A DNA stretch of 64,000 nt, taken from positions 96,001-160,000 of the IMG/VR virus record IMGVR_UViG_3300021400_000027; one strand, given 5' to 3'. How positions within the stretch are numbered: the stretch's first letter is position 1; each line of letters begins with the position of its first letter. The stretch is from a virus (lineage: Duplodnaviria; Caudoviricetes). The translations under genes and the position numbers were made by a program. Positions 1-64,000 of the stretch are shown in pieces. Under the pieces are notes generated by a model, which saw only the letters and a program-made list of their open reading frames with translations, did no database searches and had not been told where the DNA came from.

Positions 1-149
1 ATGAGGAAGAGAGACGAATTGCTTATGTTGCGGCTACAAGAGCAGAAAACTCTCTTTATTGGTGCCCTGGAATTGTTTCTCCTCGTAAACAAGTCAATAA
101 AAAGGGAAACATTTTTGCACAAGGCAATACTAAAGTAATTGAATTTTAA
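1..149 (+). CDS. UvrD/PcrA-like SF1 helicase, C-terminal fragment (5' partial)
   Basis: Frame from nt 3 reads EEERRIAYVAATRAENSLYW (SF1 motif VI); TAA at 147-149. Confidence 0.8.
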   Translation, partial: EEERRIAYVAATRAENSLYWCPGIVSPRKQVNKKGNIFAQGNTKVIEF

Positions 150-631
150 TGGATTTTCCTAATTACTTACTTTATGAAGATGAGGATATAAGAATTGAGA
201 TTGATGGTATGGCACATTATTACATTGATACAATTGTAATTCCTCATATTAAGCCGCCAGAGGTCTTTCTTAATACTATTCTCCCTTTTATTATGAATTG
301 GCTTGAAAAGGAAGGATGGAATAAAGGAAAGAAACCTGTTAAATTTTGTGGACAAGCCCCTATCATTCAGCAAGGAAAATATGCTGTATTTTCTGAACCC
401 TTTTCTGTATTTGAGCCGGCGCAAGCTGTATTAGCAGAAGTTGGCTCTCTTAATGGTAAAGAGGAAGAAGTTGAAAGTCTTGTAAATGAGTGCTATGAAG
501 ATACTCTTGAAGAAGGAGAGCATTTCTATTGTAAAATTCTGAAAGAGGAAATCGAAGGCATTAAAGGTTATTTCATTTTTATTAACGAAAAAGAAATTAT
601 AATGATGACATGGGGTTTTGAAACGAATTGA
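149..631 (+). CDS. hypothetical protein
   Basis: 160-aa ORF coupled to upstream stop (TAATG). Confidence 0.7.
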   Translation: MDFPNYLLYEDEDIRIEIDGMAHYYIDTIVIPHIKPPEVFLNTILPFIMNWLEKEGWNKGKKPVKFCGQAPIIQQGKYAVFSEPFSVFEPAQAVLAEVGSLNGKEEEVESLVNECYEDTLEEGEHFYCKILKEEIEGIKGYFIFINEKEIIMMTWGFETN

Positions 632-733
632 TTATATTGTCCTAAAATCAATTCTACTTATAAATTACCAGTTTTTCTGGTGAAGCGTGATTCCTTTTCT
701 AAGACTTTTTAGTCATAAAAGGAGGAATTTTTA

Positions 734-1741
734 ATGAAGTTTGAAAAAATTATGACAGTTTTAGCAATAGCTTTAACCACAATCGTTTCGGTAGGTTGTA
801 TGGAAAAGGATGCTATTGCTGTGGGAGAACCGACAACAGAAAGTAGTATTGTATCTACAGTTGAGACAACTTCAACTTCAACTACTTCTACTTTTGAAAC
901 AACCACAAGTAGTGACACTACAACCACAACCAGTGAAACTACAAGTGGTGAAACCTCTGCCGCCACAACAGAGTTAGCCAGTAGTACTACTATTAATACT
1001 ACTACTAATGAAGTAAGTACTACTTGTCTGTGTGATACTAATTGTAGTTGCGCCGGCACAACAAGTTCAAAGGAAACCACTACAATGACTGTTGATGAGG
1101 TTAAACCTGAACCAACTGAACCTACAACTGCTGAAAAGGCAGAAGAAATTGTAGATGCTTTAATCACTAATGTAAGTGATTTTTTAGAATCAGTTGAGAC
1201 ACAAATAGAGACAGAAACAGAAAAAGAAACAAGACAAAGAGAATTTGTCGTTTACAAACCAAGCACATACTACGTTCATCGCTCAACTTGCCATTGGGTA
1301 GATTCAACTTGTTATGAAATTGAAGACACCAGTGGTCTTGAAGCTCGGAAATGTACAGAGTGTAATCCAGATATTGAGATTGTAACTCCATATGTTGTTG
1401 AGACTACGGCTGAACGGAATGAGAGGGCATCCAGTATGAGTGCAGATTATCTTGGAAATTTCCGTATTACTGGATACTATGGCGATAGTCAGACTGCCAG
1501 TGGTAAGACCCCAAAAACAAACCACACAATTGCTATGAATAATGCTCAACGTAAGGAATTAGGACTTTCTTATGGTGATGTAATTTACATTGATGGAGAT
1601 ACCATTAAAGGTTATTATACCGTTGAAGATTGCGGTTGTAAGTGGGGAGTAATTGATGTGTTCTGTAGCAGTGAAGCAGAGTGCTATCGCATTACTTCTT
1701 ATGCAGATGCTTATTCTAATGTTATTATAAATGAGAATTAA
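734..1741 (+). CDS. lipoprotein with Thr-rich linker and C-terminal 3D (MltA-type) cell-wall domain
   Basis: Signal peptide ending SVGC, T/S-rich tract, ITGY..TASG..TIA..YGD..VEDCG..IDVF; RBS AAGGAGG. Confidence 0.75.
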   Translation: MKFEKIMTVLAIALTTIVSVGCMEKDAIAVGEPTTESSIVSTVETTSTSTTSTFETTTSSDTTTTTSETTSGETSAATTELASSTTINTTTNEVSTTCLCDTNCSCAGTTSSKETTTMTVDEVKPEPTEPTTAEKAEEIVDALITNVSDFLESVETQIETETEKETRQREFVVYKPSTYYVHRSTCHWVDSTCYEIEDTSGLEARKCTECNPDIEIVTPYVVETTAERNERASSMSADYLGNFRITGYYGDSQTASGKTPKTNHTIAMNNAQRKELGLSYGDVIYIDGDTIKGYYTVEDCGCKWGVIDVFCSSEAECYRITSYADAYSNVIINEN

Positions 1742-1933
1742 CCCATAGAGTATGGGGCTTTGAAGATTGGCAACCTTCAATTTTAAAGGGAAACAAGAAT
1801 AAGAGCAACAAACAATATGGGAATCACGCAAATTTTAGGGTGGCGGCGCAACGTCACCCTTTTATTATTTATTTGATTTTTTTAAAAAATTGTGAGATAA
1901 TATAGGTACGATAAAAGAAAGAGGTGAAAGTAA

Positions 1934-2437
1934 ATGGTTTATGTAGCTTCGGACTTAAAAATTAAAGAGTCTGATGAAAGAGATTAGGATATTATTAGAG
2001 GTTGGAATTCTGTCATTACTGATGAAGATTGGGTTCTTTTAACTGGAATTATTACACCTTCAAAGGAGGCTGCAAGTGTTAAAAGAATTTTTGATACGCT
2101 GAAAGGAAAAAAGCGTATTATGGATATTTCTTTTAGGAACAGTGATGAGGTTGAACGTTTTAAATTTATAACTGGAAATCAGCCCTATCAAATTTCTGGG
2201 TTTGTTCCGGGCGTAATTCAAGGTGAAGAAGTTAATGTAGTATTGCCAATTAATGCTGATTAGCTTAAACGGGAAAAGGATAGAAAAAATTACTGTGCCG
2301 GCGCAGGGTCTTTATTAAATTAGGAAGAAGTTTATTAGGACAAATGTCTTGATATTAGTATTGATAGGTGGGGTTTTATACCTATAGTTTATACTGATAT
2401 TCCAGTTTTAATTAACAATATTTTAACTTATGATTAA
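1934..2437 (+). CDS. metallophosphoesterase-like protein, degenerate (TAG=Gln; absent from ORF track)
   Basis: Open from ATG 1934 to TAA 2435 when 4 TAG are read through; WNSVITDEDWVLLTG resembles phage calcineurin-like N-termini; promoter and RBS upstream. Confidence 0.6.
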
Positions 2438-2445
2438 AGGAGAAA

Positions 2446-2685
2446 TTGATTATGGAGTTATTTAAAATTTCTACGGTTGGAGAATTCTTTGGGCTATTAT
2501 TGCTCGCAATCGCAATTTGGTTTGCACTTACAACTTTTTATTTATGGCTTTGGAAAGTAATCGCTGTTGCAATTTTTGGACTTCCTCAGCTTTCATTTTG
2601 GCAGTTTGTTGGACTTGAATTACTTACAAGGTCATTAACTGCTCATAATGATATTGGTCAGTTTAAAATTAAGGAGCGTGAATAA
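2446..2685 (+). CDS. small membrane protein
   Basis: Hydrophobic ORF with RBS. Confidence 0.6.
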   Translation: MIMELFKISTVGEFFGLLLLAIAIWFALTTFYLWLWKVIAVAIFGLPQLSFWQFVGLELLTRSLTAHNDIGQFKIKERE

Positions 2686-2686
2686 T

Positions 2687-3373
2687 ATGGGAAAGGTTAT
2701 AATTAGAACTGATACTACCGACATTCCAATCACTATGATTGGAGAATATGCAGGCTTATGTTGGAATGCAAATACTACAGACCACTTTAAAAATTATAGA
2801 CGTGGTTTAGATTGTATTCGGTCAAATCATGGCAGAGCACTTGAATTTCCTCAAATTTATTTAGAACTTGATGGATATTCCGCAAAAGTAATTCGAGAGT
2901 TCTATACCCATATTGGAGGTGCACCGACTCGATTACAGTCATCTACTCGCTATGTTGATTATACTAATTTTAATTGTATTATGCCGCCAAGTATTGACTC
3001 TAATGCGAAAGCTCGTTGGATTTATTCTGACGTGATGGAGAATATTGCAAAAGCGATTTCTAAATTAGAAAAAATTGGTATACCCAGAGAAGATGCAACC
3101 ATGTTACTGCCGCTTGGCATGGAAACTAAAGTTGTGTGTCGTACCAATCTTCGTTCTCTTATTGATATGGCGGCGCAACGTAAGTGTAATAGAGCCTTTT
3201 GGGAATATAGACAATTGTTTAAAGACATTGAAGATGCTTTAGCTTTCTACTCTGATGAATGGGAATATTTAGTTAAAGAAGAAAAAATCTTTAAGACTAA
3301 ATGTGATATATTGGGCTATTGTCCTGAAAAGAGAGGATGTGGAAGAAAACCTAAAAAAGATGAACTGGAGTGA
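2687..3373 (+). CDS. thyX: flavin-dependent thymidylate synthase
   Basis: HGRALEF, REFYTH...QSSTRY, EDATMLLP, NLRSL, AFWEYR motifs; start moved to ATG 2687 after RBS AAGGAG. Confidence 0.85.
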   Translation: MGKVIIRTDTTDIPITMIGEYAGLCWNANTTDHFKNYRRGLDCIRSNHGRALEFPQIYLELDGYSAKVIREFYTHIGGAPTRLQSSTRYVDYTNFNCIMPPSIDSNAKARWIYSDVMENIAKAISKLEKIGIPREDATMLLPLGMETKVVCRTNLRSLIDMAAQRKCNRAFWEYRQLFKDIEDALAFYSDEWEYLVKEEKIFKTKCDILGYCPEKRGCGRKPKKDELE

Positions 3374-3378
3374 TGTAA

Positions 3379-4422
3379 ATGGACGGAAAGTTATATGGAT
3401 TTGATTTTGATATTCCAGATAATGACGCTATTTTTAAAGCTTTTTAGAAATGTAAGGTAATTTTAGAAAGACACAGTAATATACTCGTAAGTCTAAGTGG
3501 CGGTTCAGATTCAGATATTATGTTGGATATGATTGTGAAATGTAAAGCAGACAATAATAACATTCACTATGTGTTCTTTGATACTGGTCTTGAATTTGAT
3601 GCAACTAAGAGACACTTAGACTATTTGGAAGAAAAATATGGTATTAAAATTGAGAGAAGTAGACCCAAAATTCCTGTGCCGGCATCGGTTAAAAAAATGG
3701 GAGAACCTTTCTTTAGTAAAACTGTATCAGATTACATCTATCGTTTGCAATCCCATGACTTCCAGTGGGAAGATGAGCCATTTGACGTACTCTATGAACG
3801 TTATCCAAACTGTAAAACCGCTCTTCAATGGTGGTGTAATGAAAAGGGAGATGGCTCTAAATTTAATATAAAGAAAGCAAGTTGGCTTAAGCCCTTTATG
3901 GTTGCTAATCCTCCAGACTTTAAGATTTCTAATTATTGCTGTATCCATGCAAAAAAGAATTTATCTAAAGAATGGAAGAAGCATAATCAAATTGACCTTC
4001 AGTGTGTAGGTATTAGAAAAGCAGAGGGTGGCGCAAGAGCAACAATTAAATCTTGCTTTACTATGAAACCCGGAGAGACAGACGAATTTAGACCTGTATT
4101 TTGGCTTGTAAAAGAAGATAAGGAAGTTTATAATAAATTCTATGGAATTTAGCTCTCTGAATGTTATACAAAATATGGATTAAAAAGAACTGGCTGTACT
4201 GGCTGTCCATTCGCAAATGAATGGAAAAAAGAAGTTGAAGTAATTGATGAGTATGAGCCTAAGTTTTCTAAGGCTGTTCGTAATATTTTTAAAAACTCTT
4301 ATGCCTATACTTTAAAGTATGAAGCCTTTCGTGATGAGATGAATGAGAAGTATGGTTCTTGGGCAGCTTACTTAAGAGGAATAGAAGATGGCTCAATTGA
4401 ACCTATCAAAGGAGGAACTTAA
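3379..4422 (+). CDS. PAPS-reductase-family (PP-loop) protein (TAG=Gln)
   Basis: Reading through 2 TAG joins SLSGGSDS, FDTGLEF, CC, GIRKAEG and C-terminal RTGCTGCPF into one ORF. Confidence 0.85.
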
Positions 4423-4934
4423 TGCTTAAACCTGCAATTTTATATAAGGACCAACTGGAACAGAAATTTAAGGAAGTTTTCTATGACCTTAAATATCAAT
4501 ACTTTACTCATGGTTCAATGAATAATGTACCTGACATTCCTAATAACAATGAAAAATTTCATTGTTTTGCGTCAGTAGATGAGGATGGTAATGTTCTTGG
4601 CTACGTGTCTTACGGCGTTGATTGGGAAGCTATGACGACTGTTGGCTTTGGTGCAATTAGTTTTGTGCCGGGCGGCAGCGTCACCTACGCTTATGATTTA
4701 AGAGAAGCTATTGACAACATTTTTATGAAGTTTAATTTTAACCGAATTGAGTGGTGGGCTTATGCTGATAATCCTGCTATTAGAGGTTATGATGCTTTCA
4801 TTAAACGCTATGGCGGCAGCAGAGTAGGTTATCTCCATCAAAATGTGAAATTGCTTGATGGCAAGGTTCATGACTCTATAATCTATGAGGTATTGAGAGA
4901 AAATTATATTGCACATAGAAAAGGAGTGAAGTAA
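4422..4934 (+). CDS. GNAT (RimJ/RimL-like) acetyltransferase
   Basis: FNRIEWW..DNPA..Y...G...VG...DGKVHDSIIYEVLR pattern. Confidence 0.7.
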   Translation: MLKPAILYKDQLEQKFKEVFYDLKYQYFTHGSMNNVPDIPNNNEKFHCFASVDEDGNVLGYVSYGVDWEAMTTVGFGAISFVPGGSVTYAYDLREAIDNIFMKFNFNRIEWWAYADNPAIRGYDAFIKRYGGSRVGYLHQNVKLLDGKVHDSIIYEVLRENYIAHRKGVK

Positions 4935-5429
4935 ATGGATTGGGTAAGTGATATGGAGAAGAAAGAACTTGAACAGCACATTAATTCTGTTATTAGCCTT
5001 GTCCAGAATATGCAAAAAAGAGATGAGGAAAAGAGCAGAAAAATTCAAGGTTTAAAAGAAGAATTGGAACAAAATAAAACTGCAAGAGAAGTCCAGCTTG
5101 AAGCTGAAATCCAAGCTTTGAAAAGTGAATTGGCAGAATGGAAGCGTGGAGAATTTCTCTATGGTTTTGACCCAGAAGAAAGAAAAATTGTAGGTAAGTG
5201 GTTTCAAAAACATTATGAAGAAAATCAAATAAATGACGGAAAACTTAGAAAGGCAGCACCACATTCTCATGTGACCTATTCTATTGACATACATCCTGAA
5301 GTTTTGATTAAGTCTGCTAAGTGCGCAACTTGTGGCAAAGAACTGGTTATGTATGATGGTATTGGGGCTATGTGGGAGTATGATAAGGAAGGTAATAAAA
5401 AGAAAATCAATGTGAGGGATTTAAATTGA
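4935..5429 (+). CDS. hypothetical protein (coiled coil, CxxC)
   Basis: ORF track, RBS AAGGAG. Confidence 0.6.
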   Translation: MDWVSDMEKKELEQHINSVISLVQNMQKRDEEKSRKIQGLKEELEQNKTAREVQLEAEIQALKSELAEWKRGEFLYGFDPEERKIVGKWFQKHYEENQINDGKLRKAAPHSHVTYSIDIHPEVLIKSAKCATCGKELVMYDGIGAMWEYDKEGNKKKINVRDLN

Positions 5430-6493
5430 TGATAGTAATTGCAATTATTGTGGGGGCTATTAGTGGGGTATTATCTTATTACCTCATTAATAAAGCTCCT
5501 TCTAATATTGACGAATTAAGAGAGACATTTAACAAAAATTAGAATTAGGCAATTAAAGGCTTAATTGAAAAGAAAGATACATGTGAGAAAGAGATGACAG
5601 AAGAAATTCAGCAAAAAATCCAAGACCTTAATAAGGCTCTTGATGAGAGATAGAGTTATTATAATCAAGAAAAGGGTAGGCTAAATGAAGAATTAAGTAG
5701 GGCTATTGAAGAGCATGAAAAAGAAGTTAAACATTTAGCTAATGAATATGAAGATATTAAAAGGAAATGGGTTGAAGCTGAATCTAAAGAACAGCAAGAA
5801 ATGAGAAAGAAAACTTTAGATGAGATTAAAGCATATGAAGATGAGAAAAATGCAGAAATTGAAAAGCTAAAGGTTGCTTATGGACATAAGGAGAAAGGTT
5901 TAACCGAAGATTTTTTAGCCTACAGCGCAGAGATAGATTTGAAAAGGGCGGAATTGACTAAAGAAATTGAAGCCTATGAGAACTAGAAGTCTGCGCTTAT
6001 TGACAGAATTAAAAAAGAGAATGAGGTTAAAAGTTAGATTGATTTCTATCATATTAACCTTGATGCGCCGGCACGGCATGATTTAGAGCAACTTAGAAGT
6101 CTTGCTATGTCTTTCTCTAAGCCAACTGTAATTTATAAGGTAATTTGGGAATCTTTTTATAAAACTCCAATGGAAGCCTTGTTTAAAAAAGTTTTAGGTG
6201 AGAACTTGAATAAGGGTGGAATTTATAAGATTACAGATTTGACTACTGAGAAATCATATATAGGAAGAACCGTAAATTTTTAGGAGCGTTGGCGTACTCA
6301 CGCAAAGAGAGGCTGCGGCATTGATAAGATTAATGGACTTCTTTATGATGAAATGATGAAGAAGGGCTTAGAAAATTTTACCTTTGAAGTGATTGAGGTT
6401 TGTGGGAAAGATAGACAGCCGGCGCAAGAAAAATATTGGATTAAGTACTATCGTTCTGATGAGTACGGATTTAATTAGAATAAAGGGGGTTAA
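5429..6493 (+). CDS. membrane-anchored coiled-coil protein with C-terminal GIY-YIG nuclease domain (TAG=Gln)
   Basis: One frame 5429-6493 with several TAG; N-terminal TM helix; GIYKITDLTTEKSYIGRT...RWRTH...EKYWI...GFN. Confidence 0.75.
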
Positions 6494-6497
6494 ATAA

Positions 6498-7088
6498 ATG
6501 GAAGCTCTTGATATAAATGGATTAAGAGAACTTTGGAATAGAATTGATAGTAGAGATACTTAGGTCTTATAGGTTCTTGATATGATTATGAGAGAAGGGT
6601 CTGATAATTTATTTTCTCTTCAAACTGCAACTGCCGGCGTAGGGTATACTATTAATTGGGAAGGAGGCGTTATTGAAGTAAGTGCAGATGGTTCTCAGAG
6701 AGGCGGGAATCCAGTTATTTTAAATTCTAATTTTAGTTTACCTGCAGGAGACTATTTTTTAAGTGGCTGTCCTAATGGTGGTGGAAGTTTAACATATTAC
6801 TTAGATTTATAGTATTATGATGCTGAAAATGACACATATGTGAGAGCAGTGCCTTAGCCAGATTATGGTCGTGGGAGAGAATTTACTTTGGAATCTACTA
6901 CAACTCTTAGAATGATTTTTATTGTGCCGGGTGGTGGCGTATTTAATGGTTTAATTGTGAAGCCAATGATTAAAAGTTTAAGTGCAGATTCAACAATTTA
7001 TGTACCTAAATTTGATTCACTTTATGAAATGTAGAAGAAGATTGATGACTTAGAAAATAGAATAGCTGTATTGGAGGGCTCTAATTGA
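6498..7088 (+). CDS. virion fibre-associated protein (TAG=Gln)
   Basis: N-terminus MEALDINGLRELWNRI shared with fibre genes; YFLSGCP motif; TGA at 7086. Confidence 0.6.
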
Positions 7089-7180
7089 AAAAATTAGAGT
7101 CCTCTTTTTGTATATTTACATTAATTTCAGATAGGCAAGAAATTGCCCAAATTTTTTTATTTTAAAGGAGTTGATTTTTA

Positions 7181-8164
7181 ATGGCGACAAAGACATATTT
7201 GGATACTGCTGGCTTACGAGCATTATGGGGCATTATTAATACAAGAGATACTGCAACTCAAACAAAAATTGCTACTCTTATTGGTAATGTATCAGGCGAT
7301 AACGAAAAATCCGTAAGAGAAATTTCCGCAGAAGAAGTTGCAAAAATTGTTGCAGGTGCAGACGAAAATTATGACACCTTAAAAGAAATCGCAGATTGGA
7401 TTAAAGATGATACAACTGACGCAGCTAGAATGGTAAGTGACATTAACAGCTTAAAAACTACTGTAGGTGATTCTACAAGCGGTCTTGTAAAAGATGTTGA
7501 TGATTTACAAGGTACTGTAGGCGATTCTACAAGTGGTCTTGTAAAAGATGTTAATGATTTAAAAACTGCAGTTGGAGATTCTAATAGTGGTCTTGTAAAG
7601 CAAGTTGCTGATTTAGAAGCTGCATCTGAGGATTATTTAACAGAAGAAGATTTAGGTAATGATGGTACTGGACAGGGTGCTACAAGAAGTGGTATCAAGG
7701 GAGATATTGAAGATTTAAAGGATGACGTGAACGCTCTTGAAACTACAGTTGGAGATTCTAATAGTGGTCTTGTAAAAGATATTGCTGATATTAATACTGA
7801 GATTGGTGGTGACGCTAATTATAATGGTGCTACAGGTGTAAATCCTACTGCTCCCGGCAGTGGAATTAAGGGTAGAATTTCTGTCCTTGAACATGGTTTA
7901 GGTCAAGTTACCGATGCAGTCCTTCCTATTGCAAATACCTTAACAGTTGTGAAAGGTGCATTAGGTACTCAAGATGATTTAAATTCTGCAACTTATACGG
8001 GTGCAAATGCTCAAAATACAAAGACTGCTTTTGCAAGAATTAAAGCGTTAGAAGAAATTAATGCAAGTGCAGATACAATTGAAGCAATTCCTACAGCTGC
8101 AAGCGACCCTGCAACTGGAGATTCTGTTGCTGAAATTTGCGTATTCACATACGGACAATCCTAA
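7181..8164 (+). CDS. fibre protein with VGDS(T/N)SGLVK(D/Q) repeats
   Basis: YLDTAGLRALW N-terminus, YDTLKEIADWI motif, four heptad-like repeats. Confidence 0.7.
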   Translation: MATKTYLDTAGLRALWGIINTRDTATQTKIATLIGNVSGDNEKSVREISAEEVAKIVAGADENYDTLKEIADWIKDDTTDAARMVSDINSLKTTVGDSTSGLVKDVDDLQGTVGDSTSGLVKDVNDLKTAVGDSNSGLVKQVADLEAASEDYLTEEDLGNDGTGQGATRSGIKGDIEDLKDDVNALETTVGDSNSGLVKDIADINTEIGGDANYNGATGVNPTAPGSGIKGRISVLEHGLGQVTDAVLPIANTLTVVKGALGTQDDLNSATYTGANAQNTKTAFARIKALEEINASADTIEAIPTAASDPATGDSVAEICVFTYGQS

Positions 8165-8183
8165 TTGACGGAGGTGAGACCAG

Positions 8184-10415
8184 ATGGCAGACTATAAATT
8201 CTTAGACGCAGACGGTCTCCAAGCCGTCTGGTCTATTATTGATGCTGAGAAGGTTGGAAAGAAAGAGAGAAGAGTAAGTGATAACGCTCCTCTTGGAGAA
8301 GTTTTTAATACCTATAGCACAAATAATTGGGAAGCTAATACGGCAAGTGCTGCCGGCTCTCATGCAGAAGGATAGCATACAACTGCAAGCGGATAGGCTG
8401 CTCATGCACAAGGAATAGATACAGTTGCAAGTGGTGTTGCATCTCATGCAGGTGGACAAAATACTACTGCAAGTGGTAATTATTCTATGGCTATTGGCCA
8501 AGGTACAGAGGCTAGTTCTGGTGGTTCTTTAGCTATGGGTGTTGGTACATGGACCGATAGTGCAGATGGAGCATTAGCACTAGGTAAATATAATAAGAAA
8601 GATGCATATAATTTCTTAATTGCTGCAGGTAATGGTACTGCGGCGGATGCACGTTCAAATGCGTTTACTGTTTATTCAAATGGTAATACTGAAATTGGCG
8701 GCAACGGAACAATTAGTGGTACATTAAGTGTTACTGGTGCAGGTACATTTAGCAGTAATTTAAGTGTAACTGGAACTGTTACTGCCGGCAGTATTTCAAT
8801 GATGTAGAGTGGAATTGCTACACCATTATCGAGTATTTTTGTTAGCTAGGTTGCCGGCAAAGGTTTGAGTACAGAAGATTTTACTGCTGCTCATAAGACT
8901 GCACTTGATGACTATATGGATAATAATTATGGCTCATTACTTTCAAACGTACAAACACTTGATGATTATTAGAGTAATGGTTATGTAAGTGCAAATAGTG
9001 AGAAATTAGTAAATGCCGGCTATGTAAATGAGTTTATTACTGATGCTACAAGTGGTTTTGTTGAAGAAGAAAGCGGTAAAGGATTAAGTACAAATGATTT
9101 TACTAATGCTTATAAATCTTTACTTGACACATATAATAGTAGCTATGTTAATTCGTTAGATACTTATGTAGCTAACTATGAATCTATTTTAGCAGATATT
9201 AAAAATAAAGATGATTATGCTTCTAATTATAGCTCTCAATTTGATGGAAAGTTAATTACTGCGGATTATTTAAATTCTGCACTTGAAGATAAAGTACCTT
9301 ATCATTTAAATGATAGTGATTTTATTGATAATGGCGGATATTACTCTGGAAATTCAGATGACCCAATTACTGCAGGTTATTTGAATGAATATATTACGAA
9401 CGCAACTTATGGTAAGTTGGGTAGTGCGAATGTATTGAATGGTACTTATGCAAATAATTATGTTGCTTCTACTTAGCAAAATAAATTAGTTACAGCAAGT
9501 TATGTACAAGTTAAAGCTAATACACTAAGTTCAAGAATTTCTTCATTGGAAAATGCTTCAACTGGAAAAGATAGTGGAAATATGCTTTAGCCTGGATATG
9601 AATAGTGGTATGAAGGTGATGAGTATTCCGGCAGAAGACAGAGTGATCATTATATTCCAGTCATTTCTAGAGAGGGTTATTTATATCCAAATAAAAATTG
9701 GCATATTTATTTTAGAACAGAGCCGGGAAATTAGGTAGAATTTACTATATGTGATAATAATAAAAATGCTTGTGGAGGAGCAATAATTAAGACTGCTGAT
9801 AGTTATGGTATAATAGACTTTGCGGTAACATTTGGAAGTCCTCGACAAAATCCTCCAATGTGGATTAATACTACGAATGAAGATGATGATTATAATTATG
9901 AAATGTATTATCTTAAATTTAAACTTTCTGTTAATAGTTTATATTCATCTTCATAGGTTTATGAATATGCTTTTTATGATTCTAGTTCTTATTATTTATC
10001 AGATGTAAACACTTTTAATGGTGGAGTTTATGCAGGAAATAAAGTTAATAATTTAATTAAATAGCTTTAGTTCCCATTTAAACGTCTGTTTGGTATCACC
10101 CCTGGTGAATTTGAAGATTAGGGATATTATGATGAAGGATAGTTTTCAGATTATAATGAACTTAATGAAATAGGCATATATGCTATATATGATGCTGAAA
10201 ATCCTGATAATAATCCAACTTTTGATAGTGAAGATGTAGCTATTGCCCCTGGTGAGTAGGTTTTATTAATTGTATTTCCGCCTTTAAGTATGTTTTTAAC
10301 ACAAGTAATGATTGTTGAAGATGTAATTTATATAAGAAGATTACATTATGATGATACTAATAATGCTTGGAGTTCTGCTGGTTGGAAAAAAATAACTACG
10401 ACTTCAGCATCATAA
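8184..10415 (+). CDS. long tail-fibre / receptor-binding protein, about 743 aa (TAG=Gln)
   Basis: Single frame with about 14 TAG and no TAA/TGA; SHAEG/TASG adhesin-head-like repeats, RSNAF, two GKGLSTxDFT motifs. Confidence 0.8.
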
Positions 10416-10439
10416 TTAATTTAAAAGTGAGGTGATAAG

Positions 10440-11360
10440 ATGGTAAACAAGGAAACAATTTGGCAATTCCTTAAATCTGCCGGGCTGTCCAATGCCGGCG
10501 CAGCAGGTTTAATGGGGAATCTTGAAGCTGAATCTGGTTTTAATCCAAAGAACTTAGAAGATTCTTTTGAAGAAAAACTTGGCTTTACTGATGAAACCTA
10601 TACAACCGCTGTTGATGAAGGGGAATATGACCATTTCTCTAATGACGGTGCAGGTTATGGGTTAGCTTAGTGGAGCTACTATACTAAAAAATTAGCACTT
10701 CTAAGCTATTCTAAAATTAAAGATAAATCCATAGGCAATCTTGACTTATAGTTAGGATTCCTGAAAAAAGATATGGAAAAACACTTCAATAAACTTTGGA
10801 ATTTCCTTAAGACAACAGATAGTATTTATGAAGCTACTGTAGAGGTTCTAACAAAATATGAGGCTCCGGCAGATTAGTCAGATTCTGTAAAGGACAAACG
10901 TTATGAACTTGCAAAAGCAATTTATAATGAGTTTGTTAGAGAAGAAGAAAAGACTAAAAAAGTTGAGGACGAAATTAAAACTGAGGAAACTAAATTTGAT
11001 GAAGAAGAGATTAAAAAAGAATCTAAACCAAAATCTGAACTCACTCCTGTTGCGCCGGCTCCCATTAAAATTAACAACAATCCTCAATATGTAAATGGAA
11101 TTGCAACAGAAATTGTTAATGGAATTTGGGGAAATGAGTGGAAAGAACCAGTAACCTCAAAAATTGAAGATGTCGTTGAAGGAATTCGTGCAACTGCTGG
11201 TGAGTCGGAACAATACTATAAAGTAGTAGCCGGTGATACATTAACAAAAATCGCAAATCGTTTTGGTACAACGGTTGAAAAAATTATTCATGATAATTCT
11301 ACAATTTATCCTACAATTGTTAAGTCCTATCTTAACGTAGGTTGGGTATTAAAAGTTTAA
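10440..11360 (+). CDS. phage tail lysozyme domain plus LysM (TAG=Gln)
   Basis: GAAGLMGNLEAES, GYGLA(TAG)W, YEAPA; C-terminal YKVVAGDTLTKIANRFGTTV LysM. Confidence 0.85.
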
Positions 11361-11381
11361 TTTTAAAGGGGAGGTGTTTCA

Positions 11382-11801
11382 ATGCCAGATTATTCTTATA
11401 TTCATATAGGTCGTGGTAGAATTTATTCCGATCTTAATAAAGGCTCAGATTCTACTATCGAAGCGTCCTATCTGAATCCTAAATTAAATAAGGTCGAGGT
11501 AGGAGATATTGACTCTGCAACCCTTGCTGAATTAAAGCAACGCCTCTCCACTATTGAATAGAACTCTGGTGATAATGCTGAAATTCAGAACTTAATTAAT
11601 CAAATCGAATCAATTCTTTCTAAGTCAAATTTAACTTAGGAAGATGTTGATTAGATTAAAAATTTAATTACTCAAATAGAAAACAAAGGCGGAGAAGTCA
11701 CAGAGGAATTTAAAGATAAACTCAATTAGCTAGCTGATTCAATTGAAATTGAGGAAAGTGAAATCGAACCTATTCCTTTGGATGTAATCTGGTCTTTATA
11801 A
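11382..11801 (+). CDS. coiled-coil virion-type protein (TAG=Gln; absent from ORF track)
   Basis: RBS GGAGGT, open to TAA 11799 with TAG read-through. Confidence 0.6.
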
Positions 11802-11826
11802 TAAAATTAAAAAGGAGTTGATTTTA

Positions 11827-12417
11827 ATGGCTAAAACACAATATCTCGATTTAGCAGGCGTACAGGCGTTATGGACTAAGATTTGTGCAAACGATACTGT
11901 AAATAAGAATGCGATTGAAGCAGTTGCTGCTGATGTTGCTGTTCTTAATGCATCTGCAGAAACAGCAGGTTCTGTTGATAACAAAATTGCTACTTAGATT
12001 GCAGAAAAAATTGATTCTGCTAAAATCGCTGAATTACAGGCTCTTGTTGAATCTCTTGGTGAATATCCTGACCAGACAGGACTTGTTAATCAGGTAACAA
12101 CTAATAAGAATGATATTGCTGACCTTAAGACTGCTATCGCAGGTCTATCTGGTGGCGTAACTGCTGAACAGCTTGCTGCTGTTGATACAAAAGCTACAAA
12201 TGCTGCTACAGCTGCTGCTACTGCTCAGTCTGCTGCAGAAGCTGCTGATGCAAAGGCAACAACAGCTAACACAACCGCAAATGCAGTTAAGGCAATTACT
12301 GATGCCCTTGCAGTTGATGGAGTTACAGGTACAACTTTAAAGGAAAAGATTGATGCTGAAATCGAAGCTAACTTCGAAGCAATTGACGTTGATAACCTTA
12401 ACTTAACTTGGAACTAA
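11827..12417 (+). CDS. fibre-type protein (TAG=Gln; absent from ORF track)
   Basis: RBS AAGGAG; MAKTQYLDLAGVQALW N-terminus; one TAG; Ala/Thr-rich coil. Confidence 0.7.
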
Positions 12418-12423
12418 TTTAAC

Positions 12424-12452
12424 GAGGGGCTTTTAAGCCCCTCTTTTTTTTT
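12424..12452 (+). terminator. intrinsic terminator
   Basis: GAGGGGCTT-TT-AAGCCCCTC followed by a T run. Confidence 0.8.
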
Positions 12453-12473
12453 ATTAAATGGAGGTGAGTAGGA

Positions 12474-13730
12474 ATGGCTGTAATTAGTTATAAGTATGAT
12501 GATAAAACTTAGCTTTCGCCGCACTTCAACGTTCAGGAATTCCATTGTAAGTGTGGACAAAATCACGATATTTTAATTGCAGAAGAACTTATCTCTCAAT
12601 TGGAGAAACTTTATTCCACTTTAAACTGCTCTAAAATAATTGTTTCTTCTGGACATCGTTGCGCCGCCTATGATAAAAAGATAGGAAATTCTGGAAAAGG
12701 CTAGCACATTTTAGGTAAAGCCGCAGATGTTTACTGCTATGACAAAAATGGTAAAGCTATTTCTACAAAAATTGTTTCCTGTGTTGCTTAGGATTTAGGC
12801 TTTGGCGGCATAGCAAATATTAATTCAGGATATACATGGATTCATTTGGATGTAAGAACTTCTAATTTTTATATGGGTAATGAGATTATTAACTATAGAA
12901 CTCTTACTAATGATTTTTATAAATACTATGGACTTACAAAGGAGCAGGTTTATGGAACTTAGGCTGTGCCGGCGCAAGGTAAGGAAGAGACAAAAGAGGT
13001 GAATAAAATGGGAACAATTCATGGGGTAGACCTTTCTGTTCATAATGGAACAGTTGATTTCTCTAATTTGAAAAATTCTGGTAAGGCAAATTTTGCAATT
13101 CTACGTGCTGGCTATGGAAAATTAGCTTCACAAAAAGATAAGAAGTTTGAGACCTATTATAATAGTTGTAAGTAGGTAGGTATTCCAGTAGGAACTTATT
13201 GGTATTCCTATGCTACTTCTGTAAGTGAAGCAGAACAAGAAGCAAGAGTTTTCCTTGAAACAATTAAAGGAAAATAGTTTGAATATCCGCTTTATTTTGA
13301 CCTTGAAGAACGCTCTGCTTTTAATACAGGTAAGGCAAATTGCTCTGCTATGGTTCGTGTATTTTGTGGTCTTTTAGAAAAGAATGGATACTATGCCGGC
13401 TTATATATGAGCCGTTCTCCATTCACAACCTATATGGAATCTGATATTAAAGACCGCTACACTTTATGGCTTGCAGAATATGGTTCTAGACTTAACTATT
13501 CTGGAAATGCAGATATGTGGTAGTATAGCTCTACAGGTAGGGCTTCTGGTATTAGTGGAAATGTAGATGTGAATTATTGCTATAAAGATTTTCCAACCAT
13601 AATTAAGTCTGCAGGATTAAATGGATTTGGAGCTAATAAGGTTGAAATTTCTGAAATAACTGGTAAGCCAAAAGAATATGATAGAGACGGGGTAGAATTG
13701 ATTGACGCTCCTGAATATGCGCCTATTTAA
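12474..13730 (+). CDS. endolysin: peptidase M15 plus GH25 muramidase (TAG=Gln)
   Basis: LSPHFNVQEFHCKCG, SGHRC, G(TAG)H..GKAAD; GVDLSVHNG, YPLYFDLE, MW(TAG)YSSTG. Confidence 0.9.
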
Positions 13731-13731
13731 A

Positions 13732-13757
13732 AGAGGGAATTAATTTCCCTCTTTTTT
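13732..13757 (+). terminator. intrinsic terminator
   Basis: AGAGGGAA/TTCCCTCT hairpin plus T run. Confidence 0.75.
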
Positions 13758-13949
13758 ATTTGACATTTAAAATAGAATTTGATAGAATTAAAAGAAAGGG
13801 GTGGAGATAATGATAACATTTATTGTAGTAGCATTTTTACTATTATATTACTTTGGTAAGAATTTCATGAATTTATTTTTTTAATAAATTGAAATTTCTT
13901 TAATTTTATTGTATAATATTTAAAGAAAATTGATAAGGAGGAAGATAAA

Positions 13950-14207
13950 ATGAGAGTAAGAATTTATCTTGATACAAATAGTGCTTGTAATCGCTTTTGC
14001 GAAACTGTAAGAGGCTTTGGTGGAAAGGGTGAACTCGTAAATGAAAGTGGACGCTATCGTGTTTCTGCCGCCAGTCTTATGGGTTGTTTAATGGCATCTG
14101 CTGAATGGGGGGGCGTAATTTACTTTGAAAGTGAAGAAGACCGTTATACCGAACTTGAAGAATGGATTGCTGATACAGCAGATGACAATATTTCTATTCA
14201 CGAATGA
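13950..14207 (+). CDS. HPr-like small protein
   Basis: 85 aa; YRVSAASLMG resembles the HPr Ser46 region (VxAKSIMG); no His15. Confidence 0.55.
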   Translation: MRVRIYLDTNSACNRFCETVRGFGGKGELVNESGRYRVSAASLMGCLMASAEWGGVIYFESEEDRYTELEEWIADTADDNISIHE

Positions 14208-14351
14208 TAATTGTGGGTGTATGTGGGTTAAGTTTACTCTTAATAATTGGGGGTTTCTTAGCCCAAGAAGAAGACAAAGGTACAATACTGGTTCTGCTTG
14301 GTATAGTGGGACTAGCTTTTGCCATTGTAGTAGATGGATTTGAAAGGAGTG

Positions 14352-15125
14352 ATGAACTATATGACTTACATGGGAGGAAAACAACGGTTAGCACCGAATA
14401 TAGTACCGATACTGAATAAATATATAAAAGAAAATGGAATTGAGAATTTTTATGATGTAATGTGTGGCGGCGCAAACATTATTTCGGGGGTTGAATGTAA
14501 TGAACTCTATGCTAATGATTTAAGTCCAACTCTTATTGCACTTCATTAGGCGGCGCAACAAGATTTTTCTTCAATTTGTACCGACAGTTCTCGTGAGCAA
14601 TGGGACAGATGTTATGGGGAGTATAAAAAGTTAAAGTCTGCAAATTTCAAGAAAGAATCTTCAATTCCTCTTGCTGAAATTGGAGCAATTGAATGGTTTG
14701 GAGGATTTTCTGGGCGGGGATTTCCCGGTGGATATGCAGTTTTATCTCAGGGGCGAAACCAGTTTGAAGAGCGTTATAATAACTTAAAAAAGCAATCTCA
14801 ATTACCATCTTACTTAAAAATCCATTTTACTTGTGGGGATTATCGAGATTTAGAGTTTAAACCTAATTCTTTAATCTATTGTGATGGTCCTTATAGGGGA
14901 ACTAAAACTTACGGGATTAGTACAAAATTCGTTTACTCGGATTATTATAAATGGTTAATGAGAACGGCAAAAACTACCCCTATCTTTATAAGTGAACAAG
15001 AACTTCCTCTTGAAATACCAGCTTCAATAATTTGGCAAAAAGGGGTTAAGAGAGACATAGACCCAGCGAAAAATAAAACTGAAAAAATTGAAAAATTATT
15101 TTTCTTAGATTTAAGAGAGGAGTAA
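14352..15125 (+). CDS. Dam-like (D12 class) DNA methyltransferase (TAG=Gln)
   Basis: YMGGK, FYDVMCGGANI, YANDLS, then LIYCDGPY after TAG read-through; TAA at 15123. Confidence 0.8.
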
Positions 15126-15129
15126 GACA

Positions 15130-15831
15130 ATGGACAGATTATTTATTACCGGAGACACTCACGGCACAATTGACATTGAAAAACTGACATATAGGAAATT
15201 CCCTATTCAGAGTGAACTTTATCGTTCTGATGTAATGGTAATACTTGGAGATTCTGCTTTGTGTTGGGATGGTGATGGAACAGATAGATGGTTACAAAAT
15301 TGGTATAAAGAGAAGAAATTTTCAACCCTGTCTGTTCGTGGCAATCATGATAATCCTGACTTAATTGCAAAACTTCCTCTTGAACCTCGTTATGGCGGTA
15401 TGGTCTATTCCATATCTCCCAATGTATGTTACGCCGCCACTGGTGAAATTTATACATTAAGTGGCTTTAAGTGTCTTTGTGTAAATGGGGCAGACTCTCA
15501 CGATATTGCCTTTAGAAAAGAAGGCGAAAGTTGGTGGCGCGGCGAGACAATTACTAAGGAACAATATGAAAAATGTATGAAGAATCTGGAAAAGCATAAT
15601 TTTAAAGTTGACTTTGTTTTTTCTCATACTGGTGGACTTCAAGTCAATGCATTTCTGGGCTTCAATGAGACTCAATCTGATAAATATCTGGATAAAATTT
15701 TAGAACAGCTTACCTATACCTATCACTATTGTGGACATTATCACGTAGACAAATGGGTAAACTCTAAAACCAGAATCCTTTATAATGACATAATTGAATT
15801 AACTAATTGGGAAAATCAATGGAAATTTTGA
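15130..15831 (+). CDS. calcineurin-like metallophosphoesterase
   Basis: GDTHG, LGD, GNHD, SHT, GHYH motifs. Confidence 0.9.
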   Translation: MDRLFITGDTHGTIDIEKLTYRKFPIQSELYRSDVMVILGDSALCWDGDGTDRWLQNWYKEKKFSTLSVRGNHDNPDLIAKLPLEPRYGGMVYSISPNVCYAATGEIYTLSGFKCLCVNGADSHDIAFRKEGESWWRGETITKEQYEKCMKNLEKHNFKVDFVFSHTGGLQVNAFLGFNETQSDKYLDKILEQLTYTYHYCGHYHVDKWVNSKTRILYNDIIELTNWENQWKF

Positions 15832-15882
15832 TTTTCCTTTAATTTTTACTATAATTTTAATAGAAATAAAGGAGTGATTCAA

Positions 15883-16326
15883 ATGGCAGACATTATCTTC
15901 TTTTCAAGTAAAGCTGAAAATTATCAAATGTTTTCCAATTTCTACCCTTGTAAGGTTAAATATAGAGATGAAATTTTTGATTCTTCCGAGGCGGCGTTTC
16001 AAGCCTCAAAATGTTGGGAAAGAGTAGAAGATTTTATTGGAATTTCAGCTTCAGAAAGTAAACAATTGGGAAAACGAGTTAAGTTAAGACCAGATTGGGA
16101 AGAGGTTAAAGACGAGATTATGTATGAGGTTTGTTTGGCAAAATTTTGCCAAAATCCAGACCTTCGTAAAATTCTTCTTTCAACTGGTGAAGCTATACTT
16201 GTCGAAAAGACTAATTGGCATGACCGATATTGGGGTATTTGTACTTGTGGACGCTGTAAAAGTGCTGGACGGAATCAACTTGGAAAAACATTAATGAGAG
16301 TAAGAGAAACTTTAAGGAGGAACTGA
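15883..16326 (+). CDS. NADAR (YbiA-like) protein
   Basis: FSNFY, SSEAAFQA.K, AKF.QN..L...L..TG, D.YWG, GRNQLGKTLMRVR. Confidence 0.9.
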   Translation: MADIIFFSSKAENYQMFSNFYPCKVKYRDEIFDSSEAAFQASKCWERVEDFIGISASESKQLGKRVKLRPDWEEVKDEIMYEVCLAKFCQNPDLRKILLSTGEAILVEKTNWHDRYWGICTCGRCKSAGRNQLGKTLMRVRETLRRN

Positions 16327-17292
16327 ATGGTAATTAAATTGTATGGCTACGATAAGGAGAATAAAGAAGTTTATGTTGGCTCATTTACAAGTCAAAACGC
16401 AGCTCAGATAGCAGTTAAAAATCTCAAACTTAAATCCTATTTTTTCTATCGAGAGAAAAATTTTTTTCAGGGAGAGAAAAAATTGTTTAATCCACACGTA
16501 TGCTTGTAAAATTTTAGATGTAATGGCAATTGATTCTACCTTAATATGAGGTGGCATAGTCTACCTAATTATATTAATGGAGGGATTTAAATGCCAAATA
16601 ACACAGAAATTACAATTGTTGCTGGACACATTAAGGCTGTTCCAGAAGAAAGACCGGGGAAGACAGACAAAGTTTATACCGTACTTCGTAAACAGGAAAT
16701 GTATGGTTCTGGAGATATTAAAGCTAATCAAACCATGCTTGAAGAATTAAAGGCTGCGGCAGAAAAAGAAGATTCAGGTCTTTCTGGCTAAAAAGTCAAG
16801 GTTAAAACCCTTGACTTTTTCTTTAAAGAGGTGAGATTAAGTGAGAAATAGAAATAGAGATATGTTGACACAAATAAGTACAATTGATTTACTTTATAAG
16901 ATTTAGAATAATGTTGAGGGGTGTGTACTAAAAGGATTATGTAATCGAGATTTTGACATTTCTAAGTGTAAAAAGGAAGAGTGTTTTCAATGTTTGTGCG
17001 AATGGTTAAATAAAGAAAGAAATGAACCTCCTAAATAATTGAAAAATTTATATATTCATAGTATAATATTTATAGAAATTGAAAAGGAGTGATGTAAGTG
17101 AGTATAAATGCAATTTGCGTTGGTTGGACATTGTTAATAGTAGCAATTATACTTATTATTAAGTGTTGTTGTTTTTGTTACTCTTCCAATTGGGGCGATA
17201 GTGAACAGGCATGTGCAATGTTTGGGATTATCATTCTTATAGTTGCTCTTTGTTGTATGTTTCTATAATTTATTAAAAGGAGAAGATTATCT

Positions 17293-18153
17293 ATGAATGT
17301 AAAGAAAATTGTTATTGGTTCAGTTACAGGTGCGGTTGCAGTTATTACACTTCTTGCATCTATGACGATTGTGCCGGCTGGGTATTCTGGTGTTGTTGTA
17401 ACAATGGGGAGCGTAAGTAATATTGCGTTGACAGAGGGCTTCCATTTTAAAAAGCCGTATATACAATCAGTATACGACATATCAAATAAGATTCAGGTCT
17501 ATGAAACTCCAGCAGATTCAGTCTCTAAAGACCTTCAAGCAGTTAGCTCTACAATTGCAGTAAACTATCGACTTGCTTCAGCTCAGTCTGCTTATATCTA
17601 TCAGAATGTGGGTATGGATTATCAGACTGTACTTATTGCACCTACAGTTCAGGAATGTATGAAGGCGGCAACCGCAAAATATACAGCAGAGCAGTTAATT
17701 ACTGAACGTGCAGCAGTAGGAGATGCGGTTAAAGAAGGTCTTGACCAGAAGTTAAATCCTTATGGTATTTATATTGAGAAATTTAATATTGTAAATTTTG
17801 ACTTCTCTCATGAGTTTAATGCCGCAATTGAAGCAAAACAGGTTGCAGAGCAGAATTTACTCAAAACTAAAACAGAACAGCAAGAACAGATTACAATTGC
17901 AGAAGCAGAGGCTAAGAAAAAGGTTATTGCTGCCGATGCAGAAGCAGAAGCTACAAGAACTAAGGCTCAGGCGGATGCAGATGCAATTCAAATTAAAGCT
18001 GATGCTCAGGCAGATGCTAACCAGAAAATTGCACAGTCTTTAACTCCAGAAGTTCTTCGGGATAAGGCTATTTCTCAGTGGGATGGTGTCGCACCTAAGA
18101 TTACTGGTAGCTCTGATGATTTTCTGTTCGATATTGGTGAATTAACTGAATAA
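17293..18153 (+). CDS. SPFH / prohibitin (band 7) protein
   Basis: TM helix, VPAGYSGVV, EGFHFK.P, SKDLQ, FNAAIEAKQVAEQ coil. Confidence 0.9.
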   Translation: MNVKKIVIGSVTGAVAVITLLASMTIVPAGYSGVVVTMGSVSNIALTEGFHFKKPYIQSVYDISNKIQVYETPADSVSKDLQAVSSTIAVNYRLASAQSAYIYQNVGMDYQTVLIAPTVQECMKAATAKYTAEQLITERAAVGDAVKEGLDQKLNPYGIYIEKFNIVNFDFSHEFNAAIEAKQVAEQNLLKTKTEQQEQITIAEAEAKKKVIAADAEAEATRTKAQADADAIQIKADAQADANQKIAQSLTPEVLRDKAISQWDGVAPKITGSSDDFLFDIGELTE

Positions 18154-18269
18154 GATAAAAGTGCCGTCATACCAATTTGTGTATGGCGGCACAACGCTTT
18201 TAAAAATTTGAATAAAAAAATTTTTTTTGATATAATATATATAGAAATTCTGAAAGAGAGGAAAAAGTT

Positions 18270-19166
18270 ATGACTACTTTTTATATGACTATTGGTCTCC
18301 CCGGGAGCGGAAAAGATTACTTAATTGAACATAATTATTCCGATTGTGTTCATATTTCTTCTGATGCTATTCGTGAAGAAGTATTTGGAGATGTGAATGA
18401 CCAGACTCATAATGTTCAAGTTTTTAACATTATGAAAAAGAGAACTATTGAAGCTTTAAAAGAGGGGAAAGATTGTATTTATAATGCAACTAATCTTTCC
18501 GCCAAAAAGAGAATTGCTTTCCTTAAAGAATTGGAAAGATTTCCTGATGTAAGAAAAGTTGCAGTTCTTAATGTTGTTCCGCCGGCAGTCGTTCTTCAGC
18601 GTAATGCTTCAAGAGAGCGTCATGTTCCTGAAAATGTTATCATAAGAATGTTAAAATCTTTTGAAGTACCTCATTATTCTGAAGGTTGGGATTTCATTCA
18701 AGTCTATGGATTTGATGGAAACTCTTCTTTTCTTGAAGATGAACTTCGGAAATTAGTAGGCGTATCTCATGATAATCCTCATCATGAATATTCTGTAGGT
18801 AATCATATGCTTGCCGCAGAATCGCATTATTTAGCAAAAACTACTGCACCTCGGCTTGATTTAATTCTTGCTTGTCGTTATCATGATATTGGAAAAGGTT
18901 TCTGCAAAACTTTTACTAACACAAAGGGCGAATCAACAAAAGACGCTCATTACTACAATCATGAAAATGTAGGGGCATATCTGTTTTTAGCTCATTCTCC
19001 AGTTGACAAAGGCAGACTTATGTATCTGAATATTGCTAACTTAATTAATCATCATATGGATTACTTTAAAGGGGAGAAATATTTAGAAAAAATTGCTACT
19101 CGTTTCGGCTCTGATTTCATGGATGAATTAGCCATAATTCATAATGCGGATATAAATGCTCATTAA
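18270..19166 (+). CDS. polynucleotide kinase (P-loop) fused to HD phosphohydrolase
   Basis: GLPGSGK, ISSDAIR, NATNL...R, RN..R; HH..V..H, HDIGK, HENVGA, HM, AD..AH. Confidence 0.85.
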   Translation: MTTFYMTIGLPGSGKDYLIEHNYSDCVHISSDAIREEVFGDVNDQTHNVQVFNIMKKRTIEALKEGKDCIYNATNLSAKKRIAFLKELERFPDVRKVAVLNVVPPAVVLQRNASRERHVPENVIIRMLKSFEVPHYSEGWDFIQVYGFDGNSSFLEDELRKLVGVSHDNPHHEYSVGNHMLAAESHYLAKTTAPRLDLILACRYHDIGKGFCKTFTNTKGESTKDAHYYNHENVGAYLFLAHSPVDKGRLMYLNIANLINHHMDYFKGEKYLEKIATRFGSDFMDELAIIHNADINAH

Positions 19167-19262
19167 CTAAAAAATTAGAGGAATTAAATTAAAACTGTAC
19201 TTTCCATGTAGAGAGGATACCGTTGCGGTATCCTTTAATTTTTATATAAAGGAGGTTTTGTA

Positions 19263-19934
19263 ATGCCAAATGCAGATTTAGTTTACAATGCTGATTTAAG
19301 CACTGAGCCTGTTGTAGTAGAAAACGGTTGTAACTGTAATTGTGGATGTCATGGTATCTACTGGATGCCGCCACCTCCACCACCAGATTACCCTGACACA
19401 CCACCTACTCCACCGGAAGGAATTAAACCACCGCCACCGCCACCCTTCCCATTCCCTTGGGGCTGGCCTTATCCTTTTTATCCACCTTTCTTCCCACCGC
19501 CACCACCACCACCTAAGCCAGATGATGGAGGCGGAGATAATCCTGATAATCCGGGTCCGCCTAAGCCAGACGACCCAGACAATCCTAAGCCACCAAGCCA
19601 AGACGAAATTCAGGAGATTGAAAAGCAGATTTAGGCTCTTACTAAGAAACTCGCTACTATTAAGTGTATGATTAAGTGCATCAGCGAAAAGAAAAAGGAC
19701 GTAATTATTAAAACAGATTGTTGCAGTTATAACTTCGGTAATATTGATACTGCCGTTGATGGCTGGGATGACGTATCTTATGCACAGACAGTTCTTCGTA
19801 TCCTGTATAAGGAAAAATCTTTAATTAGTGAAAAAATTAGAGAACTTGCTGAAAAGATTAGCGAAGATGTAAGTGTTGACGGCACAACTGTATGTGCTTG
19901 TGATAATGAAACTTGCGATTGTAATGATGATTAA
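19263..19934 (+). CDS. Pro/Cys-rich protein (two track ORFs joined by TAG=Gln)
   Basis: 19263..19634 and 19668..19934 are in frame across TAG 19632. Confidence 0.7.
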
Positions 19935-20025
19935 TTTAAAATAAAGTCAAAGCAAAAAATGCTTTGACTTTTCTTTTTATTTTTAGTATAATTTTATTAA
20001 AGAAAATTTAAAGGAGGAAAATAAA

Positions 20026-20694
20026 ATGTACAATGTTCAGAAGAACCTTACCTATTTTGTAGTAAATAGAAGTTCTGGAAGAACAACTGAAATGACCAGA
20101 GATGAACTGGTTGTATGGGTAGCTCATTTGCTTAAAAATACCCGTGCCGGCGTGGATAATCCGTTTAGGGATATTGACTTTAGCGGAAATGACAAAGTTC
20201 TGGTAACTAAGACGACTCAAACTTGGAGATACAGACCTCGCTTTGTTGATGGTGAGGTTAAACTTGTAGAATGTTGGGGTCTGGATACCGTTTCTTCTTA
20301 TGAATCTCGCTCTACTATTGTTCTTGATTCTACTGGTAGAATTGTTGATGTAAGAGATTTTGTTGATGAAGCTAAAAAAGTTAATGTTTTTTCTTGTAAA
20401 AAGGAAAAAAGAAGAACTTTTAAAGCTGGTGCTCTTCTTTTAGTTTATCACTGGCTTGGCAGTAAGAAAGAAACCTTTAAATTTAGACAGAGTGCAGTTC
20501 CTTTTGTTCATAAGCATGGTGGGAACTATACTCCCAAAACTCATAGACTCCAGAATTATAAGAATGCTGAAAATCTGAGACCTAAGAATAGAGTTAGTAT
20601 GGATGACATGTGGGATTTTCCTTATCGTCATACTGATAGAAGTTGGAAGTCCAGTTGTAAGAAAAGACATCAGTGGGAAAAGCACTTAAAGTGA
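20026..20694 (+). CDS. hypothetical phage protein
   Basis: Promoter plus RBS; basic RSWK...QW C-terminus. Confidence 0.65.
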   Translation: MYNVQKNLTYFVVNRSSGRTTEMTRDELVVWVAHLLKNTRAGVDNPFRDIDFSGNDKVLVTKTTQTWRYRPRFVDGEVKLVECWGLDTVSSYESRSTIVLDSTGRIVDVRDFVDEAKKVNVFSCKKEKRRTFKAGALLLVYHWLGSKKETFKFRQSAVPFVHKHGGNYTPKTHRLQNYKNAENLRPKNRVSMDDMWDFPYRHTDRSWKSSCKKRHQWEKHLK

Positions 20695-20810
20695 GACGTT
20701 TCGCCGCCATGCCATTGTCCGGCGTGGTGGTATTTTTGTATCTAAGGGGATTTTTATACATTTATATATTATCTATTTATATATTTCTCTATTAAATTTA
20801 TTCCTATCAA

Positions 20811-20915
20811 ACGGTAAAATCATTCCAAAGTGCGGAATAAATTTAGTAGATAGAACGGTAAATTTATTCCACGGAAATTCTATTCCACTCGGTAAATTTA
20901 TTCCGCCAAACGGAA
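20811..20915. repeat. short direct/inverted repeats CGGTAAA(T/A)T(T/C)ATTCC beside an AT-rich tract
   Basis: Copies near 20812, 20856 and 20890, plus an inverted GGAATAAATTT at 20834. Confidence 0.6.
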
Positions 20916-21053
20916 AGAGAATACCAGATTTTTAGAAAAATTTTTCCATGTTATTACCTATTAATGCGTCCCGGCGCAACACAATAAAAAATTTGATTTT
21001 TATAGAATTTTATACTATAATAAATATAGAAAATTTGAAAAGGAGTTGAGTAT

Positions 21054-21815
21054 ATGCCACCTATGCATTTTAAAGACGATAGCTGGAATTTTTGGGTTAT
21101 GTATAGACGACTTGAAAATCAGTTTAAAGAGCATAAGACTTTAATAATTGCTTATGACCTTGATGACACTGTTCGTCCTTATCGCTCCTCAACTTGTGAG
21201 GAAACTATTAAGGTAATTAAGCGTTGTAATGAATTACTTCACCCTATTTTCATTGTCTATACTGCAAATCCAGACCTTAAACAGGCGAAGGTAGACCTTG
21301 AAAAATTAGGCTTGCCATATCATGCAATTAACGATTATCCGCAGGGTACAATGCCCTATCAGTTTTGGAAAGCAAAACAGGATAATCCTACAATGAAACT
21401 TTATTATAACGTACTACTTGATGATAAAAGTTTTGGCTTACGAGATAGTTGTCGTGCCCTCGGTATTCTTTGTAATAAAGTTGAAAGTGCTTTCGGTACT
21501 GGAGGGGAGTTTGATACTGCCTATCTTTATCATGACAAGAAACCTTCTGAAGATTTTGTATTCTATCATATTTATGACGGCGTACCGGCAGATACAACTT
21601 ATATAGACTTAAATCAAGATTGTGGTTCTCCAATTGAGTTCGGTGAATCTATTCATGATGAAGAAGATTTAAAAGAATTTATTTATGAATGGCTTGAAGA
21701 GAATGACATTGATAAAGATAAAGTCTATACTTTTGTTGTTCAAATTGCTGTACCAGATGGGTATGGAGATTATGATTACTACGATTTGTCTACAACTGGA
21801 CGGTTTAAAAATTGA
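21054..21815 (+). CDS. HAD-superfamily phosphatase-like domain plus acidic C-terminal domain
   Basis: AYDLDDT, VYTA, LLDDK motifs. Confidence 0.65.
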   Translation: MPPMHFKDDSWNFWVMYRRLENQFKEHKTLIIAYDLDDTVRPYRSSTCEETIKVIKRCNELLHPIFIVYTANPDLKQAKVDLEKLGLPYHAINDYPQGTMPYQFWKAKQDNPTMKLYYNVLLDDKSFGLRDSCRALGILCNKVESAFGTGGEFDTAYLYHDKKPSEDFVFYHIYDGVPADTTYIDLNQDCGSPIEFGESIHDEEDLKEFIYEWLEENDIDKDKVYTFVVQIAVPDGYGDYDYYDLSTTGRFKN

Positions 21816-21872
21816 CTTTTAATAAAATTTAAAGTATAATTTTTATAAAGAAAAGTTAAGGAGATGAATTGA

Positions 21873-22289
21873 ATGAGTGTACCTAAGATTACTTTAAAAC
21901 AGGCTGAAAAGGCTGTTAAGAAGAATCACTTTAAAATCTCTGAATCTGGCTATTCTAAAAAGTATGTTAAAAAAGCAGATAAATTTGAACGTAAGCACGG
22001 TTTTCGTTATGAAGATGCATGGAATCTTGACCATGCTATTGCTTGCTTTATTCTGCCTCGACTTGTTCAACTTCGGGACACCCAACATGGATACCCTGCT
22101 TATTTTGAGCATAATTACCCTACAGAAGAGGAAGCCGTTGCCGCATGGGATGATGTTCTTAATGAAATGATTTATGGCTTCTACATTTATGTTACTAAAG
22201 ATGGAATTTTTTGGGAAGATGAGGATAAGATTGCTTGGAATAGAGCTAAAAGTTGGCTGTGCCGTTACTTTTCTTCCTTATGGGATTGA
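21873..22289 (+). CDS. hypothetical phage protein
   Basis: Promoter plus RBS; WNLD...P.L...HGYP...LWD. Confidence 0.65.
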   Translation: MSVPKITLKQAEKAVKKNHFKISESGYSKKYVKKADKFERKHGFRYEDAWNLDHAIACFILPRLVQLRDTQHGYPAYFEHNYPTEEEAVAAWDDVLNEMIYGFYIYVTKDGIFWEDEDKIAWNRAKSWLCRYFSSLWD

Positions 22290-22298
22290 GGTGAGATT

Positions 22299-22550
22299 AT
22301 GAGATTAAAAATAACGAAGGTCGAAAAAGTTGTAGACGAGGGTGGAAAAGAACACTTAATAGTACTCGATTCCAACTGGTTTACGATTAGTAACAAAGAT
22401 TTACGAGAATCTTTAGCTAATCCATCTACTCGTGTCGAATTTTGTAGTGCCGCACCCACACGTTTTCAGCTTAATACTCTCTATGTTCGTGCTGATAGAA
22501 AGGCGGCATGGGCATATGTGTTGAAAGAGGAGGAGAATAGTGATGGATGA
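22299..22550 (+). CDS. hypothetical protein
   Basis: ORF with RBS GAGGTG. Confidence 0.55.
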   Translation: MRLKITKVEKVVDEGGKEHLIVLDSNWFTISNKDLRESLANPSTRVEFCSAAPTRFQLNTLYVRADRKAAWAYVLKEEENSDG

Positions 22551-22739
22551 AAAGGAATATGAGAACATTTGTTAGAATTGCGGTACTGCTTTTCTGACAG
22601 ATGACGAAGACGAAGCCTATTGCCCCTCATGCTGGTCTAAGGTAATAAACCTTGAAAATGAGGGAAGCGGCGAAACAATTGAAAATTTGAATTAAAATAA
22701 AATTTATGATATAATTTTTATACAATCTGAAAAGGAGAG

Positions 22740-23042
22740 ATGAGTATGAAGGTTTATGTAGCAGTTCGTTATGAAGATTTTGATTGTCCTGAAGTTAAAG
22801 GCTTTAGTACTTTGGAAAAGGCTCAGAAACAGCTTTATGTCTGGGGCGGACAGCGACTCTTTGATGCATTTCATCGTGCCGGCGTAACAATTGAGGAAGC
22901 TGATGAGAAAGAATTTCTTGCAAAAGATATTATGGGTTCTTGGGTTGAATATGACAAAGACGGCGGAATCGAATCTGTTTGCTGGGGTAGTGAAGGTGAA
23001 AACAAAACAGAATGTTGGATTGAAGAAGTTGAAATTGAATAA
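22740..23042 (+). CDS. hypothetical protein
   Basis: Promoter plus RBS AAGGAG. Confidence 0.6.
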   Translation: MSMKVYVAVRYEDFDCPEVKGFSTLEKAQKQLYVWGGQRLFDAFHRAGVTIEEADEKEFLAKDIMGSWVEYDKDGGIESVCWGSEGENKTECWIEEVEIE

Positions 23043-23061
23043 AACATAAGCACTTAAAAAT

Positions 23062-23100
23062 TTGATTTCTTTTTAAAAATAAAGTATAATATATATACAA
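23062..23100 (+). promoter_or_regulatory. sigmaA-type promoter (representative of about 25 similar copies)
   Basis: TTGATT-17 nt-TATAAT then ATATATACAA; near-identical copies at 23350 and 23819. Confidence 0.8.
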
Positions 23101-23117
23101 TTTAAAAAGAAAGTATA

Positions 23118-23187
23118 AAGACAGTTCAGCAACTCTTAAAAAAACATTAGCTTTTGGGGACTAATTAGTTTAAACGAAACTGTCTTG
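23118..23187 (+). ncRNA. CAGCA-stem RNA E1
   Basis: AAGACAGTT-CAGCAA...AACTGTCTT-G; internal hairpin with TTTGGG loop. Confidence 0.7.
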
Positions 23188-23193
23188 TTATTT

Positions 23194-23267
23194 GCGTCTG
23201 TAGCTCAGATGGTTAGAGCATCGCTCTTTTAAAGCGAGGGTCATGCGTTCAAATCGCATCAGACGCA
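23194..23267 (+). tRNA. tRNA-Lys(TTT)
   Basis: Cloverleaf; TCGCT-ctTTTaa-AGCGA. Confidence 0.9.
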
Positions 23268-23271
23268 CTAT

Positions 23272-23340
23272 GGAGATGCAGCAGGATATTTATTTATAAA
23301 TTTGAATCTGCATGAGGGTCAAATCCTTCCATCTCCACCA
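23272..23340 (+). ncRNA. truncated tRNA-like RNA with CCA
   Basis: GGAGATG/CATCTCC-ACCA acceptor and T-like arm; no recognisable D or anticodon arm. Confidence 0.55.
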
Positions 23341-23407
23341 TTTAAAAAATTGACTTTTAATTAAAAATTGTATATAATATATATACAATTTAAAAAGAAA
23401 TTTAAAT

Positions 23408-23478
23408 TGCCCGTTCGTCTAAAGGTAGGACAGCAGTTTTTGGCACTGCTGATAGGAGTTCGATTCTCTTACGGGCAA
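23408..23478 (+). tRNA. tRNA-Gln(TTG)
   Basis: TGCCCGT/ACGGGCA acceptor; GCAGT-ttTTGgc-ACTGC. Confidence 0.9.
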
Positions 23479-23486
23479 TCATAAAT

Positions 23487-23561
23487 GCAGGGAGAGCTTA
23501 TTAGGTACAAGCACTCGCCTTATAAGCGAGAGATAGTCGGGTTCAAATCCCACGCCCTGTA
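23487..23561 (+). tRNA. tRNA-Ile(TAT)
   Basis: CTCGC-ctTATaa-GCGAG; bulged T stem. Confidence 0.8.
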
Positions 23562-23563
23562 TA

Positions 23564-23635
23564 AAGACAGTTCAGCAACTCTTTTTAAGAACATTAGTAT
23601 TTGGGAACTGATTAGTTTAAAATGAAACTGTCTTG
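23564..23635 (+). ncRNA. CAGCA-stem RNA E2 (paralog of E1)
   Basis: Same stem as E1; internal loop ttTGGga. Confidence 0.7.
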
Positions 23636-23641
23636 TTATTT

Positions 23642-23714
23642 GCTCCCATAGCTTAGTTGGTAAAGCATCACACTTTTAATGTGAGGAGCGAGAGTTCGAG
23701 TCTCTCTGGGGGCA
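23642..23714 (+). tRNA. tRNA-Lys(TTT)
   Basis: TCACA-ctTTTaa-TGTGA. Confidence 0.9.
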
Positions 23715-23718
23715 TTAT

Positions 23719-23806
23719 GGAGATGTGGCAGAGTTGGTCGAATGCGGCACACTGCTAATGTGTTTGTCATTAAGTTGGCACGAAGGTTCGAATCCTTTCA
23801 TCTCCG
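23719..23806 (+). tRNA. tRNA-Ser(GCT)
   Basis: GCACA-ctGCTaa-TGTGT, long variable arm, G73. Confidence 0.9.
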
Positions 23807-23882
23807 TCAATTAAAAAATTGACTTTTAATTAAAAATTATGTATAATATATATACAATTTGATTTAAAAGTCAAATATAAAC

Positions 23883-23956
23883 TGCCCTGTGGACAAGTGG
23901 CTTAAGTTGGGAGTCTCTAAAACTCTAAGACCTCCGTTCGAATCGGAGCAGGGCAA
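23883..23956 (+). tRNA. amber suppressor tRNA(CTA), Gln-type
   Basis: TGCCCTG/CAGGGCA acceptor (U1-A72 like tRNA-Gln at 23408); GGAGT-ctCTAaa-ACTCT with anticodon at 23917-23919; T arm CTCCG-TTCGAAT-CGGAG. Confidence 0.9.
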
Positions 23957-23963
23957 TCGAACT

Positions 23964-24019
23964 AAGACGGTTCAGCAACTCTATTTATTTGATATGTGGC
24001 TTCAAATTTCTCCGTCTTG
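23964..24019 (+). ncRNA. CAGCA-stem RNA E3
   Basis: AAGACGG-TT-CAGCAA...CCGTCTT-G; hairpin with atGTGgc loop. Confidence 0.7.
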
Positions 24020-24116
24020 AAAGTTCAAATCAATTAAAAATTTGAAATTTCTTTTAAAATTTGCTATAATATTTATAGTAAATGAGAAAGAAAGCCAAAT
24101 TGAAAGGAGCAAGCCT

Positions 24117-24362
24117 ATGTATATTTCAGTTCAGTTTAAGAATAAAAACAAAGAGTTTGTTGGTAAGCATTATGACTATGAATTGCTTCCTGATGAAAAA
24201 GTACCGGCAGTTGGCTCTATTATCCGAATGATGGACGAAAATTATAATTTTGTGTGTTACGGCACAAGAGTTATGGTTACTTCCGTTAAAATGAAAAGTG
24301 CTTCGGCAAAGGTCGCTATCAGATGTCTTGAAACGACACTTGATGATGAACAGGACAGTTAA
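24117..24362 (+). CDS. hypothetical protein
   Basis: Start moved to ATG after RBS AAGGAG. Confidence 0.6.
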   Translation: MYISVQFKNKNKEFVGKHYDYELLPDEKVPAVGSIIRMMDENYNFVCYGTRVMVTSVKMKSASAKVAIRCLETTLDDEQDS

Positions 24363-24416
24363 AAATTTGAAATAAAAAATAAAATGAAGTATAATAATTA
24401 TAGAAATTAAAGAAAT

Positions 24417-24490
24417 GGGAGAGTAGCTCAGTCGGTGGTAGCAAACGGCTGTTAACCGTTAGGTCAAGGGTTCGAGTCCCTTCTCTCCCG
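24417..24490 (+). tRNA. tRNA-Asn(GTT)
   Basis: AACGG-ctGTTaa-CCGTT. Confidence 0.9.
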
Positions 24491-24500
24491 TTATTTAAAT

Positions 24501-24573
24501 GGGGTTGTAGTTCAGTTGGGAGAACGTTTGTCCTGCAAACAAAAGGTCGTGGGTTCGATTCCCACCTTCTCCA
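24501..24573 (+). tRNA. tRNA-Ala(TGC), atypical
   Basis: G3-U70; loop ccTGCaa (C33); two U-U acceptor mismatches. Confidence 0.75.
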
Positions 24574-24577
24574 CTTT

Positions 24578-24654
24578 GGGAACGTAGCTTAGTTGGTAAA
24601 AGCACTCGGCTGATAACCGAGAGACCAGCGGTTCGAGTCCGCTCGTTCCCACCA
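24578..24654 (+). tRNA. tRNA-Ile(GAT)
   Basis: CTCGG-ctGATaa-CCGAG; encoded CCA. Confidence 0.9.
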
Positions 24655-24657
24655 AAT

Positions 24658-24731
24658 GCGGAATTGGTGTAATGGTAGCATTTCTGCCTTCCAAGCAGAC
24701 AGTGGGGGTTCAAATCCCCTATTCCGCTCCA
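24658..24731 (+). tRNA. tRNA-Gly(TCC)
   Basis: TCTGC-ctTCCaa-GCAGA; CCA. Confidence 0.9.
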
Positions 24732-24733
24732 AT

Positions 24734-24818
24734 GGGTAAGTATGCAAACTGGTGAAGCGAGCTGTCTGTAAAACAGTTGCCATTGGCGTTGTAGGTTCGA
24801 GTCCTACCTTACCCACCA
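24734..24818 (+). tRNA. tRNA-Tyr(GTA)
   Basis: GCTGT-ctGTAaa-ACAGT, long variable arm, CCA. Confidence 0.9.
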
Positions 24819-24820
24819 TT

Positions 24821-25034
24821 AAGACAGTTACAGCAACTTCACATAGAAAAGATATTTATTTAGTAAATTTAGTTTGTGGAGTTCTCCCGTGATGTGATAG
24901 GGAGAAAGAATTAAAGTTCGCACTCAACTATAAAGTGCAATAAAAATTTATTTTCGCCGTATAGGTGGCGGAGTTGTTTCGCCGCCGGCGGGTTTCCCTT
25001 GACCTTATAAGGAATTTAAATTTTAGCTGTCTTG
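24821..25034 (+). ncRNA. CAGCA-stem RNA E4 (long, multi-hairpin cargo)
   Basis: AAGACAGTTA-CAGCAA...TAGCTGTCTT-G enclosing about 190 nt with at least four hairpins. Confidence 0.65.
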
Positions 25035-25440
25035 CATAGGTCGCCTAAATAAAGGCTTACCCTTTAAAGTTAAATTTATGCATGGTTTCAGGAAACCGAA
25101 AAATCCGAATCGAAGTTGAGCCGCCATTCAACTTCGTCCTGTGGCGGCAGGTTTTGAGGGTGGAGACCTTTTAAACTCCCGTTTGACGAACGTTATTAAA
25201 GTCTGACAGATGACATAATATTGCTCTAAATAGCCTCATCTAAGAATGGAATTTGAGCAGGTTAGAGTTTATCCTTAAAGCCAACCGGTTGAAAGTCCGT
25301 TGGACGGTAATAATCGTCCAAAGAATGGGAACTATTTGCTGACCTTCACGTGGTGTTTCTGAGTTTGGCTAACAGCAAAAAGTGATACTCGGCTTTATAG
25401 TTGAGAAAGTTATCCGAGTTAAACGCTTCTCAACAAAATT
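25035..25440 (+). ncRNA. candidate large structured ncRNA
   Basis: ORF-free, GC-richer, many helices and two apparent pseudoknots. Confidence 0.55.
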
Positions 25441-25452
25441 TATTAGATAGGA

Positions 25453-26037
25453 GTGATAACTTTGGTTGGAAATTGGGACATTAATGTTGTTGTAGGTAAG
25501 CTTCCGCAGAAAGTTGCTACTGCTTTTGCAAATCTTGGTGAAACAATTATTGGAGCAACATATACTCCAATTGCATATATTGGTTCACAGATTGTGAATG
25601 GAGTAAATCATGCGGTATTGGCTGAACAGACAATTATTACCGGCAGAGATACAAAGAATATCGTCTTAATTATTTTTAATGAAAAACCAGAGGGTGTTTC
25701 GTTAGTTAATATTGAGAGAGTTGTTGAAGGCGGTTTGGAACTCGGCGGAACAAAAATTGATGTAAAAACTGAAATTCCAGAAGATGCTCAGTCTGCATTC
25801 AATGAAGCAATTGGTAGCTTTGTTGGTTCTACAGTAGAACCCTTTGCATTAGTTGCAACTCAGGTTACAAAAGGTACGGACTACATCTTTGTAGCAACTG
25901 TTAAGCCTTTGGCACTTGAAGCAAAAGCAACTGTTGCTCTGGTTACGGTGAATACTCTTGAAAAGAGAATTTCCTTTATTGATGTGATTCAGCCGAATCT
26001 TAATAAAGCAAGTCTTGGATATGCTTTTACTTGGTAA
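25453..26037 (+). CDS. protein with internally duplicated domain (cystatin-like QxxxG motifs)
   Basis: PIAYIGSQIVNGVNH and PFALVATQVTKGTDY halves. Confidence 0.6.
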   Translation: MITLVGNWDINVVVGKLPQKVATAFANLGETIIGATYTPIAYIGSQIVNGVNHAVLAEQTIITGRDTKNIVLIIFNEKPEGVSLVNIERVVEGGLELGGTKIDVKTEIPEDAQSAFNEAIGSFVGSTVEPFALVATQVTKGTDYIFVATVKPLALEAKATVALVTVNTLEKRISFIDVIQPNLNKASLGYAFTW

Positions 26038-26134
26038 TAGGGAGATTAAATTCTCCCCTACCAATTAAAAATTTGAAATTTCTTTTAAAATTTGCTATAA
26101 TATTTATAGTAAATGAGAAAGAGATAAAAAAAAT

Positions 26135-26210
26135 AGCGGAGTGGAGCAGTTGGTAGCTCGCAAGATTCATTATCTTGAGGTCGTAGGTTCAAGTCCTGCC
26201 TCCGCAACCA
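26135..26210 (+). tRNA. tRNA-Met(CAT), initiator-like
   Basis: 1:72 mismatch; CAAGA-ttCATta-TCTTG; CCA. Confidence 0.85.
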
Positions 26211-26217
26211 GCACTTA

Positions 26218-26348
26218 AAGATACGTACAGCAAACCACTTAGCTTAGGAATTTTAATCCCCGTGATGCAGGTTCGAGTCCTGTCTTTACAGTCTTTACTG
26301 TAAAGTAGCTTAATTGGCAGAGCAGGTAAATGCAAACAACGTATCTTG
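26218..26348 (+). ncRNA. CAGCA-stem RNA E5 with circularly permuted tRNA-Lys(TTT)
   Basis: AAGATACGT/ACGTATCTT stem; order is anticodon loop, T arm, acceptor hairpin, D arm. Confidence 0.8.
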
Positions 26349-26354
26349 TTAAAT

Positions 26355-26429
26355 GCCTCATTAGCTTAGATGGTCGAAAGCACCCGACTCTTAATCGGGG
26401 GAGCATGGGTTCAAATCCCATATGGGGTA
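26355..26429 (+). tRNA. tRNA-Lys(CTT)
   Basis: CCCGA-ctCTTaa-TCGGG. Confidence 0.9.
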
Positions 26430-26433
26430 CTAT

Positions 26434-26510
26434 GGCGGTGTAGTTCAGTAGTGTAGAACATCGGACTGTCACTCCGAAGGTCGCCGGTTCGAGTCCGGTC
26501 ATCGTCGCCA
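26434..26510 (+). tRNA. tRNA-Asp(GTC)
   Basis: TCGGA-ctGTCac-TCCGA; GCCA end. Confidence 0.9.
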
Positions 26511-26512
26511 TA

Positions 26513-26636
26513 AAGACACATCAGCAAAACAATTCTTTTGCATTGGGAGCATGAGTTAGAGGTTCGATTCCTCTATCCACGACCAAATTATACTGTGGAT
26601 TGGTGAAATGGTATCACGCATTATAAGTGTGTCTTG
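26513..26636 (+). ncRNA. CAGCA-stem RNA E6 with circularly permuted tRNA-Pro(TGG)
   Basis: AAGACACA/TGTGTCTT stem; 3' half ending ACCA precedes the 5' half. Confidence 0.8.
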
Positions 26637-26642
26637 TATTTT

Positions 26643-26715
26643 GCTTCTGTAGCACAATTGGTAGTGCATCTCACTTGTAATGAGAGGGTTGTAGGTTCGA
26701 GTCCTATCAGAAGCT
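26643..26715 (+). tRNA. tRNA-Thr(TGT)
   Basis: TCTCA-ctTGTaa-TGAGA. Confidence 0.9.
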
Positions 26716-26719
26716 CTAT

Positions 26720-26793
26720 GCCGGTGTAGCTCAGTTGGTAGTAGCGTATGCCTGAAGAGCATAGCGTCAGAGGTTCGATTCCTCTCGCCGGCA
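26720..26793 (+). tRNA. tRNA-Phe(GAA)
   Basis: TATGC-ctGAAga-GCATA. Confidence 0.9.
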
Positions 26794-26799
26794 TCAGTT

Positions 26800-26926
26800 A
26801 AGATTCGTCAGCAGAAGTATTTCAAAATTTACATACACCAAATGCCAGTATGTATGGTGTAACGGTAGCACACTCACCAGTTAAGTGAGAGGTAAAGGTT
26901 CAACTCCTTTGGCAGAACGAATCTTG
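26800..26926 (+). ncRNA. CAGCA-stem RNA E7 with permuted tRNA-Asn(GTT)-like cargo
   Basis: AAGATTCGT/ACGAATCTT stem; TACATAC-ACCA precedes GTATGTA plus D, anticodon and T arms. Confidence 0.75.
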
Positions 26927-26930
26927 TTTC

Positions 26931-27002
26931 CGCCCTATCGTCTAACGGTTAGGACATCGCACTTTCTATGCGAAAATCCCAGTTCGAGTCTGGGTAGGGT
27001 GA
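26931..27002 (+). tRNA. tRNA-Glu(TTC)
   Basis: TCGCA-ctTTCta-TGCGA (U37). Confidence 0.85.
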
Positions 27003-27049
27003 TTAAGCGTTATTAAAACGCAAAAATAAGTAAAAGGAGAAGAGAGGTC

Positions 27050-27553
27050 ATGAATACTAAAAAATTTTATCGTGGTAATGGTCAAATCGTAACCTACGAT
27101 GGAATGATGAAAGTAATTGCAGACTACATCATGGAAGATACGAAAAGTGATTATGAAATCACAGTAGGCACAGATAGCCAAAACCATGACCTAACAAAAA
27201 TGGTTGAAGTTATCGCTGTACATCGTGTTGGAAAAGGTGGTATCTTCTTCTACAGAACAGAATATGTTCGTAAAATTCGAGTTTTAAAAGAAAAAATTGT
27301 TGAAGAAACATCTCGTTCTTTAGAGAACGCAGAGGGGTTATTAGATACAGTTCAACTTTATTTACTCGAAAAAGATATTGATATTGACAAACTCAATATT
27401 CATTTTGTAATTCATTGTGATATTGGTCATGCCGGCAAGACACAAGCACTTATTAAAGAAATTGTTTCTTGGGTTCAGTCTTGTGGTTATGAATGTCAGA
27501 TTAAGCCAGATAGCTATGCTGCGTCTGGTATTGCAAACAAAATTTCTAAGTGA
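27050..27553 (+). CDS. RNase H-like YkuK (DUF458) family protein
   Basis: VGTDSQ, R.GKGG.FFY, ET..S, IHCDIG..G.T, IKPDSYAAS..A. Confidence 0.85.
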   Translation: MNTKKFYRGNGQIVTYDGMMKVIADYIMEDTKSDYEITVGTDSQNHDLTKMVEVIAVHRVGKGGIFFYRTEYVRKIRVLKEKIVEETSRSLENAEGLLDTVQLYLLEKDIDIDKLNIHFVIHCDIGHAGKTQALIKEIVSWVQSCGYECQIKPDSYAASGIANKISK

Positions 27554-27558
27554 ACAAT

Positions 27559-27662
27559 GCGTTGATAGCCAAGCATTAAAAGGCACTAAGACAATAGGAG
27601 TCCTTGTCGTGGGAACTTCACCCACATGGAATGCGTGTGATTGAAACTGCACACTCAACGCT
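27559..27662 (+). ncRNA. enlarged tRNA-like RNA
   Basis: GCGTTGA/TCAACGC acceptor-like stem, D-like arm, three further hairpins. Confidence 0.55.
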
Positions 27663-27665
27663 TTT

Positions 27666-27749
27666 GCCGCTGTGGTGGAATTGGCAGACACAAGGGACTT
27701 AAAATCCCTCGGAGTAAAATCCGTACCGGTTCAAATCCGGTCAGCGGCA
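27666..27749 (+). tRNA. tRNA-Leu(TAA)
   Basis: AGGGA-ctTAAaa-TCCCT, long variable arm. Confidence 0.9.
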
Positions 27750-27753
27750 CTAT

Positions 27754-27814
27754 AAGACGGTTACAGCAATCTTTAAGGATTTATTTGGTTCGATTCCAGA
27801 GGTTTTCCGTCTTG
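27754..27814 (+). ncRNA. CAGCA-stem RNA E8 (T-arm cargo)
   Basis: AAGACGG/CCGTCTT stem; TGG-TTCGATT-CCA T-loop hairpin. Confidence 0.7.
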
Positions 27815-27845
27815 AAGATTTTATTTTGAAAAGGAGATAATCTAA

Positions 27846-28460
27846 ATGAGAAAAGTTATTATTGTTATTTTATCCGTTATTGCTATTGCGACAATTGTAC
27901 TGCCTGAGGGAGAGTACGGTCCGGTAACTATTACTTCTTACGCCGCAGAGGGACAGTTTAATTCAAATGGATTACAGGCTAATAACCTTGGTATTCCTAT
28001 TAATGAATTTGTTGACGCTCCGGCAACAGCACCAATTCCTTTTGGTCAGCTTGTTGATGCTCCTATGACTGCACCAGTATCAGTTCCTTCTGATAAGTTT
28101 GTTGATGCTCCTATGACTGCACCGTCAGCGGAGACTTCTATGACTACAACTACAAAAGAAACTACAACTACAGCTGAACTTGTGTCAGCTCCAGAAACCG
28201 CACCAGAAGTTTTAGATACTGCTCCAGCGACAGCACCAACAACTACTACCTCAACCACTACTTCAACTACTACTACAGTAACAACCACCACAACTACAGC
28301 TACCACTTCGGCTTCAACCGTTTTGGCAGATATGAAGTGTGCAGATGGTGCTGAATTAAGAGTAAGTGAAGATTCAAACGGTAAGGTTGAAATTGAAGCA
28401 TCAGGCGAAAAAGACTTACTTAAAGAAATTTTTGGTTTTATTAAAGACCTGTTTTCTTAA
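27846..28460 (+). CDS. secreted Thr/Pro-rich protein with (D/S/T)APxTAP repeats
   Basis: Signal peptide, five APxTAP repeats, poly-Thr tract. Confidence 0.7.
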   Translation: MRKVIIVILSVIAIATIVLPEGEYGPVTITSYAAEGQFNSNGLQANNLGIPINEFVDAPATAPIPFGQLVDAPMTAPVSVPSDKFVDAPMTAPSAETSMTTTTKETTTTAELVSAPETAPEVLDTAPATAPTTTTSTTTSTTTTVTTTTTTATTSASTVLADMKCADGAELRVSEDSNGKVEIEASGEKDLLKEIFGFIKDLFS

Positions 28461-28479
28461 GCGGTTCGCCGCTTAATAT

Positions 28480-28553
28480 CGGGGATTACGTCAATTTGGT
28501 AGACGGCGGCATTTGGGATGCCGAGGCTGCGAGTTCGAGTCTCGCATCTCCGA
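28480..28553 (+). tRNA. tRNA-Pro(TGG)
   Basis: CGGCA-ttTGGga-TGCCG. Confidence 0.9.
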
Positions 28554-28643
28554 CTAAAGCACCTAATGCGGATATGGTGCTATATTTTCATGGTGATTAC
28601 CTCCTAAAATTGCCAAAGTTGTGTCGCTTGGCGGCACAACGCT

Positions 28644-28722
28644 GGGGATATGGTGGAATGGCAGACACGCTTGCCTTAGAAGCAAGTGCTTCGGCGTGAG
28701 AGTTCAAGTCTCTCTATCCCCA
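28644..28722 (+). tRNA. tRNA-Leu(TAG)
   Basis: CTTGC-ctTAGaa-GCAAG, long variable arm. Confidence 0.9.
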
Positions 28723-28729
28723 CTAAAAT

Positions 28730-28802
28730 GGAGTCGGTAGTGTAATGGCTAACACGTCAGTTTGTGGCACTGATAATGAGAGTTCGATTCTCTCCCTTCT
28801 CC
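28730..28802 (+). tRNA. tRNA-His(GTG)
   Basis: Encoded G-1:C73; TCAGT-ttGTGgc-ACTGA; two acceptor mismatches. Confidence 0.85.
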
Positions 28803-28891
28803 CTTGGTGCGCAGGTTTGATGCAATGCGACATGTTCAGAAATCCGTGTACTATAGAGTATTCCTGCACAATCTATAGCGGTATTTAATTA

Positions 28892-29037
28892 AAGACACTA
28901 CAGCAAAACATTTCTAAATGGACTGTAAATCCGTTGGGGAAGTCCCTTCGTAGGTGCAAATCCTATCCTCGCCCACCAAAATATGGGCGAGTAGCCAAGT
29001 AGACAAAGGCGACGGACCATATATTAAAAGTGTCTTG
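28892..29037 (+). ncRNA. CAGCA-stem RNA E9 with circularly permuted tRNA-Tyr(GTA)
   Basis: AAGACACT/AGTGTCTT stem; GGA-ctGTAaa-TCCGT, variable arm, T arm, CTCGCCC-ACCA, linker, GGGCGAG, D arm. Confidence 0.85.
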
Positions 29038-29041
29038 AAAT

Positions 29042-29122
29042 GTGGAGATGCCAGAGTGGTTGATTGGGACGGACTGCAACTCCGTTGCGTAAGCCTCGTC
29101 GGTTCGAATCCGACTCTCCACT
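29042..29122 (+). tRNA. tRNA-Cys(GCA) with long variable arm
   Basis: ACGGA-ctGCAac-TCCGT; U73; 12-nt variable region. Confidence 0.8.
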
Positions 29123-29127
29123 TTAAT

Positions 29128-29201
29128 CTCCCCTTAGCTCAATTGGATAGAGCAACGGATTTCTAATCCGTAGGTTGAAGGTTCGAGTCCTTCAGGGGAG
29201 G
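29128..29201 (+). tRNA. tRNA-Arg(TCT)
   Basis: ACGGA-ttTCTaa-TCCGT. Confidence 0.9.
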
Positions 29202-29209
29202 CTTAATTT

Positions 29210-29283
29210 GTCGCTTTAGTTCAATTGGATTAGAACCTCCGGCTACGAACCGGAAGATACGAGTTCAAGTCTTGTAGGCGGCG
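29210..29283 (+). tRNA. tRNA-Arg(ACG)
   Basis: TCCGG-ctACGaa-CCGGA. Confidence 0.9.
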
Positions 29284-29287
29284 TAAA

Positions 29288-29361
29288 AAGACAACTTACA
29301 GCAATTTAATTATATCGCCTTAAGTTTTTCCTGTACAGTGATATGTCAGGGTGTTGTCTTG
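29288..29361 (+). ncRNA. CAGCA-stem RNA E10
   Basis: AAGACAAC-TTA-CAGCAA...GTTGTCTT-G. Confidence 0.7.
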
Positions 29362-29369
29362 ATTTAATT

Positions 29370-29458
29370 GGAAGATTAATTCAGCCGGCGCTGAACCTCG
29401 TCTTGAAAACGAGTGGTGCGGTGAAACGCATGGGGCTCGACACCTCAGTCTTCCGCCA
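29370..29458 (+). tRNA. tRNA-Ser(TGA)
   Basis: CTCGT-ctTGAaa-ACGAG, long variable arm, GCCA; atypical T loop. Confidence 0.85.
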
Positions 29459-29466
29459 CTAACCTT

Positions 29467-29501
29467 AAGACCTTACGGCATTAAATTAAATAAAGGTCTT
29501 G
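29467..29501 (+). ncRNA. minimal CAGCA-stem variant E11
   Basis: AAGACCTT-A-CGGCA...AAGGTCTT-G just upstream of the Ro-like gene promoter. Confidence 0.5.
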
Positions 29502-29607
29502 AAGTTAAAATAATTTGAGTTTTTAAAAATTTTTTGCTATAATATTTATAGTGAAAAGGAAAAAGTCCGAATTAACTTTAACTTACAATGAAAAGGAGAA
29601 ATGTGTA

Positions 29608-31077
29608 ATGAGTTTTGTAAATCAGTTCAAAAGAATGTCCGATATGACCACCACTGAAAATGGAGGTCTGGCTTATAAGTCTACCGGCTCTGACCTTTTA
29701 TCTCTGTTCGCTAATATTGGCGGTATGAGAGATAGAAATGATAGCGATATTATTTCTGCTTGGAAACTCGCAAGAAAGGAAGATAAGCTGTTAGCAGATA
29801 ACCTTATTCTCTATTCTCGTGATATTCGTAATGCCGGACTTGGTGAGCGTAGAATTGGCAGACTCTTATTAAAAGAGCTTGCTATGGTTGACCCTCGTAA
29901 GGTAGAGCGTAATCTCCAGAAGATTGTCGATGCCGGCAGATGGGACGACTTGTTCGTATTTGAGGGAACTCCTGCATGGGATGAAACCGTTCGCTTTATC
30001 CAGAATCAGTTCCGTACTGATGTCAATGGAATGAAGAAGAACGAACCTATTTCTCTGCTTGCAAAGTGGCTTCCTTCTATTAACGCTTCTTCTGAAAAGA
30101 CTAAGCGTCTGGCTCGTACTTTCTGCACCTTGTTCAGCTTAACTCCTCGTACTTATCGTAAGAGCCTCTCCGCTATGCGTAAGTACATTGATGTAGTTGA
30201 ACGTAAGATGTCAGCTGGTCAGTGGAATGAAATTAACTTTGAAACTGTTCCTTCTGTTGCAATGTCTCGTTATATTGCAACCTACAATAAGCGTTGTCAG
30301 GAACGCTTTGCCGAATACAAGGCTTCCCTTGAAAAGGGCGAAGCTAAGGTTAATGCGGCAACTCTCTTCCCTTATGACATTGCTTTAAAGTTCATAGGCA
30401 ATTGTAATGGCTATGGTTGTAGATATACTCATCTGGATGCAGTTGATGAAGCACAGTGGAAGGCTCTGCCTAACTATGTTTCTGACGAGTTCGATGTAGT
30501 TGTAATGGCAGACGTATCCGGCTCTATGTACTCTTCTGATAGTCGTCCTATGGCAACTTCTATTGGTCTGGCAACTTACTTTGCTCAACGCAACAAAGGT
30601 GCATATCACAATATGTATTTAAGTTTCACTGACCGTCCTCATTTCATTACCCTGCGTGACGAGATGTCGCTGGAAGATTGCTTAAAATACGTGTTAAAGG
30701 AGGGTGTTGGCTACAATACTGACCTTGACCTTGCTTTTGAAGCTATCTATAAAGTGGCAAGCACTGCCGGAGAAGCACCTAAAGCTCTTGTCATTATTAG
30801 TGATATGGAGATTGATTCTTTCTGCGGAGAGAATTATGAATCCATTGCTCAAAAATGGCAGAGAATTTACGCTAAAGCTGGATTAACTGCTCCTAAGTTA
30901 ATTTGGTGGAATGTAGATTCCAGAGAGGGTAGAGTTCTCGCTCGTCAGGACGAGAATGTAGGATTTGTATCAGGTTATGGTGTCGGTCCGTTCAAGAATC
31001 TTCAATCTCTGATTGAAAAAGACGCTTATACCGCAATGGTAGAAATCCTCTCTCAGGACGCTTTCACTTGGAATTAA
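29608..31077 (+). CDS. Ro60/TROVE-related protein with C-terminal vWA (DUF2828-type)
   Basis: TTTENGG..Y.ST, RDIR..G.GER, GRWDDL, LLAKWLPS, MIDAS ADVSGSM, ISDME, WNV; start moved to ATG 29608 after AAGGAG. Confidence 0.8.
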   Translation: MSFVNQFKRMSDMTTTENGGLAYKSTGSDLLSLFANIGGMRDRNDSDIISAWKLARKEDKLLADNLILYSRDIRNAGLGERRIGRLLLKELAMVDPRKVERNLQKIVDAGRWDDLFVFEGTPAWDETVRFIQNQFRTDVNGMKKNEPISLLAKWLPSINASSEKTKRLARTFCTLFSLTPRTYRKSLSAMRKYIDVVERKMSAGQWNEINFETVPSVAMSRYIATYNKRCQERFAEYKASLEKGEAKVNAATLFPYDIALKFIGNCNGYGCRYTHLDAVDEAQWKALPNYVSDEFDVVVMADVSGSMYSSDSRPMATSIGLATYFAQRNKGAYHNMYLSFTDRPHFITLRDEMSLEDCLKYVLKEGVGYNTDLDLAFEAIYKVASTAGEAPKALVIISDMEIDSFCGENYESIAQKWQRIYAKAGLTAPKLIWWNVDSREGRVLARQDENVGFVSGYGVGPFKNLQSLIEKDAYTAMVEILSQDAFTWN

Positions 31078-31099
31078 GGCGGTTACGCCGCCTTGATTT

Positions 31100-31314
31100 T
31101 AGGCTCTATACAGCAAAATCAATAGAAATATACATCAAATTGATTTTAGTTAAATAATTGGCATTTACCTGTAGTTGTCAAAACCTTGTAACAGGTTAAG
31201 TTACCGCACACTTCTTTTGTGTAAATGAAGTCCCTCCCGTTCCAGTTTGGGATTGTATAACTGGTGATAGTGGAATAAATTTTCTACCGAAGTCTGAGAA
31301 CAGCAAGAGCCTAG
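31100..31314 (+). ncRNA. CAGCA-stem RNA E12 (long cargo)
   Basis: TAGGCTCT-ATA-CAGCAA...AGAGCCTA-G with several internal hairpins. Confidence 0.65.
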
Positions 31315-31319
31315 TCTTA

Positions 31320-31367
31320 ACGATTCTTCAGCAGAATTGTTTCAAGAATTGAAAAAAAAGAATCGTG
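31320..31367 (+). ncRNA. CAGCA-stem RNA E13
   Basis: ACGATTCTT-CAGCAG...AAGAATCGT-G. Confidence 0.65.
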
Positions 31368-31426
31368 AGGGAGTTGAACAATTAAAAAAGTTCAATTCCC
31401 TTTTGTAATTTTTAAGGGGTGATACT

Positions 31427-31816
31427 GTGAGAATTAAGAGTAGGGTAAAGGATAAAAAAGAAATTGTAGTAAAAAAAGCGTGTGTTTTAGTATCTGATGA
31501 GAATTAGAATAATTTCTTTATTTTTGATACTGATGATACTAACATTAGATTTGGAACTGACTCGGCAGAAATTGTAATGTGGTTTAAGGATACACGTCCA
31601 TTTGATAGATATAATATTTCTGGGGCGAAGCCATATGATGTTAAAATTTTTTTAAGTAGGAATGATACTACTCCTATTATTACTTATAAACTTGAAGGAG
31701 GTTATTTCTCTTATCTTGGATTTTATAATCTTATAATAAAAGGGAAGATTACCTATTTTAAGAATTTAAAGATAAGTGGTGAGAAAAATGTATTGTTACG
31801 AAGTTCAAGGTTCTGA
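31427..31816 (+). CDS. hypothetical protein (TAG=Gln)
   Basis: GTG after RBS; one TAG links it in frame to track ORF 31577..31816. Confidence 0.55.
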
Positions 31817-32019
31817 CAGTAGAGGGCGTTTTACAGAATCCAAAAAAATTTATTGTCCAGAACCAATTCCAAATGTCAAGGTCGGTGACATTATTATATC
31901 CAGCAAGGACGGCATGAAGAAGAGGTTTATTATAAAAGGAGAACCAATTTGTGTTGCGCCGCCTTGCAATGTTGATGATATTATTGACAACATCTATATT
32001 TCAATTGAGGTGAAATAAA

Positions 32020-32388
32020 ATGTTTACTTTAGGTAATGTACTTTATTTTGGTGGAATTGCTTTCCTTGCAATTGGAGGAGTTAATTTAATTCAATGTTAC
32101 GGACAGTCAATTAAAAGAATTATTGTTTACTTAACTCTTGTAATTCTTGGTCTTGCCGGCTTCTGGTTCGGTGATGATATGAGGAGAAAAGAAATTTTCA
32201 CTTACACTATTGACCATTACCAAGATGGCTTTCCGGGCGGAGGAGTTCAGGTTACTTTTAAGGAAGAAACAACTCCAAGAATGATTAAAGCTAATATGGT
32301 TGAAAAATTTAAGGAGAAAGCCGCAGAGGATGGTAATCCTGATACAATTGAAATGACAAGAGCAGATAGAAAGGAGTATTTTGAGTAA
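32020..32388 (+). CDS. membrane protein
   Basis: Two TM segments. Confidence 0.6.
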   Translation: MFTLGNVLYFGGIAFLAIGGVNLIQCYGQSIKRIIVYLTLVILGLAGFWFGDDMRRKEIFTYTIDHYQDGFPGGGVQVTFKEETTPRMIKANMVEKFKEKAAEDGNPDTIEMTRADRKEYFE

Positions 32389-32819
32389 TGACAATTTTAA
32401 TTATAGGTATACTAATTATTATAGCAGCTTTAATTACGTTTAAAACAGAGGGTGCTAATGATGCTTCATTTTTTATTTTAATGTGCGGTATTGCTATTGC
32501 TTTTGTAGGTTTTATACTCGGTTGTATAACTTCTGAATATAAAGTTAGTGAGATGAAAGAATTAGAGAATGGATGGTATCAAGCCACTATTGAATTTGAT
32601 TCTTCTTCTACTAAAGTAATGTTAAGTCCCAATGAAGCAAAATTTTATATAGAAAATCCTACTGGGAAAATTTCTATGTATGATTTCGCTGAATCTTATT
32701 CTGAAAGAATTTCTAAGACTTATTATTATAAAGGAGGCAATCCTAATGAAGAAAATACGACTGAAATCGAGAGTGAAATAGAAGTAGGAACAAACGAAGA
32801 AAACTGGACTACGGAGTGA
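32388..32819 (+). CDS. membrane protein
   Basis: Two TM segments. Confidence 0.6.
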   Translation: MTILIIGILIIIAALITFKTEGANDASFFILMCGIAIAFVGFILGCITSEYKVSEMKELENGWYQATIEFDSSSTKVMLSPNEAKFYIENPTGKISMYDFAESYSERISKTYYYKGGNPNEENTTEIESEIEVGTNEENWTTE

Positions 32820-33475
32820 CTATGCAACTTGTTCAGAATGTTTACAAACTTTTCATTTAAGTTAGTTAAAACATAGTCTTTTCAGTCCGCATAGCTTCAA
32901 ATGTCCTTATTGTTGGCATGTTCAAGATTGGAATAGTTGGCTTGATAGCTGTAATCTTGTTTAACTTGTTGCGCCGGCACGCAAGCCGGCGTAACGTATT
33001 TTGGAGGGTTTCAAATGGAAAAGATTTATACTTGTCCTAAATGTGGACAAAAAACATTATATGAAAACTTAAAACCATATTATGGCTCTGGTTTTGTTCC
33101 TGCGGACCGAGCACATCAATGTCCAAATTGTCATCAAATTTTTCCTTTAAATCAATTTAAAGAGTTGAAGTAAAATGATAATGATTTTAGCAGGAATTTT
33201 TTGCTTAATATCTCTTGTGCTTAATTTACTTTCTTCTTTTTTATATTACAAAGACTATGAGAAAAATCATAAAGATGTTGATTTTACTAATTCTCTATTA
33301 CATTTTATTATGGCTTTACTTATGATACTTTGTATTATGCTTGATGTACAGGCTTTTGTTAATAAAAGAAATCCAATGCCGGCGCAACAAGCAGAAGTGA
33401 TACAAACAGAAATTTGATTTTTTAAAAATTTTTTGTTATAATATTTATAGAAAATAAATCAAAAGGAGAAATTTT

Positions 33476-34399
33476 ATGAAACAGAAACATTATGTAGATA
33501 TTGAACGTTTTAAGGCTAAATATGACGAAGCCATCAGCGTTGGTGACCTCATTCATGTAAGTGAGAAAATCGATGGTGCGAATGCTTCTTTCACCTATGA
33601 CCCTGAAACCGGCACAGTAAAGGCTTTCAGTCGTAAGAATGAACTCTCTGCTGACAATACACTTCGAGGATTCTATAATTACGTTCAGAGTATGCCTCTT
33701 GATTTCGTTAAGCGAGTAGTAACAAATAACGGCAAGTGGGTAATTTTCGGAGAATGGCTTGTCCCTCATTCAGTTAAATATCCTGATGAAGCATATCATC
33801 ATTTTTACATCTATGATATATGGGACACAGAAAATGAAATCTGGTGTGACCAGAATTTCGTAAATCTCATGTGCTCTATATTTAAATTATATTCTGTTGA
33901 TGTGCGTCAGCCGGAATGCTTCTACTATGGAAAATTTAATGGTTGGGAAGAGCTTTATAAACTTGTAGGTAAAACCGCCATTGGGGCTACCCCGTGCGGC
34001 GAAGGTATCGTTATAAAGAACCAATCCGTACTTGACCAGAAGAATCGCCGACTGCCTACTTACATTAAAATTGTAAGTGAAAAGTTTGCAGAAGTTCATA
34101 AAAATAAGCCTAAGACTGTTGACCCCGAAGTGTTGAAACAGCGTGAAGCTTCTCGTCAGCTTGCGGCAACAATTGTCACTGAACAGCGTGTTCAGAAATT
34201 CCTGAATAAATTTGTTGACGAGGGTATCCTCCCTGAAGACTGGGACGAACGCAATTTCGGAACAATTGCAAAGACCTTACCTCGTGAAATTTACAATGAC
34301 TGTGTAAAGGAAGAGCCGGAAACAACTAATCAAATTGAGGATTTCGGCAAAATTTGTGGCAAACTTACTATGGAACTTGTAAGGAGTCTAATAAAATGA
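33476..34399 (+). CDS. RNA ligase, Rnl2-like family
   Basis: Motif I EKIDGAN, FSRK, FGEW, FYIYDI, GEGIVIK, KIV. Confidence 0.85.
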   Translation: MKQKHYVDIERFKAKYDEAISVGDLIHVSEKIDGANASFTYDPETGTVKAFSRKNELSADNTLRGFYNYVQSMPLDFVKRVVTNNGKWVIFGEWLVPHSVKYPDEAYHHFYIYDIWDTENEIWCDQNFVNLMCSIFKLYSVDVRQPECFYYGKFNGWEELYKLVGKTAIGATPCGEGIVIKNQSVLDQKNRRLPTYIKIVSEKFAEVHKNKPKTVDPEVLKQREASRQLAATIVTEQRVQKFLNKFVDEGILPEDWDERNFGTIAKTLPREIYNDCVKEEPETTNQIEDFGKICGKLTMELVRSLIK

Positions 34400-35146
34400 G
34401 AAAAGTGTTTGAATTTTTACTTCTGCTTGCCGGATTATATTCCGGCATAGCACTCATTTTTAATAGCTACGCCGAGTGGCTTACTAATCTAATAAATTTT
34501 ATGAATGAACCTTCCGCCGGCTCTGCTATTGCAACAGTTTTGTGGCTTGTCTTTGCCGGCATATCAACTCACCTAACATCAAGAATGTTAAGTAAATAAA
34601 TAGGAGGAATTGATTTATGCAAGTTATTGAAAAATGGGGTTCTATTTATGTACCCGCAGATTATGAACGTTATGGTACTCGTTGTTGCATTTGCAACAAG
34701 CCGGCACAGTATGTGGATATTTTCTCTGAACAGGGAATTTGTTCCTTTGAATGTGCTGAAAAGCACAATCGTGAAATGGAAAAGTTGGAGATTGAAATGG
34801 AGAGAAAGTGTCCTGCCTGTCCTGAATAAGTAAAAAAATGTCGAATTTTGTCGATTAAAAATTTGATTTTCTTTTATTTTTATAGTATAATATATATACA
34901 ATAAGAAAAAAGGAGAGAAAAATTATGTATGTAGAAATGGTTGAGTTATATTCTGTAAGCCCTGAAGGATTTAGTGGTAATTGGGAATATCGTGACCGCT
35001 TAATCTTTACACTTCCGGCAGAATCCGACATGGATGAAGCTCTTGAAAGAGCAAAAACTGATTTCGCTTTAAAATATGGCGTTGACCGTCAACTCGTTAA
35101 GGTATATAGAGATACCAGCGAATGCTTCTAAGAAAGGAGAACCCCT

Positions 35147-36268
35147 ATGGCACAGCAATTATTAGAGTTACAAAAATTTATTCTGGCTAATCCTTCTGAT
35201 TGGAAGGAAAAATTGCAGGCTAAACCCTACTGCCTGAAAATTCAGGAAGATGATGATTTAGTATTGTTCAAGTATTCCCAGATTGATTCTGACTTCTCTG
35301 AGACAATTTGCCGTGAAGCCAGAGGGGTTATTCTTGAACGTGATACTTGGAAAATTGTAAGATTTGCTTTTCGTAAATTTTTTAATCTTGGTGAACCTCA
35401 TGCCGATAAAATTGATTGGGAATCTGCTACTGCGACTTCTAAAGAGGACGGCTCTTTAATTTCTCTTTACTACTATAAAGGCTGGCAAATTGCTACTAAT
35501 GGTAATCTGTATGCTTGGAACGCTCCTTTAGGTGTCGCCGGATTCCAGACTTTTGAAGATTTAGCTATGGAAGCACTTTTAAAATATAATGTAGATTTTC
35601 ATTCTTTGAATAAGAATTATACTTATACTTTTGAACTTTGCTCACCTTATAATCAAATCGTATGTTCCTATCCCGATATTCAGCTTTTCCATACTGTTAC
35701 TGTTGATAATAGAACTCTTGAAGAAGTTGACGCTGAAATAGGAGTACCTAAACCTAAATTTTATGATTTAAATTCCAAAGTTGAGTATGAGGAATTGGTT
35801 AATTCTTTACCGGAAAATACTGAAGGTATCGTTGTTCGTGACAAGTTTGGTAAACGAGTAAAAATTAAGACTAAACTCTATTTTGAACTTCATAGACTTG
35901 TAAATAATGGGCATATTGATGTAGAAAAAGCATTGCAGTTAATTCTGGAAAATGACTACGAGGAACTTCTCGCTTATTATCCTAATTATACTAATTTCTT
36001 TTCACAGGTCAAGGACGCATATAAAAATGCTCTTGATTATATTAAAGAAGTAAAAAGTTGGACTACAGAGTGGGAGAGGGAAAATCTCTTTACTGCTACT
36101 CGTGAAGGATTCGCTACTGCTCGTAAAATCTTCGCCGCCGCCGTAAAAGATAAACCTATTCCTTCCCTATACTTTTTAGCTTATGACGGCAAACTGAAAA
36201 AATTTGAAGATGATTTAACTGCAAAGAAAATTTTATCTGTATTCAGAAACTATTTTGAGGGGATTTAA
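35147..36268 (+). CDS. RNA ligase, T4 Rnl1 (RnlA)-like family
   Basis: EARGVI, KFFN, KEDGSL, FEL.SPYN.IV, EGIVV, VKIK...Y. Confidence 0.85.
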   Translation: MAQQLLELQKFILANPSDWKEKLQAKPYCLKIQEDDDLVLFKYSQIDSDFSETICREARGVILERDTWKIVRFAFRKFFNLGEPHADKIDWESATATSKEDGSLISLYYYKGWQIATNGNLYAWNAPLGVAGFQTFEDLAMEALLKYNVDFHSLNKNYTYTFELCSPYNQIVCSYPDIQLFHTVTVDNRTLEEVDAEIGVPKPKFYDLNSKVEYEELVNSLPENTEGIVVRDKFGKRVKIKTKLYFELHRLVNNGHIDVEKALQLILENDYEELLAYYPNYTNFFSQVKDAYKNALDYIKEVKSWTTEWERENLFTATREGFATARKIFAAAVKDKPIPSLYFLAYDGKLKKFEDDLTAKKILSVFRNYFEGI

Positions 36269-36607
36269 ATGGAAGAAAAGATAAGTAAATGGCTTGAAGA
36301 AGCCTTATCTAAAGAATGGATTTGGCTTCTTCGTGATGGTCTGCTAATGAAAGCAGATGATATAGACAATTTCCCTCTTGACCTACAATCAGAGCTTGAT
36401 GATGTTCTTGGATACGGTGGTATTGAAAAGGACAAACGCTCTGTTAAGGTCGAGTATTATGGGAATGATATTGATGGACTCGTAATAGCAAGTATTAACT
36501 GGATTGATTCTACTGGTAAACTTCATTCCATTATGGAGAATTTATACGGACATCGAGCTACTTGTCGTACATTATCAGACATTTGCGGAAGATATTATGA
36601 CGACTAA
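36269..36607 (+). CDS. hypothetical protein
   Basis: ORF with RBS. Confidence 0.55.
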   Translation: MEEKISKWLEEALSKEWIWLLRDGLLMKADDIDNFPLDLQSELDDVLGYGGIEKDKRSVKVEYYGNDIDGLVIASINWIDSTGKLHSIMENLYGHRATCRTLSDICGRYYDD

Positions 36608-36728
36608 ATAAGTGCCGGCACAACATTTGAAGAGGATTTTTCAGAAAATTTTTTGACTTTTTATAAAATTTTTGTTATAATATATATAGAAAAGATGAGA
36701 AAAACCCAATCTGAAAGGAACGGTGCTT

Positions 36729-37505
36729 ATGGTATATAATAAAAGCGAAGTTATGGATTTTGTTAAACGTGCTCTCGGTAAAAATGCAGATGGCGTTTAT
36801 TTAAGTCAGACAGAACTGAATGATGGCTGGGAAGACAGTCTCTACAGTGATGAAGACTGCTCCTATGCAGTAAATGAATGGGGAGCAGACTATGAGTCTT
36901 CTCGTGGAATTTCTCGTTTTGTTATTATTCCTAATGACAAAGACTATGTTATTAAACTTCCTATTACTGGCATTTATGAAGCAATTTCTAGTGACGAAGA
37001 CGAAGACGAAGACGAAGATGAGGAAGAAGAAGAATATAAAGCTTGCTACAGCGTAATTGCGAAAGCAAATGAAGAGTGCGATGACCCGTCCGCAGACGAA
37101 ATTTCTATCTATGAAAATGCTTCTAAATTAGAAAAACAAATTCTTCTGCAAACTATTTATGTTGGTGACTATAACGGCATTCCCGTCTATGTTCAGCAAA
37201 AAATCACTGAAACTCTTGGTCATTCTGACCATGATAATGATGATATTTCTGAGGATAGTCGTAAAATTATCAGAGACACAATTCGTAAAGCAACTAACGG
37301 TGAATGGTGCAGCACTCCTTGTCCTGAAATGTTCGTTCTTGACATTATCAATTTCTATGGTATTAAAAAGGCTCAGGCTATGCTGAAATTCCTCTACACT
37401 CTTGATGACCTGCACAGTAATAACGTTGGTTACATTGGTAATAGACCAGTAGTAGTTGACTACGGCGGATTCGCAGGTTCAAGTTACTTGTGGATTTGGG
37501 ACTAA
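36729..37505 (+). CDS. protein-kinase-like protein with acidic insert
   Basis: G.SR.V, YVIKLP, DLHSNNVG, VVVDYG. Confidence 0.7.
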   Translation: MVYNKSEVMDFVKRALGKNADGVYLSQTELNDGWEDSLYSDEDCSYAVNEWGADYESSRGISRFVIIPNDKDYVIKLPITGIYEAISSDEDEDEDEDEEEEEYKACYSVIAKANEECDDPSADEISIYENASKLEKQILLQTIYVGDYNGIPVYVQQKITETLGHSDHDNDDISEDSRKIIRDTIRKATNGEWCSTPCPEMFVLDIINFYGIKKAQAMLKFLYTLDDLHSNNVGYIGNRPVVVDYGGFAGSSYLWIWD

Positions 37506-37924
37506 TTTCATAGAAAACAAAGGAAGTTAAAAATTTGAAATTAAAAATAAAATATGCTATAATATATATACAAACTTAAGAAAAGGAGAAAATCTTATGG
37601 ATACTTTTTCTATGTATATTCAGTCTGATGAATTTGAACCGACAATCTCTCAGGAAGAGATTGAAGAAGTTCTGCGAGAACTGTATGAAGAAGAAATGAG
37701 AACTGCTCCGAGATGGGAGGATATTTGTGGCTAAGGAAAAGACCCCCTCTTATGATAAAGAGGAAATCAAGAATCGGCGTGAACAGCGTAATCAGAAAAA
37801 GCGTGATAAAAGAAATCAGCCTAAAGATTACGAAAGTAAGCAAAAGAAAGACTATCGGCGTAGAAAACAGCATGATAGTGAAGAATCCAGATGGAATTAT
37901 TGATTGAAAAGGAGAGATTTACTA

Positions 37925-38257
37925 ATGGCAAAAAAGGTAATTAAGTGGGGAAATTGGACTGAACTTGAAAAGGCTCTTAATATTAAGAGCAAGCCTGCTC
38001 CTGTACAGAATGCAGTGAAGAAAAAGGCTCAAATTGAGAAGTTTTCTAAGTGTAAAGTATGCGGTGGTCAGATGACCTATGTTAAGGGCACTAATGCTCT
38101 TGTGTGCAATTGTGAAGTCGAAAAGGAAAGAGAAAAATCGGTAACTAATCCTGACGGCTCTGTAACTAAGACCAAGTACAAGGTTAAAGAACCTTGTGGT
38201 AATATCAATCTGGTAGCTGATGAATATCAGTCTTACATGAGATACTTATTTGACTAA
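37925..38257 (+). CDS. zinc-ribbon protein
   Basis: CKVCG...C...CG. Confidence 0.55.
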   Translation: MAKKVIKWGNWTELEKALNIKSKPAPVQNAVKKKAQIEKFSKCKVCGGQMTYVKGTNALVCNCEVEKEREKSVTNPDGSVTKTKYKVKEPCGNINLVADEYQSYMRYLFD

Positions 38258-38273
38258 TGGAGGGAATGTTTAT

Positions 38274-38795
38274 ATGAAATATATTTGTCCTATTTGTGGT
38301 AAATCTTATAGCAAACCGGCAGACCTCGCCGCTTGCGTTCAGAAGTGTGCAAATGAAGCTGATAATAAGGAACAGCGTGCAGTTGCTCTTTACAGCGAAA
38401 TTAACAAGGCTTATACCAATCTTAAAGGTTTAATTGCAGAGTATAATGCTCTGGGTACTGATACAATCTTTACCTCAACTCTCAACCATACGGCAAAAAA
38501 GCCGGCAGAAAAGCCTGCAGAAAAGCCAACTTTTATCTTTAAAGGTTATAGCCCTAATTGGTCAACCTTTGACTCTTGGAACATTGGCGACAGTGACAAG
38601 GCTAAACAGATAAAATTCTCAAATAAACTGGATACCGATTCTGAATTTGAGAAATTCCTTAAAGATTCTCTTAAAATTAAAGAACCAGAATCCAAAGCAA
38701 CAGACTCAATAGACGATGAAGATGTCGCAGAAATTTTAGCTAATCTGTTTATGGGAATACTTGGGGGTTCTGATGAAATTAAAAAATCTTTATAA
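38274..38795 (+). CDS. protein with N-terminal zinc finger
   Basis: YICPICGKSY......C...C. Confidence 0.6.
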   Translation: MKYICPICGKSYSKPADLAACVQKCANEADNKEQRAVALYSEINKAYTNLKGLIAEYNALGTDTIFTSTLNHTAKKPAEKPAEKPTFIFKGYSPNWSTFDSWNIGDSDKAKQIKFSNKLDTDSEFEKFLKDSLKIKEPESKATDSIDDEDVAEILANLFMGILGGSDEIKKSL

Positions 38796-39165
38796 CGTAG
38801 AATATATCTATAATATTGACGCTGGCACGGTAACTGCCGTTGCCAGAGTCGAAAGATTTGATAAGAATTTTCTTCGATTTAGGAATTATTATTCTTATAT
38901 TACTGGAAATTATTCTAAATCAAAAACTGTATTTTCTGGCGTTGCAAGATTGAAAGCTGGAGATGAAAATAATCCTGAACTGGCAAAACGAATCGCCAGA
39001 TGTAAGGCTCTACGACAAGCAAATAACTATTATGGGAATTTACTTTTTAAAATGACAGATGGTATTTCTCGCTTAATGCTTGACATGTCTCGTATGGGAA
39101 TTGGAACTCTTTGTAGAGCAATGAGTTATGATGAAGAAATAAATAAATTAACGAAAGGAGAGTAA
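38773..39165 (+). CDS. hypothetical phage protein
   Basis: GVARL..GD.....AKRIA..KA pattern. Confidence 0.55.
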   Translation: MKLKNLYNVEYIYNIDAGTVTAVARVERFDKNFLRFRNYYSYITGNYSKSKTVFSGVARLKAGDENNPELAKRIARCKALRQANNYYGNLLFKMTDGISRLMLDMSRMGIGTLCRAMSYDEEINKLTKGE

Positions 39166-39403
39166 GAATGGGTACAGCATTAGGTGTTGCCGCAATTGGC
39201 ACGGGAGTTCTTACTCTCTTTATTATATTATCCTGTTGTGTCGCCGCAAGTGATGCAGATGATGATATGGAACAGCTAATGAAAGATTATAAAGGAGAAG
39301 GAAAAGTACCCACACAATCTGAAAATTGACTTTCTAAAAAATTTTTGTTATAATATATATAGAAAATGAAACAGAAACCAGTTATGCTGAAAGGAGCAAA
39401 CGT

Positions 39404-40096
39404 ATGGTAATTATGGCTTTATTATCCAACAAATCCGTATCTAACGCCGCTGATGCTTTCAACTTAATGAAAGAGCGGTCAGTAGATTCCGAATTTACTG
39501 GCAATTACAACTGCGGTGGCTATGCTCTTGAAACCTATAACTGGTTTCTTCCATTTTTCAACGGGAGCACTTTCTCTGCCTATATGTGGCGGCAGGTATG
39601 TGAGTATAACGGCTGGGATTATGATTATGATTGTCTGGAAAACGGCACTACAGAGGGAGAAGTTATTTTTTCTGATTATGAAGATGAAATCATTCAGCTT
39701 TTGGCAGAAGAAATTCTCGCAAATCCGCAAGACGAAGATGAGGAAGATGAAGACTATGCTTATGACCTCGCTGCTGAATTTTTCTGGAATGGAGACTTTA
39801 ATCATCCTGCAGCAGTTGCAGTAGCAATTAAGTTAATGATTCAGAACTTTAATCTTAGACCAATTGAATGTTTTGATGACCTTAATGAAGATGAGTATGG
39901 AATTGCATTTGCAACCCAGACGGGTGGCGGCGATTTTCACTTCTTCAAATATCGTGACGGAATCTTTTCTCACAAGATGGGGAATTGTTATGTTGAAGAA
40001 TTTGACGTACCGCCGACACTTGATAACATTAGTAATCTCTTTGCTGGAATGGGCTATGATTCTAATGTCTACCTTTTTGCAAAGAAAAAACAATAA
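39404..40096 (+). CDS. putative Cys-His (papain-like) enzyme with acidic insert
   Basis: YNCGGYAL...DFHFFKY...FSHKMG. Confidence 0.45.
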   Translation: MVIMALLSNKSVSNAADAFNLMKERSVDSEFTGNYNCGGYALETYNWFLPFFNGSTFSAYMWRQVCEYNGWDYDYDCLENGTTEGEVIFSDYEDEIIQLLAEEILANPQDEDEEDEDYAYDLAAEFFWNGDFNHPAAVAVAIKLMIQNFNLRPIECFDDLNEDEYGIAFATQTGGGDFHFFKYRDGIFSHKMGNCYVEEFDVPPTLDNISNLFAGMGYDSNVYLFAKKKQ

Positions 40097-40458
40097 AATA
40101 TTTGAAAAATTTTAAAAAAAATGTTATAATATATATAGAAAGTTAAAGAAAAAGATTTAAAAAAAATCGCAAGGAAATGCGTAAGAACCTGCTCTATGCT
40201 TAGGAATAAGCGTTCCGCCGAGAGCGAAGTGGTGCGGAACATTCAATTCAATTAAAACCTACGAGCCTTGAAAGGAGTTTTGCCTAATGGAAAGAAACGT
40301 TATTAAGCCTAGCTTCGTAAAAGTCTTTTCTGTAGAAAAGAATGCTCAAAAGTTCGCCAAAGAAAGTGGCGGTAAGGTAGTCGTACGGTATGAATGGGAC
40401 GACATGCGGCGAAAAATCGTTCGTCAGTATGTTGTTAAGTATTGAGAGGAGAAAACAT

Positions 40459-40806
40459 ATGAGCTTACTTTATAAAATCACCAACCTGAAAACCAAAGAG
40501 GTTATCACTACTACTGATGACCTCTATGGAACAATGGAAGAACTACTTGATGATGAGTTTGTTGAGGACTTCATCAATGAAATCGGCGGTAATCTCTCTA
40601 TCCCTCATTTGGAAGGATATAAAGCCGGCACTATACTTCGTTTTTTAGCAGAAACCGGAGAGTATGAGTTCCAGAATGCTTGGGAGTCGGCTCAAAAGGA
40701 TTATCTGGAAAGCTCTTATGAAGCAGTTCAGGACGGTCTTGATTGGGATAAGTATGCAACTTATGAAAACTATCAAATTACTCCGGTAATAGTAGAGGAG
40801 AGTTAA
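40459..40806 (+). CDS. hypothetical acidic protein
   Basis: Start moved to ATG after GAGGAG. Confidence 0.6.
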   Translation: MSLLYKITNLKTKEVITTTDDLYGTMEELLDDEFVEDFINEIGGNLSIPHLEGYKAGTILRFLAETGEYEFQNAWESAQKDYLESSYEAVQDGLDWDKYATYENYQITPVIVEES

Positions 40807-40819
40807 TCTCCTCATGAAT

Positions 40820-41161
40820 GGGGGCGTACTGGTTTCGACTGGTAATTAAAAATCTTGTAAGCGAGTAGGACGGGTGAAGTCCTTTTAAGCACAACCTTAA
40901 ATATAAACGCAGATTATGCAATTGCTGCCTAAGGCAGTCTTGAATTGAACGTTTAATTCGCACTTAATTAACGTTCCTCTAATTTGTTGTGCCGGCACGG
41001 GTAAATTGATTGAAAGCCTACTGCTGTAATTCTCAATCTGACTTAGAACTTGGGGTGTCAGTGACCTAAAGTTTGAACAACAAGTATTTATACTGACTAC
41101 ACTCGTAGAAAGCAAGGTCGAGGTTATTAGGACAGGAGTTCGATTCTCCTCGCCTCCACCA
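40820..41161 (+). ncRNA. ssrA: tmRNA
   Basis: GGGGGCG...TTCGAC 5' end, GGAGTTCGATTCTCC-TCGCCTCCACCA 3' end, G3-U70; resume context ATAAAC-GCA; tag ADYAIAA-TAA. Confidence 0.92.
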
Positions 41162-41234
41162 ATATAAAAATTTGAAATTAAAGAAAATGTATGTTATAAT
41201 ATATATACAAACTTAAGAAAGGAAGAATTGCTTA

Positions 41235-41603
41235 ATGGGATTAGATATGTATTTGTTTGAACGTAAAACTGGTACTGAGTTAATGTACTGGCGTAAGGCA
41301 AATCAAATTCGGAGATGGTTTGTAGACCACTTAAATGATTTTGACCCCAGCGATAATCTTGGTCAGTATGATGTATCAAGAGAGGTGCTTCAAGACTTAA
41401 TTGATGACATTGATTATGTATTGGAGGACGAATCAATCGAAAGGGCAGAAGAAGTAATGCCTACTGGTTCTGGTTTCTTCTTTGGCAATACCGAGTATGA
41501 CGAATATTACTTTGATAGCCTGAGACATACAAGAGAACAAATCCAAGAGATTCTCGATACTACTTCCGAAGAAGATGAAATTTACTATACGGAATGGTGG
41601 TGA
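41235..41603 (+). CDS. conserved phage protein (MGLDMYL...YWRKANQI family)
   Basis: Recognisable motifs including GFFFG..EYDEYY. Confidence 0.7.
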   Translation: MGLDMYLFERKTGTELMYWRKANQIRRWFVDHLNDFDPSDNLGQYDVSREVLQDLIDDIDYVLEDESIERAEEVMPTGSGFFFGNTEYDEYYFDSLRHTREQIQEILDTTSEEDEIYYTEWW

Positions 41604-41715
41604 TTCTTAAAAATTTGACCTTTTAAAAAAAATCTGATATAATTATTATAGAAAATGAGGGAAAACCTCAAAAATAAATTTTGACCGAGCTACGGCTCAG
41701 AAAAGGAGAAAGCGT

Positions 41716-42135
41716 ATGACTGCTATTACTATGAAGAACTTCATGAACGCACTGGTTACTGGTGAACTCGTAATCAATGTAAAGGACGAGAATGATAAGG
41801 TTTCTACAACTTCCGTTTCTATCTTTGATGAAAACGGCAAGTTAATTCCGGAAATCACTGAGTATGCTATGGCTCAGGTTGAGAAGATTGAGGAGAAGAA
41901 TGGTAAGAGAGGCGATAAGCCTACTGCTCGTCAGATTGAAAATGAGGGTTTAAAAGCAAGTTTGCTTGAAACTCTTGAAGTTGGCAAGGCTTACACCGCA
42001 AAAGCTATCGTTGACCTTGAACTCAACGGAATCTCTTCCACCCAGAAAGCTACTGCTTTGATGAAACAGTTGGTGGCTGACGGCAGGGCTACTGTGGCAG
42101 ACGGTAAGGTTAAGGAATATACAGTAATCGGCTGA
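41716..42135 (+). CDS. putative wHTH DNA-binding protein
   Basis: STQKATALMKQLV C-terminal helix-wing pattern. Confidence 0.5.
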   Translation: MTAITMKNFMNALVTGELVINVKDENDKVSTTSVSIFDENGKLIPEITEYAMAQVEKIEEKNGKRGDKPTARQIENEGLKASLLETLEVGKAYTAKAIVDLELNGISSTQKATALMKQLVADGRATVADGKVKEYTVIG

Positions 42136-42764
42136 GAAAGGAGAAACGCATATGTCAATGTATGATGAATATGGCGACCCGATTGAACTTGACGATTTCT
42201 ATTCCGCAATTGAACAGGCTTTGAGAAAAAATGGCGTTCCAACCGCAAGTGAGTTAATTGAGAAAGGCTCTAAGCCTTTCCCTAAACTCCCTAAAGAGTT
42301 TGATGGCAATGATTATGAAGATATTATTCCTGATGGTGATGTTCCGTTTTAATTGAAAGGGGTGCGAATGATAGACAGAATTGTTCTTATCCGCTATTCA
42401 ACTGACACTGGTGAGCCGGACACTTTTGAAAAAGTAAGGTTTCCGGCAGGAACTGGAGATAGCGAAATCGACCAGTACTGTTATGATGTTGTTTACTATG
42501 AATACGCTAATCAAAGATGGTTCGATTGGACTGATATGGAGGAGAATGCCTAATGGAAAAAGTTATTGTTAAATCTGAAATCATCACTGGCAATGTTAAA
42601 ACCTTTAACCGCTACTTCCATGACTGCAGATTGGCGAGAGCCTTTGCTAAAGAACAGGGTACAAAAGTTATCAAGGTAGAAGATAACAGAATCGCCGCTG
42701 CTAAAGGTAAGTATCTGGTTCAATATCAGAAAGTTGTAAAATCTTGACGGCTTAAGTCGTCTTT

Positions 42765-42838
42765 CGCCCCATCGTCTACGTTAGTTAGGACACGTCCCTC
42801 TCAAGGACGAAAAACCGGAGCATCGCCGGTTGGGGTGA
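42765..42838 (+). tRNA. tRNA-Glu(CTC), atypical T loop
   Basis: CGTCC-ctCTCaa-GGACG; T loop AGCATCG. Confidence 0.8.
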
Positions 42839-42840
42839 TA

Positions 42841-43285
42841 GTCCTAAGAATGACGTTAAAAGTCTTAGAGAATGATTGCACGCTCTTTACTTAAAGGTTG
42901 CCGGAAGTCCCGAGAGAAACTCCTCTATGGCTCGTGGTTAAGAAAAGCCAAATAGTCGCCGGTTTATTCTAACGAATAAATGCCACTATTTTAATGACAT
43001 AATTTGCAAACGAGTTTCCCTCTTGGCACTCGGTGAAGAAAAGTTTGAGGGCGACACCAGATAGTCGTTAAAGATTATGGGGAGGTTGGTCTAGTTTTAC
43101 TCCTAAATCCAAATTAGCGGAACTTATTGCCACAGGATAGGCGGCATTAAGCTGGTGTCGAGAGAGAAACAGCTGGGTGTGTCTATGTCCTTATCATTGA
43201 CAGCTTAGAACTTACTAAGTGAATTAAAGGCGTTGTGCCGGCAACGATAGAAATTAAGACAACAGCTGGTCTTAGTTTTCCGGTT
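42841..43285 (+). ncRNA. candidate large structured ncRNA between two tRNAs
   Basis: ORF-free; CGACACCAG/CTGGTGTCG and other helices. Confidence 0.55.
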
Positions 43286-43290
43286 AATAT

Positions 43291-43365
43291 GCGGTGGTCG
43301 TTCAATTGGTAGGACAGTAGGCTCCAACCCTACTTATCAGCGTTCAAGTCGTTGCCATCGTGCCA
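43291..43365 (+). tRNA. tRNA-Trp(CCA)
   Basis: GTAGG-ctCCAac-CCTAC; GCCA end. Confidence 0.9.
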
Positions 43366-43646
43366 AAGACATCTATACCTCACTTTCTAAAACACATTCC
43401 AATTTTGGAGTGTGTTTTCTTTTTATCAGTTGCTATGGCGTCCCGCCCGGACTCATTTTTTTAAATTATTTTTCTATAAATTTATTTTACATTGCTCCGC
43501 CGCACCAGTTGATTTAGTCCGGACCAGAGCAAGCGTGGCGGCGAAGTAACATCTTTAAGCAAGGTAGGATTCTATAAATAATTTGAAAGATTTTAAAAAA
43601 AATGTTATAATTATTATAGAAAATATGAAAGAGAGGAAAAAATTTA

Positions 43647-44411
43647 ATGGATAGAACTACAATCGGCAATAGAATGAAAGGCTATGAAGCCATTTCTAAA
43701 AATTTCTTAATGAGAAGAACACCTGCTATCGTACGCATTGATGGAAAGAGCTTCCACACCTTTACTCGTGGCTTTGATAAACCGTTTGATGAAGATTTTA
43801 TGACCGCCATGCAAGAAACCATGAAGTACCTTTGTGAAAATATTCAGGGTTGTGTTCTCGGTTACACTCAGTCTGATGAAATTACCTTAGTTCTTTGTGA
43901 TTACCAGACTCTTGAAACAGACGCTTGGTTCGGCTATAATGTTCAGAAGATGGTTTCTGTTTCTGCTTCAATGGCTACTTTTGCTTTTACTTCTGCTTTC
44001 AGTAAAATTTTAAGAGAAATGTGGGCTTCCAACGATATTTCTTTCGAAGGTAGAATTCAAATGATTGGAGAAAAACTTGAAAAAGGCGTTTTCTTCGATT
44101 CTCGTGCATTTTCTCTGTCTAAAGAAGAAGTTTGTAATTGCTTAATTTGGCGACAGCAGGATGCAACAAGAAACTCCATTCAGGCAGCTGGTCATGCATA
44201 TTTCTCTCAAAAAGAACTCCACGGCTTAAATTGCAGTCAAATTCAAGAGAAATTGTTTTCTGAAGCCGGCATTAACTGGAATGACTACTCTGTGCCGGAA
44301 AAGAGAGGCTCTTGCTGTATCAAAGAAGATGGTAAGTGGGTTCTTGATTACAACATTCCTATCTTTTCTCAGGACAGAAGCTACGTGAACTCTAGAATTA
44401 CGTTTGAATGA
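43647..44411 (+). CDS. Thg1-like (tRNA-His guanylyltransferase family) 3'-5' polymerase
   Basis: RMK.YE, RIDGKSFHTFT, YTQSDEI, FDSR, WRQQDA.RNS, KRG. Confidence 0.92.
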   Translation: MDRTTIGNRMKGYEAISKNFLMRRTPAIVRIDGKSFHTFTRGFDKPFDEDFMTAMQETMKYLCENIQGCVLGYTQSDEITLVLCDYQTLETDAWFGYNVQKMVSVSASMATFAFTSAFSKILREMWASNDISFEGRIQMIGEKLEKGVFFDSRAFSLSKEEVCNCLIWRQQDATRNSIQAAGHAYFSQKELHGLNCSQIQEKLFSEAGINWNDYSVPEKRGSCCIKEDGKWVLDYNIPIFSQDRSYVNSRITFE

Positions 44412-45117
44412 TTACACTCATCTTAATTGCTATAGTTTGTTGTGCCGCCGTCCTTGATTTTATAGCAAACCAAATTCTCCACCTAATTAAAGTCGGATGG
44501 AGAGGGGCGGCACAAGAATTATTTGATGAATTTTTTTGAGGTTGTAGAGGAGGAAAACTGATGGGATTCACTTGGATTATTTCTAATAAGAAAACTGGCG
44601 AAATGAGAACTTTCGAGTGGCATAATGACGGCGTTTTCCAGTCAGATGAGTCAATTGTTGATGAAATTGAAGAATATATCCATCACATGATTTCTTATTG
44701 TACTTATGATGATGGTGATGATAAGTTCTGGAGAGATTTTGAGCGTACAGATTTTGAATATGAGTGGGAAAGAATTTGGAATTAAGGAGAAATGAATGGC
44801 ACTTAAATATAATATGAAAGGCATGGTATTTCAGGTGTGGAAACTGGTAGACAGCATAAAGATGTCGCCTGATGAATATGTGTTCCGGCACTTAGTAGAT
44901 GCGGAAAAGAGAAAGGCGGAGTTGGAGAGATTGACGGGGCAGACCTATAAGATTACTTCAATTCCTTTTATCTCGGAAATTTTGGAGACTGATGAATATG
45001 AGTGGTAAGAAAAAAGTAAAACAGAAATACTAAATAATTTGTCTTTTTAAATAAAATTTGCTATAATAAAGAAAATAAAGAATCAATAATGATTCTAAAT
45101 AAATAGGAGGAGTTTTA

Positions 45118-45711
45118 ATGGAAATGAAAAATGTAATGTCTGGTATGTTTGGTTCGGTCAAGAGTGGTCTCTGCCGCCTTACTGTTGATGGCAATATCGC
45201 TGTAAAGGTTGGTACAGAGTATAAGACCTATAATCCTGTCCAGAAAACTTTCGTCAATTGCGACAGCTTCGTATTCGACATCGGCGATGAAATGTTCTTT
45301 GTTGTTCCTACAAACGCAATCGTTGCCGGCGACATTATTCTGGTTAATAAAGAACCTCGCTACGTATTGGACGTAAAGGACGACATCATTACTGCAATTA
45401 ACTACAAAAGTGGTACAATTGAAAACATCATGCCGGAACGCCATATGTTTATGGGAAGCACTTACTTTTATGGCAAAATTGTTTCTTTGTTTGGTAATAT
45501 GGGCGGTATCGGTGGCGATGGTGCAAATAACGTCCTTAAATACATGATGATGAGTCAGATGATGAAGGGTATGAATGGCGGCGAAACATCTGGTATGAAT
45601 CCTATGATGCTTATGATGATGATGAATGGTGGAGGTTTCGGTAAAATGTTCGATGGACTCTTTACTGCAACTGCTCCTGACCTTCCGGCAACTAAAGGAG
45701 GTGAATCCTAA
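45118..45711 (+). CDS. hypothetical protein with Met/Gly-rich tail
   Basis: First gene of a three-gene operon; MNPMMLMMMM. Confidence 0.7.
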   Translation: MEMKNVMSGMFGSVKSGLCRLTVDGNIAVKVGTEYKTYNPVQKTFVNCDSFVFDIGDEMFFVVPTNAIVAGDIILVNKEPRYVLDVKDDIITAINYKSGTIENIMPERHMFMGSTYFYGKIVSLFGNMGGIGGDGANNVLKYMMMSQMMKGMNGGETSGMNPMMLMMMMNGGGFGKMFDGLFTATAPDLPATKGGES

Positions 45712-46583
45712 TGGGTGCAGGTAGCTGGTCTGAAAAAGATTTTGTATCATATTCTTGTTCTGTTGGACGTTCTGTATTTGATGATGGTGTTGTCGATTTA
45801 AAGACAAATTCTGTCTACCAAAATTTTAAGCAAAGTTATCTTTCTGAAAAACTTAATCCTTATAAGGTAATAAGAGAATGTCGTGATAGTGAGGAACACC
45901 CTGAAACAATTCCGGTAATCCTTGCTCTTGACGTGACTGGTTCTATGGGACATGAAGCTAATGAGGTTGCGGCAGAACTCAACACAATTATGACTGCTCT
46001 TTATGAGCAAGTTAAAGATGTCGAGTTTATGATTATGGCAATTGGCGATTTCACTTATGATAGAAGTCCTCTCCAAGTTTCTCAGTTCGAGTCTGATGTA
46101 AGAATTGCTGAACAACTTGACCAAGTGTACTTTGAAGGTGGCGGCGGACCGAATAACTGGGAATCCTACACCAGTGCATGGTTATTTGGTGCAACTCAAA
46201 CTGACCTTGACTGTTGGAAGAGGGGTAAGCGTGGCATCATCATTACAATGGGTGATGAGGAACTTAATCCGTGGATTGATGTTGAGGAATATGTGAAAGC
46301 AACTGGTTATACTCCTCAATCTAAAAAAGATTTAAACACAGATGATGTTTGGGAAATGGTGGCTGATAAGTATCAGCTTTTCCACATCAACATTGAGCAT
46401 GGTTTCAGAAGTCCAAACTTGAATAGTTGGAAAAAGCGTCTGGGACTTAACAACGTTTTCTCTTGTAAAACTAAAGACCTTGCTCAAATTATTCCTAAAA
46501 TAATTGTTTCTGCCGCCGGCGACAACGATGAGGTTGAAGTCGAATCGGCAGTAGAAGAAAATCCAAATGAAATTTCTTGGTAA
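45711..46583 (+). CDS. vWA domain protein
   Basis: LDVTGSMG, EGGGG.N..ESY, MGDE. Confidence 0.85.
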   Translation: MGAGSWSEKDFVSYSCSVGRSVFDDGVVDLKTNSVYQNFKQSYLSEKLNPYKVIRECRDSEEHPETIPVILALDVTGSMGHEANEVAAELNTIMTALYEQVKDVEFMIMAIGDFTYDRSPLQVSQFESDVRIAEQLDQVYFEGGGGPNNWESYTSAWLFGATQTDLDCWKRGKRGIIITMGDEELNPWIDVEEYVKATGYTPQSKKDLNTDDVWEMVADKYQLFHINIEHGFRSPNLNSWKKRLGLNNVFSCKTKDLAQIIPKIIVSAAGDNDEVEVESAVEENPNEISW

Positions 46584-46595
46584 AGGAGAATATAA

Positions 46596-47753
46596 ATGGC
46601 GAAAATAAAAATTGTATCTGGACTTAACTATGGTGATGAGTCCAAAGGCTTGGTAGCCAATGCAATTTCTACTTCAAATTGTCTGAATGTGTTGCCCTCA
46701 AATTCCTGTCAGAGGGCACACACCGTAGTAGAGAATGGGGTAAGGAGAGTATTTCGCCACTTTGGTAGCGGTACTCTTAAGGGTGCCGCTACTTATTTTT
46801 CTGGCGATTTTATTGTGAATCCGGCAATGTTTCGGCAGGAATACATGGAGCTGGTTAAGACGGGGGTTACTCCAACTGTCTACTGTAATACAAAGGTAAG
46901 AATTGCTACGGTTGTCGATATGTATGCCAATTGTTATTTGGAACGGTTAAGAGGAAATCATTCTTTCTCCTCAACTGGCTGCGGCGTTTATGAAACAATT
47001 ATGAGAGATAAGTATATGGAAGAAGAAAAGCCCATTTACATTCTTTCTGATATAATTGAATATTATAAACATCGGTTGGCGGCAAACAATAATGGGGTTT
47101 TAGATGATGAGGTTAAAGATTTTCTTGAAGGGAAAGCTCTTAAACAGAATCATGATGATGACCTTTCTTTCTTCTACAGTCATTGTATTCCGATTTCAAC
47201 TGACGAGGAAGAAAAAGAACTATTCCACTCTTACCCTTTAATTGTTTTTGAAAATGGGCAAGGACTACTTCTTACAGATGAATACTGTATAGATTCTGCT
47301 CACAATACGCCGGCATCGGTAGGTTTGCTTCATCCTAAAAATCTCATTTTCAAGAACTTTGATGATGTAGAAAAGGAATGTCAGATTGAGAATTATTACG
47401 TATCCAGAACTTATCTGACAAGACATGGTAAAGGACAAATTGGAATGAGTGGAGATTGTGAGTGCGGTAAAGAAGATATTAATCCAAATATGGTTGATAA
47501 GACAAATGTTCCAAATCCAAATCAAGGTGTTTTACGCTATGGAAAGTTTTCTGCGGAAGAAGCGGAATTAGCGATGGAAAGAATTGAAGAAGATACGGGA
47601 CGGCATTTGGCTCTAATATCACAATCTAATTTAGTCATTACTCATACTAATGAGTATAATGACGGCGAATTAGAGAGGGCGGCAGAGAAGTTTAGAATTA
47701 GAACCTTTTTGTCTGATAACGAGACTTCATTTAAATTAAAGGAGAAATTTTAA
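46596..47753 (+). CDS. divergent adenylosuccinate synthetase-like protein
   Basis: GLNYGDESKG, AHTV, STGCG, FENGQGLLL, RTYLTRHG, TN. Confidence 0.8.
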   Translation: MAKIKIVSGLNYGDESKGLVANAISTSNCLNVLPSNSCQRAHTVVENGVRRVFRHFGSGTLKGAATYFSGDFIVNPAMFRQEYMELVKTGVTPTVYCNTKVRIATVVDMYANCYLERLRGNHSFSSTGCGVYETIMRDKYMEEEKPIYILSDIIEYYKHRLAANNNGVLDDEVKDFLEGKALKQNHDDDLSFFYSHCIPISTDEEEKELFHSYPLIVFENGQGLLLTDEYCIDSAHNTPASVGLLHPKNLIFKNFDDVEKECQIENYYVSRTYLTRHGKGQIGMSGDCECGKEDINPNMVDKTNVPNPNQGVLRYGKFSAEEAELAMERIEEDTGRHLALISQSNLVITHTNEYNDGELERAAEKFRIRTFLSDNETSFKLKEKF

Positions 47754-47882
47754 TGGAATCAGTTGACTAAAATTATCGCTTTATTTATAAGTAATTTGAA
47801 AATTTCTTAAAAAAATGTTATAATATTTATAGAAATTGAAAAAAGAAATTAAAAATTAAATCGGTAGAGAGGAGAATGTCTA

Positions 47883-48197
47883 ATGGAAATTAAGTTCGTA
47901 AACTATACTGGTAGTTATCCGAATCTTTGTAGCGGAGTTCTTACACTTCTTGTTAATGGGAAGGAAATGACGTTCGGTCCGGAGTGGGAAGGAGCAGAGT
48001 TTCCAAAATTCTGGGCTTCTGGTGGAAGTTGTGGTTTCGCCGGCAACAACTGGACAGACGAATACGTTAATACTGGCAGATGGGTTTGGAGTATATTTGA
48101 TGCAGATAAGCTGAAAGAATTTCTTCCTTATAAATATGAGTTAATGGAAATTTTCAATTTGAATGTGCCGTTCGGTTGCTGCGGCGGCTGTTTATAA
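47883..48197 (+). CDS. conserved phage protein ending GCCGGC
   Basis: YTGSYPNLCSG...GCCGGCL. Confidence 0.65.
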   Translation: MEIKFVNYTGSYPNLCSGVLTLLVNGKEMTFGPEWEGAEFPKFWASGGSCGFAGNNWTDEYVNTGRWVWSIFDADKLKEFLPYKYELMEIFNLNVPFGCCGGCL

Positions 48198-49264
48198 GGA
48201 GGAGTAAAATGACTTTAGGAGAACTTAAAGCAAAAATTGATAATTATTTAAATAATGGGGTTGATAAAAATACCCCTATTATTTTAGATGTGCTTAATGT
48301 TGAAACGGACAGGTTTGAAACATATAGTATTGACATTTACCGAGGTAATAATCAAATAGTTATTGAAAAAGACGACCTTGTAAGTAATTGAAAGGAGCGA
48401 TTAAATGGAAGATTTAGAAACTATAGACCGCGTCTATGTTCTCTTAGTTCGTGACTTCTATGATAGGGAATATCATATTGAAGGAGTATACAGAAAAAAG
48501 AAAGATGCTCAGGCGGCAGCAGAGTCCTATGAGGGACAAGAGCTGGAAATTAGGGAAGAATATGTGTTTTAAAGGAGTGAGATAATGGAACATATATGGA
48601 TTGCATATCGTAGATTAGAGCCACGAGACTCAATAATCGGCTGGGCTTATTCTGCCGCTGATGCTTACCAAAAAGTAAGGAAAATTATTAAAGCAGATAA
48701 GCCAGAAGAATTAAACGAATTTGACCAGTCTTTTCGCCTTAGTTCTGAAATTTTTTGTAGTGAGTCTTATGGCGTGAGAGAAGAAATTAACTACTTAGAA
48801 AAATTCTAAAGGAGAATTTAAATGGAAGTTTGGTTTTGTTTAGATAGTTATGATGATTATCGTTTCGCCAGTTCTTCAACGAAAGCCTTAGATATTTTAA
48901 AGGAAATGTTTAAAGAAGATAACGCTTATACTCCAGAAATTGAGAAGGAGCTTTTAAAGTCCTTTTTTGAAGACCAAAATGAATTTGGGGTCGTTGGCTG
49001 GGGCTTTGCAAAGAAAGTTGAGGTTGAGTAATGGAGAATGTTTACTTACTTTACGGTACGCCGGCAGAAGCACCTTGGGAAGAAACTTTAATCGCCATTT
49101 ATGGAGATATGGAAACGGCACAATATGAGTTGGAGCAGTTCCGTAAGGACAAAAACTGGACTGCTCTTTCAATCCAATGTTGGCAAGTAAGAAAGAAAGC
49201 TCGATTTGATTGGACACCAGTTCCAACTCCCTATTCATTTAGGGAATCTTAAGGAGGGGTACTA

Positions 49265-49600
49265 ATGGATTTTGATAAACGCTATGTTCTTTTCCAGTTT
49301 AATGCTTGTCTTGATGACAAGGAATTTGAGGAAATCAGAGCAATTCGCTTTAAATACAATACTGATTGTATTGATATTGTAAAGGAAGTTAAATCCTATG
49401 CTGATTTTCTTTGTGATGAATGGACAGATAAGGCTTGGAAAGCTGTAAGACCAGACCTTGAAGATTTGGGAGCAGACGAACTTTATGACGTGCTGAAAAA
49501 GTTCTATATTAACTGCCATTTCTGCTATGAAGTTATTACAAAAGAAGATTATAAGGATTGGAAAGAAGAAGGTAAATCTTCTAAACTTACCTACGTGTGA
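49265..49600 (+). CDS. hypothetical protein
   Basis: RBS AAGGAGG. Confidence 0.55.
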   Translation: MDFDKRYVLFQFNACLDDKEFEEIRAIRFKYNTDCIDIVKEVKSYADFLCDEWTDKAWKAVRPDLEDLGADELYDVLKKFYINCHFCYEVITKEDYKDWKEEGKSSKLTYV

Positions 49601-49614
49601 AAGGAACAAAATTA

Positions 49615-49956
49615 ATGGGATATTGTACAAATTATGTGATTGAAGTAAGTAGCAAAAACAAAGAACAACTTATGGGAGTTGTTAAAGCCTTTAACGAGGA
49701 AATCGGATTTCCAATTTTTGATGAAGCGGTTATCGAACTTGATGGCGAGTATTCCAGTTCTATAGAGTGGGAATCAAAGTGGTACTCAACAGACGCAATA
49801 ATTAAAATTGCGGCTAGGTATCCGGAAGTGACGATTGTGGTTGAAGGCATTGGCGAGGAAAAAGAAGATTGGTGGGCTATGAAACTTAAAGGTAGGAACT
49901 ATAAGAAAGCTGTTGCTGAAATTCGTAGTCCTTGGGAAGTAATGGAAGATTTCTAA
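49615..49956 (+). CDS. hypothetical phage protein
   Basis: MGY.T...KWY...YP.....EG.GEE..D.W. Confidence 0.6.
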   Translation: MGYCTNYVIEVSSKNKEQLMGVVKAFNEEIGFPIFDEAVIELDGEYSSSIEWESKWYSTDAIIKIAARYPEVTIVVEGIGEEKEDWWAMKLKGRNYKKAVAEIRSPWEVMEDF

Positions 49957-50264
49957 TTTTGTTGTGCCGGCACGCATAATTTGATGGAGTTCGAACTACA
50001 TCAAGTTTGTGCCGGCGGCGTAAGGTAAAAGGAGGAATAGTAAAATGAGCAAAGATTTAATTCTAAGTTTGGTAGTAAGAAAATTTAACGATAGCGAAAT
50101 GCTAATGGACGAAATTGAAAAGTTACTTGGCTATGTACCTAAGTCAATTTAGGACAGCGAGTTAAATGGAATTTTAACCCTAATTGAGGAACTTCAACCG
50201 GAGTTTGATGGAGACCTAAAGGAAGAAATTTTTAAGACAACTACTTGAAAGGAGAAAGCTGATA

Positions 50265-50639
50265 ATGATAATTTTAGCTATTTTAATTTTAATTTGTGTC
50301 TTATCTGCTTTAATAGCAGAAAAGAAAGAAAGTATAACGGCTTTGATGGTTTTTCTCTTGTCTTTAGTTCTTGGAATATTAAATCTTGTTGGTTTAATAA
50401 TTACCACAATGCCTGTTTTTGAATTGCGAGAAAAAATTGAGTTAGAAGAAACCTATACTACTCTTGATTACATGTTAAAATCTGACAAAAATAATTGTAT
50501 AGTTCTTTCAAAAGAAATTAGTGAATATAATGCTTCTGTTAAACAAGGAAGAGAATTATTAAATAATTTTTGGCTTAAGGATTATCAGCATAAGTTTTGG
50601 AATGATATGCCCTTAATAGAGTTAGAGGATTACGAATAA
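50265..50639 (+). CDS. membrane protein
   Basis: Two TM segments. Confidence 0.55.
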   Translation: MIILAILILICVLSALIAEKKESITALMVFLLSLVLGILNLVGLIITTMPVFELREKIELEETYTTLDYMLKSDKNNCIVLSKEISEYNASVKQGRELLNNFWLKDYQHKFWNDMPLIELEDYE

Positions 50640-50704
50640 AAAGTTTTACTTTTTTAAAAAAAAATGCTATAATTTTTATAGAAAAAGAAAAAAGGAGAAC
50701 TAAT

Positions 50705-51604
50705 ATGGAAAAGAAATATATGTTGACCGATGAAACAAAAGTTGTCGATGGAAGAACACTCCATCGAATTAAAGCTTTGAAAGATTTTGGGGATATTGAA
50801 GCTGGAACTCTAGGCGGTTTTCTTGAGAAAGAAGAAAATTTGAGTCAAAGAGGAGAAGCATGGGTAAATGAAAACGCTTGTGTTTTTGGAGATGCTCGAA
50901 TTTCTGATAATGCTCAAATTTTTGGTAATGCCTTAATTTATGGATATGCTCGGGTTTGTGGAAATGCTTTCATTTTTGACGAGGCTCAGGTTTATGGGAA
51001 CGCTCGAATTTATGATGATGCACGAGTTTCTGGCAATGCTCAGGTTTTCGGATATGCTCGGGCTTATGGTAACGCTGAGATTTATGATAATGCACGAATT
51101 TATGATGATGCTTGGGCTTTTGATAATGTTCTGATTTATGAAAATGCTCGGATTTGTGATAATGCTAGGGCTTATGAATCAGCTTGGATTTGTGGCGATT
51201 CCGTTGTCTCTCAAAATCAATATGTCTTTTATGGAATCGTGACGACAGACTTGTCCAAAACCGAAAATTTAGTAAAATCAATAAAGGCTCAATGTAATTT
51301 ACTTGCTATTGACAATAAAGTAATTGCTTATAAATTAGTTAGACCTGATTTAACCTCTTTTTTTGATAAAAGTTTTCATTATGAGGTAGGAAAAGAAATT
51401 GAGGTTAAGGATTGTGAGGAATCTAACGAGTCTTGTGCTAGTGGGCTACATTTTAGTAATCCAATTTATTGGGAAAAGAAATGCAGAAATGAAGAATATG
51501 TCTATTTGGAGGCAGAAATTAACCTTAATGATATTATCACCGTTCAGCAAGGAAAGATTCGCTGCCGCAAGGCAAAGATTTTGAGAACTTTCAAATTAGA
51601 TTAA
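50705..51604 (+). CDS. hexapeptide-repeat (beta-helix) protein, paralog 1
   Basis: RIKALKDFGD..G..GG head, (G/D)NAx(I/V) repeats, CASGLHF tail. Confidence 0.8.
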   Translation: MEKKYMLTDETKVVDGRTLHRIKALKDFGDIEAGTLGGFLEKEENLSQRGEAWVNENACVFGDARISDNAQIFGNALIYGYARVCGNAFIFDEAQVYGNARIYDDARVSGNAQVFGYARAYGNAEIYDNARIYDDAWAFDNVLIYENARICDNARAYESAWICGDSVVSQNQYVFYGIVTTDLSKTENLVKSIKAQCNLLAIDNKVIAYKLVRPDLTSFFDKSFHYEVGKEIEVKDCEESNESCASGLHFSNPIYWEKKCRNEEYVYLEAEINLNDIITVQQGKIRCRKAKILRTFKLD

Positions 51605-51642
51605 GAAGAAAATTGAATAGATAAGAAAGAAGGAGGGCTAAT

Positions 51643-52611
51643 ATGGAAAAGAAATATATGCTGACTGACGAAACAACAACTATTAAAGGAAGAACGCTCT
51701 ACCGAATTAAAGCCTTAAAAGATTTTGGTGAGGTAAAAGCCGGAGACTTAGGAGGCTTTATAGAAAGAGAGGAAAATCTAAGTCAAGATGGGGATGCTTG
51801 GGTAAGTGATACTGCTAAGGTCTTTAAAAAAGCCAGAATTTATGGAAACGCTCAAATTAGTGGAAATGTTAGAATTTCTGATAATGTCCAAATTTATGAC
51901 AATGCTCAGATTTTTGACAATGCTAAATTTTTTGACGACGCTCAGGTTTATGGCAATGCTTTTATTTATGGCTCTCCTTGGATTTACGAAAATTCTCAAA
52001 TCTTCGGCAATGCCCAAATTCATGGTGATGCTGAAATTCATGGTGACGCTCAGATTTATGGTAATGCATTGATTTCTGGAAATGCTGTAATCCGTGGCAA
52101 AGCTCAGGTTTATGGTAGGGCTTGGATTTATGGGAGTACTTGGATTTGTAACAATGCTAAAATTTATGACCATGCTCAGATTTGCGGCAACGCTTATATT
52201 TGTGACAATGCTGTTATTTCTCAGAACCAACAGGTTTCTTGTGGGGTCGTAAAAACAGATTTGTCTAAACCTGAAAATTTAGCGAATTCAATAATGGTGC
52301 AATGTAATTTACCAGTAATTGACAATAAAGTAATTGCCTATAAATTAGTGAGACCTGATTTAACCTCTTTCTATGATGAGACTTTTCATTATGAGGTAGG
52401 AAAGGAGGCTAAAGCTGAAAATTGTGAGGAATCTAATGAGTCTTGTGCTAGTGGATTGCATTTTAGTAACATCACTTATTGGAGTCTTTCTTGTAAAGGG
52501 CTGAAATATGTCTGCTTGGAAGCAGAGATTGACCTTAATGATATTATAACCGTCCAAGAGGGAAAAATTCGCTGCCGCAAGGCAAAGATTTTGAGAGCTT
52601 TCAACTTATAA
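51643..52611 (+). CDS. hexapeptide-repeat protein, paralog 2
   Basis: Same architecture as paralog 1. Confidence 0.8.
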   Translation: MEKKYMLTDETTTIKGRTLYRIKALKDFGEVKAGDLGGFIEREENLSQDGDAWVSDTAKVFKKARIYGNAQISGNVRISDNVQIYDNAQIFDNAKFFDDAQVYGNAFIYGSPWIYENSQIFGNAQIHGDAEIHGDAQIYGNALISGNAVIRGKAQVYGRAWIYGSTWICNNAKIYDHAQICGNAYICDNAVISQNQQVSCGVVKTDLSKPENLANSIMVQCNLPVIDNKVIAYKLVRPDLTSFYDETFHYEVGKEAKAENCEESNESCASGLHFSNITYWSLSCKGLKYVCLEAEIDLNDIITVQEGKIRCRKAKILRAFNL

Positions 52612-52802
52612 GAAAGAAGGAGAGCTAATGACTGATACCGTTTACATTCTTTTAGTTCGTAGTGTCTATGATAACCAATATCATGTACACACCGTCTACC
52701 GCACACGAAAGGCGGCAGAAGATTGCAAAAAGTTTCTTGATGAATATGATTCATTCATTATAGAGAAAATCATATTAGACTAATTTAAAGGGAGGAATCT
52801 GA

Positions 52803-53300
52803 ATGAGAAAAGTTGAACCTACTTTAACATTTAAATGGAAATATAACATTGAAGAAATTCTTAATGTTGCTGGGGAAAAACCTTTTTTAAAGGTTCGCCG
52901 TTCTTTCTGTTATCAAGAAAGATACTACCTCTATGGCGGCATTATTGACGGTAAATTACGTCTTTTCTATTATCCGTTAGACTCCCCCAATGCTCAAATC
53001 AATTTTGGGTTAATTAGTCCTGATAAAGTCGCTTCCGGCGAAGCCTTAATTTATAAAGGTTCTGAAACATACCGTCCCTCTGACTTAATTGAATCTACTT
53101 CTTTCTTAAAATTTAAACAAGGAATACCCTACAAAATTGTTAATAAACGTTATAAAGGAATCGTCTATGGATTCTTTAAAGAGACTGTCAGCCCTAATCT
53201 TTATTCTTTCTATTGTTATTATGGAGATAAGGCATTAGATGAAGAACAATTCAGTGATGCTGATTATGATTTCTATGAGATGGATGAAGGATTGGTTTAA
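52803..53300 (+). CDS. hypothetical protein
   Basis: RBS GGAGG. Confidence 0.55.
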   Translation: MRKVEPTLTFKWKYNIEEILNVAGEKPFLKVRRSFCYQERYYLYGGIIDGKLRLFYYPLDSPNAQINFGLISPDKVASGEALIYKGSETYRPSDLIESTSFLKFKQGIPYKIVNKRYKGIVYGFFKETVSPNLYSFYCYYGDKALDEEQFSDADYDFYEMDEGLV

Positions 53301-53352
53301 TATAAGGTTGTATTAAATTGATGCCAGCCGGCGCAGAAAAGGAGTAAATACT

Positions 53353-54216
53353 ATGGAGAAGAAATTTGAATTAACAGATGAAACTTTTAGCTTTGTCAAA
53401 ACTTATCATAGGATTCGGGCATTAAGAGATTTTGGAGACGTAAAAAAGGGAGATTTGGGGGGCTTTGTTGAAAGAGAGGGCAATTTAAGTCATATGGGAA
53501 ACGCTTGGATAAGTGACAATGCTAAAGTGCGTGACAATGCTTGCGTAATGGACAATGCTATTGTCTCAGGAAATGCTTTAATTTGTGATGAAGCCATAAT
53601 TTCTGGAGATGCCCAAGTTTATGGAACGGTAATAATAAGTAATAATGCTACTATATGTAGAAATGCCAAAATTTATGGTAATGCAAGAGTATGTGGTAAG
53701 GCAGTGGTAAGTGGGGATGCCGAAGTATATGATAATGCTTTAATAGAGGGGAGAGCATGGGTAAAAACCTCTCAGGTGTGTGGGTGTAGTTATGTAGCAG
53801 GAACAGCTGTTATAACAGATGGCGGCAAAGTGTCTCAAAACCAGCATGTTTGTAGTGGAGTAGTCAAGACAGACTTGTCAAAAGATTTGTCTGCATCAAT
53901 TAGACTGCAATGTAATTTGCCTGTAATCAATAATAAGGTTGTTGCTTATAAGTTAGTAAGACCGGACTTCACCTCTTTTTATGACACAAATTTTAAGTAT
54001 GAAGTTGGAAAGATTGTTGAAGCAGAAAGTTACGATTTGACATTACAAGGTTGTGCGGCTGGACTCCATTTTAGTAATTTAAACTATTGGGAAAGAGCAA
54101 TTCGTGGGGACTTTTTTTGCTTAGAGGCAGAGATTGACTTAGATGATATAATTACGGTTCAGGAAGGCAAAATCAGATGTAAGAGAGCAAAGATTCTAAG
54201 AGCATTTCACTTTTAA
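53353..54216 (+). CDS. hexapeptide-repeat protein, paralog 3
   Basis: Same architecture as paralog 1. Confidence 0.8.
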   Translation: MEKKFELTDETFSFVKTYHRIRALRDFGDVKKGDLGGFVEREGNLSHMGNAWISDNAKVRDNACVMDNAIVSGNALICDEAIISGDAQVYGTVIISNNATICRNAKIYGNARVCGKAVVSGDAEVYDNALIEGRAWVKTSQVCGCSYVAGTAVITDGGKVSQNQHVCSGVVKTDLSKDLSASIRLQCNLPVINNKVVAYKLVRPDFTSFYDTNFKYEVGKIVEAESYDLTLQGCAAGLHFSNLNYWERAIRGDFFCLEAEIDLDDIITVQEGKIRCKRAKILRAFHF

Positions 54217-54333
54217 TTGAAATTTGCGTTGCGCCGGCTTGCGTAAGTTTTAAGAATGAATGCGTGCCGGCGCAAGGTAAGTTTTAAATCAAATCCTATA
54301 ATATATAGAAACTTAAGGAGAGGAGTAAATACT

Positions 54334-55332
54334 ATGGATAAGAAATATGAAATGACAAATGAGGTAATTGAATTTGAAGGTAGAATTCTCCATAGAATTC
54401 GGGCATTGAAAGATTTTGAATTTGCAAAAAAGGGAGATTTGGGTGGCTTCATTGAAAAAGAGAAAAATTTAAGTCAAGAAGGAAACGCTTGGGTACGTGA
54501 TAACGTAAAAGTATATGATGACGCTACTGTAATAAAGAATGCCCTCGTAAGAAATAATGCTATTATAAAAGACAAAGCTATTATAGGGGGTAATGCAATT
54601 GTAGAAACAGAAGCTTGTGTGTGTGGAAAAGCAAAGGTGTTTGATTCTGCTTGTGTTATGGGTTCTGTTAAAATAGAGGATAACGCTAAAATATACGGTA
54701 ATGCTGTTATAAAAAGCAATGCTATTGTAAGAGAGTATGCTATTGTAAAAGAATATGCTGTTATAAGGGGTTTTGCTCAAATATTTGGTACTACCATTAT
54801 AAAAGGGAATCCTTGTATATATGAAAACGCCAAGGTATATGATGACGCTCTTGTTGATGGTTATACAATAGTAAGAGGTAATGCTGAAATATGTGGTCAT
54901 GGGCAAGTAAAACAAAACGCTCTTATAGAAGGTTCTGGTAAAGTATCTCAAAATCAATTAGCTTTGTATGGTATAACTAAAACAGATTTATCTAAGGACT
55001 TTGCTGCGTCAATTAAAGCACAATGTAATTTGCCAGTAATCAATAATAAGGTTATTGCCTATAAATTAGTAAGACTTGACTTTACTTCATTTTATGATGT
55101 TAATTTTAAATACAAGGTTGGAGAAGTTGCTGAGGTTAATGACTATGAATCATCAAATGAGAGTTGTGCGGCGGGACTCCATTTTAGTAATCTTACTTAT
55201 TGGGAAACAGAAATTGACGAGGATTTCATTTGTTTGGAAGCGGAGATTGATTTAGATGATGTGATTACGGTTCAGGAAGGAAAGATTAGATGTAAGAAAG
55301 CGAAAATTTTAAGGGCATTTACAATAAGTTAA
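54334..55332 (+). CDS. hexapeptide-repeat protein, paralog 4
   Basis: Same architecture; start moved to ATG 54334 after AGGAG. Confidence 0.8.
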   Translation: MDKKYEMTNEVIEFEGRILHRIRALKDFEFAKKGDLGGFIEKEKNLSQEGNAWVRDNVKVYDDATVIKNALVRNNAIIKDKAIIGGNAIVETEACVCGKAKVFDSACVMGSVKIEDNAKIYGNAVIKSNAIVREYAIVKEYAVIRGFAQIFGTTIIKGNPCIYENAKVYDDALVDGYTIVRGNAEICGHGQVKQNALIEGSGKVSQNQLALYGITKTDLSKDFAASIKAQCNLPVINNKVIAYKLVRLDFTSFYDVNFKYKVGEVAEVNDYESSNESCAAGLHFSNLTYWETEIDEDFICLEAEIDLDDVITVQEGKIRCKKAKILRAFTIS

Positions 55333-55822
55333 GAACGACACTGCGCCGGCTTGCGTAAATTTAAAGCATGGATTCTATAATTTTATGCGTGCCGGCGCAA
55401 AGTAAGGTGAGAAATTTGGAGTATAAGAATTTGGAACGTGAAGTGTTCCGCTTAAATCAAGAACTAATGAAATATAAAGTGTTGGCTTCTTTCTATAAGA
55501 AAAGATTAGGACTACTTGGCGATACTGAATGGCTATCCCAATTTGACTATCTGGATAGGGAAGAGCCCGACTCAATCTATTCGGCTGATGATGAAGAAAA
55601 TTAAATTAAACCAATCCCGTTTCTTTACTCTCTATGGGGGTGTGGGGGCTTGCCCCCACGACCAAAAGGAAAACGGGAGTTTTTTGTATAGAGAGGGTTG
55701 TAGTTTTCAATTTTAATTTGAAAGGAGCGAGCGTGAGGGAAGAGCGCAGCTCTTCGCTCACCCGAGCGCCGTTTCTTTGGTTACTTTCTTTGCGGAGTCA
55801 AAGAAAGTAACAAGATAAATAA

Positions 55823-55922
55823 TAGAGAATTTTAGATAACTCCATAGAGAATTTTAGATAACTCCATAGAGATTTTTAGATAGCTTCATAGAGAATTTTA
55901 GTTAATCCATAGAGAATTTTAG
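55823..55922. repeat. iteron-like tandem array, about 4.5 x 22 bp (TAGAGAATTTTAGATAACTCCA)
   Basis: Direct repeats visible in sequence, upstream of a wHTH gene. Confidence 0.85.
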
Positions 55923-56030
55923 TAAAGGTGTCTAAAATCTGAAAAAATTAGACAGAATTATTTACCATAGCACTTTATATACGGCGGGTCAAATAATTCG
56001 CTAAATATAATAGGAAAGAGGGGATTTAAA

Positions 56031-56765
56031 TTGAGAAAGAATTCGGTCTATGCTCATACATAGACAAAAGGAAACTATAAACGTTATCAAAAAATCACGG
56101 CTAAACAATGGAAGATTTATTATTATCTATTGAGTGTTTCAAAATTCGATTCTTAGAGAGTAGAAGACCATCGTTACGTTTATAAAAATAGCTTAAATAT
56201 AAGTTAGACTTGTCGGCAGTTAGGAATCAAAAGTAATTAGACTTTTTATAATGCGATTAAACGTCTGGAAGAAGTTAATTTAATCAGGAATAATGAAAGC
56301 TACTTTCTAATTTATGCAAAAGACTGGGTCGAAATTGATAAAAGGGTTTTAGTAAATTTGCTAAATTATTCGGCACAGAAAGAGCAAGATATTGATTTGT
56401 TAAGAACTTTTCTTATTTTAAAAAAGATTTGGGTATTGGCTGAATCAAAACAAGAAATGACCTTTACTCAAAGAAATTTGGTTATGCTTCTTGGTCATAA
56501 TACAACTGATTCACCATGCTACTCTAATATCAGAATTTATTTAGCATTATTAAGTTATTGGGGGCTGATTGAGTTGAAATTGCATACTGAGTATAGTAAG
56601 GAACTTGGAAAATATACGATTTACCATTTACAAAAAATTGAAGAGGGGGAGCTCAGTCCTGATTTCGATACAGATATTGAGGCGGAAATGAAAGCAAGTG
56701 CAATGTCGGATGATTTATTTGAAAGGGTAATGTTTAAAATGCCGGAGATATTGGAAGACAAATAA
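56031..56765 (+). CDS. putative wHTH replication initiator (TAG=Gln)
   Basis: TTG after GAGGGG; 4 TAG read through into track ORF 56358; HTH-like SQTCRQLGIKSNQTFYNAIKRLEEVNLI; next to iterons. Confidence 0.65.
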
Positions 56766-56847
56766 GGTTTTGTAACTTGCGCCGCCATGCGTTAATTTAA
56801 TGGGTGGCGGCGTAACGATTTTATAAACTAAATGGGGGTGTATCTAA

Positions 56848-57255
56848 ATGGACTTTGAAATTAAGTTAAACTGCGAAAACGAAAAAATCCTTGAACGTCA
56901 ATTCTACAAGCAACGCTTTAAAGACCTTGGTGAAGTTCCTTTTCGTTCTGGAATTTTCTTCCTAAAGTTTCCAAACGGCAAATCCTATTTGGGAACTGCC
57001 GAGAACCTACGCTTTCGATTGCGCCAAATCTTTATGGACTTATTCCCAAAACCACAAACTATTGCAAGCCGGCGCAGGAACGGACAAAACCTATATAAAG
57101 AAAGGTGGATGGAGAAAGCAAGGGAAGATAATCCGGGGCTTTAGAACTATAAGGACTTGGAAATAAGGTGTATGGTTTGTAGCGTTCCGGCGCAACAAAA
57201 GAAAAGAATTTTGGGAGAGATGGAGTAGGAAGAGCGTTTACTTTACTATAATTAA
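56848..57255 (+). CDS. GIY-YIG-like protein (TAG=Gln)
   Basis: SGIFFL....KSYLG.A.NL..R; 2 TAG; TAA at 57253. Confidence 0.6.
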
Positions 57256-57689
57256 GGGGGAATGATAGTAATGGAAATTAATGGGGAGATTTCTCTGTTT
57301 AAAAGCGAAATTAAGTTGCCGGAAAAGGAGGGTAATGTGTGGAGAAATTCTGAGGTGGAAGCAGATGAAAATCCGGACTATTATTTCTCTTCCTTGTTGC
57401 TGCCGGCTTCGCAAAGTAGAGGGGTTTTGTTGTTTAAAGTAATGGGTGGCGGCGAAACGTAAAATTGAGAGAAGATTTTGAACTTAAAAAATTTCCTTAA
57501 GTTCCTTTAAGTTGTGCGTTGCGGCGAAAGGTAAGGTTAAAGAGGGTATGAAAAATTTTGAGAAAAGTTCTCCTCTCAATTACATATCTACTGAAAGTTA
57601 GGAGGGAAAAACCCTAAACTAAAGTATCTGTGTTTTAGGAGAAACTTAAAGTGTTTAAAGGGGGAGGGCTAAATTCTACTTAAAAATAG

Positions 57690-57910
57690 GGAAAGGGAAG
57701 GGGAAGGAGAAAAGAAAAGGAAGTTAAGAGGGGGAAGTTAAGAGAGGGAAGTTAAAAGAAACGAATTAAGGGGGGAGACGTTAAAAAAACGAAAGTTAAG
57801 GGTGGCGGCGAGAAACGAAGGGAAAAAATTAAGGGGGAGAAGGGAAAAGAAAAAGGAAAGGAAAGGAAAGGAACTAAAAAAAGGGGGAGAGGAAAAAACT
57901 TAAAGGGGGC
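57690..57910. repeat. purine-rich low-complexity tract with GTTAAG(G/A) repeats
   Basis: Almost exclusively G/A on the + strand. Confidence 0.75.
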
Positions 57911-57959
57911 TGTGTAAAAAGTCTATAAAAAGTAATTGTAATAGGGGGTGTGAGGAAAA

Positions 57960-58667
57960 ATGGTAGTCTACCTGTACTCAGTGAACATATAGGGGGTCAA
58001 TAATAACGTCGCTTTTCTAAAGGCATGTCCAAAGCTAATCGGAATAGGGGGTAGACCTTTAAGAAAGGGGGAGACTAAAACAATTTTGAAAGAAAATTGG
58101 GTTGAAACTATAAGTTTTTTAAAGCGAATTGAAAGGAAAAACTTTTGGGAAATTTATGAAGAATTAAGAAAACAAACGAAAGAGTTTGGTTTAAGTTGTG
58201 AATATTTGTATAAAGGAAATGTTTGTTTGTTAGCAAAAAATTAGTTGAGGTCGCAAGAAAAAATTTAGGAAAAAATTGAACATAAGGTCGTAAGAAAAAA
58301 AATTTATAGACATAAAGATTTAGTTTTAAGGAAAGCTGAAAAAAGGGATTTTGGAGATTATTGTGAAATGGGAATTTTCGAGGTCTTTAGAAATTCGAGA
58401 AGTTGGAAAAGAGAATTGGAAAGGAAAGTTAAAGAGAAAGGGAAAGTTGGATTTTTGGAAGTTGTAAATTAGTTTGATGATTGGAGAAAAGAAGATGAAG
58501 TTTGGGTTAATTAGATTTGGGAAGGAAAAATTAGAACAATTGGAAGAGTTAAAGTTGAAAATTGGGAAGAAGGAAAGAAGTTTTGGGAAAGAGGAGAATT
58601 TGGTTTAAGGGAAGAAAGAGAGTTGGAATGGTTGTGGGAAAATTTAGAGTTAGAAAAGTTTGAATAA
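57960..58667 (+). CDS. hypothetical K/E/W-rich protein, 235 aa (TAG=Gln; absent from ORF track)
   Basis: ATG after GAGG; no TAA/TGA until 58665; 5 TAG. Confidence 0.6.
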
Positions 58668-58993
58668 GGGGAAGAGGTGTTGCTTTGCCGTGTGCTCAGT
58701 AATGCCTCTTTTTTTGTTTCGCCGCGCCCCGTTCGGAATCGAAGAAAGGAAGAGGCAAAATCCGCTAATTTTCGGAGTAAAATTAAGGGTTAGGAATAGA
58801 AATCCACAATGGCTATTTTCGAGACGAAATTGGAAATAAATTAAAGGGAGTTTCACTTACGGTTTTCTATAGGGTTCCGGCGGTTTGGATTAGTAATGTT
58901 GAAAATTCGGGCGGGACCGCTTTGAGTTAAGTGGTATGAAAAATTTTGAGGGCTTCTATTCCAATCCTACTTAGTTGGTGAGCAAGAAAAAAC

Positions 58994-59124
58994 GTGGAAT
59001 GTACCCCCTCGATTTGTGGGCTAAAGGAGTTCCACCAAGTGTAGTGTACCCCCTCGATTTGTGGGCTAAAGGAGCTACACAAAGTAAAATGTACCCCCTA
59101 GAATTTGGGCTTAAGGAGTTTTAT
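58994..59124. repeat. three tandem 45-bp structured units with covarying closing stems
   Basis: Core TGTACCCCCTCGATTTGTGGGCTAAAGGAG in GTGGAA/TTCCAC, GTGTAG/CTACAC and (variant core) GTAAAA/TTTTAT. Confidence 0.8.
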
Positions 59125-60023
59125 GGCTTTACAAATTGAATAAAAGGAAGAGGGCTTTGGACAATCCGCCCGAGACAAATCAACTTCAACGAAGTTGCAA
59201 AACCGCTATTTATTTGACTTGGCGATGATTTGCAATGTTAGTTGGACTTGCGTCAATTTTTTGGGTTGTCAAAAGTTCAGGCTTCTTTTACATAGGCGGT
59301 CTCCGCCGGAACTTTTGTTTTCGGTTGGGAGACGGCCCCTTTGTCGTACCCAAACGTAGCTCACAGGGACTTCCGAATTTTGGAGAGGGAAAATTATTTT
59401 GGAGACTCAGCTCAAACGCAGCTCACAGGGAGAGGGAATGGGTTGCGCCCGGGAGAAAAATTCGGCTGCCGGCGAGGGAGAGGGGAGGGAGAGGGGGAAA
59501 CTCAATACCTACTATTTTTATGGGTTTAGTAGGTTGCGCCCGGGCGGTTTTCCAGCATTATATACAAAATAGAAGTCGAATTGTTGAAAAGTTTTTACTT
59601 GACAAATTTAGTAGAATGTGATATAATATATATAGTAAAGGAGATGAAGTTTATATGGCAACTAAATTCGTACCGCTTGACAAAATGAGTAAGAAGCAAC
59701 AACGGGAATATTATAAGAAGAAAAGAAAAACTTGGGAGTTCAATCCTGCAACACGGACGGGAAAAAGTGAATATGAATATAAGAAAAAGAAAGAAGAAAT
59801 GCAAGGAAAATGAAGAAAATGCGAGGTTTTTACCTCGCGCCCGGGCGGTTTTCGTTAAATTTAACAAAAATTTTGCGTTGCCGGCGAGAATTTTATGCAA
59901 TTCGGAGATTTGACTTAAAAACTATTGACAAACTCTTTAAAATGTGATATAATTATATATGTAAGGAGGACGGAAAGCAAGGCGACTGGAAGTCCTAAAG
60001 CCCAAATCAGCGAGGTATTGAAA

Positions 60024-60182
60024 ATGGCTAAAGGTGTAATCTTTACAGGTACGGACGGCAAGAAAACCAGAATGAACCGTGACGAATTTGTTCGTTATAT
60101 CGGCAACCTCTGGAAGGTGGCAAGAGAGGCTAAACTTGAAGCCGAAAAGGCAGACAAGGAAATCGAGGAGAATGGCGAATAA
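60024..60182 (+). CDS. small early-type protein
   Basis: TTGACA/TATAAT promoter upstream, RBS GAGGT. Confidence 0.55.
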   Translation: MAKGVIFTGTDGKKTRMNRDEFVRYIGNLWKVAREAKLEAEKADKEIEENGE

Positions 60183-60219
60183 TCGCCATTTTCCCACAAT
60201 TAGAAAGAGAGGTTATTCA

Positions 60220-60480
60220 ATGAAGTGTTTTGTTTATAATAGAGCAAGAATGATAATTGCACGGAAGTCCGCTTTAGAAGATATGCGGAAATGGAGAGAA
60301 AACAAGGGTTATTTAGATAGGGATTTAATTAGAATTTTTATTGCTAATAATCTTAACAGACTCTTTGGTGCGGAATGCTGGGATAGTAACGTTGTTGACG
60401 GCATTTTGTGCGATATGCTGGACAATTTTGACATTGACTATGATGATGATGCAGATGATTATTATGTAAGCTCCCCTTGA
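60220..60480 (+). CDS. hypothetical protein with acidic tail
   Basis: Start moved to ATG after GAGG. Confidence 0.55.
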   Translation: MKCFVYNRARMIIARKSALEDMRKWRENKGYLDRDLIRIFIANNLNRLFGAECWDSNVVDGILCDMLDNFDIDYDDDADDYYVSSP

Positions 60481-60516
60481 TGGGGAGTTTTCTCTATATA
60501 TAGCCAAAATTACGTT

Positions 60517-60624
60517 GCGCCCGGGCGCGTAGTGAAAATGAACAAATTCAACATTAAAACTTTGTGCAACTTGCCAGTTGACAAATTTCAAAAAGTATGA
60601 TATAATATATAATGTAAGGTAAAG
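60517..60624 (+). promoter_or_regulatory. early-type promoter cassette, copy A
   Basis: GCGCCCGGGCGC, 34-bp block shared with copy B, TTGACA, TGnTATAAT, ATGTAAGGTAAAG. Confidence 0.75.
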
Positions 60625-60652
60625 AGAAACTAAGAAAGTGGAGGTAAAACTT

Positions 60653-60919
60653 ATGAAGAAATTTCAAATCAATGTGAGAGGAGAGGAGAGAGGTCATCTT
60701 TTTGACAGCATTGGTCAGGCTTATCAGTGGACTTGCGAAAACGTAATGACAAAAGAAGATGCAGAATATTATAAGTCAATTGGAAATACAATTGAACTTC
60801 CTCAAATTCAAGACGAAAAAATTCAAGAATCCGTTTTAAGAAACGTGTTTGAAAAAATCTGCTTTTCCGGCTGGAATGATAGAGTAGATTTGAACTCTGA
60901 TTATTTTATTATTCATTAA
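60653..60919 (+). CDS. hypothetical protein
   Basis: RBS GGAGGT. Confidence 0.55.
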   Translation: MKKFQINVRGEERGHLFDSIGQAYQWTCENVMTKEDAEYYKSIGNTIELPQIQDEKIQESVLRNVFEKICFSGWNDRVDLNSDYFIIH

Positions 60920-60939
60920 ATTTTAGAAAGTAGAGGATT

Positions 60940-61320
60940 ATGCCAATGAGAGAAATTTTTGGACTTAGCGAAAAAAGAATTCAGCAACTTTTAACAGAGG
61001 ATATTCCAATTTCAAAACTTGCACAATTGGAAAAAGCGGAATTCCTTCTTGCTACATGGGGCATTGATGGCTATGCATTACTTTATTATATTGATAGCAC
61101 AAAAGACGAATATAAAGAAATGTACTTTGATACTTTTTTAACTAAGTGTAGACCTTGTGGCGGAGATTGGGGACAAATGTTCTTAACTGGAATTAAAGAA
61201 CTTTATCCAACTATTTACAATTTAATTCCTGATGATATGGGCTTGAATCCGTTTGCTAGTTTGTACGAATTATTGAGAGTTTTAGGCATTGAAAAGTGTT
61301 TAGAAGAAAGTGGCGAATAA
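60940..61320 (+). CDS. hypothetical protein
   Basis: RBS GAGG; CGGDWG motif. Confidence 0.55.
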   Translation: MPMREIFGLSEKRIQQLLTEDIPISKLAQLEKAEFLLATWGIDGYALLYYIDSTKDEYKEMYFDTFLTKCRPCGGDWGQMFLTGIKELYPTIYNLIPDDMGLNPFASLYELLRVLGIEKCLEESGE

Positions 61321-61361
61321 TCGCCACTTTTACTTTATTTAAGTTAGCAAAGACTAACTCT

Positions 61362-61467
61362 GCGCCCGGGCGGCACAAAAATGAACAAATTCAACATTAA
61401 AACTTTGTGCATTTTGCGAATAGACAAAAACTAAAAAGTGTGTTATAATATATAATGTAAGGTAAAG
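61362..61467 (+). promoter_or_regulatory. early-type promoter cassette, copy B
   Basis: Near copy of 60517-60624. Confidence 0.75.
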
Positions 61468-61496
61468 TACAATAGCACAGAAATTGAGGTATTTTT

Positions 61497-61802
61497 ATGA
61501 CAGTATATGAAAAGAATTTCTATAAGAAAACAAGTCAAGATTATGTTTCTCATGACTTTTATATCTATTTTATTCTTACTATGCCTCCGCTTTTATCTAA
61601 AGAGGACTATTTAAAAGAAATCAGTAGAAGTCAATTTTTTCTAAATAGTAATTCAATAAGAGTTCTTAAGCCAATGACGAAATATAAATTCTTAACAATC
61701 TCAACCACGCTTAACGATAAAAACTATTTAATTAAACATATTAACAATTGTAAAATTAAAATGAATACTTTAAAACAACGCAGTTGGAAAAAAGCTCCTT
61801 AA
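61497..61802 (+). CDS. hypothetical protein
   Basis: RBS GAGGT. Confidence 0.5.
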   Translation: MTVYEKNFYKKTSQDYVSHDFYIYFILTMPPLLSKEDYLKEISRSQFFLNSNSIRVLKPMTKYKFLTISTTLNDKNYLIKHINNCKIKMNTLKQRSWKKAP

Positions 61803-61910
61803 TGGGGCTTTCTTTGAATCTTAAAATTGTTGCGCCCGGGCGCAACAGAAGTTTACCTAGGAGAATACTAGGAATTAAAAAACTAAGAAAAGCCCCGAAG
61901 GGCTTTCTTG

Positions 61911-62315
61911 TCAATCATCAATTATAATTGCAGTACAGATTTTAATAATAGGATTTGCATTGTTGCTTGTTTGTTCTGCTAATGGCTTGTAAGCACTCTT
62001 TGAAAAGCGTGTTATTTTCATGAAATTATCTTCGAACCATTCATAAACGTCATCACAAGAAGCGAATTCAATATTATAACGTTCCTGAATATAGTCAACA
62101 AGATAATCCCAATCATCTTCATTGACAGAATAATATTCATCTCCTATTAAGGATATTGCTAAATCTCGATAAGCAAATTTTACCTTATTGTCATAATTCT
62201 TAATCATAAACTGATTGGTGATAGCTTTTTCAAGTTCATCATGGTCATAGAACTTTTGAGCGATAACTTTACCATTTTCAGGGATAACAATTGTAATTAT
62301 ATACATAGAATACAC
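61911..62315 (-). CDS. hypothetical protein (only credible minus-strand gene)
   Basis: Reverse-strand TTGACA/TATAAT/GTAAGGTAAAG promoter at about 62354-62400; hairpin terminator near 61886-61908. Confidence 0.7.
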   Translation of the reverse strand: MYSMYIITIVIPENGKVIAQKFYDHDELEKAITNQFMIKNYDNKVKFAYRDLAISLIGDEYYSVNEDDWDYLVDYIQERYNIEFASCDDVYEWFEDNFMKITRFSKSAYKPLAEQTSNNANPIIKICTAIIIDD

Positions 62316-62666
62316 ACTTTCTCATTTTATAGTCTTTGTTGACTTTTCTTTGTCTTTACCTTACAATAATATTATAGCATATTTATTTGAATTTGTCAAT
62401 AGTTTTTTTGAAAAAATTTTCGATTTGTTAGTTTGAACAAAATGATTAAACAAAAGTTAAATTCTTTTAGTAATTATACTGACCGCCCGGGCGGCTTATA
62501 CTCTCTGTATAATTACTCTCTGTATACTATTGTGCAACTTGCATAAAATTGTGGAGAAAATGTTGAAAATGTTTGTGCAAAATACCACTTGATTTTTTTT
62601 GTAGGATATGATATAATATATAATGTAAGGTAAAGAAAAACGCAATAGTCTAAGGAGGACTGCCCT

Positions 62667-63014
62667 ATGGGATTTATTGACCTTGATTCGATTCCGAAAC
62701 TCTCTGCACAAGAAAAAGCCGTTCGTGAGAAATTAGCTGACGTTATTTACAAGGCTATGGTTGCAGAATTTGGTGAAGAAAACGTTGTTTTCGTGCCTAA
62801 AGCAATCAATCCGGCAGGCGGTAGCAAAATCAATTCTCTTTCTGTATGCGTAAAAGTCGCTGACGTAACAGACCGTGACGGCTTTCCTGTAGATGCCGTT
62901 GGTGTAATTCAACCTATGTGCAAGCCTTGGAATACCGTGCTTGCAAAGAATCGCACTGAACCGACTCCTGCAATTTCCCTTTATGACATTCAAGAAGAAG
63001 TCGACAACCTCTAA
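62667..63014 (+). CDS. hypothetical protein
   Basis: Promoter cassette plus AAGGAGG. Confidence 0.65.
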   Translation: MGFIDLDSIPKLSAQEKAVREKLADVIYKAMVAEFGEENVVFVPKAINPAGGSKINSLSVCVKVADVTDRDGFPVDAVGVIQPMCKPWNTVLAKNRTEPTPAISLYDIQEEVDNL

Positions 63015-63271
63015 GAAAAATGGCGAGAAATCGCCATTTTTTTCTATCTATACAGACTGTAAAAGTGGCGAGAAATCGCCATTTATACAGATTGTAAAAC
63101 CCGCCCGGGCGGTTCGTCATTCTGCACAAAAGACGGGTTTCGGCAGAAAAAATTTTGTGCAAAACATAGAAACGCTTAAATACCTCTTGACAAAATTCAA
63201 ATTCTATGATATAATATATATACAAGGTAAGGGGAAAGCCCCAAAGAATAGAAAGTGAGAGGTTACACTAT

Positions 63272-64000
63272 ATGAGTACTATTATCAATGTAAGTAAGGA
63301 AAAAACAGCTATCAGCTTTCATTTAGATGATAAGCCGAATCCGGTCGTTATTGACTTTGTAAGTGGCACTATTATTTCATTTACTGGACGTTCTGTCAAG
63401 TATACACCTGCAAGACTGGTAAATGCAGGCGGTGGAATTTTTTACCGCACTCTGCTTGGAAAACTTATTGATTGTATAACTAACCGCCATGAACTGGAAA
63501 AAGAAAGCTGTCTGTCCTATATGGATTTAATCAATCCGGACACATATTATGATGATTTACCGTGTGAAATTCCTAAGGGATATATTAACTATCTCCGTGA
63601 AAACGGCTTGAATCTGAATCATAGAACCCTTAAAAATTTTAAGGATTATCAAGATTCTATGAAACTGCCGGAACAATATCGTGCTATTTACCAAAGAATG
63701 ACAAAAGCCCTGACACAATGGAGTTTTGATTGGCTCACAATAGATAAAAAGATTCTTGTCTGCAAAATCGCAAGAGTTACTGAAAAAGCTTGTAATTGGG
63801 AAATTAAAAATGATGCTTGTGACTTTCTGAATTATGTTTTTAATCACAATGAACTGGATTGGACTTCTATTGTAGATACTAATAGAGACTTTAGTTATAA
63901 TGTGAGATTGTTAAAATCTGCAAAAAGCAAAATGATTAGTGCAGGAATTGCAAAGACACAAGAAAAATTTAAATATCTTGAAAAGCTGGAAACAGAAGAA
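63272..64000 (+). CDS. hypothetical protein (3' partial)
   Basis: ATG 63272 after GAGG, open to window end, preceded by TTGACA/TATAAT. Confidence 0.65.
   Translation, partial: MSTIINVSKEKTAISFHLDDKPNPVVIDFVSGTIISFTGRSVKYTPARLVNAGGGIFYRTLLGKLIDCITNRHELEKESCLSYMDLINPDTYYDDLPCEIPKGYINYLRENGLNLNHRTLKNFKDYQDSMKLPEQYRAIYQRMTKALTQWSFDWLTIDKKILVCKIARVTEKACNWEIKNDACDFLNYVFNHNELDWTSIVDTNRDFSYNVRLLKSAKSKMISAGIAKTQEKFKYLEKLETEE

What the first reader, a model, noticed from the sequence alone, without database searches (positions are those of the whole stretch)
23118..31367. Thirteen modular CAGCA-stem RNAs around a Ro60/TROVE-like gene: candidate phage Y-RNA-like system
Seen: 13 elements (E1 23118, E2 23564, E3 23964, E4 24821, E5 26218, E6 26513, E7 26800, E8 27754, E9 28892, E10 29288, E11 29467, E12 31100, E13 31320) share one design. 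A 7-10 bp helix joins the 5' and 3' ends, C(A/G)GCA follows the 5' strand after 0-3 nt, and G follows the 3' strand. The helix sequence changes but pairing is kept (GACAG/CTGTC, GACGG/CCGTC, GATACG/CGTATC, GACAC/GTGTC, GATTCG/CGAATC, GACAAC/GTTGTC, GACCTT/AAGGTC, GGCTCT/AGAGCC, CGATTCTT/AAGAATCG). The enclosed cargo ranges from about 15 to about 190 nt and is mostly unrelated. E10, E11, E12 and E13 lie within about 320 nt of the DUF2828-type TROVE+vWA gene (29608-31077). Established: Ro60 proteins bind Y RNAs at a helix formed by their 5' and 3' ends, and bacterial YrlA Y RNAs have a tRNA-like module and are encoded next to Ro. Inference: the stem plus CAGCA is the docking handle for this divergent Ro, and the phage encodes a panel of interchangeable RNA adaptors or decoys, e.g. 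against anticodon nucleases or to recruit repair or decay enzymes.
Basis: partly seen in the sequence, partly recalled or inferred. Interest (0 to 1): 0.95.

Follow-up and report, generated by a model that had tools for sequence, protein, structure and literature searches.

The report
Phage Ro60-like protein's handle RNAs
A 180-kb rumen phage hides 13 small RNA genes in its tRNA cluster that share one short "handle" and carry tRNA parts or whole rearranged tRNAs; the handle sat beside the same Ro60-shaped protein gene in all ten distant phage lineages sampled, so they are probably that protein's partner RNAs, a family I found in neither Rfam nor the papers searched.

Summary
All 13 elements exist at the stated coordinates. 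Each has a 7-10 bp end-to-end stem, then 0-3 nt, then CAGCA(A/G) (CGGCAU in E11), and a G after the 3' strand. Twelve of 17 genome-wide hits fall in these 8.2 kb on one strand.

The neighbouring DUF2828 protein folds like full-length Ro60 (pLDDT 92.5; Foldseek E 1e-9 to 1e-7). The same handle lies on the DUF2828 gene's strand in 10 of 10 distant cultured phage lineages. These include a Felix O1-type phage with no RNA ligase. T4 has a tRNA cluster but no DUF2828, and I found no handle there.

Four cargos are complete circularly permuted tRNAs: Lys-UUU, Pro-UGG, Tyr-GUA and Asn-GUU.

New here: rumen metatranscriptome contigs show discrete RNAs with head-to-tail joints for E12, E7 and E9+tRNA-Cys. 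The E7 and E9 ends sit at tRNA-processing sites. This suggests circular RNAs, but RT template switching is not excluded.

Best reading (0.6): Y-RNA-like partner RNAs of a Ro60 paralog that display tRNA parts. Binding and the decoy role are untested. Rfam's YrlA and Class I models do not reach threshold. This scan has noted the same family on more than 100 other genomes; I found no published description.

The parts
23118..23187 (+). E1: handle AAGACAGUU/AACUGUCUU+G, CAGCAA. Cargo is a hairpin with a UUUUGGGG loop that looks like a Pro-type anticodon loop. It follows the promoter at 23062-23090 and precedes tRNA-Lys.
23564..23635 (+). E2: paralog of E1 with the same handle. Its cargo hairpin carries compensatory changes relative to E1.
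   Evidence: MFE z -2.5
23964..24019 (+). E3: handle AAGACGG/CCGUCUU+G with a short cargo, directly after the suppressor tRNA(CUA).
24821..25034 (+). E4: handle AAGACAG/CUGUCUU+G with a 190-nt cargo. Its limits are uncertain because the deepest RNA contigs span about 24832-25314.
26218..26348 (+). E5: handle AAGAUACGU/ACGUAUCUU+G. Cargo is tRNA-Lys(UUU) circularly permuted at 28/29 with a closed acceptor hairpin. Best Rfam YrlA match in the window.
26513..26636 (+). E6: handle AAGACACA/UGUGUCUU+G. Cargo is tRNA-Pro(UGG) permuted at 28/29, with ACCA plus a linker in the acceptor loop.
26800..26926 (+). E7: handle AAGAUUCGU/ACGAAUCUU+G, CAGCAG. Cargo is tRNA-Asn(GUU) permuted between the T stem and the 3' acceptor strand. 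The RNA back-joint 26930->26794 has ends at the RNase Z site of tRNA-Phe and the RNase P site of tRNA-Glu.
   Evidence: ortholog at L001 5525
27754..27814 (+). E8: handle AAGACGG/CCGUCUU+G. Cargo is a T-arm-like hairpin (UUCGAUU loop).
28892..29037 (+). E9: handle AAGACACU/AGUGUCUU+G. Cargo is tRNA-Tyr(GUA) with its long variable arm, permuted at 28/29. It lies inside the back-joint 29122->28805.
   Evidence: (z -3.9)
29288..29361 (+). E10: handle AAGACAAC/GUUGUCUU+G with a short structured cargo. A tRNA-Ser(UGA)-like gene follows at 29370-29454.
29467..29501 (+). E11: minimal handle hairpin AAGACCUU-A-CGGCAU...AAGGUCUU+G, just upstream of the DUF2828 promoter. The same mini-hairpin sits in that position in relatives (L001 9946, L002 9947, L122 355).
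   Evidence: (z -4.2)
29608..31077 (+). Gene for the DUF2828 + vWA protein (489 aa). Predicted Ro60 fold. The MIDAS residues D302, S304 and S306 are invariant in 66 homologs.
31076..31095 (+). Handle-like hairpin AAGGCGG-UUACG-CCGCCUU+G without CAGCAA, overlapping the stop codon. The 5' end of the E12 RNA (31096) lies right after its G.
31100..31314 (+). E12: handle UAGGCUCU/AGAGCCUA+G with a 189-nt cargo, in the 3' part of the DUF2828 transcription unit. RNA contigs close on themselves at 31318->31096 (223 nt) in X4 and X18, and 2 nt off in X5. Relatives carry a U(A/C)G(A/G)C-type element in the same position.
31320..31367 (+). E13: handle ACGAUUCUU/AAGAAUCGU+G, CAGCAG, short cargo. Its 5' edge coincides with the 3' end of the E12 RNA.
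27050..27553 (+). PF04308 RNaseH-like (YkuK-type) gene inside the array. The same family lies next to DUF2828 in Vibrio phage KVP40 and in relatives L120 and L123.
33476..34399 (+). RNA ligase gene (PF09414). A candidate sealing enzyme if the RNAs are circular.
35147..36268 (+). T4 Rnl1-type RNA ligase gene (PF09511).

Best explanation
The 13 elements are genes for a family of small non-coding RNAs built as 'handle + cargo'. The handle is a terminal helix of about 7 bp formed by the RNA's two ends, then 2-3 nt, then single-stranded CAGCAA on the 5' side, with a G after the 3' strand. I read the handle as the docking site for the phage's Ro60-like ring protein (DUF2828 + vWA), in the way the terminal stem plus CGAA motif of Y RNAs docks on Ro60.

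The cargo is exchangeable and mostly tRNA-derived: whole circularly permuted tRNAs (Lys, Pro, Tyr, Asn) with intact anticodon loops and closed acceptor ends, isolated T arms, and anticodon-arm-like hairpins. The RNAs are transcribed within the tRNA operons and the DUF2828 unit and are cut out by the enzymes that process the neighbouring tRNAs. At least some are then joined head to tail.

Inferred function: the particle displays tRNA parts as baits or adaptors in the phage's tRNA-repair and anti-nuclease programme. The same region encodes two RNA ligases, a Thg1-like enzyme, tmRNA and 24 tRNAs.

Shown: the motif, its covariation, the Ro60 fold of the protein model, the cross-phylum co-occurrence, the tRNA nature of the cargos, and expression with discrete ends. 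Inferred: binding, circularity in vivo, and the bait or adaptor role.
For: Motif and clustering. There are 48 distinct paired stems among 65 scanner hits.

Protein: Ro60 fold. MIDAS D-x-S-x-S is invariant.

Co-occurrence:
- 10 of 10 relatives at 50-75% protein identity carry handles.
- 10 of 10 distant cultured lineages at 27-36% identity carry them, 28 hits on the gene strand against 0 on the other. Background is 0.014 per kb per strand in 2.1 Mb of unrelated viral DNA.
- Of six records first found through the motif alone, five encode DUF2828.
- E. coli phage CL1 has DUF2828 and 4 handles but no Rnl1, PF09414 or RtcB ligase.
- T4 has a tRNA cluster but no DUF2828 (T4's RNA ligases are from my own knowledge). 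It has no handle in its tRNA region.

Position: handles flank the gene directly in Listeria, Mycobacterium, Staphylococcus, Campylobacter and Synechococcus phages. E12 and E13 share its transcription unit here.

Parallels to Y RNAs:
- a terminal stem plus a short single-stranded motif (PMC4201824, PMC12135203);
- tRNA-like modules (permuted tRNA-like calls in 6 of 14 close-relative sequences and 4 of 10 distant lineages, plus Tsamsa by eye), recalling YrlA, where one RNA per species is tRNA-like;
- E5 aligns end to end with the YrlA model.

Cargo: the de-permuted cargos are perfect cloverleaves.

RNA: depth ranges from 0 to 83 across the 8 kb, there are back-joints for E12 and E7, and X17 has a contig laid exactly on 26794-26930.
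Against: - No binding data exist.
- The handle motif (CAGCAA) is not the Y-RNA motif (GNCGAA/CGAA), and no Rfam family reaches threshold.
- Pfam's TROVE model does not hit the protein at E <= 0.01.
- One related phage record (G005, 122 kb, CheckV 75% complete) has two handles but no DUF2828 in the assembled part.
- DUF2828, tRNA arrays and RNA-repair genes travel together. Co-occurrence alone therefore cannot fully separate 'partner of DUF2828' from 'feature of such tRNA arrays'. The CL1 and T4 contrasts argue for DUF2828 but are single genomes.
- The 7-bp stem plus one trailing base also looks like a tRNA acceptor stem with a discriminator. The handle could therefore be read by tRNA-processing enzymes rather than by the Ro-like protein.
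Confidence: 0.6

Rival explanations
1. The handle is above all a circularisation and maturation signal. The terminal stem brings together a 5'-phosphate and a 3'-OH left by RNase Z and RNase P, and a phage RNA ligase (Rnl1-type or PF09414) seals them. The permuted-tRNA circles are then opened at the acceptor loop, which still holds NCCA plus a linker. The product is a CCA-ending tRNA with an extra arm, the same layout that earlier scan notes report as directly encoded in other phages. The Ro-like protein would be optional or would act later. This can coexist with the main reading.
For: - Back-joints 31318->31096 (X4 and X18 from two studies; X5 is 2 nt off), 26930->26794 (X4), and 29122->28805 with one extra C (X4).
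- The ends of the E7 joint are the first base after the tRNA-Phe discriminator and base -1 of tRNA-Glu.
- E6, E7 and E9 keep ACCA plus a 6-8 nt linker in the acceptor loop.
- Two RNA ligase genes lie 2-5 kb downstream and are syntenic in relatives.
- 4 of 5 distant DUF2828 phages tested have Rnl1.
- In L001 8488 a complete tRNA is nested in the acceptor loop of a permuted one, which implies processing there.
Against: - Contigs cannot distinguish true circles from head-to-tail RT template switching on abundant small RNAs.
- X17 holds a linear contig, 31093-31369, across the E12 end.
- The junctions keep the whole handle, so no tRNA is rebuilt at 28/29, and I saw no bulge-helix-bulge motif by eye.
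- Most cargos are not tRNAs.
- E5's acceptor is a tight hairpin without CCA.
- Phage CL1 has handles but no RNA ligase gene.
- The third joint encloses a whole tRNA-Cys, which looks like opportunistic rather than designed ligation.
Confidence: 0.2
2. The elements are punctuation of the tRNA operons. In this view they are stem-loops that guide or block host RNases (RNase P, Z, Y, E or 3' exonucleases) or stabilise processing intermediates, with no dedicated protein partner. The cargo would be decaying debris from tRNA duplications.
For: - Each element starts 2-8 nt after a tRNA and ends 5-8 nt before the next.
- A 7-bp stem plus a trailing G resembles an acceptor stem plus discriminator.
- The E12 RNA's 5' end lies right after a handle-like hairpin+G, and its 3' end lies right before E13's stem.
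- G followed by an A/U-rich run fits the known RNase Y preference (my own knowledge).
Against: - CAGCAA is invariant from Actinobacteria phages to cyanophages while the hosts' RNase sets differ.
- Handles also occur right beside DUF2828 genes where no tRNA is near (Listeria WIL-1, LeBron, Campylobacter CP30A).
- T4's tRNA cluster lacks them.
- The permuted tRNAs have perfect stems, so they are under selection and not debris.
- The elements do not match intrinsic terminators.
Confidence: 0.12
3. The elements are small mobile DNA elements (MITE-like, with terminal inverted repeats) or recombination cassettes that captured tRNA fragments.
For: Each has a terminal inverted repeat, the cargo is modular, and there are many copies per genome.
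Against: - The 'repeats' differ between copies with compensating changes. That pattern fits RNA pairing, not transposase sites.
- All copies are on the transcribed strand. A single-strand motif (CAGCAA) lies on one side only and a G on the other.
- There are no target-site duplications or transposase genes.
- The elements are expressed as discrete RNAs.
Confidence: 0.02

Closest known systems
Ro60 (Rsr/TROVE2) with Y RNAs, especially bacterial and mycobacteriophage YrlA (Rfam RF02553; Chen et al. 2014, PMC4201824)
   Same: - A ring protein of HEAT repeats plus a vWA/MIDAS domain (by predicted fold).
- Partner RNA genes beside the protein gene on the same strand.
- RNA ends paired in a terminal stem with a short conserved single-stranded motif next to it.
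- A tRNA-like module with T arm, closed acceptor and D arm, in the same permuted order. E5 aligns end to end with the YrlA model.
   Different: - The protein belongs to Pfam DUF2828, not TROVE.
- The motif is CAGCAA after the 5' strand, not GNCGAA.
- There are up to 13 RNAs per genome instead of 1-2.
- Cargos include whole tRNAs that keep their anticodon loops, as well as bare T arms or anticodon arms.
- The RNAs are embedded in phage tRNA arrays.
- The YrlA model scores 31.6 bits against a threshold of 69.
Thermus phage phiLo Ro60 with Yrl1/Yrl2 (Nucleic Acids Res 2025, PMC12135203; PDB 9KOP, 9L5Y)
   Same: A phage-encoded Ro60-fold protein with Y-like RNA genes just upstream. It is the best structural match of the model (E 9e-10, TM 0.55-0.58). 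That system forms a complex with host PNPase, which is one possible mode of action here.
   Different: phiLo's protein is a canonical Ro60 homolog, and its RNAs carry the CGAA motif in an internal bulge. It has two RNAs, and no tRNA array or permuted tRNAs are reported.
Class I RNAs of dictyostelid amoebae (Rfam RF01414; Kjellin et al. 2021, PMC7919456)
   Same: - The same build: a 6-bp stem joining the 5' and 3' ends, conserved in pairing but not in sequence.
- A conserved, unstructured 11-nt motif right after the 5' strand, whose invariant positions (T3, C6, C9, A10, A11) fit ..UUACAGCAA.
- A variable remainder.
- RNAs start with AAG and end with CUGU (paper), compared with AAGA...UCUUG(U) here.
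The lead came from earlier notes of this scan.
   Different: - Those are eukaryotic nuclear genes with their own promoter.
- The only known binder is an RRM protein (Rnp1A).
- They carry no tRNA cargo.
- Rfam's model does not hit E3, E8, E10 or E11 at E <= 10.
- The motif's letters are from my memory, not printed in the text I read.
- Common descent is untested.
Circularly permuted tRNA genes of Cyanidioschyzon merolae and some archaea; two-piece tmRNA from permuted ssrA genes (own knowledge)
   Same: The 3' half precedes the 5' half, with NCCA plus a linker between them. Rejoined in silico, they give perfect cloverleaves. Circular intermediates are part of the algal pathway, and head-to-tail joints are seen here.
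   Different: - The observed joints keep the handle instead of rebuilding the tRNA.
- No bulge-helix-bulge motif was seen.
- Bacteria lack the splicing endonuclease.
- Each permuted tRNA duplicates a normal tRNA of the same array.
Archaeal C/D box sRNAs circularised by an ATP-dependent RNA ligase (Thermococcus Rnl; PMC9014305)
   Same: Small structured RNAs whose paired ends are sealed by an ATP-dependent RNA ligase. The paper reports Rnl-dependent circularisation. The phage encodes a PF09414 RNA ligase.
   Different: The RNA family, protein partners and domain of life all differ. Circularity here is only suggested by contigs.

Membership tests
YrlA / bacterial Y RNA (Rfam RF02553) | Covariance model score at or above the gathering threshold (69 bits) | tested here: not met
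   The best match is E5's cargo, 26239-26355, at 31.6 bits and E 9e-4 over the 8.8-kb region, covering model positions 1-114. No other element matched.
YrlA / bacterial Y RNA (Rfam RF02553) | 5' and 3' ends paired in a terminal stem that carries the Ro-binding site | tested here: met
   All 13 elements have a stem of 7-10 bp. The MFE folds keep it. There are 48 distinct covarying stems among 65 scanner hits.
YrlA / bacterial Y RNA (Rfam RF02553) | Conserved GNCGAA(N0-1)G / CGAA motif near the 5' end | tested here: not met
   The invariant motif is CAGCAA (61 of 65 hits in the rumen lineage, the other 4 CAGCAG, and 28 of 28 in cultured phages; the search motif fixed CAGCA, and in the cultured set the whole CAGCAA). 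A CCGAAGU block occurs only near the 3' end of E12-type elements.
YrlA / bacterial Y RNA (Rfam RF02553) | Encoded within a few kb of the Ro60 gene on the same strand | tested here: met
   True here, and in 10 of 10 relatives and 10 of 10 distant lineages, but the protein is a Ro60-fold paralog, DUF2828.
YrlA / bacterial Y RNA (Rfam RF02553) | A tRNA-like domain (T arm, closed acceptor, D arm) | tested here: met
   E5, E6, E7 and E9 de-permute to perfect tRNAs. Several relatives, and Tsamsa, CL1, LeBron, EFDG1 and phiN3 among the distant phages, have a similar element.
YrlA / bacterial Y RNA (Rfam RF02553) | Bound by Ro60 in vivo or in vitro | not testable with these tools
   Needs EMSA, RIP or CLIP.
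Ro60 / TROVE protein family | Sequence membership (Pfam TROVE PF05731) | tested here: not met
   Pfam gives DUF2828 (2.4e-33), DUF7788 and weak VWA_2, with no TROVE at E <= 0.01. phmmer against PDB sequences finds no Ro60.
Ro60 / TROVE protein family | Fold: HEAT-repeat ring closed by a vWA domain with a MIDAS motif | tested here: met
   The model has pLDDT 92.5 and pTM 0.91. Foldseek's top 12 listed matches are all Ro60/TROVE chains, aligned over 508-555 columns. D302, S304 and S306 are invariant.
Dictyostelid Class I RNAs (Rfam RF01414) | Covariance model match | tested here: not met
   No RF01414 match at E <= 10 on E3, E8, or E10+E11 searched alone.
Dictyostelid Class I RNAs (Rfam RF01414) | Short covarying end-to-end stem plus a conserved unstructured motif next to the 5' strand, with the rest variable | tested here: inconclusive
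   The architecture is the same, and the paper's invariant positions fit UUACAGCAA. I did not align real Class I sequences.
Circularly permuted tRNA genes (algal/archaeal type) | The rejoined halves form a canonical tRNA | tested here: met
   ARAGORN calls Lys(UUU), Pro(UGG), Tyr(GUA) and Asn(GUU) with full cloverleaves.
Circularly permuted tRNA genes (algal/archaeal type) | A circular intermediate whose junction rebuilds the tRNA (bulge-helix-bulge splicing) | tested here: not met
   The observed E7 joint lies outside the handle (26930->26794) and rebuilds nothing. I found no BHB by inspection.

The most novel reading that the evidence does not exclude
These phage RNAs are true covalently closed circles. 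Host RNase Z and RNase P cut them out of the tRNA-array transcript, the handle stem aligns the ends, and the phage's own RNA ligases seal them. The four permuted tRNAs are then reopened at the acceptor loop to give CCA-ending tRNAs that carry a Ro60-docking arm. That would be, as far as I know, the first permuted-tRNA maturation pathway and the first dedicated circular-RNA family known from a bacterial virus, feeding a Ro60-like particle that baits anticodon nucleases.
Probability: 0.2. Interest if true: 0.92.

Novelty: new variant of a known kind. Interest (0 to 1): 0.8.

Why it matters
DUF2828 'Ro-like' genes occur in at least 706 deposited phage genomes. These include well-studied groups: Felix O1-type coliphages, Listeria P100-type, Staphylococcus and Enterococcus phages of the Herelleviridae family, Vibrio KVP40, cluster L mycobacteriophages, Campylobacter phages and cyanophages. 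They have no assigned RNA partner or function.

A conserved handle RNA next to them gives these proteins a testable ligand. It would extend the Ro60/Y-RNA principle to a second protein family. It would also explain many 'gaps' and 'pseudo-tRNAs' in phage tRNA arrays.

This window is the richest example I examined: 13 RNAs, four of them complete permuted tRNAs of the kinds that anticodon nucleases are known to attack (Lys, Tyr, Asn). It is also the only one, among the earlier scan notes I searched, for which transcript data suggest circular forms. If the bait or adaptor role holds, this is a new layer of the phage-host conflict over tRNA.

The likeness to the unexplained Class I RNAs of Dictyostelium offers a lead for a 20-year-old open question.

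Tried and rejected
- Rfam at gathering thresholds found only tRNAs and tmRNA. At E <= 5-10 the only relevant hit was the sub-threshold YrlA match.
- A single-sequence AlphaFold run was useless (pLDDT 41.6).
- phmmer against PDB sequences found nothing relevant.
- Megablast of the 8.4-kb region against deposited phages matched only tRNA pieces.
- Two exact 15-mer scans of IMG/VR returned mostly chance matches. Only 6 records had real elements. The remaining roughly 2.1 Mb served as a background set.
- blastn of E4, E10, E12 and the spacers against relatives found no conserved cargo.
- The E12-type alignment shows only patchy conservation.
- A scan for the reversed, intron-like order of the handle in this genome found nothing in the tRNA region.
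- Brute-force de-permutation gives ambiguous anticodons for YrlA-like cargos that lack a real anticodon arm.
- I looked by eye for K-turn, hammerhead, hairpin-ribozyme and BHB motifs in the handle and saw none.
- The supplement of Chen et al. 2014 and the 2020 Annual Review are not held.
- The RNA joints at 24078->24544, 24479->24445, 24482->24585, 23800->27673 and 27584->27631 look like assembly chimeras between similar tRNAs or strain variants. I did not use them.
- Parts of the array with no RNA cover in some runs were not interpreted.
- One listing of all CAGCAA sites in three phage genomes was uninformative.

Full report
**What is there**

The window is part of a 179,787-bp phage record with terminal repeats. 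It carries 24 tRNA genes on the + strand between 23194 and 29284. It also has a suppressor tRNA(CUA) and a tmRNA.

A script asked for a perfect stem of at least 7 nt, then 0-3 nt, then C(A/G)GCA, with the reverse complement downstream. Over the whole genome and both strands, the CAGCA(A/G) version gives 17 hits, and 12 of them lie in these 8.2 kb on one strand. Shuffled genomes give 1-7 hits.

Each element sits 2-8 nt after one tRNA and 5-8 nt before the next, or else flanks the gene at 29608-31077. Seven strong sigma-70-type promoters split the region into units. E12 and E13 belong to the unit of the 29608 gene. The elements do not look like intrinsic terminators.

**The protein**

Pfam calls the 489-aa product DUF2828 + DUF7788, with a weak vWA match and no TROVE match. 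With an alignment of 66 homologs, the AlphaFold model reaches pLDDT 92.5 and pTM 0.91.

Its best PDB matches are all Ro60: Thermus phage phiLo Ro60 (9KOP, 9L5Y), Xenopus Ro (1YVR, 1YVP, 2I91), Deinococcus Rsr (2NVO) and human Ro60. They align over about 510-555 columns with E from 9e-10 to 6e-5 and TM 0.40-0.61. The MIDAS residues D-x-S-x-S are invariant. The protein is therefore a Ro60-fold paralog, not a sequence-level TROVE member.

**The cargo**

- E5, E6 and E9 read anticodon arm, variable region, T arm, 3' acceptor strand, linker, 5' acceptor strand, D arm. Other first-reader notes on this genome proposed a break at 28/29. Joining there gives perfect cloverleaves for Lys(UUU), Pro(UGG) and Tyr(GUA).
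- E7 is Asn(GUU) opened between the T stem and the 3' acceptor strand.
- E6, E7 and E9 keep ACCA plus a 6-8 nt linker in the acceptor loop. E5's acceptor is a tight hairpin.
- Each permuted tRNA duplicates a normal tRNA of the array.
- Rfam's YrlA model aligns end to end with E5's cargo at 31.6 bits, below the threshold of 69.
- E8 carries a T-arm-like hairpin. E1 and E2 carry a hairpin whose loop looks like a Pro anticodon loop.
- Relatives show the same range. These include an orthologous permuted Asn (L001 5525), an ordinary tRNA inside a handle (L001 7167), and a whole tRNA nested in the acceptor loop of a permuted one (L001 8488).

**Distribution**

All ten metagenomic relatives with 50-75% identical DUF2828 proteins have 2-6 handles on the gene strand. 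A mini-hairpin sits just upstream of the gene and a U(A/C)G(A/G)C-type element just downstream, as here.

The handle also lies beside DUF2828 genes in ten cultured phage lineages whose proteins are only 27-36% identical:
- Bacillus Tsamsa
- E. coli CL1 (Felix O1-type)
- Listeria WIL-1
- Mycobacterium LeBron
- Vibrio KVP40
- Campylobacter CP30A
- Enterococcus EFDG1
- Staphylococcus S-CoN_Ph7
- Sinorhizobium phiN3
- Synechococcus B23

In these there are 28 hits on the gene strand and none on the other. The expectation is 0.16-0.25 per locus, from 2.1 Mb of unrelated viral DNA.

Across lineages the stem sequence changes freely. The constants are CAGCAA (required by the search), the stem of about 7 bp, the 2-3 nt linker (usually ending UA) and the trailing G (also required by the search).

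Of six IMG/VR records found through the motif alone, five encode DUF2828. One, 75% complete, does not.

CL1 is a complete genome with four handles but no Rnl1, PF09414 or RtcB ligase. T4 has a tRNA cluster but no DUF2828, and I found no handle there. By my own knowledge T4 also encodes RNA ligases. The handle therefore tracks DUF2828 rather than tRNA arrays or ligases as such.

**Transcripts**

Four rumen or gut metatranscriptome runs from two studies hold the region. Depth varies from 0 to 83 over 8 kb, so this is RNA rather than carried-over DNA. The deepest parts are about 24832-25314 (E4 and the structured stretch behind it, fold z -5.0) and E12.

Three head-to-tail joints appear.
1. **31318->31096.** Seen in X4 and X18. 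The X18 contig is 223 nt plus a 30-nt overlap, as expected for a closed cycle at k = 31. In X5 the joint is 2 nt off. The circle is E12 plus 4 nt on each side. Its 5' end lies right after a handle-like hairpin+G at the end of the DUF2828 gene. Its 3' end lies right before E13.
2. **26930->26794.** Seen in X4, and X17 holds a contig laid exactly on 26794-26930. Position 26794 is the first base after the discriminator of tRNA-Phe (the RNase Z site). Position 26930 is base -1 of tRNA-Glu (the RNase P site).
3. **29122->28805 with one extra C.** This joins the end of tRNA-Cys to the trailer of tRNA-His and encloses E9.

These joints prove discrete RNAs with ends made by tRNA processing. They fit circles sealed by a 5'-P/3'-OH ligase, and the phage has two. 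However, contigs cannot exclude head-to-tail template switching by reverse transcriptase, and X17 also holds a linear contig, 31093-31369.

**Interpretation**

The architecture mirrors that of Y RNAs: terminal stem, short single-stranded motif, variable module, gene next to a Ro60-fold protein, and at least one tRNA-like member (PMC4201824, PMC12135203). I therefore read the handle as the docking site of the DUF2828 protein and the cargo as displayed tRNA parts.

The surrounding genes point to tRNA repair and conflict with tRNA-cutting host defences. They include a PF04308 nuclease-like protein, two RNA ligases, a Thg1-like enzyme, tmRNA and the tRNAs. In relatives there are also phosphoesterases, PNK-like kinases and Band_7.

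Intact Lys, Tyr and Asn anticodon loops on non-chargeable bodies suggest baits for anticodon nucleases. This is inference. Recruitment of host PNPase, as in phiLo, is an alternative.

**Comparison and novelty**

The system works like Ro60/Y RNA, but it fails the sequence-level membership tests on both sides: DUF2828 rather than TROVE, CAGCAA rather than CGAA, and Rfam scores below threshold. The handle has the build of the dictyostelid Class I RNAs (PMC7919456), a lead from earlier notes of this scan, but Rfam's model does not match.

Full-text searches for DUF2828, YrlA + phage, Ro-like + phage, and circular RNA + phage found no description of these RNAs. Earlier notes of this scan report the same family in more than 100 genomes, including a non-permuted layout in which a CCA-ending tRNA carries a handle arm. 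I verified the family-level claims independently here.

New in this window are the size of the panel, the four verified permuted tRNAs, the ligase-free and DUF2828-free contrasts, and the transcript joints.

Noticed in passing
window 23271-23340: A tRNA-like gene missed by ARAGORN and Rfam. It has the acceptor stem GGAGAUG/CAUCUCC, CAGCAG directly after the 5' strand, an odd A/U-rich middle, a T arm, and an encoded ACCA. It looks like a 14th handle RNA in which the acceptor stem itself serves as the handle, with A rather than G after the stem.
   Followed up: partly
window 29370-29454: A tRNA-Ser(UGA)-like gene with a long variable arm lies between E10 and E11. ARAGORN does not call it. The Rfam tRNA-Sec model scores 44.8 bits against a threshold of 47, E 3.6e-8.
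   Followed up: partly
window 24832-25314: A highly structured non-coding stretch of about 480 nt (fold z -5.0 for 24819-25325). It has the deepest RNA cover of the region in all four runs and no Rfam match. It overlaps E4 and runs past E4's 3' strand.
   Followed up: partly
window 23883-23956: A suppressor tRNA with anticodon CUA. Relatives carry one or two such genes (L001, L002, G005). ORFs read through TAG were used for annotation only.
   Followed up: partly
window 43647-44411: A Thg1-like 3'-5' nucleotidyltransferase gene (PF04446, 4.8e-33), another tRNA-end repair enzyme. A tmRNA lies at 40820-41161 and two more tRNAs at 42764 and 43291.
   Followed up: no
L001 8488-8728: A 241-nt handle RNA in a relative. 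A complete tRNA, possibly with an insertion, is nested between the ACCA and the 5' acceptor strand of a permuted tRNA. This implies RNase P/Z processing inside the acceptor loop.
   Followed up: no
L257 (G005:C1:103000-122745): A related TAG-recoding phage record (122 kb, 75% complete) has two handle RNAs in a small tRNA array but no DUF2828 gene. A metallophosphoesterase and a BrxL-like ATPase follow the array instead.
   Followed up: partly
window 27584-27631: RNA contigs of two studies (X4, X18) skip 46 nt between the PF04308 gene and tRNA-Leu. Several contigs also change to unrelated sequence at 27561. The cause may be a strain variant, a chimera or a processed form; it is unresolved.
   Followed up: no
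L260 3864-5998 (Bacillus phage Tsamsa): The 'gaps' of Tsamsa's annotated tRNA array hold three CAGCAA handle RNAs, a CAGCUA variant, and a structured stretch of about 390 nt in front of the DUF2828 gene annotated as 'RNA-binding protein'. None of these is annotated in the record.
   Followed up: partly

What the first reader, a model, noticed from the sequence alone, without database searches (positions are those of the whole stretch)
23118..27814. Short CAGCA-stem RNAs display isolated tRNA parts (anticodon loops, a T loop)
Seen: the E2 hairpin loop contains ttTGGga, identical to the loop of tRNA-Pro at 28480, and E1 has a similar TTTGGG loop. The E3 loop has atGTGgc versus ttGTGgc in tRNA-His at 28730. 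E8 carries TGG-TTCGATT-CCA, a bare T arm. E7 and E13, the two CAGCAG variants, both have TTTCAA just downstream. Inference: minimal decoys presenting single tRNA determinants to anticodon nucleases or tRNA sensors. The matches are short and some may be chance.
Basis: inference. Interest (0 to 1): 0.7.

Follow-up and report, generated by a model that had tools for sequence, protein, structure and literature searches.

The report
Phage Y-like RNAs displaying tRNA parts
Thirteen small RNA genes scattered through this rumen/gut phage's tRNA cluster share one conserved "handle" and each hold out a piece of a tRNA; they are most likely partner RNAs of the Ro60-shaped protein encoded beside them, an uncatalogued relative of the Ro60/Y-RNA particle.

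Summary
The window carries 13 elements (E1-E13, 23118-31367, all + strand). Each has a covarying 7-10 bp terminal stem (AAGAY.../...RUCUUG) followed by (UU)ACAGCAA.

Their cargo is tRNA-derived:
- anticodon-type hairpins: Pro in E1/E2, His in E3
- a bare T arm: E8
- whole circularly permuted tRNA bodies: E5, E6, E7, E9

Anticodon-like loops are enriched across homologues. In 34 short elements, 17 have YU-NNN-RN loops against 4.95 in shuffles (0 of 1000 reach 17).

The elements are best read as Y-RNA-like partners of ORF 29608-31077 (DUF2828/DUF7788). That protein's model matches Ro60 over its full length (Z 20.9).

A covariance model finds 176 hits beside this gene in 87 phage loci and 92 in 80 bacterial loci, all on the gene's strand. 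It finds none at E<=0.01 in 0.86 Mb of control DNA. Bacterial loci often add RtcB.

The decoy function is untested.

New here: metatranscriptome contigs from two studies carry head-to-tail joints of E7, E10 and E12. Those of E7 and E10 fall exactly at tRNA-processing sites, suggesting circular RNAs.

The handle resembles Dictyostelium Class I RNAs. The scan found this system before on other genomes.

The parts
23118..23187 (+). E1: handle RNA with hairpin cargo; the loop holds UUUUGGGG (Pro-like)
   Evidence: Stem and CAGCAA detector. Covariance model R1: 29.9 bits, E 5e-6, not in the training set. Fold.
23564..23635 (+). E2: handle RNA whose hairpin loop holds UUUGGGA, the same letters as the tRNA-Pro anticodon loop
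   Evidence: R1: 30.4 bits, E 4e-6, not in the training set.
23964..24019 (+). E3: handle RNA whose hairpin loop holds AUGUGGC (His-like); it follows the amber-suppressor tRNA(CUA)
   Evidence: R1: 32.8 bits (it was in the training alignment).
24821..25034 (+). E4: doubtful long member. It has the 5' handle and a matching 3' strand 213 nt on, and overlaps an abundant ~480-580 nt RNA (24832-25314).
   Evidence: Detector only. R1 gives only 14 bits for the 5' part. RNA contigs run across its 3' strand.
26218..26348 (+). E5: handle plus a circularly permuted tRNA-Lys-like body (loop AUUUUAA) opened at nt 28/29; the acceptor is closed by a loop without CCA
   Evidence: Rfam YrlA 31.6 bits over the whole model, below the gathering score of 69. 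ARAGORN finds a tRNA only across the joined ends. Sequence read.
26513..26636 (+). E6: handle plus a permuted tRNA-Pro-like body (loop AUUGGGA) opened at 28/29; the acceptor loop holds ACCA plus an 8-nt linker
   Evidence: R1: 21.0 bits, E 0.0019..
26794..26930 (+). E7: CAGCAG-variant handle (26800-26926) plus a tRNA body permuted at nt 65/66 (loop CAGUUAA, ACCA kept). The whole inter-tRNA spacer appears joined head to tail in RNA contigs.
   Evidence: Rfam tRNA 36.6 bits, model positions 8-63. Joint 26930->26794 in runs X4 and X17. The ends equal the discriminator+1 of tRNA-Phe and the -1 position of tRNA-Glu.
27754..27814 (+). E8: handle RNA carrying only a 3-bp T arm (UGG-UUCGAUU-CCA)
   Evidence: R1: 36.3 bits (in the training set)..
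28892..29037 (+). E9: handle plus a permuted tRNA-Tyr-like body with a long variable arm (loop CUGUAAA), opened at 28/29, ACCA kept
   Evidence: z -3.9. Sequence read.
29285..29369 (+). E10: handle RNA (29288-29361). The spacer between tRNA-Arg(ACG) and an unannotated tRNA-like gene appears joined head to tail in an RNA contig.
   Evidence: R1: 21.8 bits, E 0.0011. Loose ends in run X17 on both sides match the opposite end of the element.
29467..29501 (+). E11: 35-nt minimal handle with CGGCAU in place of CAGCAA, upstream of the promoter of the Ro60-like gene
   Evidence: Relaxed detector. Related phages have a 34-nt minimal handle abutting the ribosome-binding site of this gene.
29608..31077 (+). 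Ro60-like protein (489 aa; DUF2828 + DUF7788/vWA with an intact MIDAS motif)
   Evidence: Pfam. PHROG 850 'RNA-binding protein', 3.5e-115. AlphaFold model pLDDT 95. Foldseek and VIA-align top hits are all Ro60, Z 20.9 over 412 residues. Invariant D302, S304, S306, T371 and D399.
31096..31318 (+). E12: long member with variant stem AGGCUCU/AGAGCCU plus ACAGCAA; appears joined head to tail in RNA contigs of two studies
   Evidence: sequence. Joint 31318->31096 in X4 (side 83) and X18 (side 30), and a loose end in X5.
31320..31367 (+). E13: short CAGCAG-variant handle (ACGAUUCUU.../...AGAAUCGUG)
   Evidence: R1: 18.9 bits, E 0.0074..
27050..27553 (+). PF04308 RNase H-like (YkuK-type) protein inside the array; a recurrent neighbour of DUF2828 genes
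   Evidence: Pfam 2.1e-47. It lies directly downstream of DUF2828 in bacterial locus L261 and within the flanks of 15 of 167 loci, always on the same strand.
33476..34399 (+). Rnl2-like RNA ligase
   Evidence: PHROG 548, 2e-51.
35147..36268 (+). T4 Rnl1 (gp63)-like RNA ligase
   Evidence: PHROG 562, 2.5e-49.
18270..19166 (+). Polynucleotide kinase-like P-loop domain fused to an HD phosphohydrolase
   Evidence: Pfam AAA_33 + HD. PHROG 505 polynucleotide kinase.

Best explanation
E1-E13 are small non-coding RNAs of one family built from two modules.

Module 1 is a constant handle. It has a 7-10 bp stem formed by the two ends (general form N1N2-G-R-Y.../...R-Y-C-N2'N1'-G). After 0-3 nt comes an unpaired (UU)ACAGCAA on the 5' strand.

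Module 2 is exchangeable cargo taken from tRNA: an anticodon hairpin, a T arm, an acceptor/T minihelix, or a whole tRNA body joined to the handle at nt 28/29, at nt 65/66 or at the acceptor end.

Inferred: the handle is the docking site of the Ro60-fold protein encoded at 29608-31077. The RNAs would then be the Y-RNA equivalents of a second, sequence-divergent Ro60 lineage (DUF2828/DUF7788). That lineage works with RNA-repair enzymes: RtcB in bacteria; Rnl1, Rnl2 and a kinase/phosphatase in this phage.

Shown from RNA contig ends: E7 and E10 end exactly where RNase Z and RNase P would cut the neighbouring tRNAs out of the tRNA-array transcript.

Inferred: such cuts would leave a 5'-phosphate and a 3'-OH held side by side by the handle stem. 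The head-to-tail joints suggest that at least E7, E10 and E12 are then sealed into circles, probably by the phage ligases.

Inferred, untested: the displayed tRNA parts let the particle engage proteins that read tRNA anticodon or T loops. The most likely targets are host tRNA-cutting defence enzymes (as bait, sensor or recruiter of repair); tRNA-modifying enzymes are another possibility.
For: Family and stem:
- In the whole 179.8 kb genome the AAGAY-type elements occur only at window 23118-29360, all on the + strand.
- In a 40-sequence alignment, 95.3% of stem cells pair against 73.0% in shuffles and 30-49% when slid. Seven of 8 pairs show compensatory changes, with 77 double-change cells against 23.8 (0 of 500 shuffles reach this).

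Link to the protein:
- Covariance model R1 gives 7 window hits at E<0.01, 176 in 87 phage loci holding a DUF2828 gene and 92 in 80 bacterial loci. Every one is on the gene's strand, mostly within 600 nt upstream.
- R1 gives no hit at E<=0.01 in 0.86 Mb of control phage DNA.
- An independent pattern detector gives 237 hits on the gene strand against 6 opposite (phage loci), and 118 against 5 (bacterial loci).
- Related phages carry a 34-nt bare handle in the 5' leader of the gene, abutting its ribosome-binding site.

Protein fold:
- The model has pLDDT 95.
- All top PDB matches are Ro60/Rsr/phage Ro60: Foldseek probability 1.0 and TM 0.57-0.61; VIA-align Z 20.9, 412 residues, rmsd 4.0.
- The MIDAS residues are invariant.

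Y-RNA likeness:
- Rfam YrlA matches E5 at 31.6 bits and RNAs upstream of bacterial DUF2828 genes at 35.5-37.7 bits, all below the gathering score.
- RtcB lies directly downstream of DUF2828 in L231. It lies within the flanks of 24 of 167 loci, 23 of them on the same strand.

Cargo:
-.

RNA:
- Contigs of four metatranscriptome runs from two studies cover the region and carry the three head-to-tail joints.
- The joined 60-mers are absent from the genome and from all 285 held loci.
Against: - No binding was shown. The protein-RNA link rests on co-location and on analogy with Ro60.
- Sequence and profile searches do not connect the protein to TROVE.
- The motif differs from the Ro60-binding GNCGAA/GGUCCGA motif (PMC4201824).
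- All Rfam matches (YrlA, Class I) are below their gathering scores.
- The sequences used for the covariation count were picked by a detector that demands pairing.
- The circular joints come from assembled contigs, not raw reads. No DNA run could be laid as a control (cap reached). Reverse-transcriptase template switching on abundant stem-closed RNAs, or a strain with tandem copies, could mimic them.
- E12's ends are not at tRNA genes, so its processing is unexplained.
- E4 may not be a discrete member.
Confidence: 0.75

Rival explanations
1. One reading: the RNAs are free-standing decoys that soak up host anticodon nucleases or tRNA sensors, and the handle is only a stabilising clamp.
For: - Anticodon-type loops are enriched.
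- The anticodons are skewed to Lys UUU (9 observed, 1.0 expected), the G-U-N set Tyr/His/Asn/Asp (18 against 1.4) and Pro UGG (7 against 0.3). From my own knowledge, Lys and the G-U-N set are the classic targets of PrrC and colicin E5.
- Several loops carry A or G in place of U33, next to where PrrC cuts (CAGUUAA in E7; others).
- The phage already has normal tRNAs with the same anticodons.
- It encodes a T4-like tRNA repair set.
Against: - There is no functional data.
- The handle's sequence motif and its strict linkage to the Ro60-like gene, also in bacterial chromosomes without tRNA arrays, are not explained by a mere clamp.
- Many members carry T arms, minihelices or cargo with no tRNA likeness.
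- Lys and Tyr are also among the commonest phage tRNA genes.
Confidence: 0.3
2. E5, E6, E7 and E9 are true circularly permuted tRNA genes. The handle brings the ends together for ligation, and RNase P plus 3' trimming then open the circle at the acceptor to give decoding tRNAs, as in the red alga Cyanidioschyzon merolae.
For: - The 3' half precedes the 5' half.
- ACCA plus a 6-8 nt linker is kept in E6, E7 and E9.
- Anticodon loops are intact.
- E7 shows a head-to-tail joint in RNA.
- Two RNA ligases are encoded nearby.
Against: - After ligation the 35-45 nt handle would stay inside the anticodon stem (or between the T stem and acceptor stem in E7).
- There is no bulge-helix-bulge motif and no splicing endonuclease.
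- E5 and many homologues close the acceptor with a short loop and have no CCA.
- Most family members have no tRNA body (52 of 83).
- Normal tRNA genes for Lys, Pro, Tyr and Asn are present in the same array.
Confidence: 0.08
3. The handle is recognised by another conserved neighbour rather than by the Ro60-like protein. Candidates are the PF04308 RNase H-like protein, RtcB or an Rnl ligase, or a host RNase.
For: - PF04308 and RNA ligases recur near the gene.
- The ends of the RNAs must be made and perhaps joined by some enzyme.
Against: These neighbours are each present in only 7-24 of 167 loci. The DUF2828 gene is the constant partner by construction of the locus set, and the RNAs abut its start codon. 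This is a weak test, because all loci were chosen through DUF2828.
Confidence: 0.1
4. The elements are only processing punctuation of the tRNA-array transcript, and the tRNA-like loops are chance or decayed tRNA remnants.
For: They sit 1-8 nt after tRNA 3' ends and many are followed at once by a tRNA.
Against: - The ACAGCAA motif is conserved.
- Covariation is strong.
- The elements occur upstream of DUF2828 in loci without tRNAs.
- Loop enrichment lies far beyond the shuffles.
- In homologous hairpins the stems are kept while the anticodon letters change.
Confidence: 0.03

Closest known systems
Ro60 (Rsr) with Y RNAs, especially bacterial and phage YrlA/YrlB (Rfam RF02553; Chen et al. 2014, PMC4201824; Thermus phage phiLo Ro60 with Yrl1/2, PMC12135203)
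   Same: - A ring-plus-vWA protein fold.
- Several small RNAs encoded beside the gene on the same strand.
- Each RNA has a stem formed by its two ends with a conserved unpaired motif on the 5' strand.
- A tRNA-like module (T arm, D arm, acceptor) in permuted order.
- In M. smegmatis YrlA is cut by RNase P and receives CCA.
- Linkage to RtcB.
   Different: - The protein is not found by the TROVE profile or any sequence search.
- The motif is (UU)ACAGCAA, not GNCGAAN0-1G.
- There are up to 13 copies per genome, spread through a tRNA array.
- Cargo can be an isolated anticodon hairpin or T arm.
- Whole-tRNA cargo keeps its anticodon loop.
- There is possible circularisation.
Dictyostelid Class I RNAs (Rfam RF01414; Kjellin et al. 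2021, PMC7919456)
   Same: - About 60 nt long.
- A 6-bp covarying stem joins the two ends.
- The conserved 11-nt motif CCUUACAGCAA lies directly after the 5' strand.
- The rest of the RNA is variable, and there are many gene copies.
- Conserved ends: start AAG and end CUGU, against AAGAY... and ...RUCUUG(U) here.
- The Rfam model aligns end to end with two elements of phage locus L170 (23.6 and 23.7 bits) and one of bacterial locus L211 (24 bits).
   Different: - Class I RNAs are eukaryotic, with their own promoter element, and were reported as unique to Dictyostelia.
- Their known binder is an RRM protein (Rnp1A/CIBP), and no Ro60-like partner is known.
- Scores here are below the gathering score of 41.5, and the window's own elements did not reach E<=5.
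- Whether Dictyostelium has a DUF2828 gene could not be checked here.
Circularly permuted tRNA genes of Cyanidioschyzon merolae (my own knowledge)
   Same: The 3' half is encoded before the 5' half, and maturation passes through a circular RNA intermediate.
   Different: There the ends are defined by a bulge-helix-bulge motif and the splicing endonuclease, and the intervening sequence is removed. Here the handle is conserved in its own right and occurs without any tRNA body.

Membership tests
Y RNA / YrlA (Rfam RF02553) | Reaches the family's gathering score (69 bits) | tested here: not met
   E5 scores 31.6 bits over the whole model. RNAs upstream of bacterial DUF2828 genes score 35.5-37.7 bits.
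Y RNA / YrlA (Rfam RF02553) | Terminal stem formed by the 5' and 3' ends, with a conserved unpaired motif on the 5' strand | tested here: met
   Covarying 7-10 bp stem plus ACAGCAA.
Y RNA / YrlA (Rfam RF02553) | The Ro60-binding motif GNCGAAN0-1G (or GGUCCGA) | tested here: not met
   The motif here is (UU)ACAGCAA in 74 of 83 elements. The defining motif is taken from PMC4201824.
Y RNA / YrlA (Rfam RF02553) | Encoded within a few kb of a Ro60 gene, on the same strand | tested here: met
   All 268 covariance-model hits in 167 loci are on the strand of the Ro60-fold gene, mostly less than 600 nt upstream. The window's elements lie within 6.5 kb of the gene.
Y RNA / YrlA (Rfam RF02553) | Bound by Ro60 in cells | not testable with these tools
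   Needs immunoprecipitation or a gel-shift assay.
Ro60 / TROVE (Pfam PF05731) | Match to the TROVE profile | tested here: not met
   No match in the whole phage genome. Pfam gives DUF2828 + DUF7788 + weak VWA_2. Profile search of PDB reaches only vWA chains.
Ro60 / TROVE (Pfam PF05731) | HEAT-repeat ring followed by a vWA domain with a MIDAS motif | tested here: met
   Model pLDDT 95. Z 20.9 to Xenopus Ro60 over residues 9-472, while the best non-Ro60 rows (vWA only) reach Z 11.7 or less. DxSxS...T...D is invariant.
Dictyostelid Class I RNA (Rfam RF01414) | Reaches the gathering score (41.5 bits) | tested here: not met
   23.6-24.0 bits for three elements of related loci. No hit at E<=5 in the window.
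Dictyostelid Class I RNA (Rfam RF01414) | Short end-to-end stem, the CCUUACAGCAA motif next to the 5' strand, and conserved AAG start and CUG(U) end | tested here: met
   Alignment consensus nAGACGC-UUACAGCAA...GCGUCUUG. Compared with the Rfam consensus and with the description in PMC7919456.
tRNA (decoding) | Contiguous cloverleaf with free acceptor ends | tested here: not met
   ARAGORN and Rfam call none of E1-E13 as a whole tRNA. E7 matches only model positions 8-63. Permuted bodies are found only after joining the cargo ends.
Permuted tRNA gene (C. merolae type) | Bulge-helix-bulge motif at the junction, and removal of the intervening sequence | tested here: inconclusive
   I saw no such motif by eye in E5, E6 or E9 and made no formal search. 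The junction region is the conserved handle itself.

The most novel reading that the evidence does not exclude
The handle RNAs are covalently closed circles. They would be cut out of the tRNA-array transcript by the host's own RNase Z and RNase P and sealed by the phage's Rnl ligases. Held on the Ro60-like ring, they would present exonuclease-proof anticodon loops as baits or sensors for host tRNA-cutting defence enzymes. The same RNA-protein pair would be what the orphan Class I RNAs of Dictyostelium belong to.
Probability: 0.2. Interest if true: 0.92.

Novelty: new variant of a known kind. Interest (0 to 1): 0.8.

Why it matters
Ro60/Y-RNA particles are known from animals, about 5% of bacteria and a few phages, and their bacterial function is still unclear.

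Here a second, sequence-unrecognisable Ro60-fold lineage turns out to be very common. There were 5290 cluster representatives at E<=0.001, and 7188 proteins at E<=1e-5 among the 8000 candidates scored. It occurs in gut and rumen Bacillota and their phages, and it has its own partner-RNA family, which I found in neither Rfam nor the papers I could search.

The RNAs are modular. A fixed handle carries interchangeable tRNA determinants, with variation focused on the anticodon letters. That makes the idea of tRNA mimicry by Y RNAs directly testable, and it points to the conflict between phages and tRNA-cutting defences.

Two further leads would matter if they hold:
- Natural circular RNAs made from tRNA-array spacers.
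- A protein partner and a bacterial or phage origin for the Dictyostelium Class I RNAs, whose function has been open since 2004.

Tried and rejected
- **Self-cleaving ribozyme.** I checked the hammerhead core by eye (CUGAUGA...GAAA is not conserved among copies). The Rfam search of 22900-29600 at E<=5 found no ribozyme family, HDV-like ones included.
- **Retron-like or mobile-element (MITE) reading.** Rejected because the stems covary instead of being identical, and because all copies lie on one strand.
- **First pattern scan.** A scan of viral contigs with AAGACNNTTCAGCAAC returned only single, apparently chance matches. Those loci were reused as control DNA.
- **Sequence route to Ro60.** Three routes gave nothing: the TROVE profile on the genome, phmmer against PDB and the family profile against PDB.
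- **RtcB in this phage.** The RtcB profile found nothing in the phage genome.
- **Motif-to-stem test.** An ACAGCAA-anchored test with G-U pairs allowed had a 38-50% chance rate and was not used.
- **Bacterial scan.** It worked with a 10-sequence alignment.
- **Dictyostelium protein.** I could not learn whether Dictyostelium encodes a DUF2828 protein, or what DDB_G0281243 is (a protein of unknown function pulled down with a Class I RNA). Avesson 2011 is not held, and no paper in the library links DUF2828, DUF7788 or UCP015417 to Ro60.
- **Read coverage.** RNA contigs gave no cover over parts of 23100-23930 and low cover for most elements, so nothing can be said there about E1-E3.
- **Other joints in the RNA contigs.** I did not follow up 24078->24544, 27584->27631, or 29122->28805 with an extra C.

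Full report
**Setting**

The window is bases 96001-160000 of a complete 179.8 kb phage genome with terminal repeats. It carries 26 tRNA genes, among them an amber-suppressor tRNA(CUA), and a tmRNA. DNA and RNA runs holding it come from animal gut and rumen samples. The closest bacterial-bin relative of its Ro60-like gene sits on a 182 kb contig binned as Ruminococcus.

**The observation**

A search of the whole genome for AAGAY, 3-5 paired bases, CAGCA and a matching ...RUCUUG strand found ten elements. All lie on the + strand between window 23118 and 29360. Relaxed rules add E7 (the CAGCAG variant), E11 (CGGCAU), E12 and E13. The thirteen elements follow tRNA 3' ends by 1-8 nt, and many are followed directly by the next tRNA.

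**What the cargo is**

- E1-E3 carry one hairpin with a Pro- or His-type anticodon loop.
- E8 carries a bare T arm.
- E5, E6 and E9 are complete tRNA bodies in rotated order: anticodon arm, T arm, 3' acceptor strand, linker, 5' acceptor strand, D arm. They are opened between nt 28 and 29 of the anticodon stem and keep the loops AUUUUAA (Lys), AUUGGGA (Pro) and CUGUAAA (Tyr).
- E7 is opened between the T stem and the acceptor stem.

Across 83 unique elements of this and related phages, ARAGORN on doubled cargo finds a tRNA body in 31. About three quarters of these span the joined ends only, and six are in normal order. Forty-four of 106 elements have a T-loop hairpin.

**Is the tRNA likeness more than chance?**

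Yes. Of 34 short elements:
- 7 have a hairpin loop identical to a genuine anticodon loop from the same loci (shuffles: mean 0.72, maximum 4).
- 17 fit YU-NNN-RN (mean 4.95, maximum 11).
- 5 have a T loop (mean 0.06).

Over 293 unique cargoes from phage and bacterial loci:
- 82 distinct canonical anticodon hairpins were found against 23.9 expected.
- They are led by UUU (9 observed, 1.0 expected), the G-U-N set (18 against 1.4) and UGG (7 against 0.3).

In one homologous hairpin type the stem is kept while the anticodon letters differ: GUU, UUU, GUC, UAA. E2 shares only the loop with the phage's tRNA-Pro, not the stem.

**What the handle is**

Related phages carry the same handles. Relaxing the closing pairs shows the general form N1N2-G-R-Y.../...R-Y-C-N2'N1'-G, with covariation of N1N2.

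In a 40-sequence alignment the consensus is nAGACGC-UUACAGCAA...GCGUCUUG. On that alignment:
- 95.3% of stem cells pair.
- 7 of 8 pairs show compensatory change.
- The controls lie far below.

The caveat is that the sequences had been chosen by a pairing-based detector.

A covariance model built from that alignment finds E1, E2, E6, E10 and E13, which were not used to build it. It finds nothing at E<=0.01 in 0.86 Mb of control phage DNA that had been selected for the 5' half of the motif.

**The protein**

The ORF just after E11 (29608-31077) is DUF2828 + DUF7788 and PHROG 850 'RNA-binding protein'. Sequence methods do not reach Ro60.

Its model (pLDDT 95) matches only Ro60 proteins over its whole length:
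- Foldseek probability 1.0.
- Z 20.9 over 412 residues to Xenopus Ro60, and 15.9 to the Thermus phage Ro60. Matches to the vWA domain alone stop near Z 11.

The MIDAS residues are invariant in the family.

**Linkage**

In 87 phage loci fetched through this protein the model finds 176 RNAs. In 80 bacterial loci it finds 92. All are on the gene's strand. Typically 2-5 lie in tandem within 600 nt upstream, the arrangement known for rsr and its Y RNAs (PMC4201824).

Some phages have a 34-nt bare handle touching the gene's ribosome-binding site, which suggests self-regulation.

In bacterial chromosomes the gene is followed by RtcB or by a PF04308 RNase H-like gene. The window itself has PF04308, two RNA ligases and a kinase-phosphatase. 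Across 167 loci RtcB lies within the flanks of 24.

Rfam's YrlA model gives sub-threshold full-length matches to E5 and to bacterial members. Bacterial loci also hold normally ordered tRNA look-alikes with the handle inside.

**RNA evidence**

Four metatranscriptome runs from two studies hold contigs of the region. Three elements appear joined head to tail:
- E12: 31318->31096, in X4 and X18, with a matching loose end in X5.
- E7: 26930->26794, in X4 and X17.
- E10: 29369->29285, in X17.

The ends of E7 and E10 are exactly the base after the discriminator of the upstream tRNA and the base before the first base of the downstream tRNA. These are the RNase Z and RNase P cuts, which (from my own knowledge of these enzymes) leave a 5'-phosphate and a 3'-OH. 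The handle stem holds these ends in a 9-12 nt loop, the kind of substrate T4 Rnl1 seals (my own knowledge).

The joined 60-mers do not occur in the genome or in any held locus. This is suggestive only. The evidence is from contigs, and no DNA run could be laid.

**Dictyostelium**

Rfam's Class I RNA model aligns end to end with elements of related loci at 23.6-24 bits. The published description matches the handle closely: a 6-bp covarying end stem, an 11-nt motif next to the 5' strand, start AAG, end CUGU, and a variable rest (PMC7919456). That paper reports the class as unique to Dictyostelia. I could not check whether these amoebae encode a DUF2828 protein.

**Comparison and verdict**

The system works like Ro60 with YrlA-type Y RNAs. 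It fails the sequence-based membership tests of both the protein family and the RNA family, so I file it as a new variant of that kind.

The decoy idea survives its own test but remains untested functionally.

Earlier notes of this scan report the same handle/Ro60-like pairing, its Class I likeness and anticodon-displaying cargo on several other genomes. They agree with what I tested here, but they are not independent evidence. The head-to-tail RNA joints did not appear in those notes.

Noticed in passing
window 24832-25314: The deepest RNA contigs of all four metatranscriptome runs (mean depth 17-83) cover a ~480-580 nt non-coding stretch with no Rfam match at E<=5. It overlaps the 3' strand of E4 and continues to about 25314, so it is probably a large abundant structured RNA.
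   Followed up: partly
window 29370-29458: An unannotated tRNA-like gene with acceptor GGAAGAU/GUCUUCC, then G-CCA, anticodon loop CUUGAAA (Ser UGA type), a long variable arm and odd D and T arms. ARAGORN and Rfam both miss it. The RNA end of E10 falls exactly at its first base.
   Followed up: partly
window 23271-23340: A tRNA look-alike with acceptor stem GGAGAUG/CAUCUCC-A-CCA and a T arm, but with a CAGCAGG...CUGC hairpin where the D and anticodon arms should be. It shares its acceptor with the neighbouring tRNA-Ser.
   Followed up: no
window 27554-27665; L120 9100-9260: A conserved non-coding segment between the PF04308 gene and tRNA-Leu, sharing blocks such as CAAGCAUUAAAAG and GCGUGUGAUUGAAACUGCAC with a related phage. 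RNA contigs of two runs skip 27585-27630.
   Followed up: no
window 31076-31095: The hairpin right after the stop codon of the Ro60-like gene has handle-type ends (AAGGCGG...CCGCCUUG) but no CAGCAA. The 5' end of the E12 RNA joint lies directly after its last G.
   Followed up: no
L124 8509-8749: A composite element: a permuted tRNA-like body on a handle with a second, complete tRNA (ending ACCA) nested between its 3' and 5' acceptor strands.
   Followed up: no
L270 1285-1723: A sub-threshold GOLLD RNA match (74 bits, gathering score 150) with an embedded tRNA, a few hundred bases upstream of a bacterial-bin DUF2828 gene and its handle RNA.
   Followed up: no
L120 10020-10030; L124 7750-8060: Related phages have in-frame TAG codons inside clearly homologous genes. 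This fits amber recoding and the suppressor tRNA(CUA) at window 23883-23956.
   Followed up: no
window 29122 -> 28805: One RNA contig joins the 3' end of tRNA-Cys, plus one extra C, back to the base after tRNA-His. This is a possible 318-nt head-to-tail product spanning an unknown RNA, E9 and tRNA-Cys.
   Followed up: no

What the first reader, a model, noticed from the sequence alone, without database searches (positions are those of the whole stretch)
26218..29037. Three circularly permuted tRNAs (Lys, Pro, Tyr) all opened at nt 28/29
Seen: in E5, E6 and E9 the tRNA 3' half precedes the 5' half, and a short linker closes the acceptor stem (E5 CTTTACA-GTCTTTAC-TGTAAAG; E6 ATCCACG-ACCA-AATTATAC-TGTGGAT; E9 CTCGCCC-ACCA-AAATAT-GGGCGAG). 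Joining the last 2 nt of the 5' half to the first 3 nt of the 3' half rebuilds a perfect anticodon stem each time: GG+GGA/TCCCC (Lys TTT), CA+TGC/GCATG (Pro TGG), AC+GGA/TCCGT (Tyr GTA). The CAGCA handle therefore branches from the same position of an otherwise complete cloverleaf. Established: permuted tRNA genes matured through a circular intermediate are known in some algae and archaea; YrlA-type RNAs replace the anticodon arm rather than keep it. Inference: these are either full tRNA mimics tethered to Ro, or precursors that are cut, ligated by the phage RNA ligases and reopened at the acceptor loop. Normal Lys, Pro and Tyr tRNAs are also present, which favours a decoy or adaptor role.
Basis: partly seen in the sequence, partly recalled or inferred. 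Interest (0 to 1): 0.92.

Follow-up and report, generated by a model that had tools for sequence, protein, structure and literature searches.

The report
Back-to-front tRNA mimics on Ro-like handles
Three small RNA genes in this phage's tRNA cluster are complete tRNA look-alikes (Lys, Pro, Tyr) written back-to-front on a conserved "handle", most likely partner RNAs of the neighbouring Ro60-shaped protein rather than tRNA precursors; they go beyond known bacterial Y RNAs by keeping a real anticodon arm.

Summary
E5 (26218-26348), E6 (26513-26636) and E9 (28892-29037) run anticodon hairpin, T arm, closed 7-bp acceptor hairpin, D arm. Re-joining them at 28/29 in silico makes ARAGORN call tRNA-Lys(ttt), Pro(tgg) and Tyr(gta). 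Chance is about 1e-6 or less.

The back-to-front order is not new: it is the topology of YrlA-type Y RNAs, and Rfam YrlA weakly matches E5. What is new is the retained anticodon hairpin, which YrlA lacks.

All three carry the handle (AAGAY..CAGCAA / RTCTTG) shared by ten RNAs upstream of a DUF2828 protein whose predicted fold matches Ro60.

In related rumen and gut phages:
- the split anticodon stem persists with compensatory changes;
- the break lies between 26/27 and 29/30, not at random positions;
- Pro-type loops vary from 7 to 9 nt, and CCA or acceptor pairs can be lost;
- whole tRNA genes sit nested in the acceptor loop.

This favours Ro-like-bound tRNA mimics, probably nicked by RNase P as M. 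smegmatis YrlA is. It argues against splicing into working tRNAs and against duplication debris.

No RNA data could be obtained. Earlier notes of this scan (AI, unchecked) report the same handle/DUF2828 system on other genomes.

The parts
26218..26348 (+). E5: handle RNA with back-to-front tRNA-Lys(UUU)-like cargo. Handle strands 26218-26226 / 26339-26347, ACAGCAA 26227-26233, anticodon hairpin 26247-26259, CC 26260-26261, T arm 26267-26283, acceptor hairpin 26284-26305 (linker GTCTTTAC, no CCA), D arm 26308-26323, GG 26325-26326.
   Evidence: Rfam YrlA 31.6 bits, full length; 82.2 bits to model R1
26513..26636 (+). E6: handle RNA with back-to-front tRNA-Pro(UGG)-like cargo. Handle 26513-26520 / 26628-26635, CAGCAA 26522-26527, anticodon hairpin 26539-26551, TG 26552-26553, T arm 26558-26574, acceptor 3' strand 26575-26581 + ACCA 26582-26585, linker 26586-26593, acceptor 5' strand 26594-26600, D arm 26603-26617, CA 26619-26620.
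   Evidence: (63.7 bits)
28892..29037 (+). E9: handle RNA with back-to-front tRNA-Tyr(GUA)-like cargo with long variable arm. Handle 28892-28899 / 29029-29036, ACAGCAA 28900-28906, anticodon hairpin 28920-28932, GT 28933-28934, variable arm 28935-28949, T arm 28950-28966, extra C 28967, acceptor 3' strand 28968-28974 + ACCA 28975-28978, acceptor 5' strand 28985-28991, D arm 28994-29010, AC 29012-29013 followed by a second GGA 29014-29016.
   Evidence: (60.3 bits)
26800..26926 (+). E7: same handle, cargo in normal order (D arm, anticodon arm with loop CAGTTAA, T arm). The handle takes the place of the acceptor stem.
   Evidence: (Rfam tRNA 36.6 bits, model positions 8-63)
23118..29361 (+). The ten-member handle-RNA family, starting at 23118, 23564, 23964, 24821, 26218, 26513, 26800, 27754, 28892 and 29288, interleaved with 24 tRNA genes. 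Several members have no tRNA-like cargo.
   Evidence: (10 of the 11 forward-strand matches in the 180-kb genome fall in this 6.2-kb stretch)
29551..31077 (+). DUF2828 + DUF7788/vWA protein with a Ro60-like predicted fold. The true start is probably about 19 codons downstream.
   Evidence: phrog_850 'RNA-binding protein'; pLDDT 88.6; Ro60/TROVE structures, E 6e-9 to 1e-7
26073..26101 (+). Promoter-like site (TTGAAA-17-TATAAT, TG extended) ahead of the operon tRNA-Met, E5, tRNA-Lys, tRNA-Asp, E6, tRNA-Thr, tRNA-Phe, E7, tRNA-Glu. E5 and E6 have no promoter-like site of their own.
27050..27553 (+). RNaseH-like (PF04308) ORF embedded in the array. It occupies the same place in 12 related loci.
33476..36268 (+). 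Rnl2-like (33476-34399) and T4 Rnl1-like (35147-36268) RNA ligase genes.

Best explanation
E5, E6 and E9 are three members of a family of small RNAs that share a conserved terminal handle: an 8-9 bp stem, AAGAY.../...RTCTTG, with an unpaired (A)CAGCAA. This handle is most likely the binding site of the adjacent Ro60-shaped DUF2828 protein, making the RNAs functional analogues of Y RNAs.

Their cargo is a tRNA-derived module in the YrlA order (T arm, closed acceptor hairpin, D arm). Unlike YrlA, it also keeps a full anticodon arm. Two or three base pairs at the top of the anticodon stem are formed with nucleotides after the D arm, and the rest is a small hairpin in the 5' part, so the handle hangs off the 5' strand of the anticodon stem of an otherwise complete L-shaped tRNA body.

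Inferred steps:
- They are transcribed within tRNA operons and released by the enzymes that trim the flanking tRNAs.
- E6 and E9 (7-bp acceptor stem, encoded ACCA, tRNA-like spacer) are probably also cut by RNase P in the acceptor loop. That would give a two-piece RNA held together by its helices, as shown for M. smegmatis YrlA.
- The Ro-like ring then displays Lys-, Pro- and Tyr-shaped tRNA bodies. These would recruit or titrate proteins that read tRNA shape plus anticodon, such as host anticodon nucleases, modification or repair enzymes, in the setting of the phage's tRNA supply and RNA-ligase repair genes.

Shown here: the anatomy, its conservation and covariation, the association with the Ro-fold gene, and the lack of splicing signals. 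Inferred: protein binding, RNase P nicking, and the decoy/adaptor role.
For: Anatomy and chance:
- Complete cloverleafs after in-silico re-joining.
- Chance about 1e-6 or lower.

Kinship with YrlA:
- Rfam YrlA aligns over its full length to E5 with the same T-acceptor-D order.
- Literature: YrlA lacks an anticodon loop and has a closed acceptor stem.
- M. smegmatis YrlA, with a 7-bp stem, is cut by RNase P, gains CCA, and both halves stay on Rsr.

The handle:
- It is shared by ten RNAs with varied cargo.
- It is confined to the 6 kb upstream of the DUF2828 gene within a 180-kb genome.
- It sits directly beside that gene in distant relatives, where the stem covaries and CAGCAA stays fixed.

The protein:
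- Its predicted fold matches Ro60.

Conservation of the cargo:
- The core covaries: 94% of cells paired, and all 7 acceptor pairs show changes on both sides. This alignment was fitted to the model, so it leans towards the structure.
- Split anticodon stem, Lys type: GG+GGA/TCCCC (window), GA+GAA/TTCTC (L005:6235), GAG+GC/GCCTC (L002:8917).
- Split anticodon stem, Pro type: pair 27-43 is C-G, A-T or G-C, and pair 28-42 is A-T, C-G or G-C.

Processing:
- Whole tRNA(-like) genes lie nested in the acceptor loop in L001, L008 and L017 but not in L009.
- There is no promoter-like site of their own, and the elements abut tRNA genes.
Against:
- The handle does not carry the Ro-binding motif of YrlA (GNCGAAN0-1G) or of metazoan Y RNAs.
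- The protein is not a TROVE-family member by sequence, so 'Y RNA' is an analogy.
- Nearest-neighbour folding does not pick the cloverleaf: E5 proposed -23.8 against MFE -35.4 kcal/mol, E6 -21.5 against -33.4. For E9 it prefers the hairpin-less YrlA-like closure.
- The only E9 orthologue (L004) lies in a nearly identical array, so it gives no covariation for the E9 hairpin.
- The decoy/adaptor role is pure inference.
Confidence: 0.68

Rival explanations
1. Two-piece working tRNAs. After RNase P and 3' trimming open the acceptor loop, the RNA keeps its handle but has free 5' and CCA ends. It is then aminoacylated by the host Lys-, Pro- and Tyr-tRNA synthetases. This would be either a chargeable decoy or sensor, or, less likely, a decoder on the ribosome.
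For: - 7-bp acceptor stems, encoded ACCA in E6 and E9 and in several relatives, and A73 with a U1-G72 wobble pair in E6 (G72 and A73 as in E. coli tRNA-Pro).
- E5 and E6 keep U8, A14, R15-Y48, G18G19 and T54-Psi55-C56 (read).
- Nested tRNA genes in the acceptor loop imply cleavage there.
Against: - E5 and all Lys-type relatives have no CCA in the linker.
- The L004 copy of E9 has ATCA and an A-C mismatch in the acceptor stem.
- Pro-type loops of 8-9 nt occur in L041, L014, L009 and L017.
- E9 lacks G18 and U55 and has an extra C at 65/66.
- A handle of about 50 nt plus a bound protein at position 28/29 would probably clash in the ribosomal decoding site (inference).
Confidence: 0.14
2. True permuted pre-tRNAs. 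The handle acts as a leader-trailer helix; the RNA is cut at the 28/29 junction, joined by the phage Rnl1/Rnl2 ligases through a circular intermediate, and reopened in the acceptor linker to give ordinary tRNA-Lys, -Pro and -Tyr.
For: - The 3' half precedes the 5' half with a short linker, as in permuted tRNA genes of Cyanidioschyzon and some archaea.
- Re-joining gives perfect stems.
- Two RNA ligases are encoded 4-6 kb downstream.
Against: - No bulge-helix-bulge motif. The junction is flanked by 13-17 and 6-15 unpaired nucleotides, not by a helix.
- The same handle carries non-tRNA cargo, a T arm alone, acceptor-less tRNA bodies and whole normal-order tRNAs.
- The break varies from 26/27 to 29/30, and 1-3 nt are duplicated in E6 and E9, so no single cut-and-join rule works.
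- Orthologous loops are 7-9 nt.
- Canonical genes for the same three anticodons exist.
Confidence: 0.06
3. The anticodon hairpins are evolutionary left-overs. YrlA-like mimics arose from tandemly duplicated tRNA genes, and the small hairpins simply have not yet decayed, so they have no function of their own.
For: - Duplicated nucleotides at the junction (GGA in E9, T in E6) look like scars of a tandem duplication.
- Loop length drifts in the Pro type.
- Some family members (L012:9758, L041:9008) have no hairpin at all.
- For E9 the hairpin-less fold is more stable.
Against: - Compensatory changes keep both parts of the split stem in Lys- and Pro-type elements, across phages whose Ro-like proteins are only 50-70% identical.
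- The TGC/GCA hairpin stem and the ...GGA end of the loop are kept in every Pro-type copy.
- The cargos are not recent copies of the phage's own tRNAs: 65-70% identity, no better than to unrelated tRNAs.
Confidence: 0.12

Closest known systems
YrlA-type bacterial and phage Y RNAs bound by Ro60/Rsr (Rfam RF02553; Chen et al. 2014, PMC4201824; structure preprint 10.1101/312249)
   Same: - A terminal stem made of the 5' and 3' ends, then T arm, closed acceptor-like hairpin and D arm.
- Encoded beside a Ro60-shaped protein, often in phage tRNA regions.
- The Rfam model aligns end to end with E5.
   Different: - YrlA has no anticodon loop; these RNAs have a 7-nt loop with U33, R37 and a recognisable anticodon.
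- The score is far below Rfam's threshold (31.6 against 69 bits).
- The handle motif is ACAGCAA, not GNCGAAN0-1G.
- The protein is DUF2828, not TROVE, by sequence.
- There are ten or more RNAs per genome rather than one or two.
Mycobacterium smegmatis YrlA (Chen et al. 2014)
   Same: A 7-bp acceptor stem. That RNA is cut by RNase P in the acceptor loop in vivo and in vitro, gains CCA, and both halves remain on Rsr. This is the model for how E6 and E9 may be processed.
   Different: Processing was not tested here. The mycobacterial RNA has no anticodon arm.
Deinococcus radiodurans Yrn1
   Same: A Y RNA noted to have a possible 'anticodon arm' (5-bp stem) between D-like and T arms. It resembles E7 in this window.
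   Different: Normal rather than back-to-front order, a 6-nt loop, no variable arm, and a true TROVE partner.
Circularly permuted tRNA genes (Cyanidioschyzon merolae, some archaea) and split tRNAs of Nanoarchaeum
   Same: The 3' half is encoded before the 5' half with a short linker in the acceptor stem, and leader and trailer pair with each other.
   Different: Those have a bulge-helix-bulge motif at the junction, are cut by the splicing endonuclease and become ordinary tRNAs. There is no such motif here, the handle is shared with non-tRNA cargo, and the break lies inside the anticodon stem.
Two-piece (permuted) tmRNA of alpha-proteobacteria and cyanobacteria (RF01851, RF04321)
   Same: A bacterial tRNA-like domain encoded back-to-front whose acceptor linker is excised to give a two-piece RNA. 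E6's T arm plus ACCA hairpin gives weak hits to these models.
   Different: There is no mRNA-like reading frame and no SmpB-type partner, and the hits are far below threshold (12.6-14.5 bits).

Membership tests
YrlA (Rfam RF02553) | Reaches the Rfam gathering score (69 bits) | tested here: not met
   E5 scores 31.6 bits (E 8e-4 over 8 kb). E6 and E9 give no YrlA match at E up to 5.
YrlA (Rfam RF02553) | Terminal stem enclosing T arm, closed acceptor-like hairpin and D arm, in that order | tested here: met
   Model R1 finds 14 such cores at E <= 1e-9 with 94% of cells paired and covariation in all three helices.
YrlA (Rfam RF02553) | Anticodon stem runs on into the Ro-binding stem; no anticodon loop | tested here: not met
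   A hairpin with a 7-nt loop branches off after 2-3 bp of the anticodon stem. The literature states that YrlA lacks the loop.
YrlA (Rfam RF02553) | Conserved GNCGAAN0-1G motif in the 5' strand of the Ro-binding module | tested here: not met
   The invariant motif here is (A)CAGCAA after an AAGAY stem. The YrlA motif is as quoted.
YrlA (Rfam RF02553) | Bound by the Ro60 orthologue | not testable with these tools
   Only gene neighbourhood is available: the handle clusters next to the DUF2828 gene in this genome and in relatives.
Ro60 / TROVE proteins (for the neighbouring gene) | Pfam TROVE domain match | tested here: not met
   Pfam gives DUF2828, DUF7788 and a weak VWA_2 match, with no TROVE at E <= 0.01. 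There is no PDB sequence match.
Ro60 / TROVE proteins (for the neighbouring gene) | Helical-repeat (HEAT-like) domain followed by a vWA domain, as seen in Ro60 structures | tested here: met
   The AlphaFold model has pLDDT 88.6. The top Foldseek hits are all Ro60/TROVE structures over the full length (E 6e-9 to 4e-7, TM about 0.5), followed by vWA/MIDAS domains. Closure of the helical part into a ring was not inspected.
Circularly permuted tRNA genes matured through a circular intermediate | 3' half upstream of 5' half, joined by a short acceptor linker | tested here: met
Circularly permuted tRNA genes matured through a circular intermediate | Bulge-helix-bulge motif at the leader/trailer junction | tested here: not met
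   The junction is flanked by unpaired spacers (13-17 nt on the 5' side, 6-15 nt on the 3' side). No 3-4-3 motif appears in the sequence or in the predicted folds.
Circularly permuted tRNA genes matured through a circular intermediate | A mature tRNA with the joined junction exists | not testable with these tools
Elongator tRNA (RF00005) | Contiguous cloverleaf recognised by tRNA finders | tested here: not met
   Not called by ARAGORN or Rfam in genomic order; called only after rearrangement in a script.
Elongator tRNA (RF00005) | 7-nt anticodon loop and intact acceptor/CCA kept among orthologues | tested here: not met
   Pro-type loops are 7, 8 or 9 nt. The L004 copy of E9 has ATCA and an A-C mismatch. 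L005:6235 has only 5 of 7 acceptor pairs.

The most novel reading that the evidence does not exclude
After RNase P opens the acceptor loop, these become two-piece, CCA-ended RNAs with complete Lys, Pro and Tyr identity. They would be charged by host synthetases while held on a Ro-like ring. This would be a previously unseen kind of 'tethered tRNA' that a phage uses to bait, sense or neutralise anticodon-directed host defences (tRNA-Lys and tRNA-Tyr nucleases), or to feed broken tRNAs to its ligases.
Probability: 0.15. Interest if true: 0.85.

Novelty: new variant of a known kind. Interest (0 to 1): 0.62.

Why it matters
Y RNAs and their Ro60 partners are conserved from bacteria to humans, but what the tRNA-like half of bacterial Y RNAs does is still unknown.

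Here a divergent Ro-shaped protein comes with a whole set of partner RNAs. Some of these display complete tRNA bodies with specific anticodons (Lys, Pro, Tyr, and Asn in E7). They sit inside a phage tRNA array next to tRNA-repair ligases.

This gives a concrete, testable idea: the tRNA-like module is read by anticodon-specific factors. It also offers a system of many natural variants for finding those factors. It widens the Ro/Y-RNA world to a second protein family (DUF2828) that is common in gut and rumen phages; more than 7000 homologues were scored.

Tried and rejected
No expression, end or junction evidence was obtained.
- A blastn search of the region against 50,697 phage records returned only generic tRNA similarity.
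- A sequence search of the protein against the PDB found nothing; only the fold search was informative.
- A handle-independent script for back-to-front tRNA units was too permissive and gave mostly noise. I replaced it with covariance model R1. That model also picks up ordinary tRNA-tRNA junctions at lower scores, so each hit had to be read by eye.
- Minimum-energy folding does not select the cloverleaf for E5, E6 or E9. I treat this as uninformative, because tertiary contacts are not modelled.
- I looked for a parent among the phage's own 26 tRNAs and found none closer than 65-70% identity.
- A 7-nt repeat (TAGCTTA) between E5's 5' spacer and its D arm could be a duplication scar, but it is within chance expectation and is not kept in L005, so I dropped it.
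- Literature searches for DUF2828 and for permuted tRNAs in phages found no description of this system.

Full report
**Setting.** The window is bases 96001-160000 of a complete 179.8-kb phage record with terminal repeats. It carries 26 tRNA genes and a tmRNA, including a CTA suppressor tRNA.

Between 23118 and 29361 on the + strand, interleaved with 24 of the tRNA genes, a script finds ten RNAs with the same ends. Each has 5' AAGAY, 3-6 nt, then (A)CAGCAA, and a 3' strand that pairs with the first 8-9 nt and ends in CTTG.

Over the whole genome, 10 of the 11 forward-strand matches to the 5' pattern fall in this 6.2-kb stretch. The next gene (29551-31077) is DUF2828 + DUF7788/vWA and belongs to phrog_850, 'RNA-binding protein'. 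Two RNA ligases (Rnl2-like and T4 Rnl1-like) lie 2.4 and 4 kb further on.

**The observation.** After the handle and an unpaired spacer come:
- a 3-bp hairpin with a 7-nt loop (ATTTTAA, ATTGGGA, CTGTAAA);
- two more nucleotides of the same strand;
- a variable region (15 nt in E9, as in bacterial tRNA-Tyr);
- a T arm;
- a 7-bp acceptor hairpin closed by a 6-12-nt linker (E6 and E9 encode ACCA);
- U8-N9 and a D arm;
- one nucleotide, then two nucleotides that pair with the two left over after the hairpin.

Neither ARAGORN nor Rfam calls them as they stand. When positions 1-28 are placed in front of 29-76 in a script, ARAGORN calls tRNA-Lys(ttt), tRNA-Pro(tgg) and tRNA-Tyr(gta). Shuffling the 5' spacers gives a joint probability of about 1e-6 for the three hairpins, and 6e-9 if U33 and R37 are also required.

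Three qualifications apply:
- In E9 the whole ACGGA follows the D arm. Positions 29-31 are therefore present twice, and RNAfold prefers the closure without an anticodon hairpin.
- In E6 one T is duplicated in the same way.
- E9 also has non-canonical features: an extra C between T stem and acceptor strand, a T loop TGCAAAT, and no GG in the D loop.

E5 and E6 keep all the usual tertiary nucleotides.

**What the order means.** The back-to-front order is not a curiosity of these three RNAs. The Rfam YrlA consensus is itself a terminal stem enclosing T arm, acceptor-like hairpin and D arm, and it aligns over its full length with E5 at 31.6 bits, below the 69-bit threshold. Chen et al. 2014 described this for more than 250 bacteria and phages. 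The crystal-structure paper states that YrlA has a closed acceptor stem and 'lacks the anticodon loop'. The new feature is therefore the retained anticodon hairpin, not the permutation.

**The protein.** Pfam TROVE does not match, and no PDB sequence matches. An AlphaFold model built on 36 homologues (pLDDT 88.6) has Ro60/TROVE structures as its thirteen best Foldseek hits, aligned over the full length. These include Xenopus and human Ro60, Deinococcus Rsr and the Ro60 of Thermus phage phiLo (E 6e-9 to 5.5e-6). vWA/MIDAS domains follow. More than 7000 homologues were scored.

**Relatives.** I fetched 83 loci around homologues from viral and metagenome contigs, mostly rumen and human gut.

The handle recurs in them with many kinds of cargo:
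- no tRNA part at all;
- a T arm only;
- D-anticodon-T with the handle in place of the acceptor stem (like E7);
- a whole normal-order tRNA;
- the back-to-front type.

In relatives with only 44-46% protein identity, the handle lies directly before and after the gene. Its stem sequence differs (GGCTC/GAGCC, GTCAC/GTGAC) but CAGCAA and AAG..CTTG are unchanged.

A covariance model of the T-acceptor-D core (R1) finds 14 clear back-to-front cores. In these, 94% of cells are paired, 12 of 16 pairs change on both sides, and all seven acceptor pairs covary. The alignment is fitted to the model, so it leans towards the structure.

**The split anticodon stem in relatives.**
- Lys type: GG+GGA/TCCCC (window), GA+GAA/TTCTC (L005:6235), GAG+GC/GCCTC (L002:8917). 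All have loops ATTTTAA or TTTTTAA. Compensatory changes occur at 28-42, 30-40 and 31-39.
- Pro type (window E6, L011:714, L073:7973, L041:8556, L014:3355, L009:8990, L006:2431, L008, L017): pair 27-43 is C-G, A-T or G-C. Pair 28-42 is A-T, C-G or G-C. Pair 29-41 is T-A or G-C, and the base at 29 comes from the hairpin side in some copies and from the D-arm side in others.

The break therefore lies at 28/29 or 29/30. In a third group (L009:8814, L001:8338, L005:9690) the whole 5-bp hairpin is on the 5' side, so the break is at 26/27. Break points are clustered, not random, and the stems are maintained.

**Signs that these are not working tRNAs.**
- Pro-type loops are 7 nt (ATTGGGA, TTTGGGA, TTATGGA, GTTAGGA), 8 nt (GTTTCGGA, GTTGTGGA, GTTTAGGA) or 9 nt (ATTGTGGGA).
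- Lys-type elements never encode CCA.
- L005:6235 has only 5 of 7 acceptor pairs.
- The L004 copy of E9 lies in an array otherwise about 97-99% identical to the window, yet has ATCA for ACCA and an A-C mismatch in the acceptor stem.
- Canonical genes for all three anticodons are present.
- The cargos are no closer to those genes than to unrelated tRNAs.

**Processing.** E5 and E6 sit 2-7 nt from the neighbouring tRNA genes, in an operon behind a promoter-like site at 26073-26101, and have no promoter-like site of their own. Their ends are presumably made by the enzymes that trim the tRNAs.

In L001, L008 and L017 a complete tRNA or tRNA-like gene is nested in the acceptor loop of the Pro-type element (L008 8910-8985, tRNA-Leu by ARAGORN). 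L009, a close relative of L008, has the same element with an 8-nt linker. An acceptor loop that tolerates a whole tRNA gene is almost certainly cut.

M. smegmatis YrlA also has a 7-bp stem. It is cut there by RNase P, receives CCA, and both halves stay on Rsr. I therefore expect E6 and E9 to end up as two-piece RNAs. This step is inferred.

**Against maturation into ordinary tRNAs.**
- There is no bulge-helix-bulge motif; the junction is flanked by unpaired spacers.
- The same handle serves cargo that could never become a tRNA.
- The break position shifts and nucleotides are duplicated.
- Loop length varies.

**Conclusion.** These are Y-RNA-like partner RNAs of a Ro60-fold protein whose tRNA-mimic module is complete, anticodon arm included. 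The most likely role is to bring proteins that read tRNA shape and anticodon to the Ro-like ring, or to keep them away from real tRNAs, as part of the phage's tRNA supply and repair kit. The role itself is inference.

Earlier notes of this scan (AI, unchecked) report the same handle/DUF2828 pairing in at least 16 other genomes. Some of those have the handle grafted into the anticodon arm of normal-order tRNA shapes. I did not test those.

Noticed in passing
window 27050-27553: An RNaseH-like (PF04308) ORF sits inside the tRNA/handle-RNA array here and at the same place in 12 related loci, with 52-99% identity. It could be a processing factor for these RNAs.
   Followed up: partly
L001:8509-8749, L008:8834-9036, L017:9439-9639: The Pro-type back-to-front element carries a whole tRNA or tRNA-like gene nested in its acceptor loop. 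L009:8990-9114 has the same element without the insert.
   Followed up: partly
window 28950-29010 and L009:9015-9098: E9 and the L009 Pro-type element share a T loop TGCAAAT (U55 replaced by G) together with D loops that lack GG. Both partners of the tRNA elbow contact have changed.
   Followed up: no
L004 (whole locus) versus window 26218-29361: The tRNA/handle array of L004 is about 97-99% identical to the window (RNaseH-like protein 98.8%), yet its Ro-like protein is only 67% identical. This is a mosaic suggesting recent exchange of the array or of the gene.
   Followed up: no
window 24821-25034: E4 is a 214-nt handle RNA whose cargo is not tRNA-like: several GC-rich hairpins, two of them terminator-like.
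   Followed up: no
window 29373-29500 and 31100-31370: Further handle-like elements with variant motifs lie just before and after the Ro-like gene: ACGGCA in a short AAGACCTT...AAGGTCTTG unit, TAGGCTCTATACAGCAA...AGAGCCTAG, and ACGATTCTTCAGCAG...GAATCGT. My pattern missed them.
   Followed up: no
window 23883-23956; 8164-15130: There is a tRNA with anticodon CTA, and a 7-kb stretch without long code-11 ORFs. Both fit TAG being read as an amino acid in part of this genome.
   Followed up: no
window 27846-28460: A 204-aa ORF inside the tRNA array has an N-terminal hydrophobic segment and Thr/Pro-rich repeats. It matches no Pfam or PHROG family.
   Followed up: no
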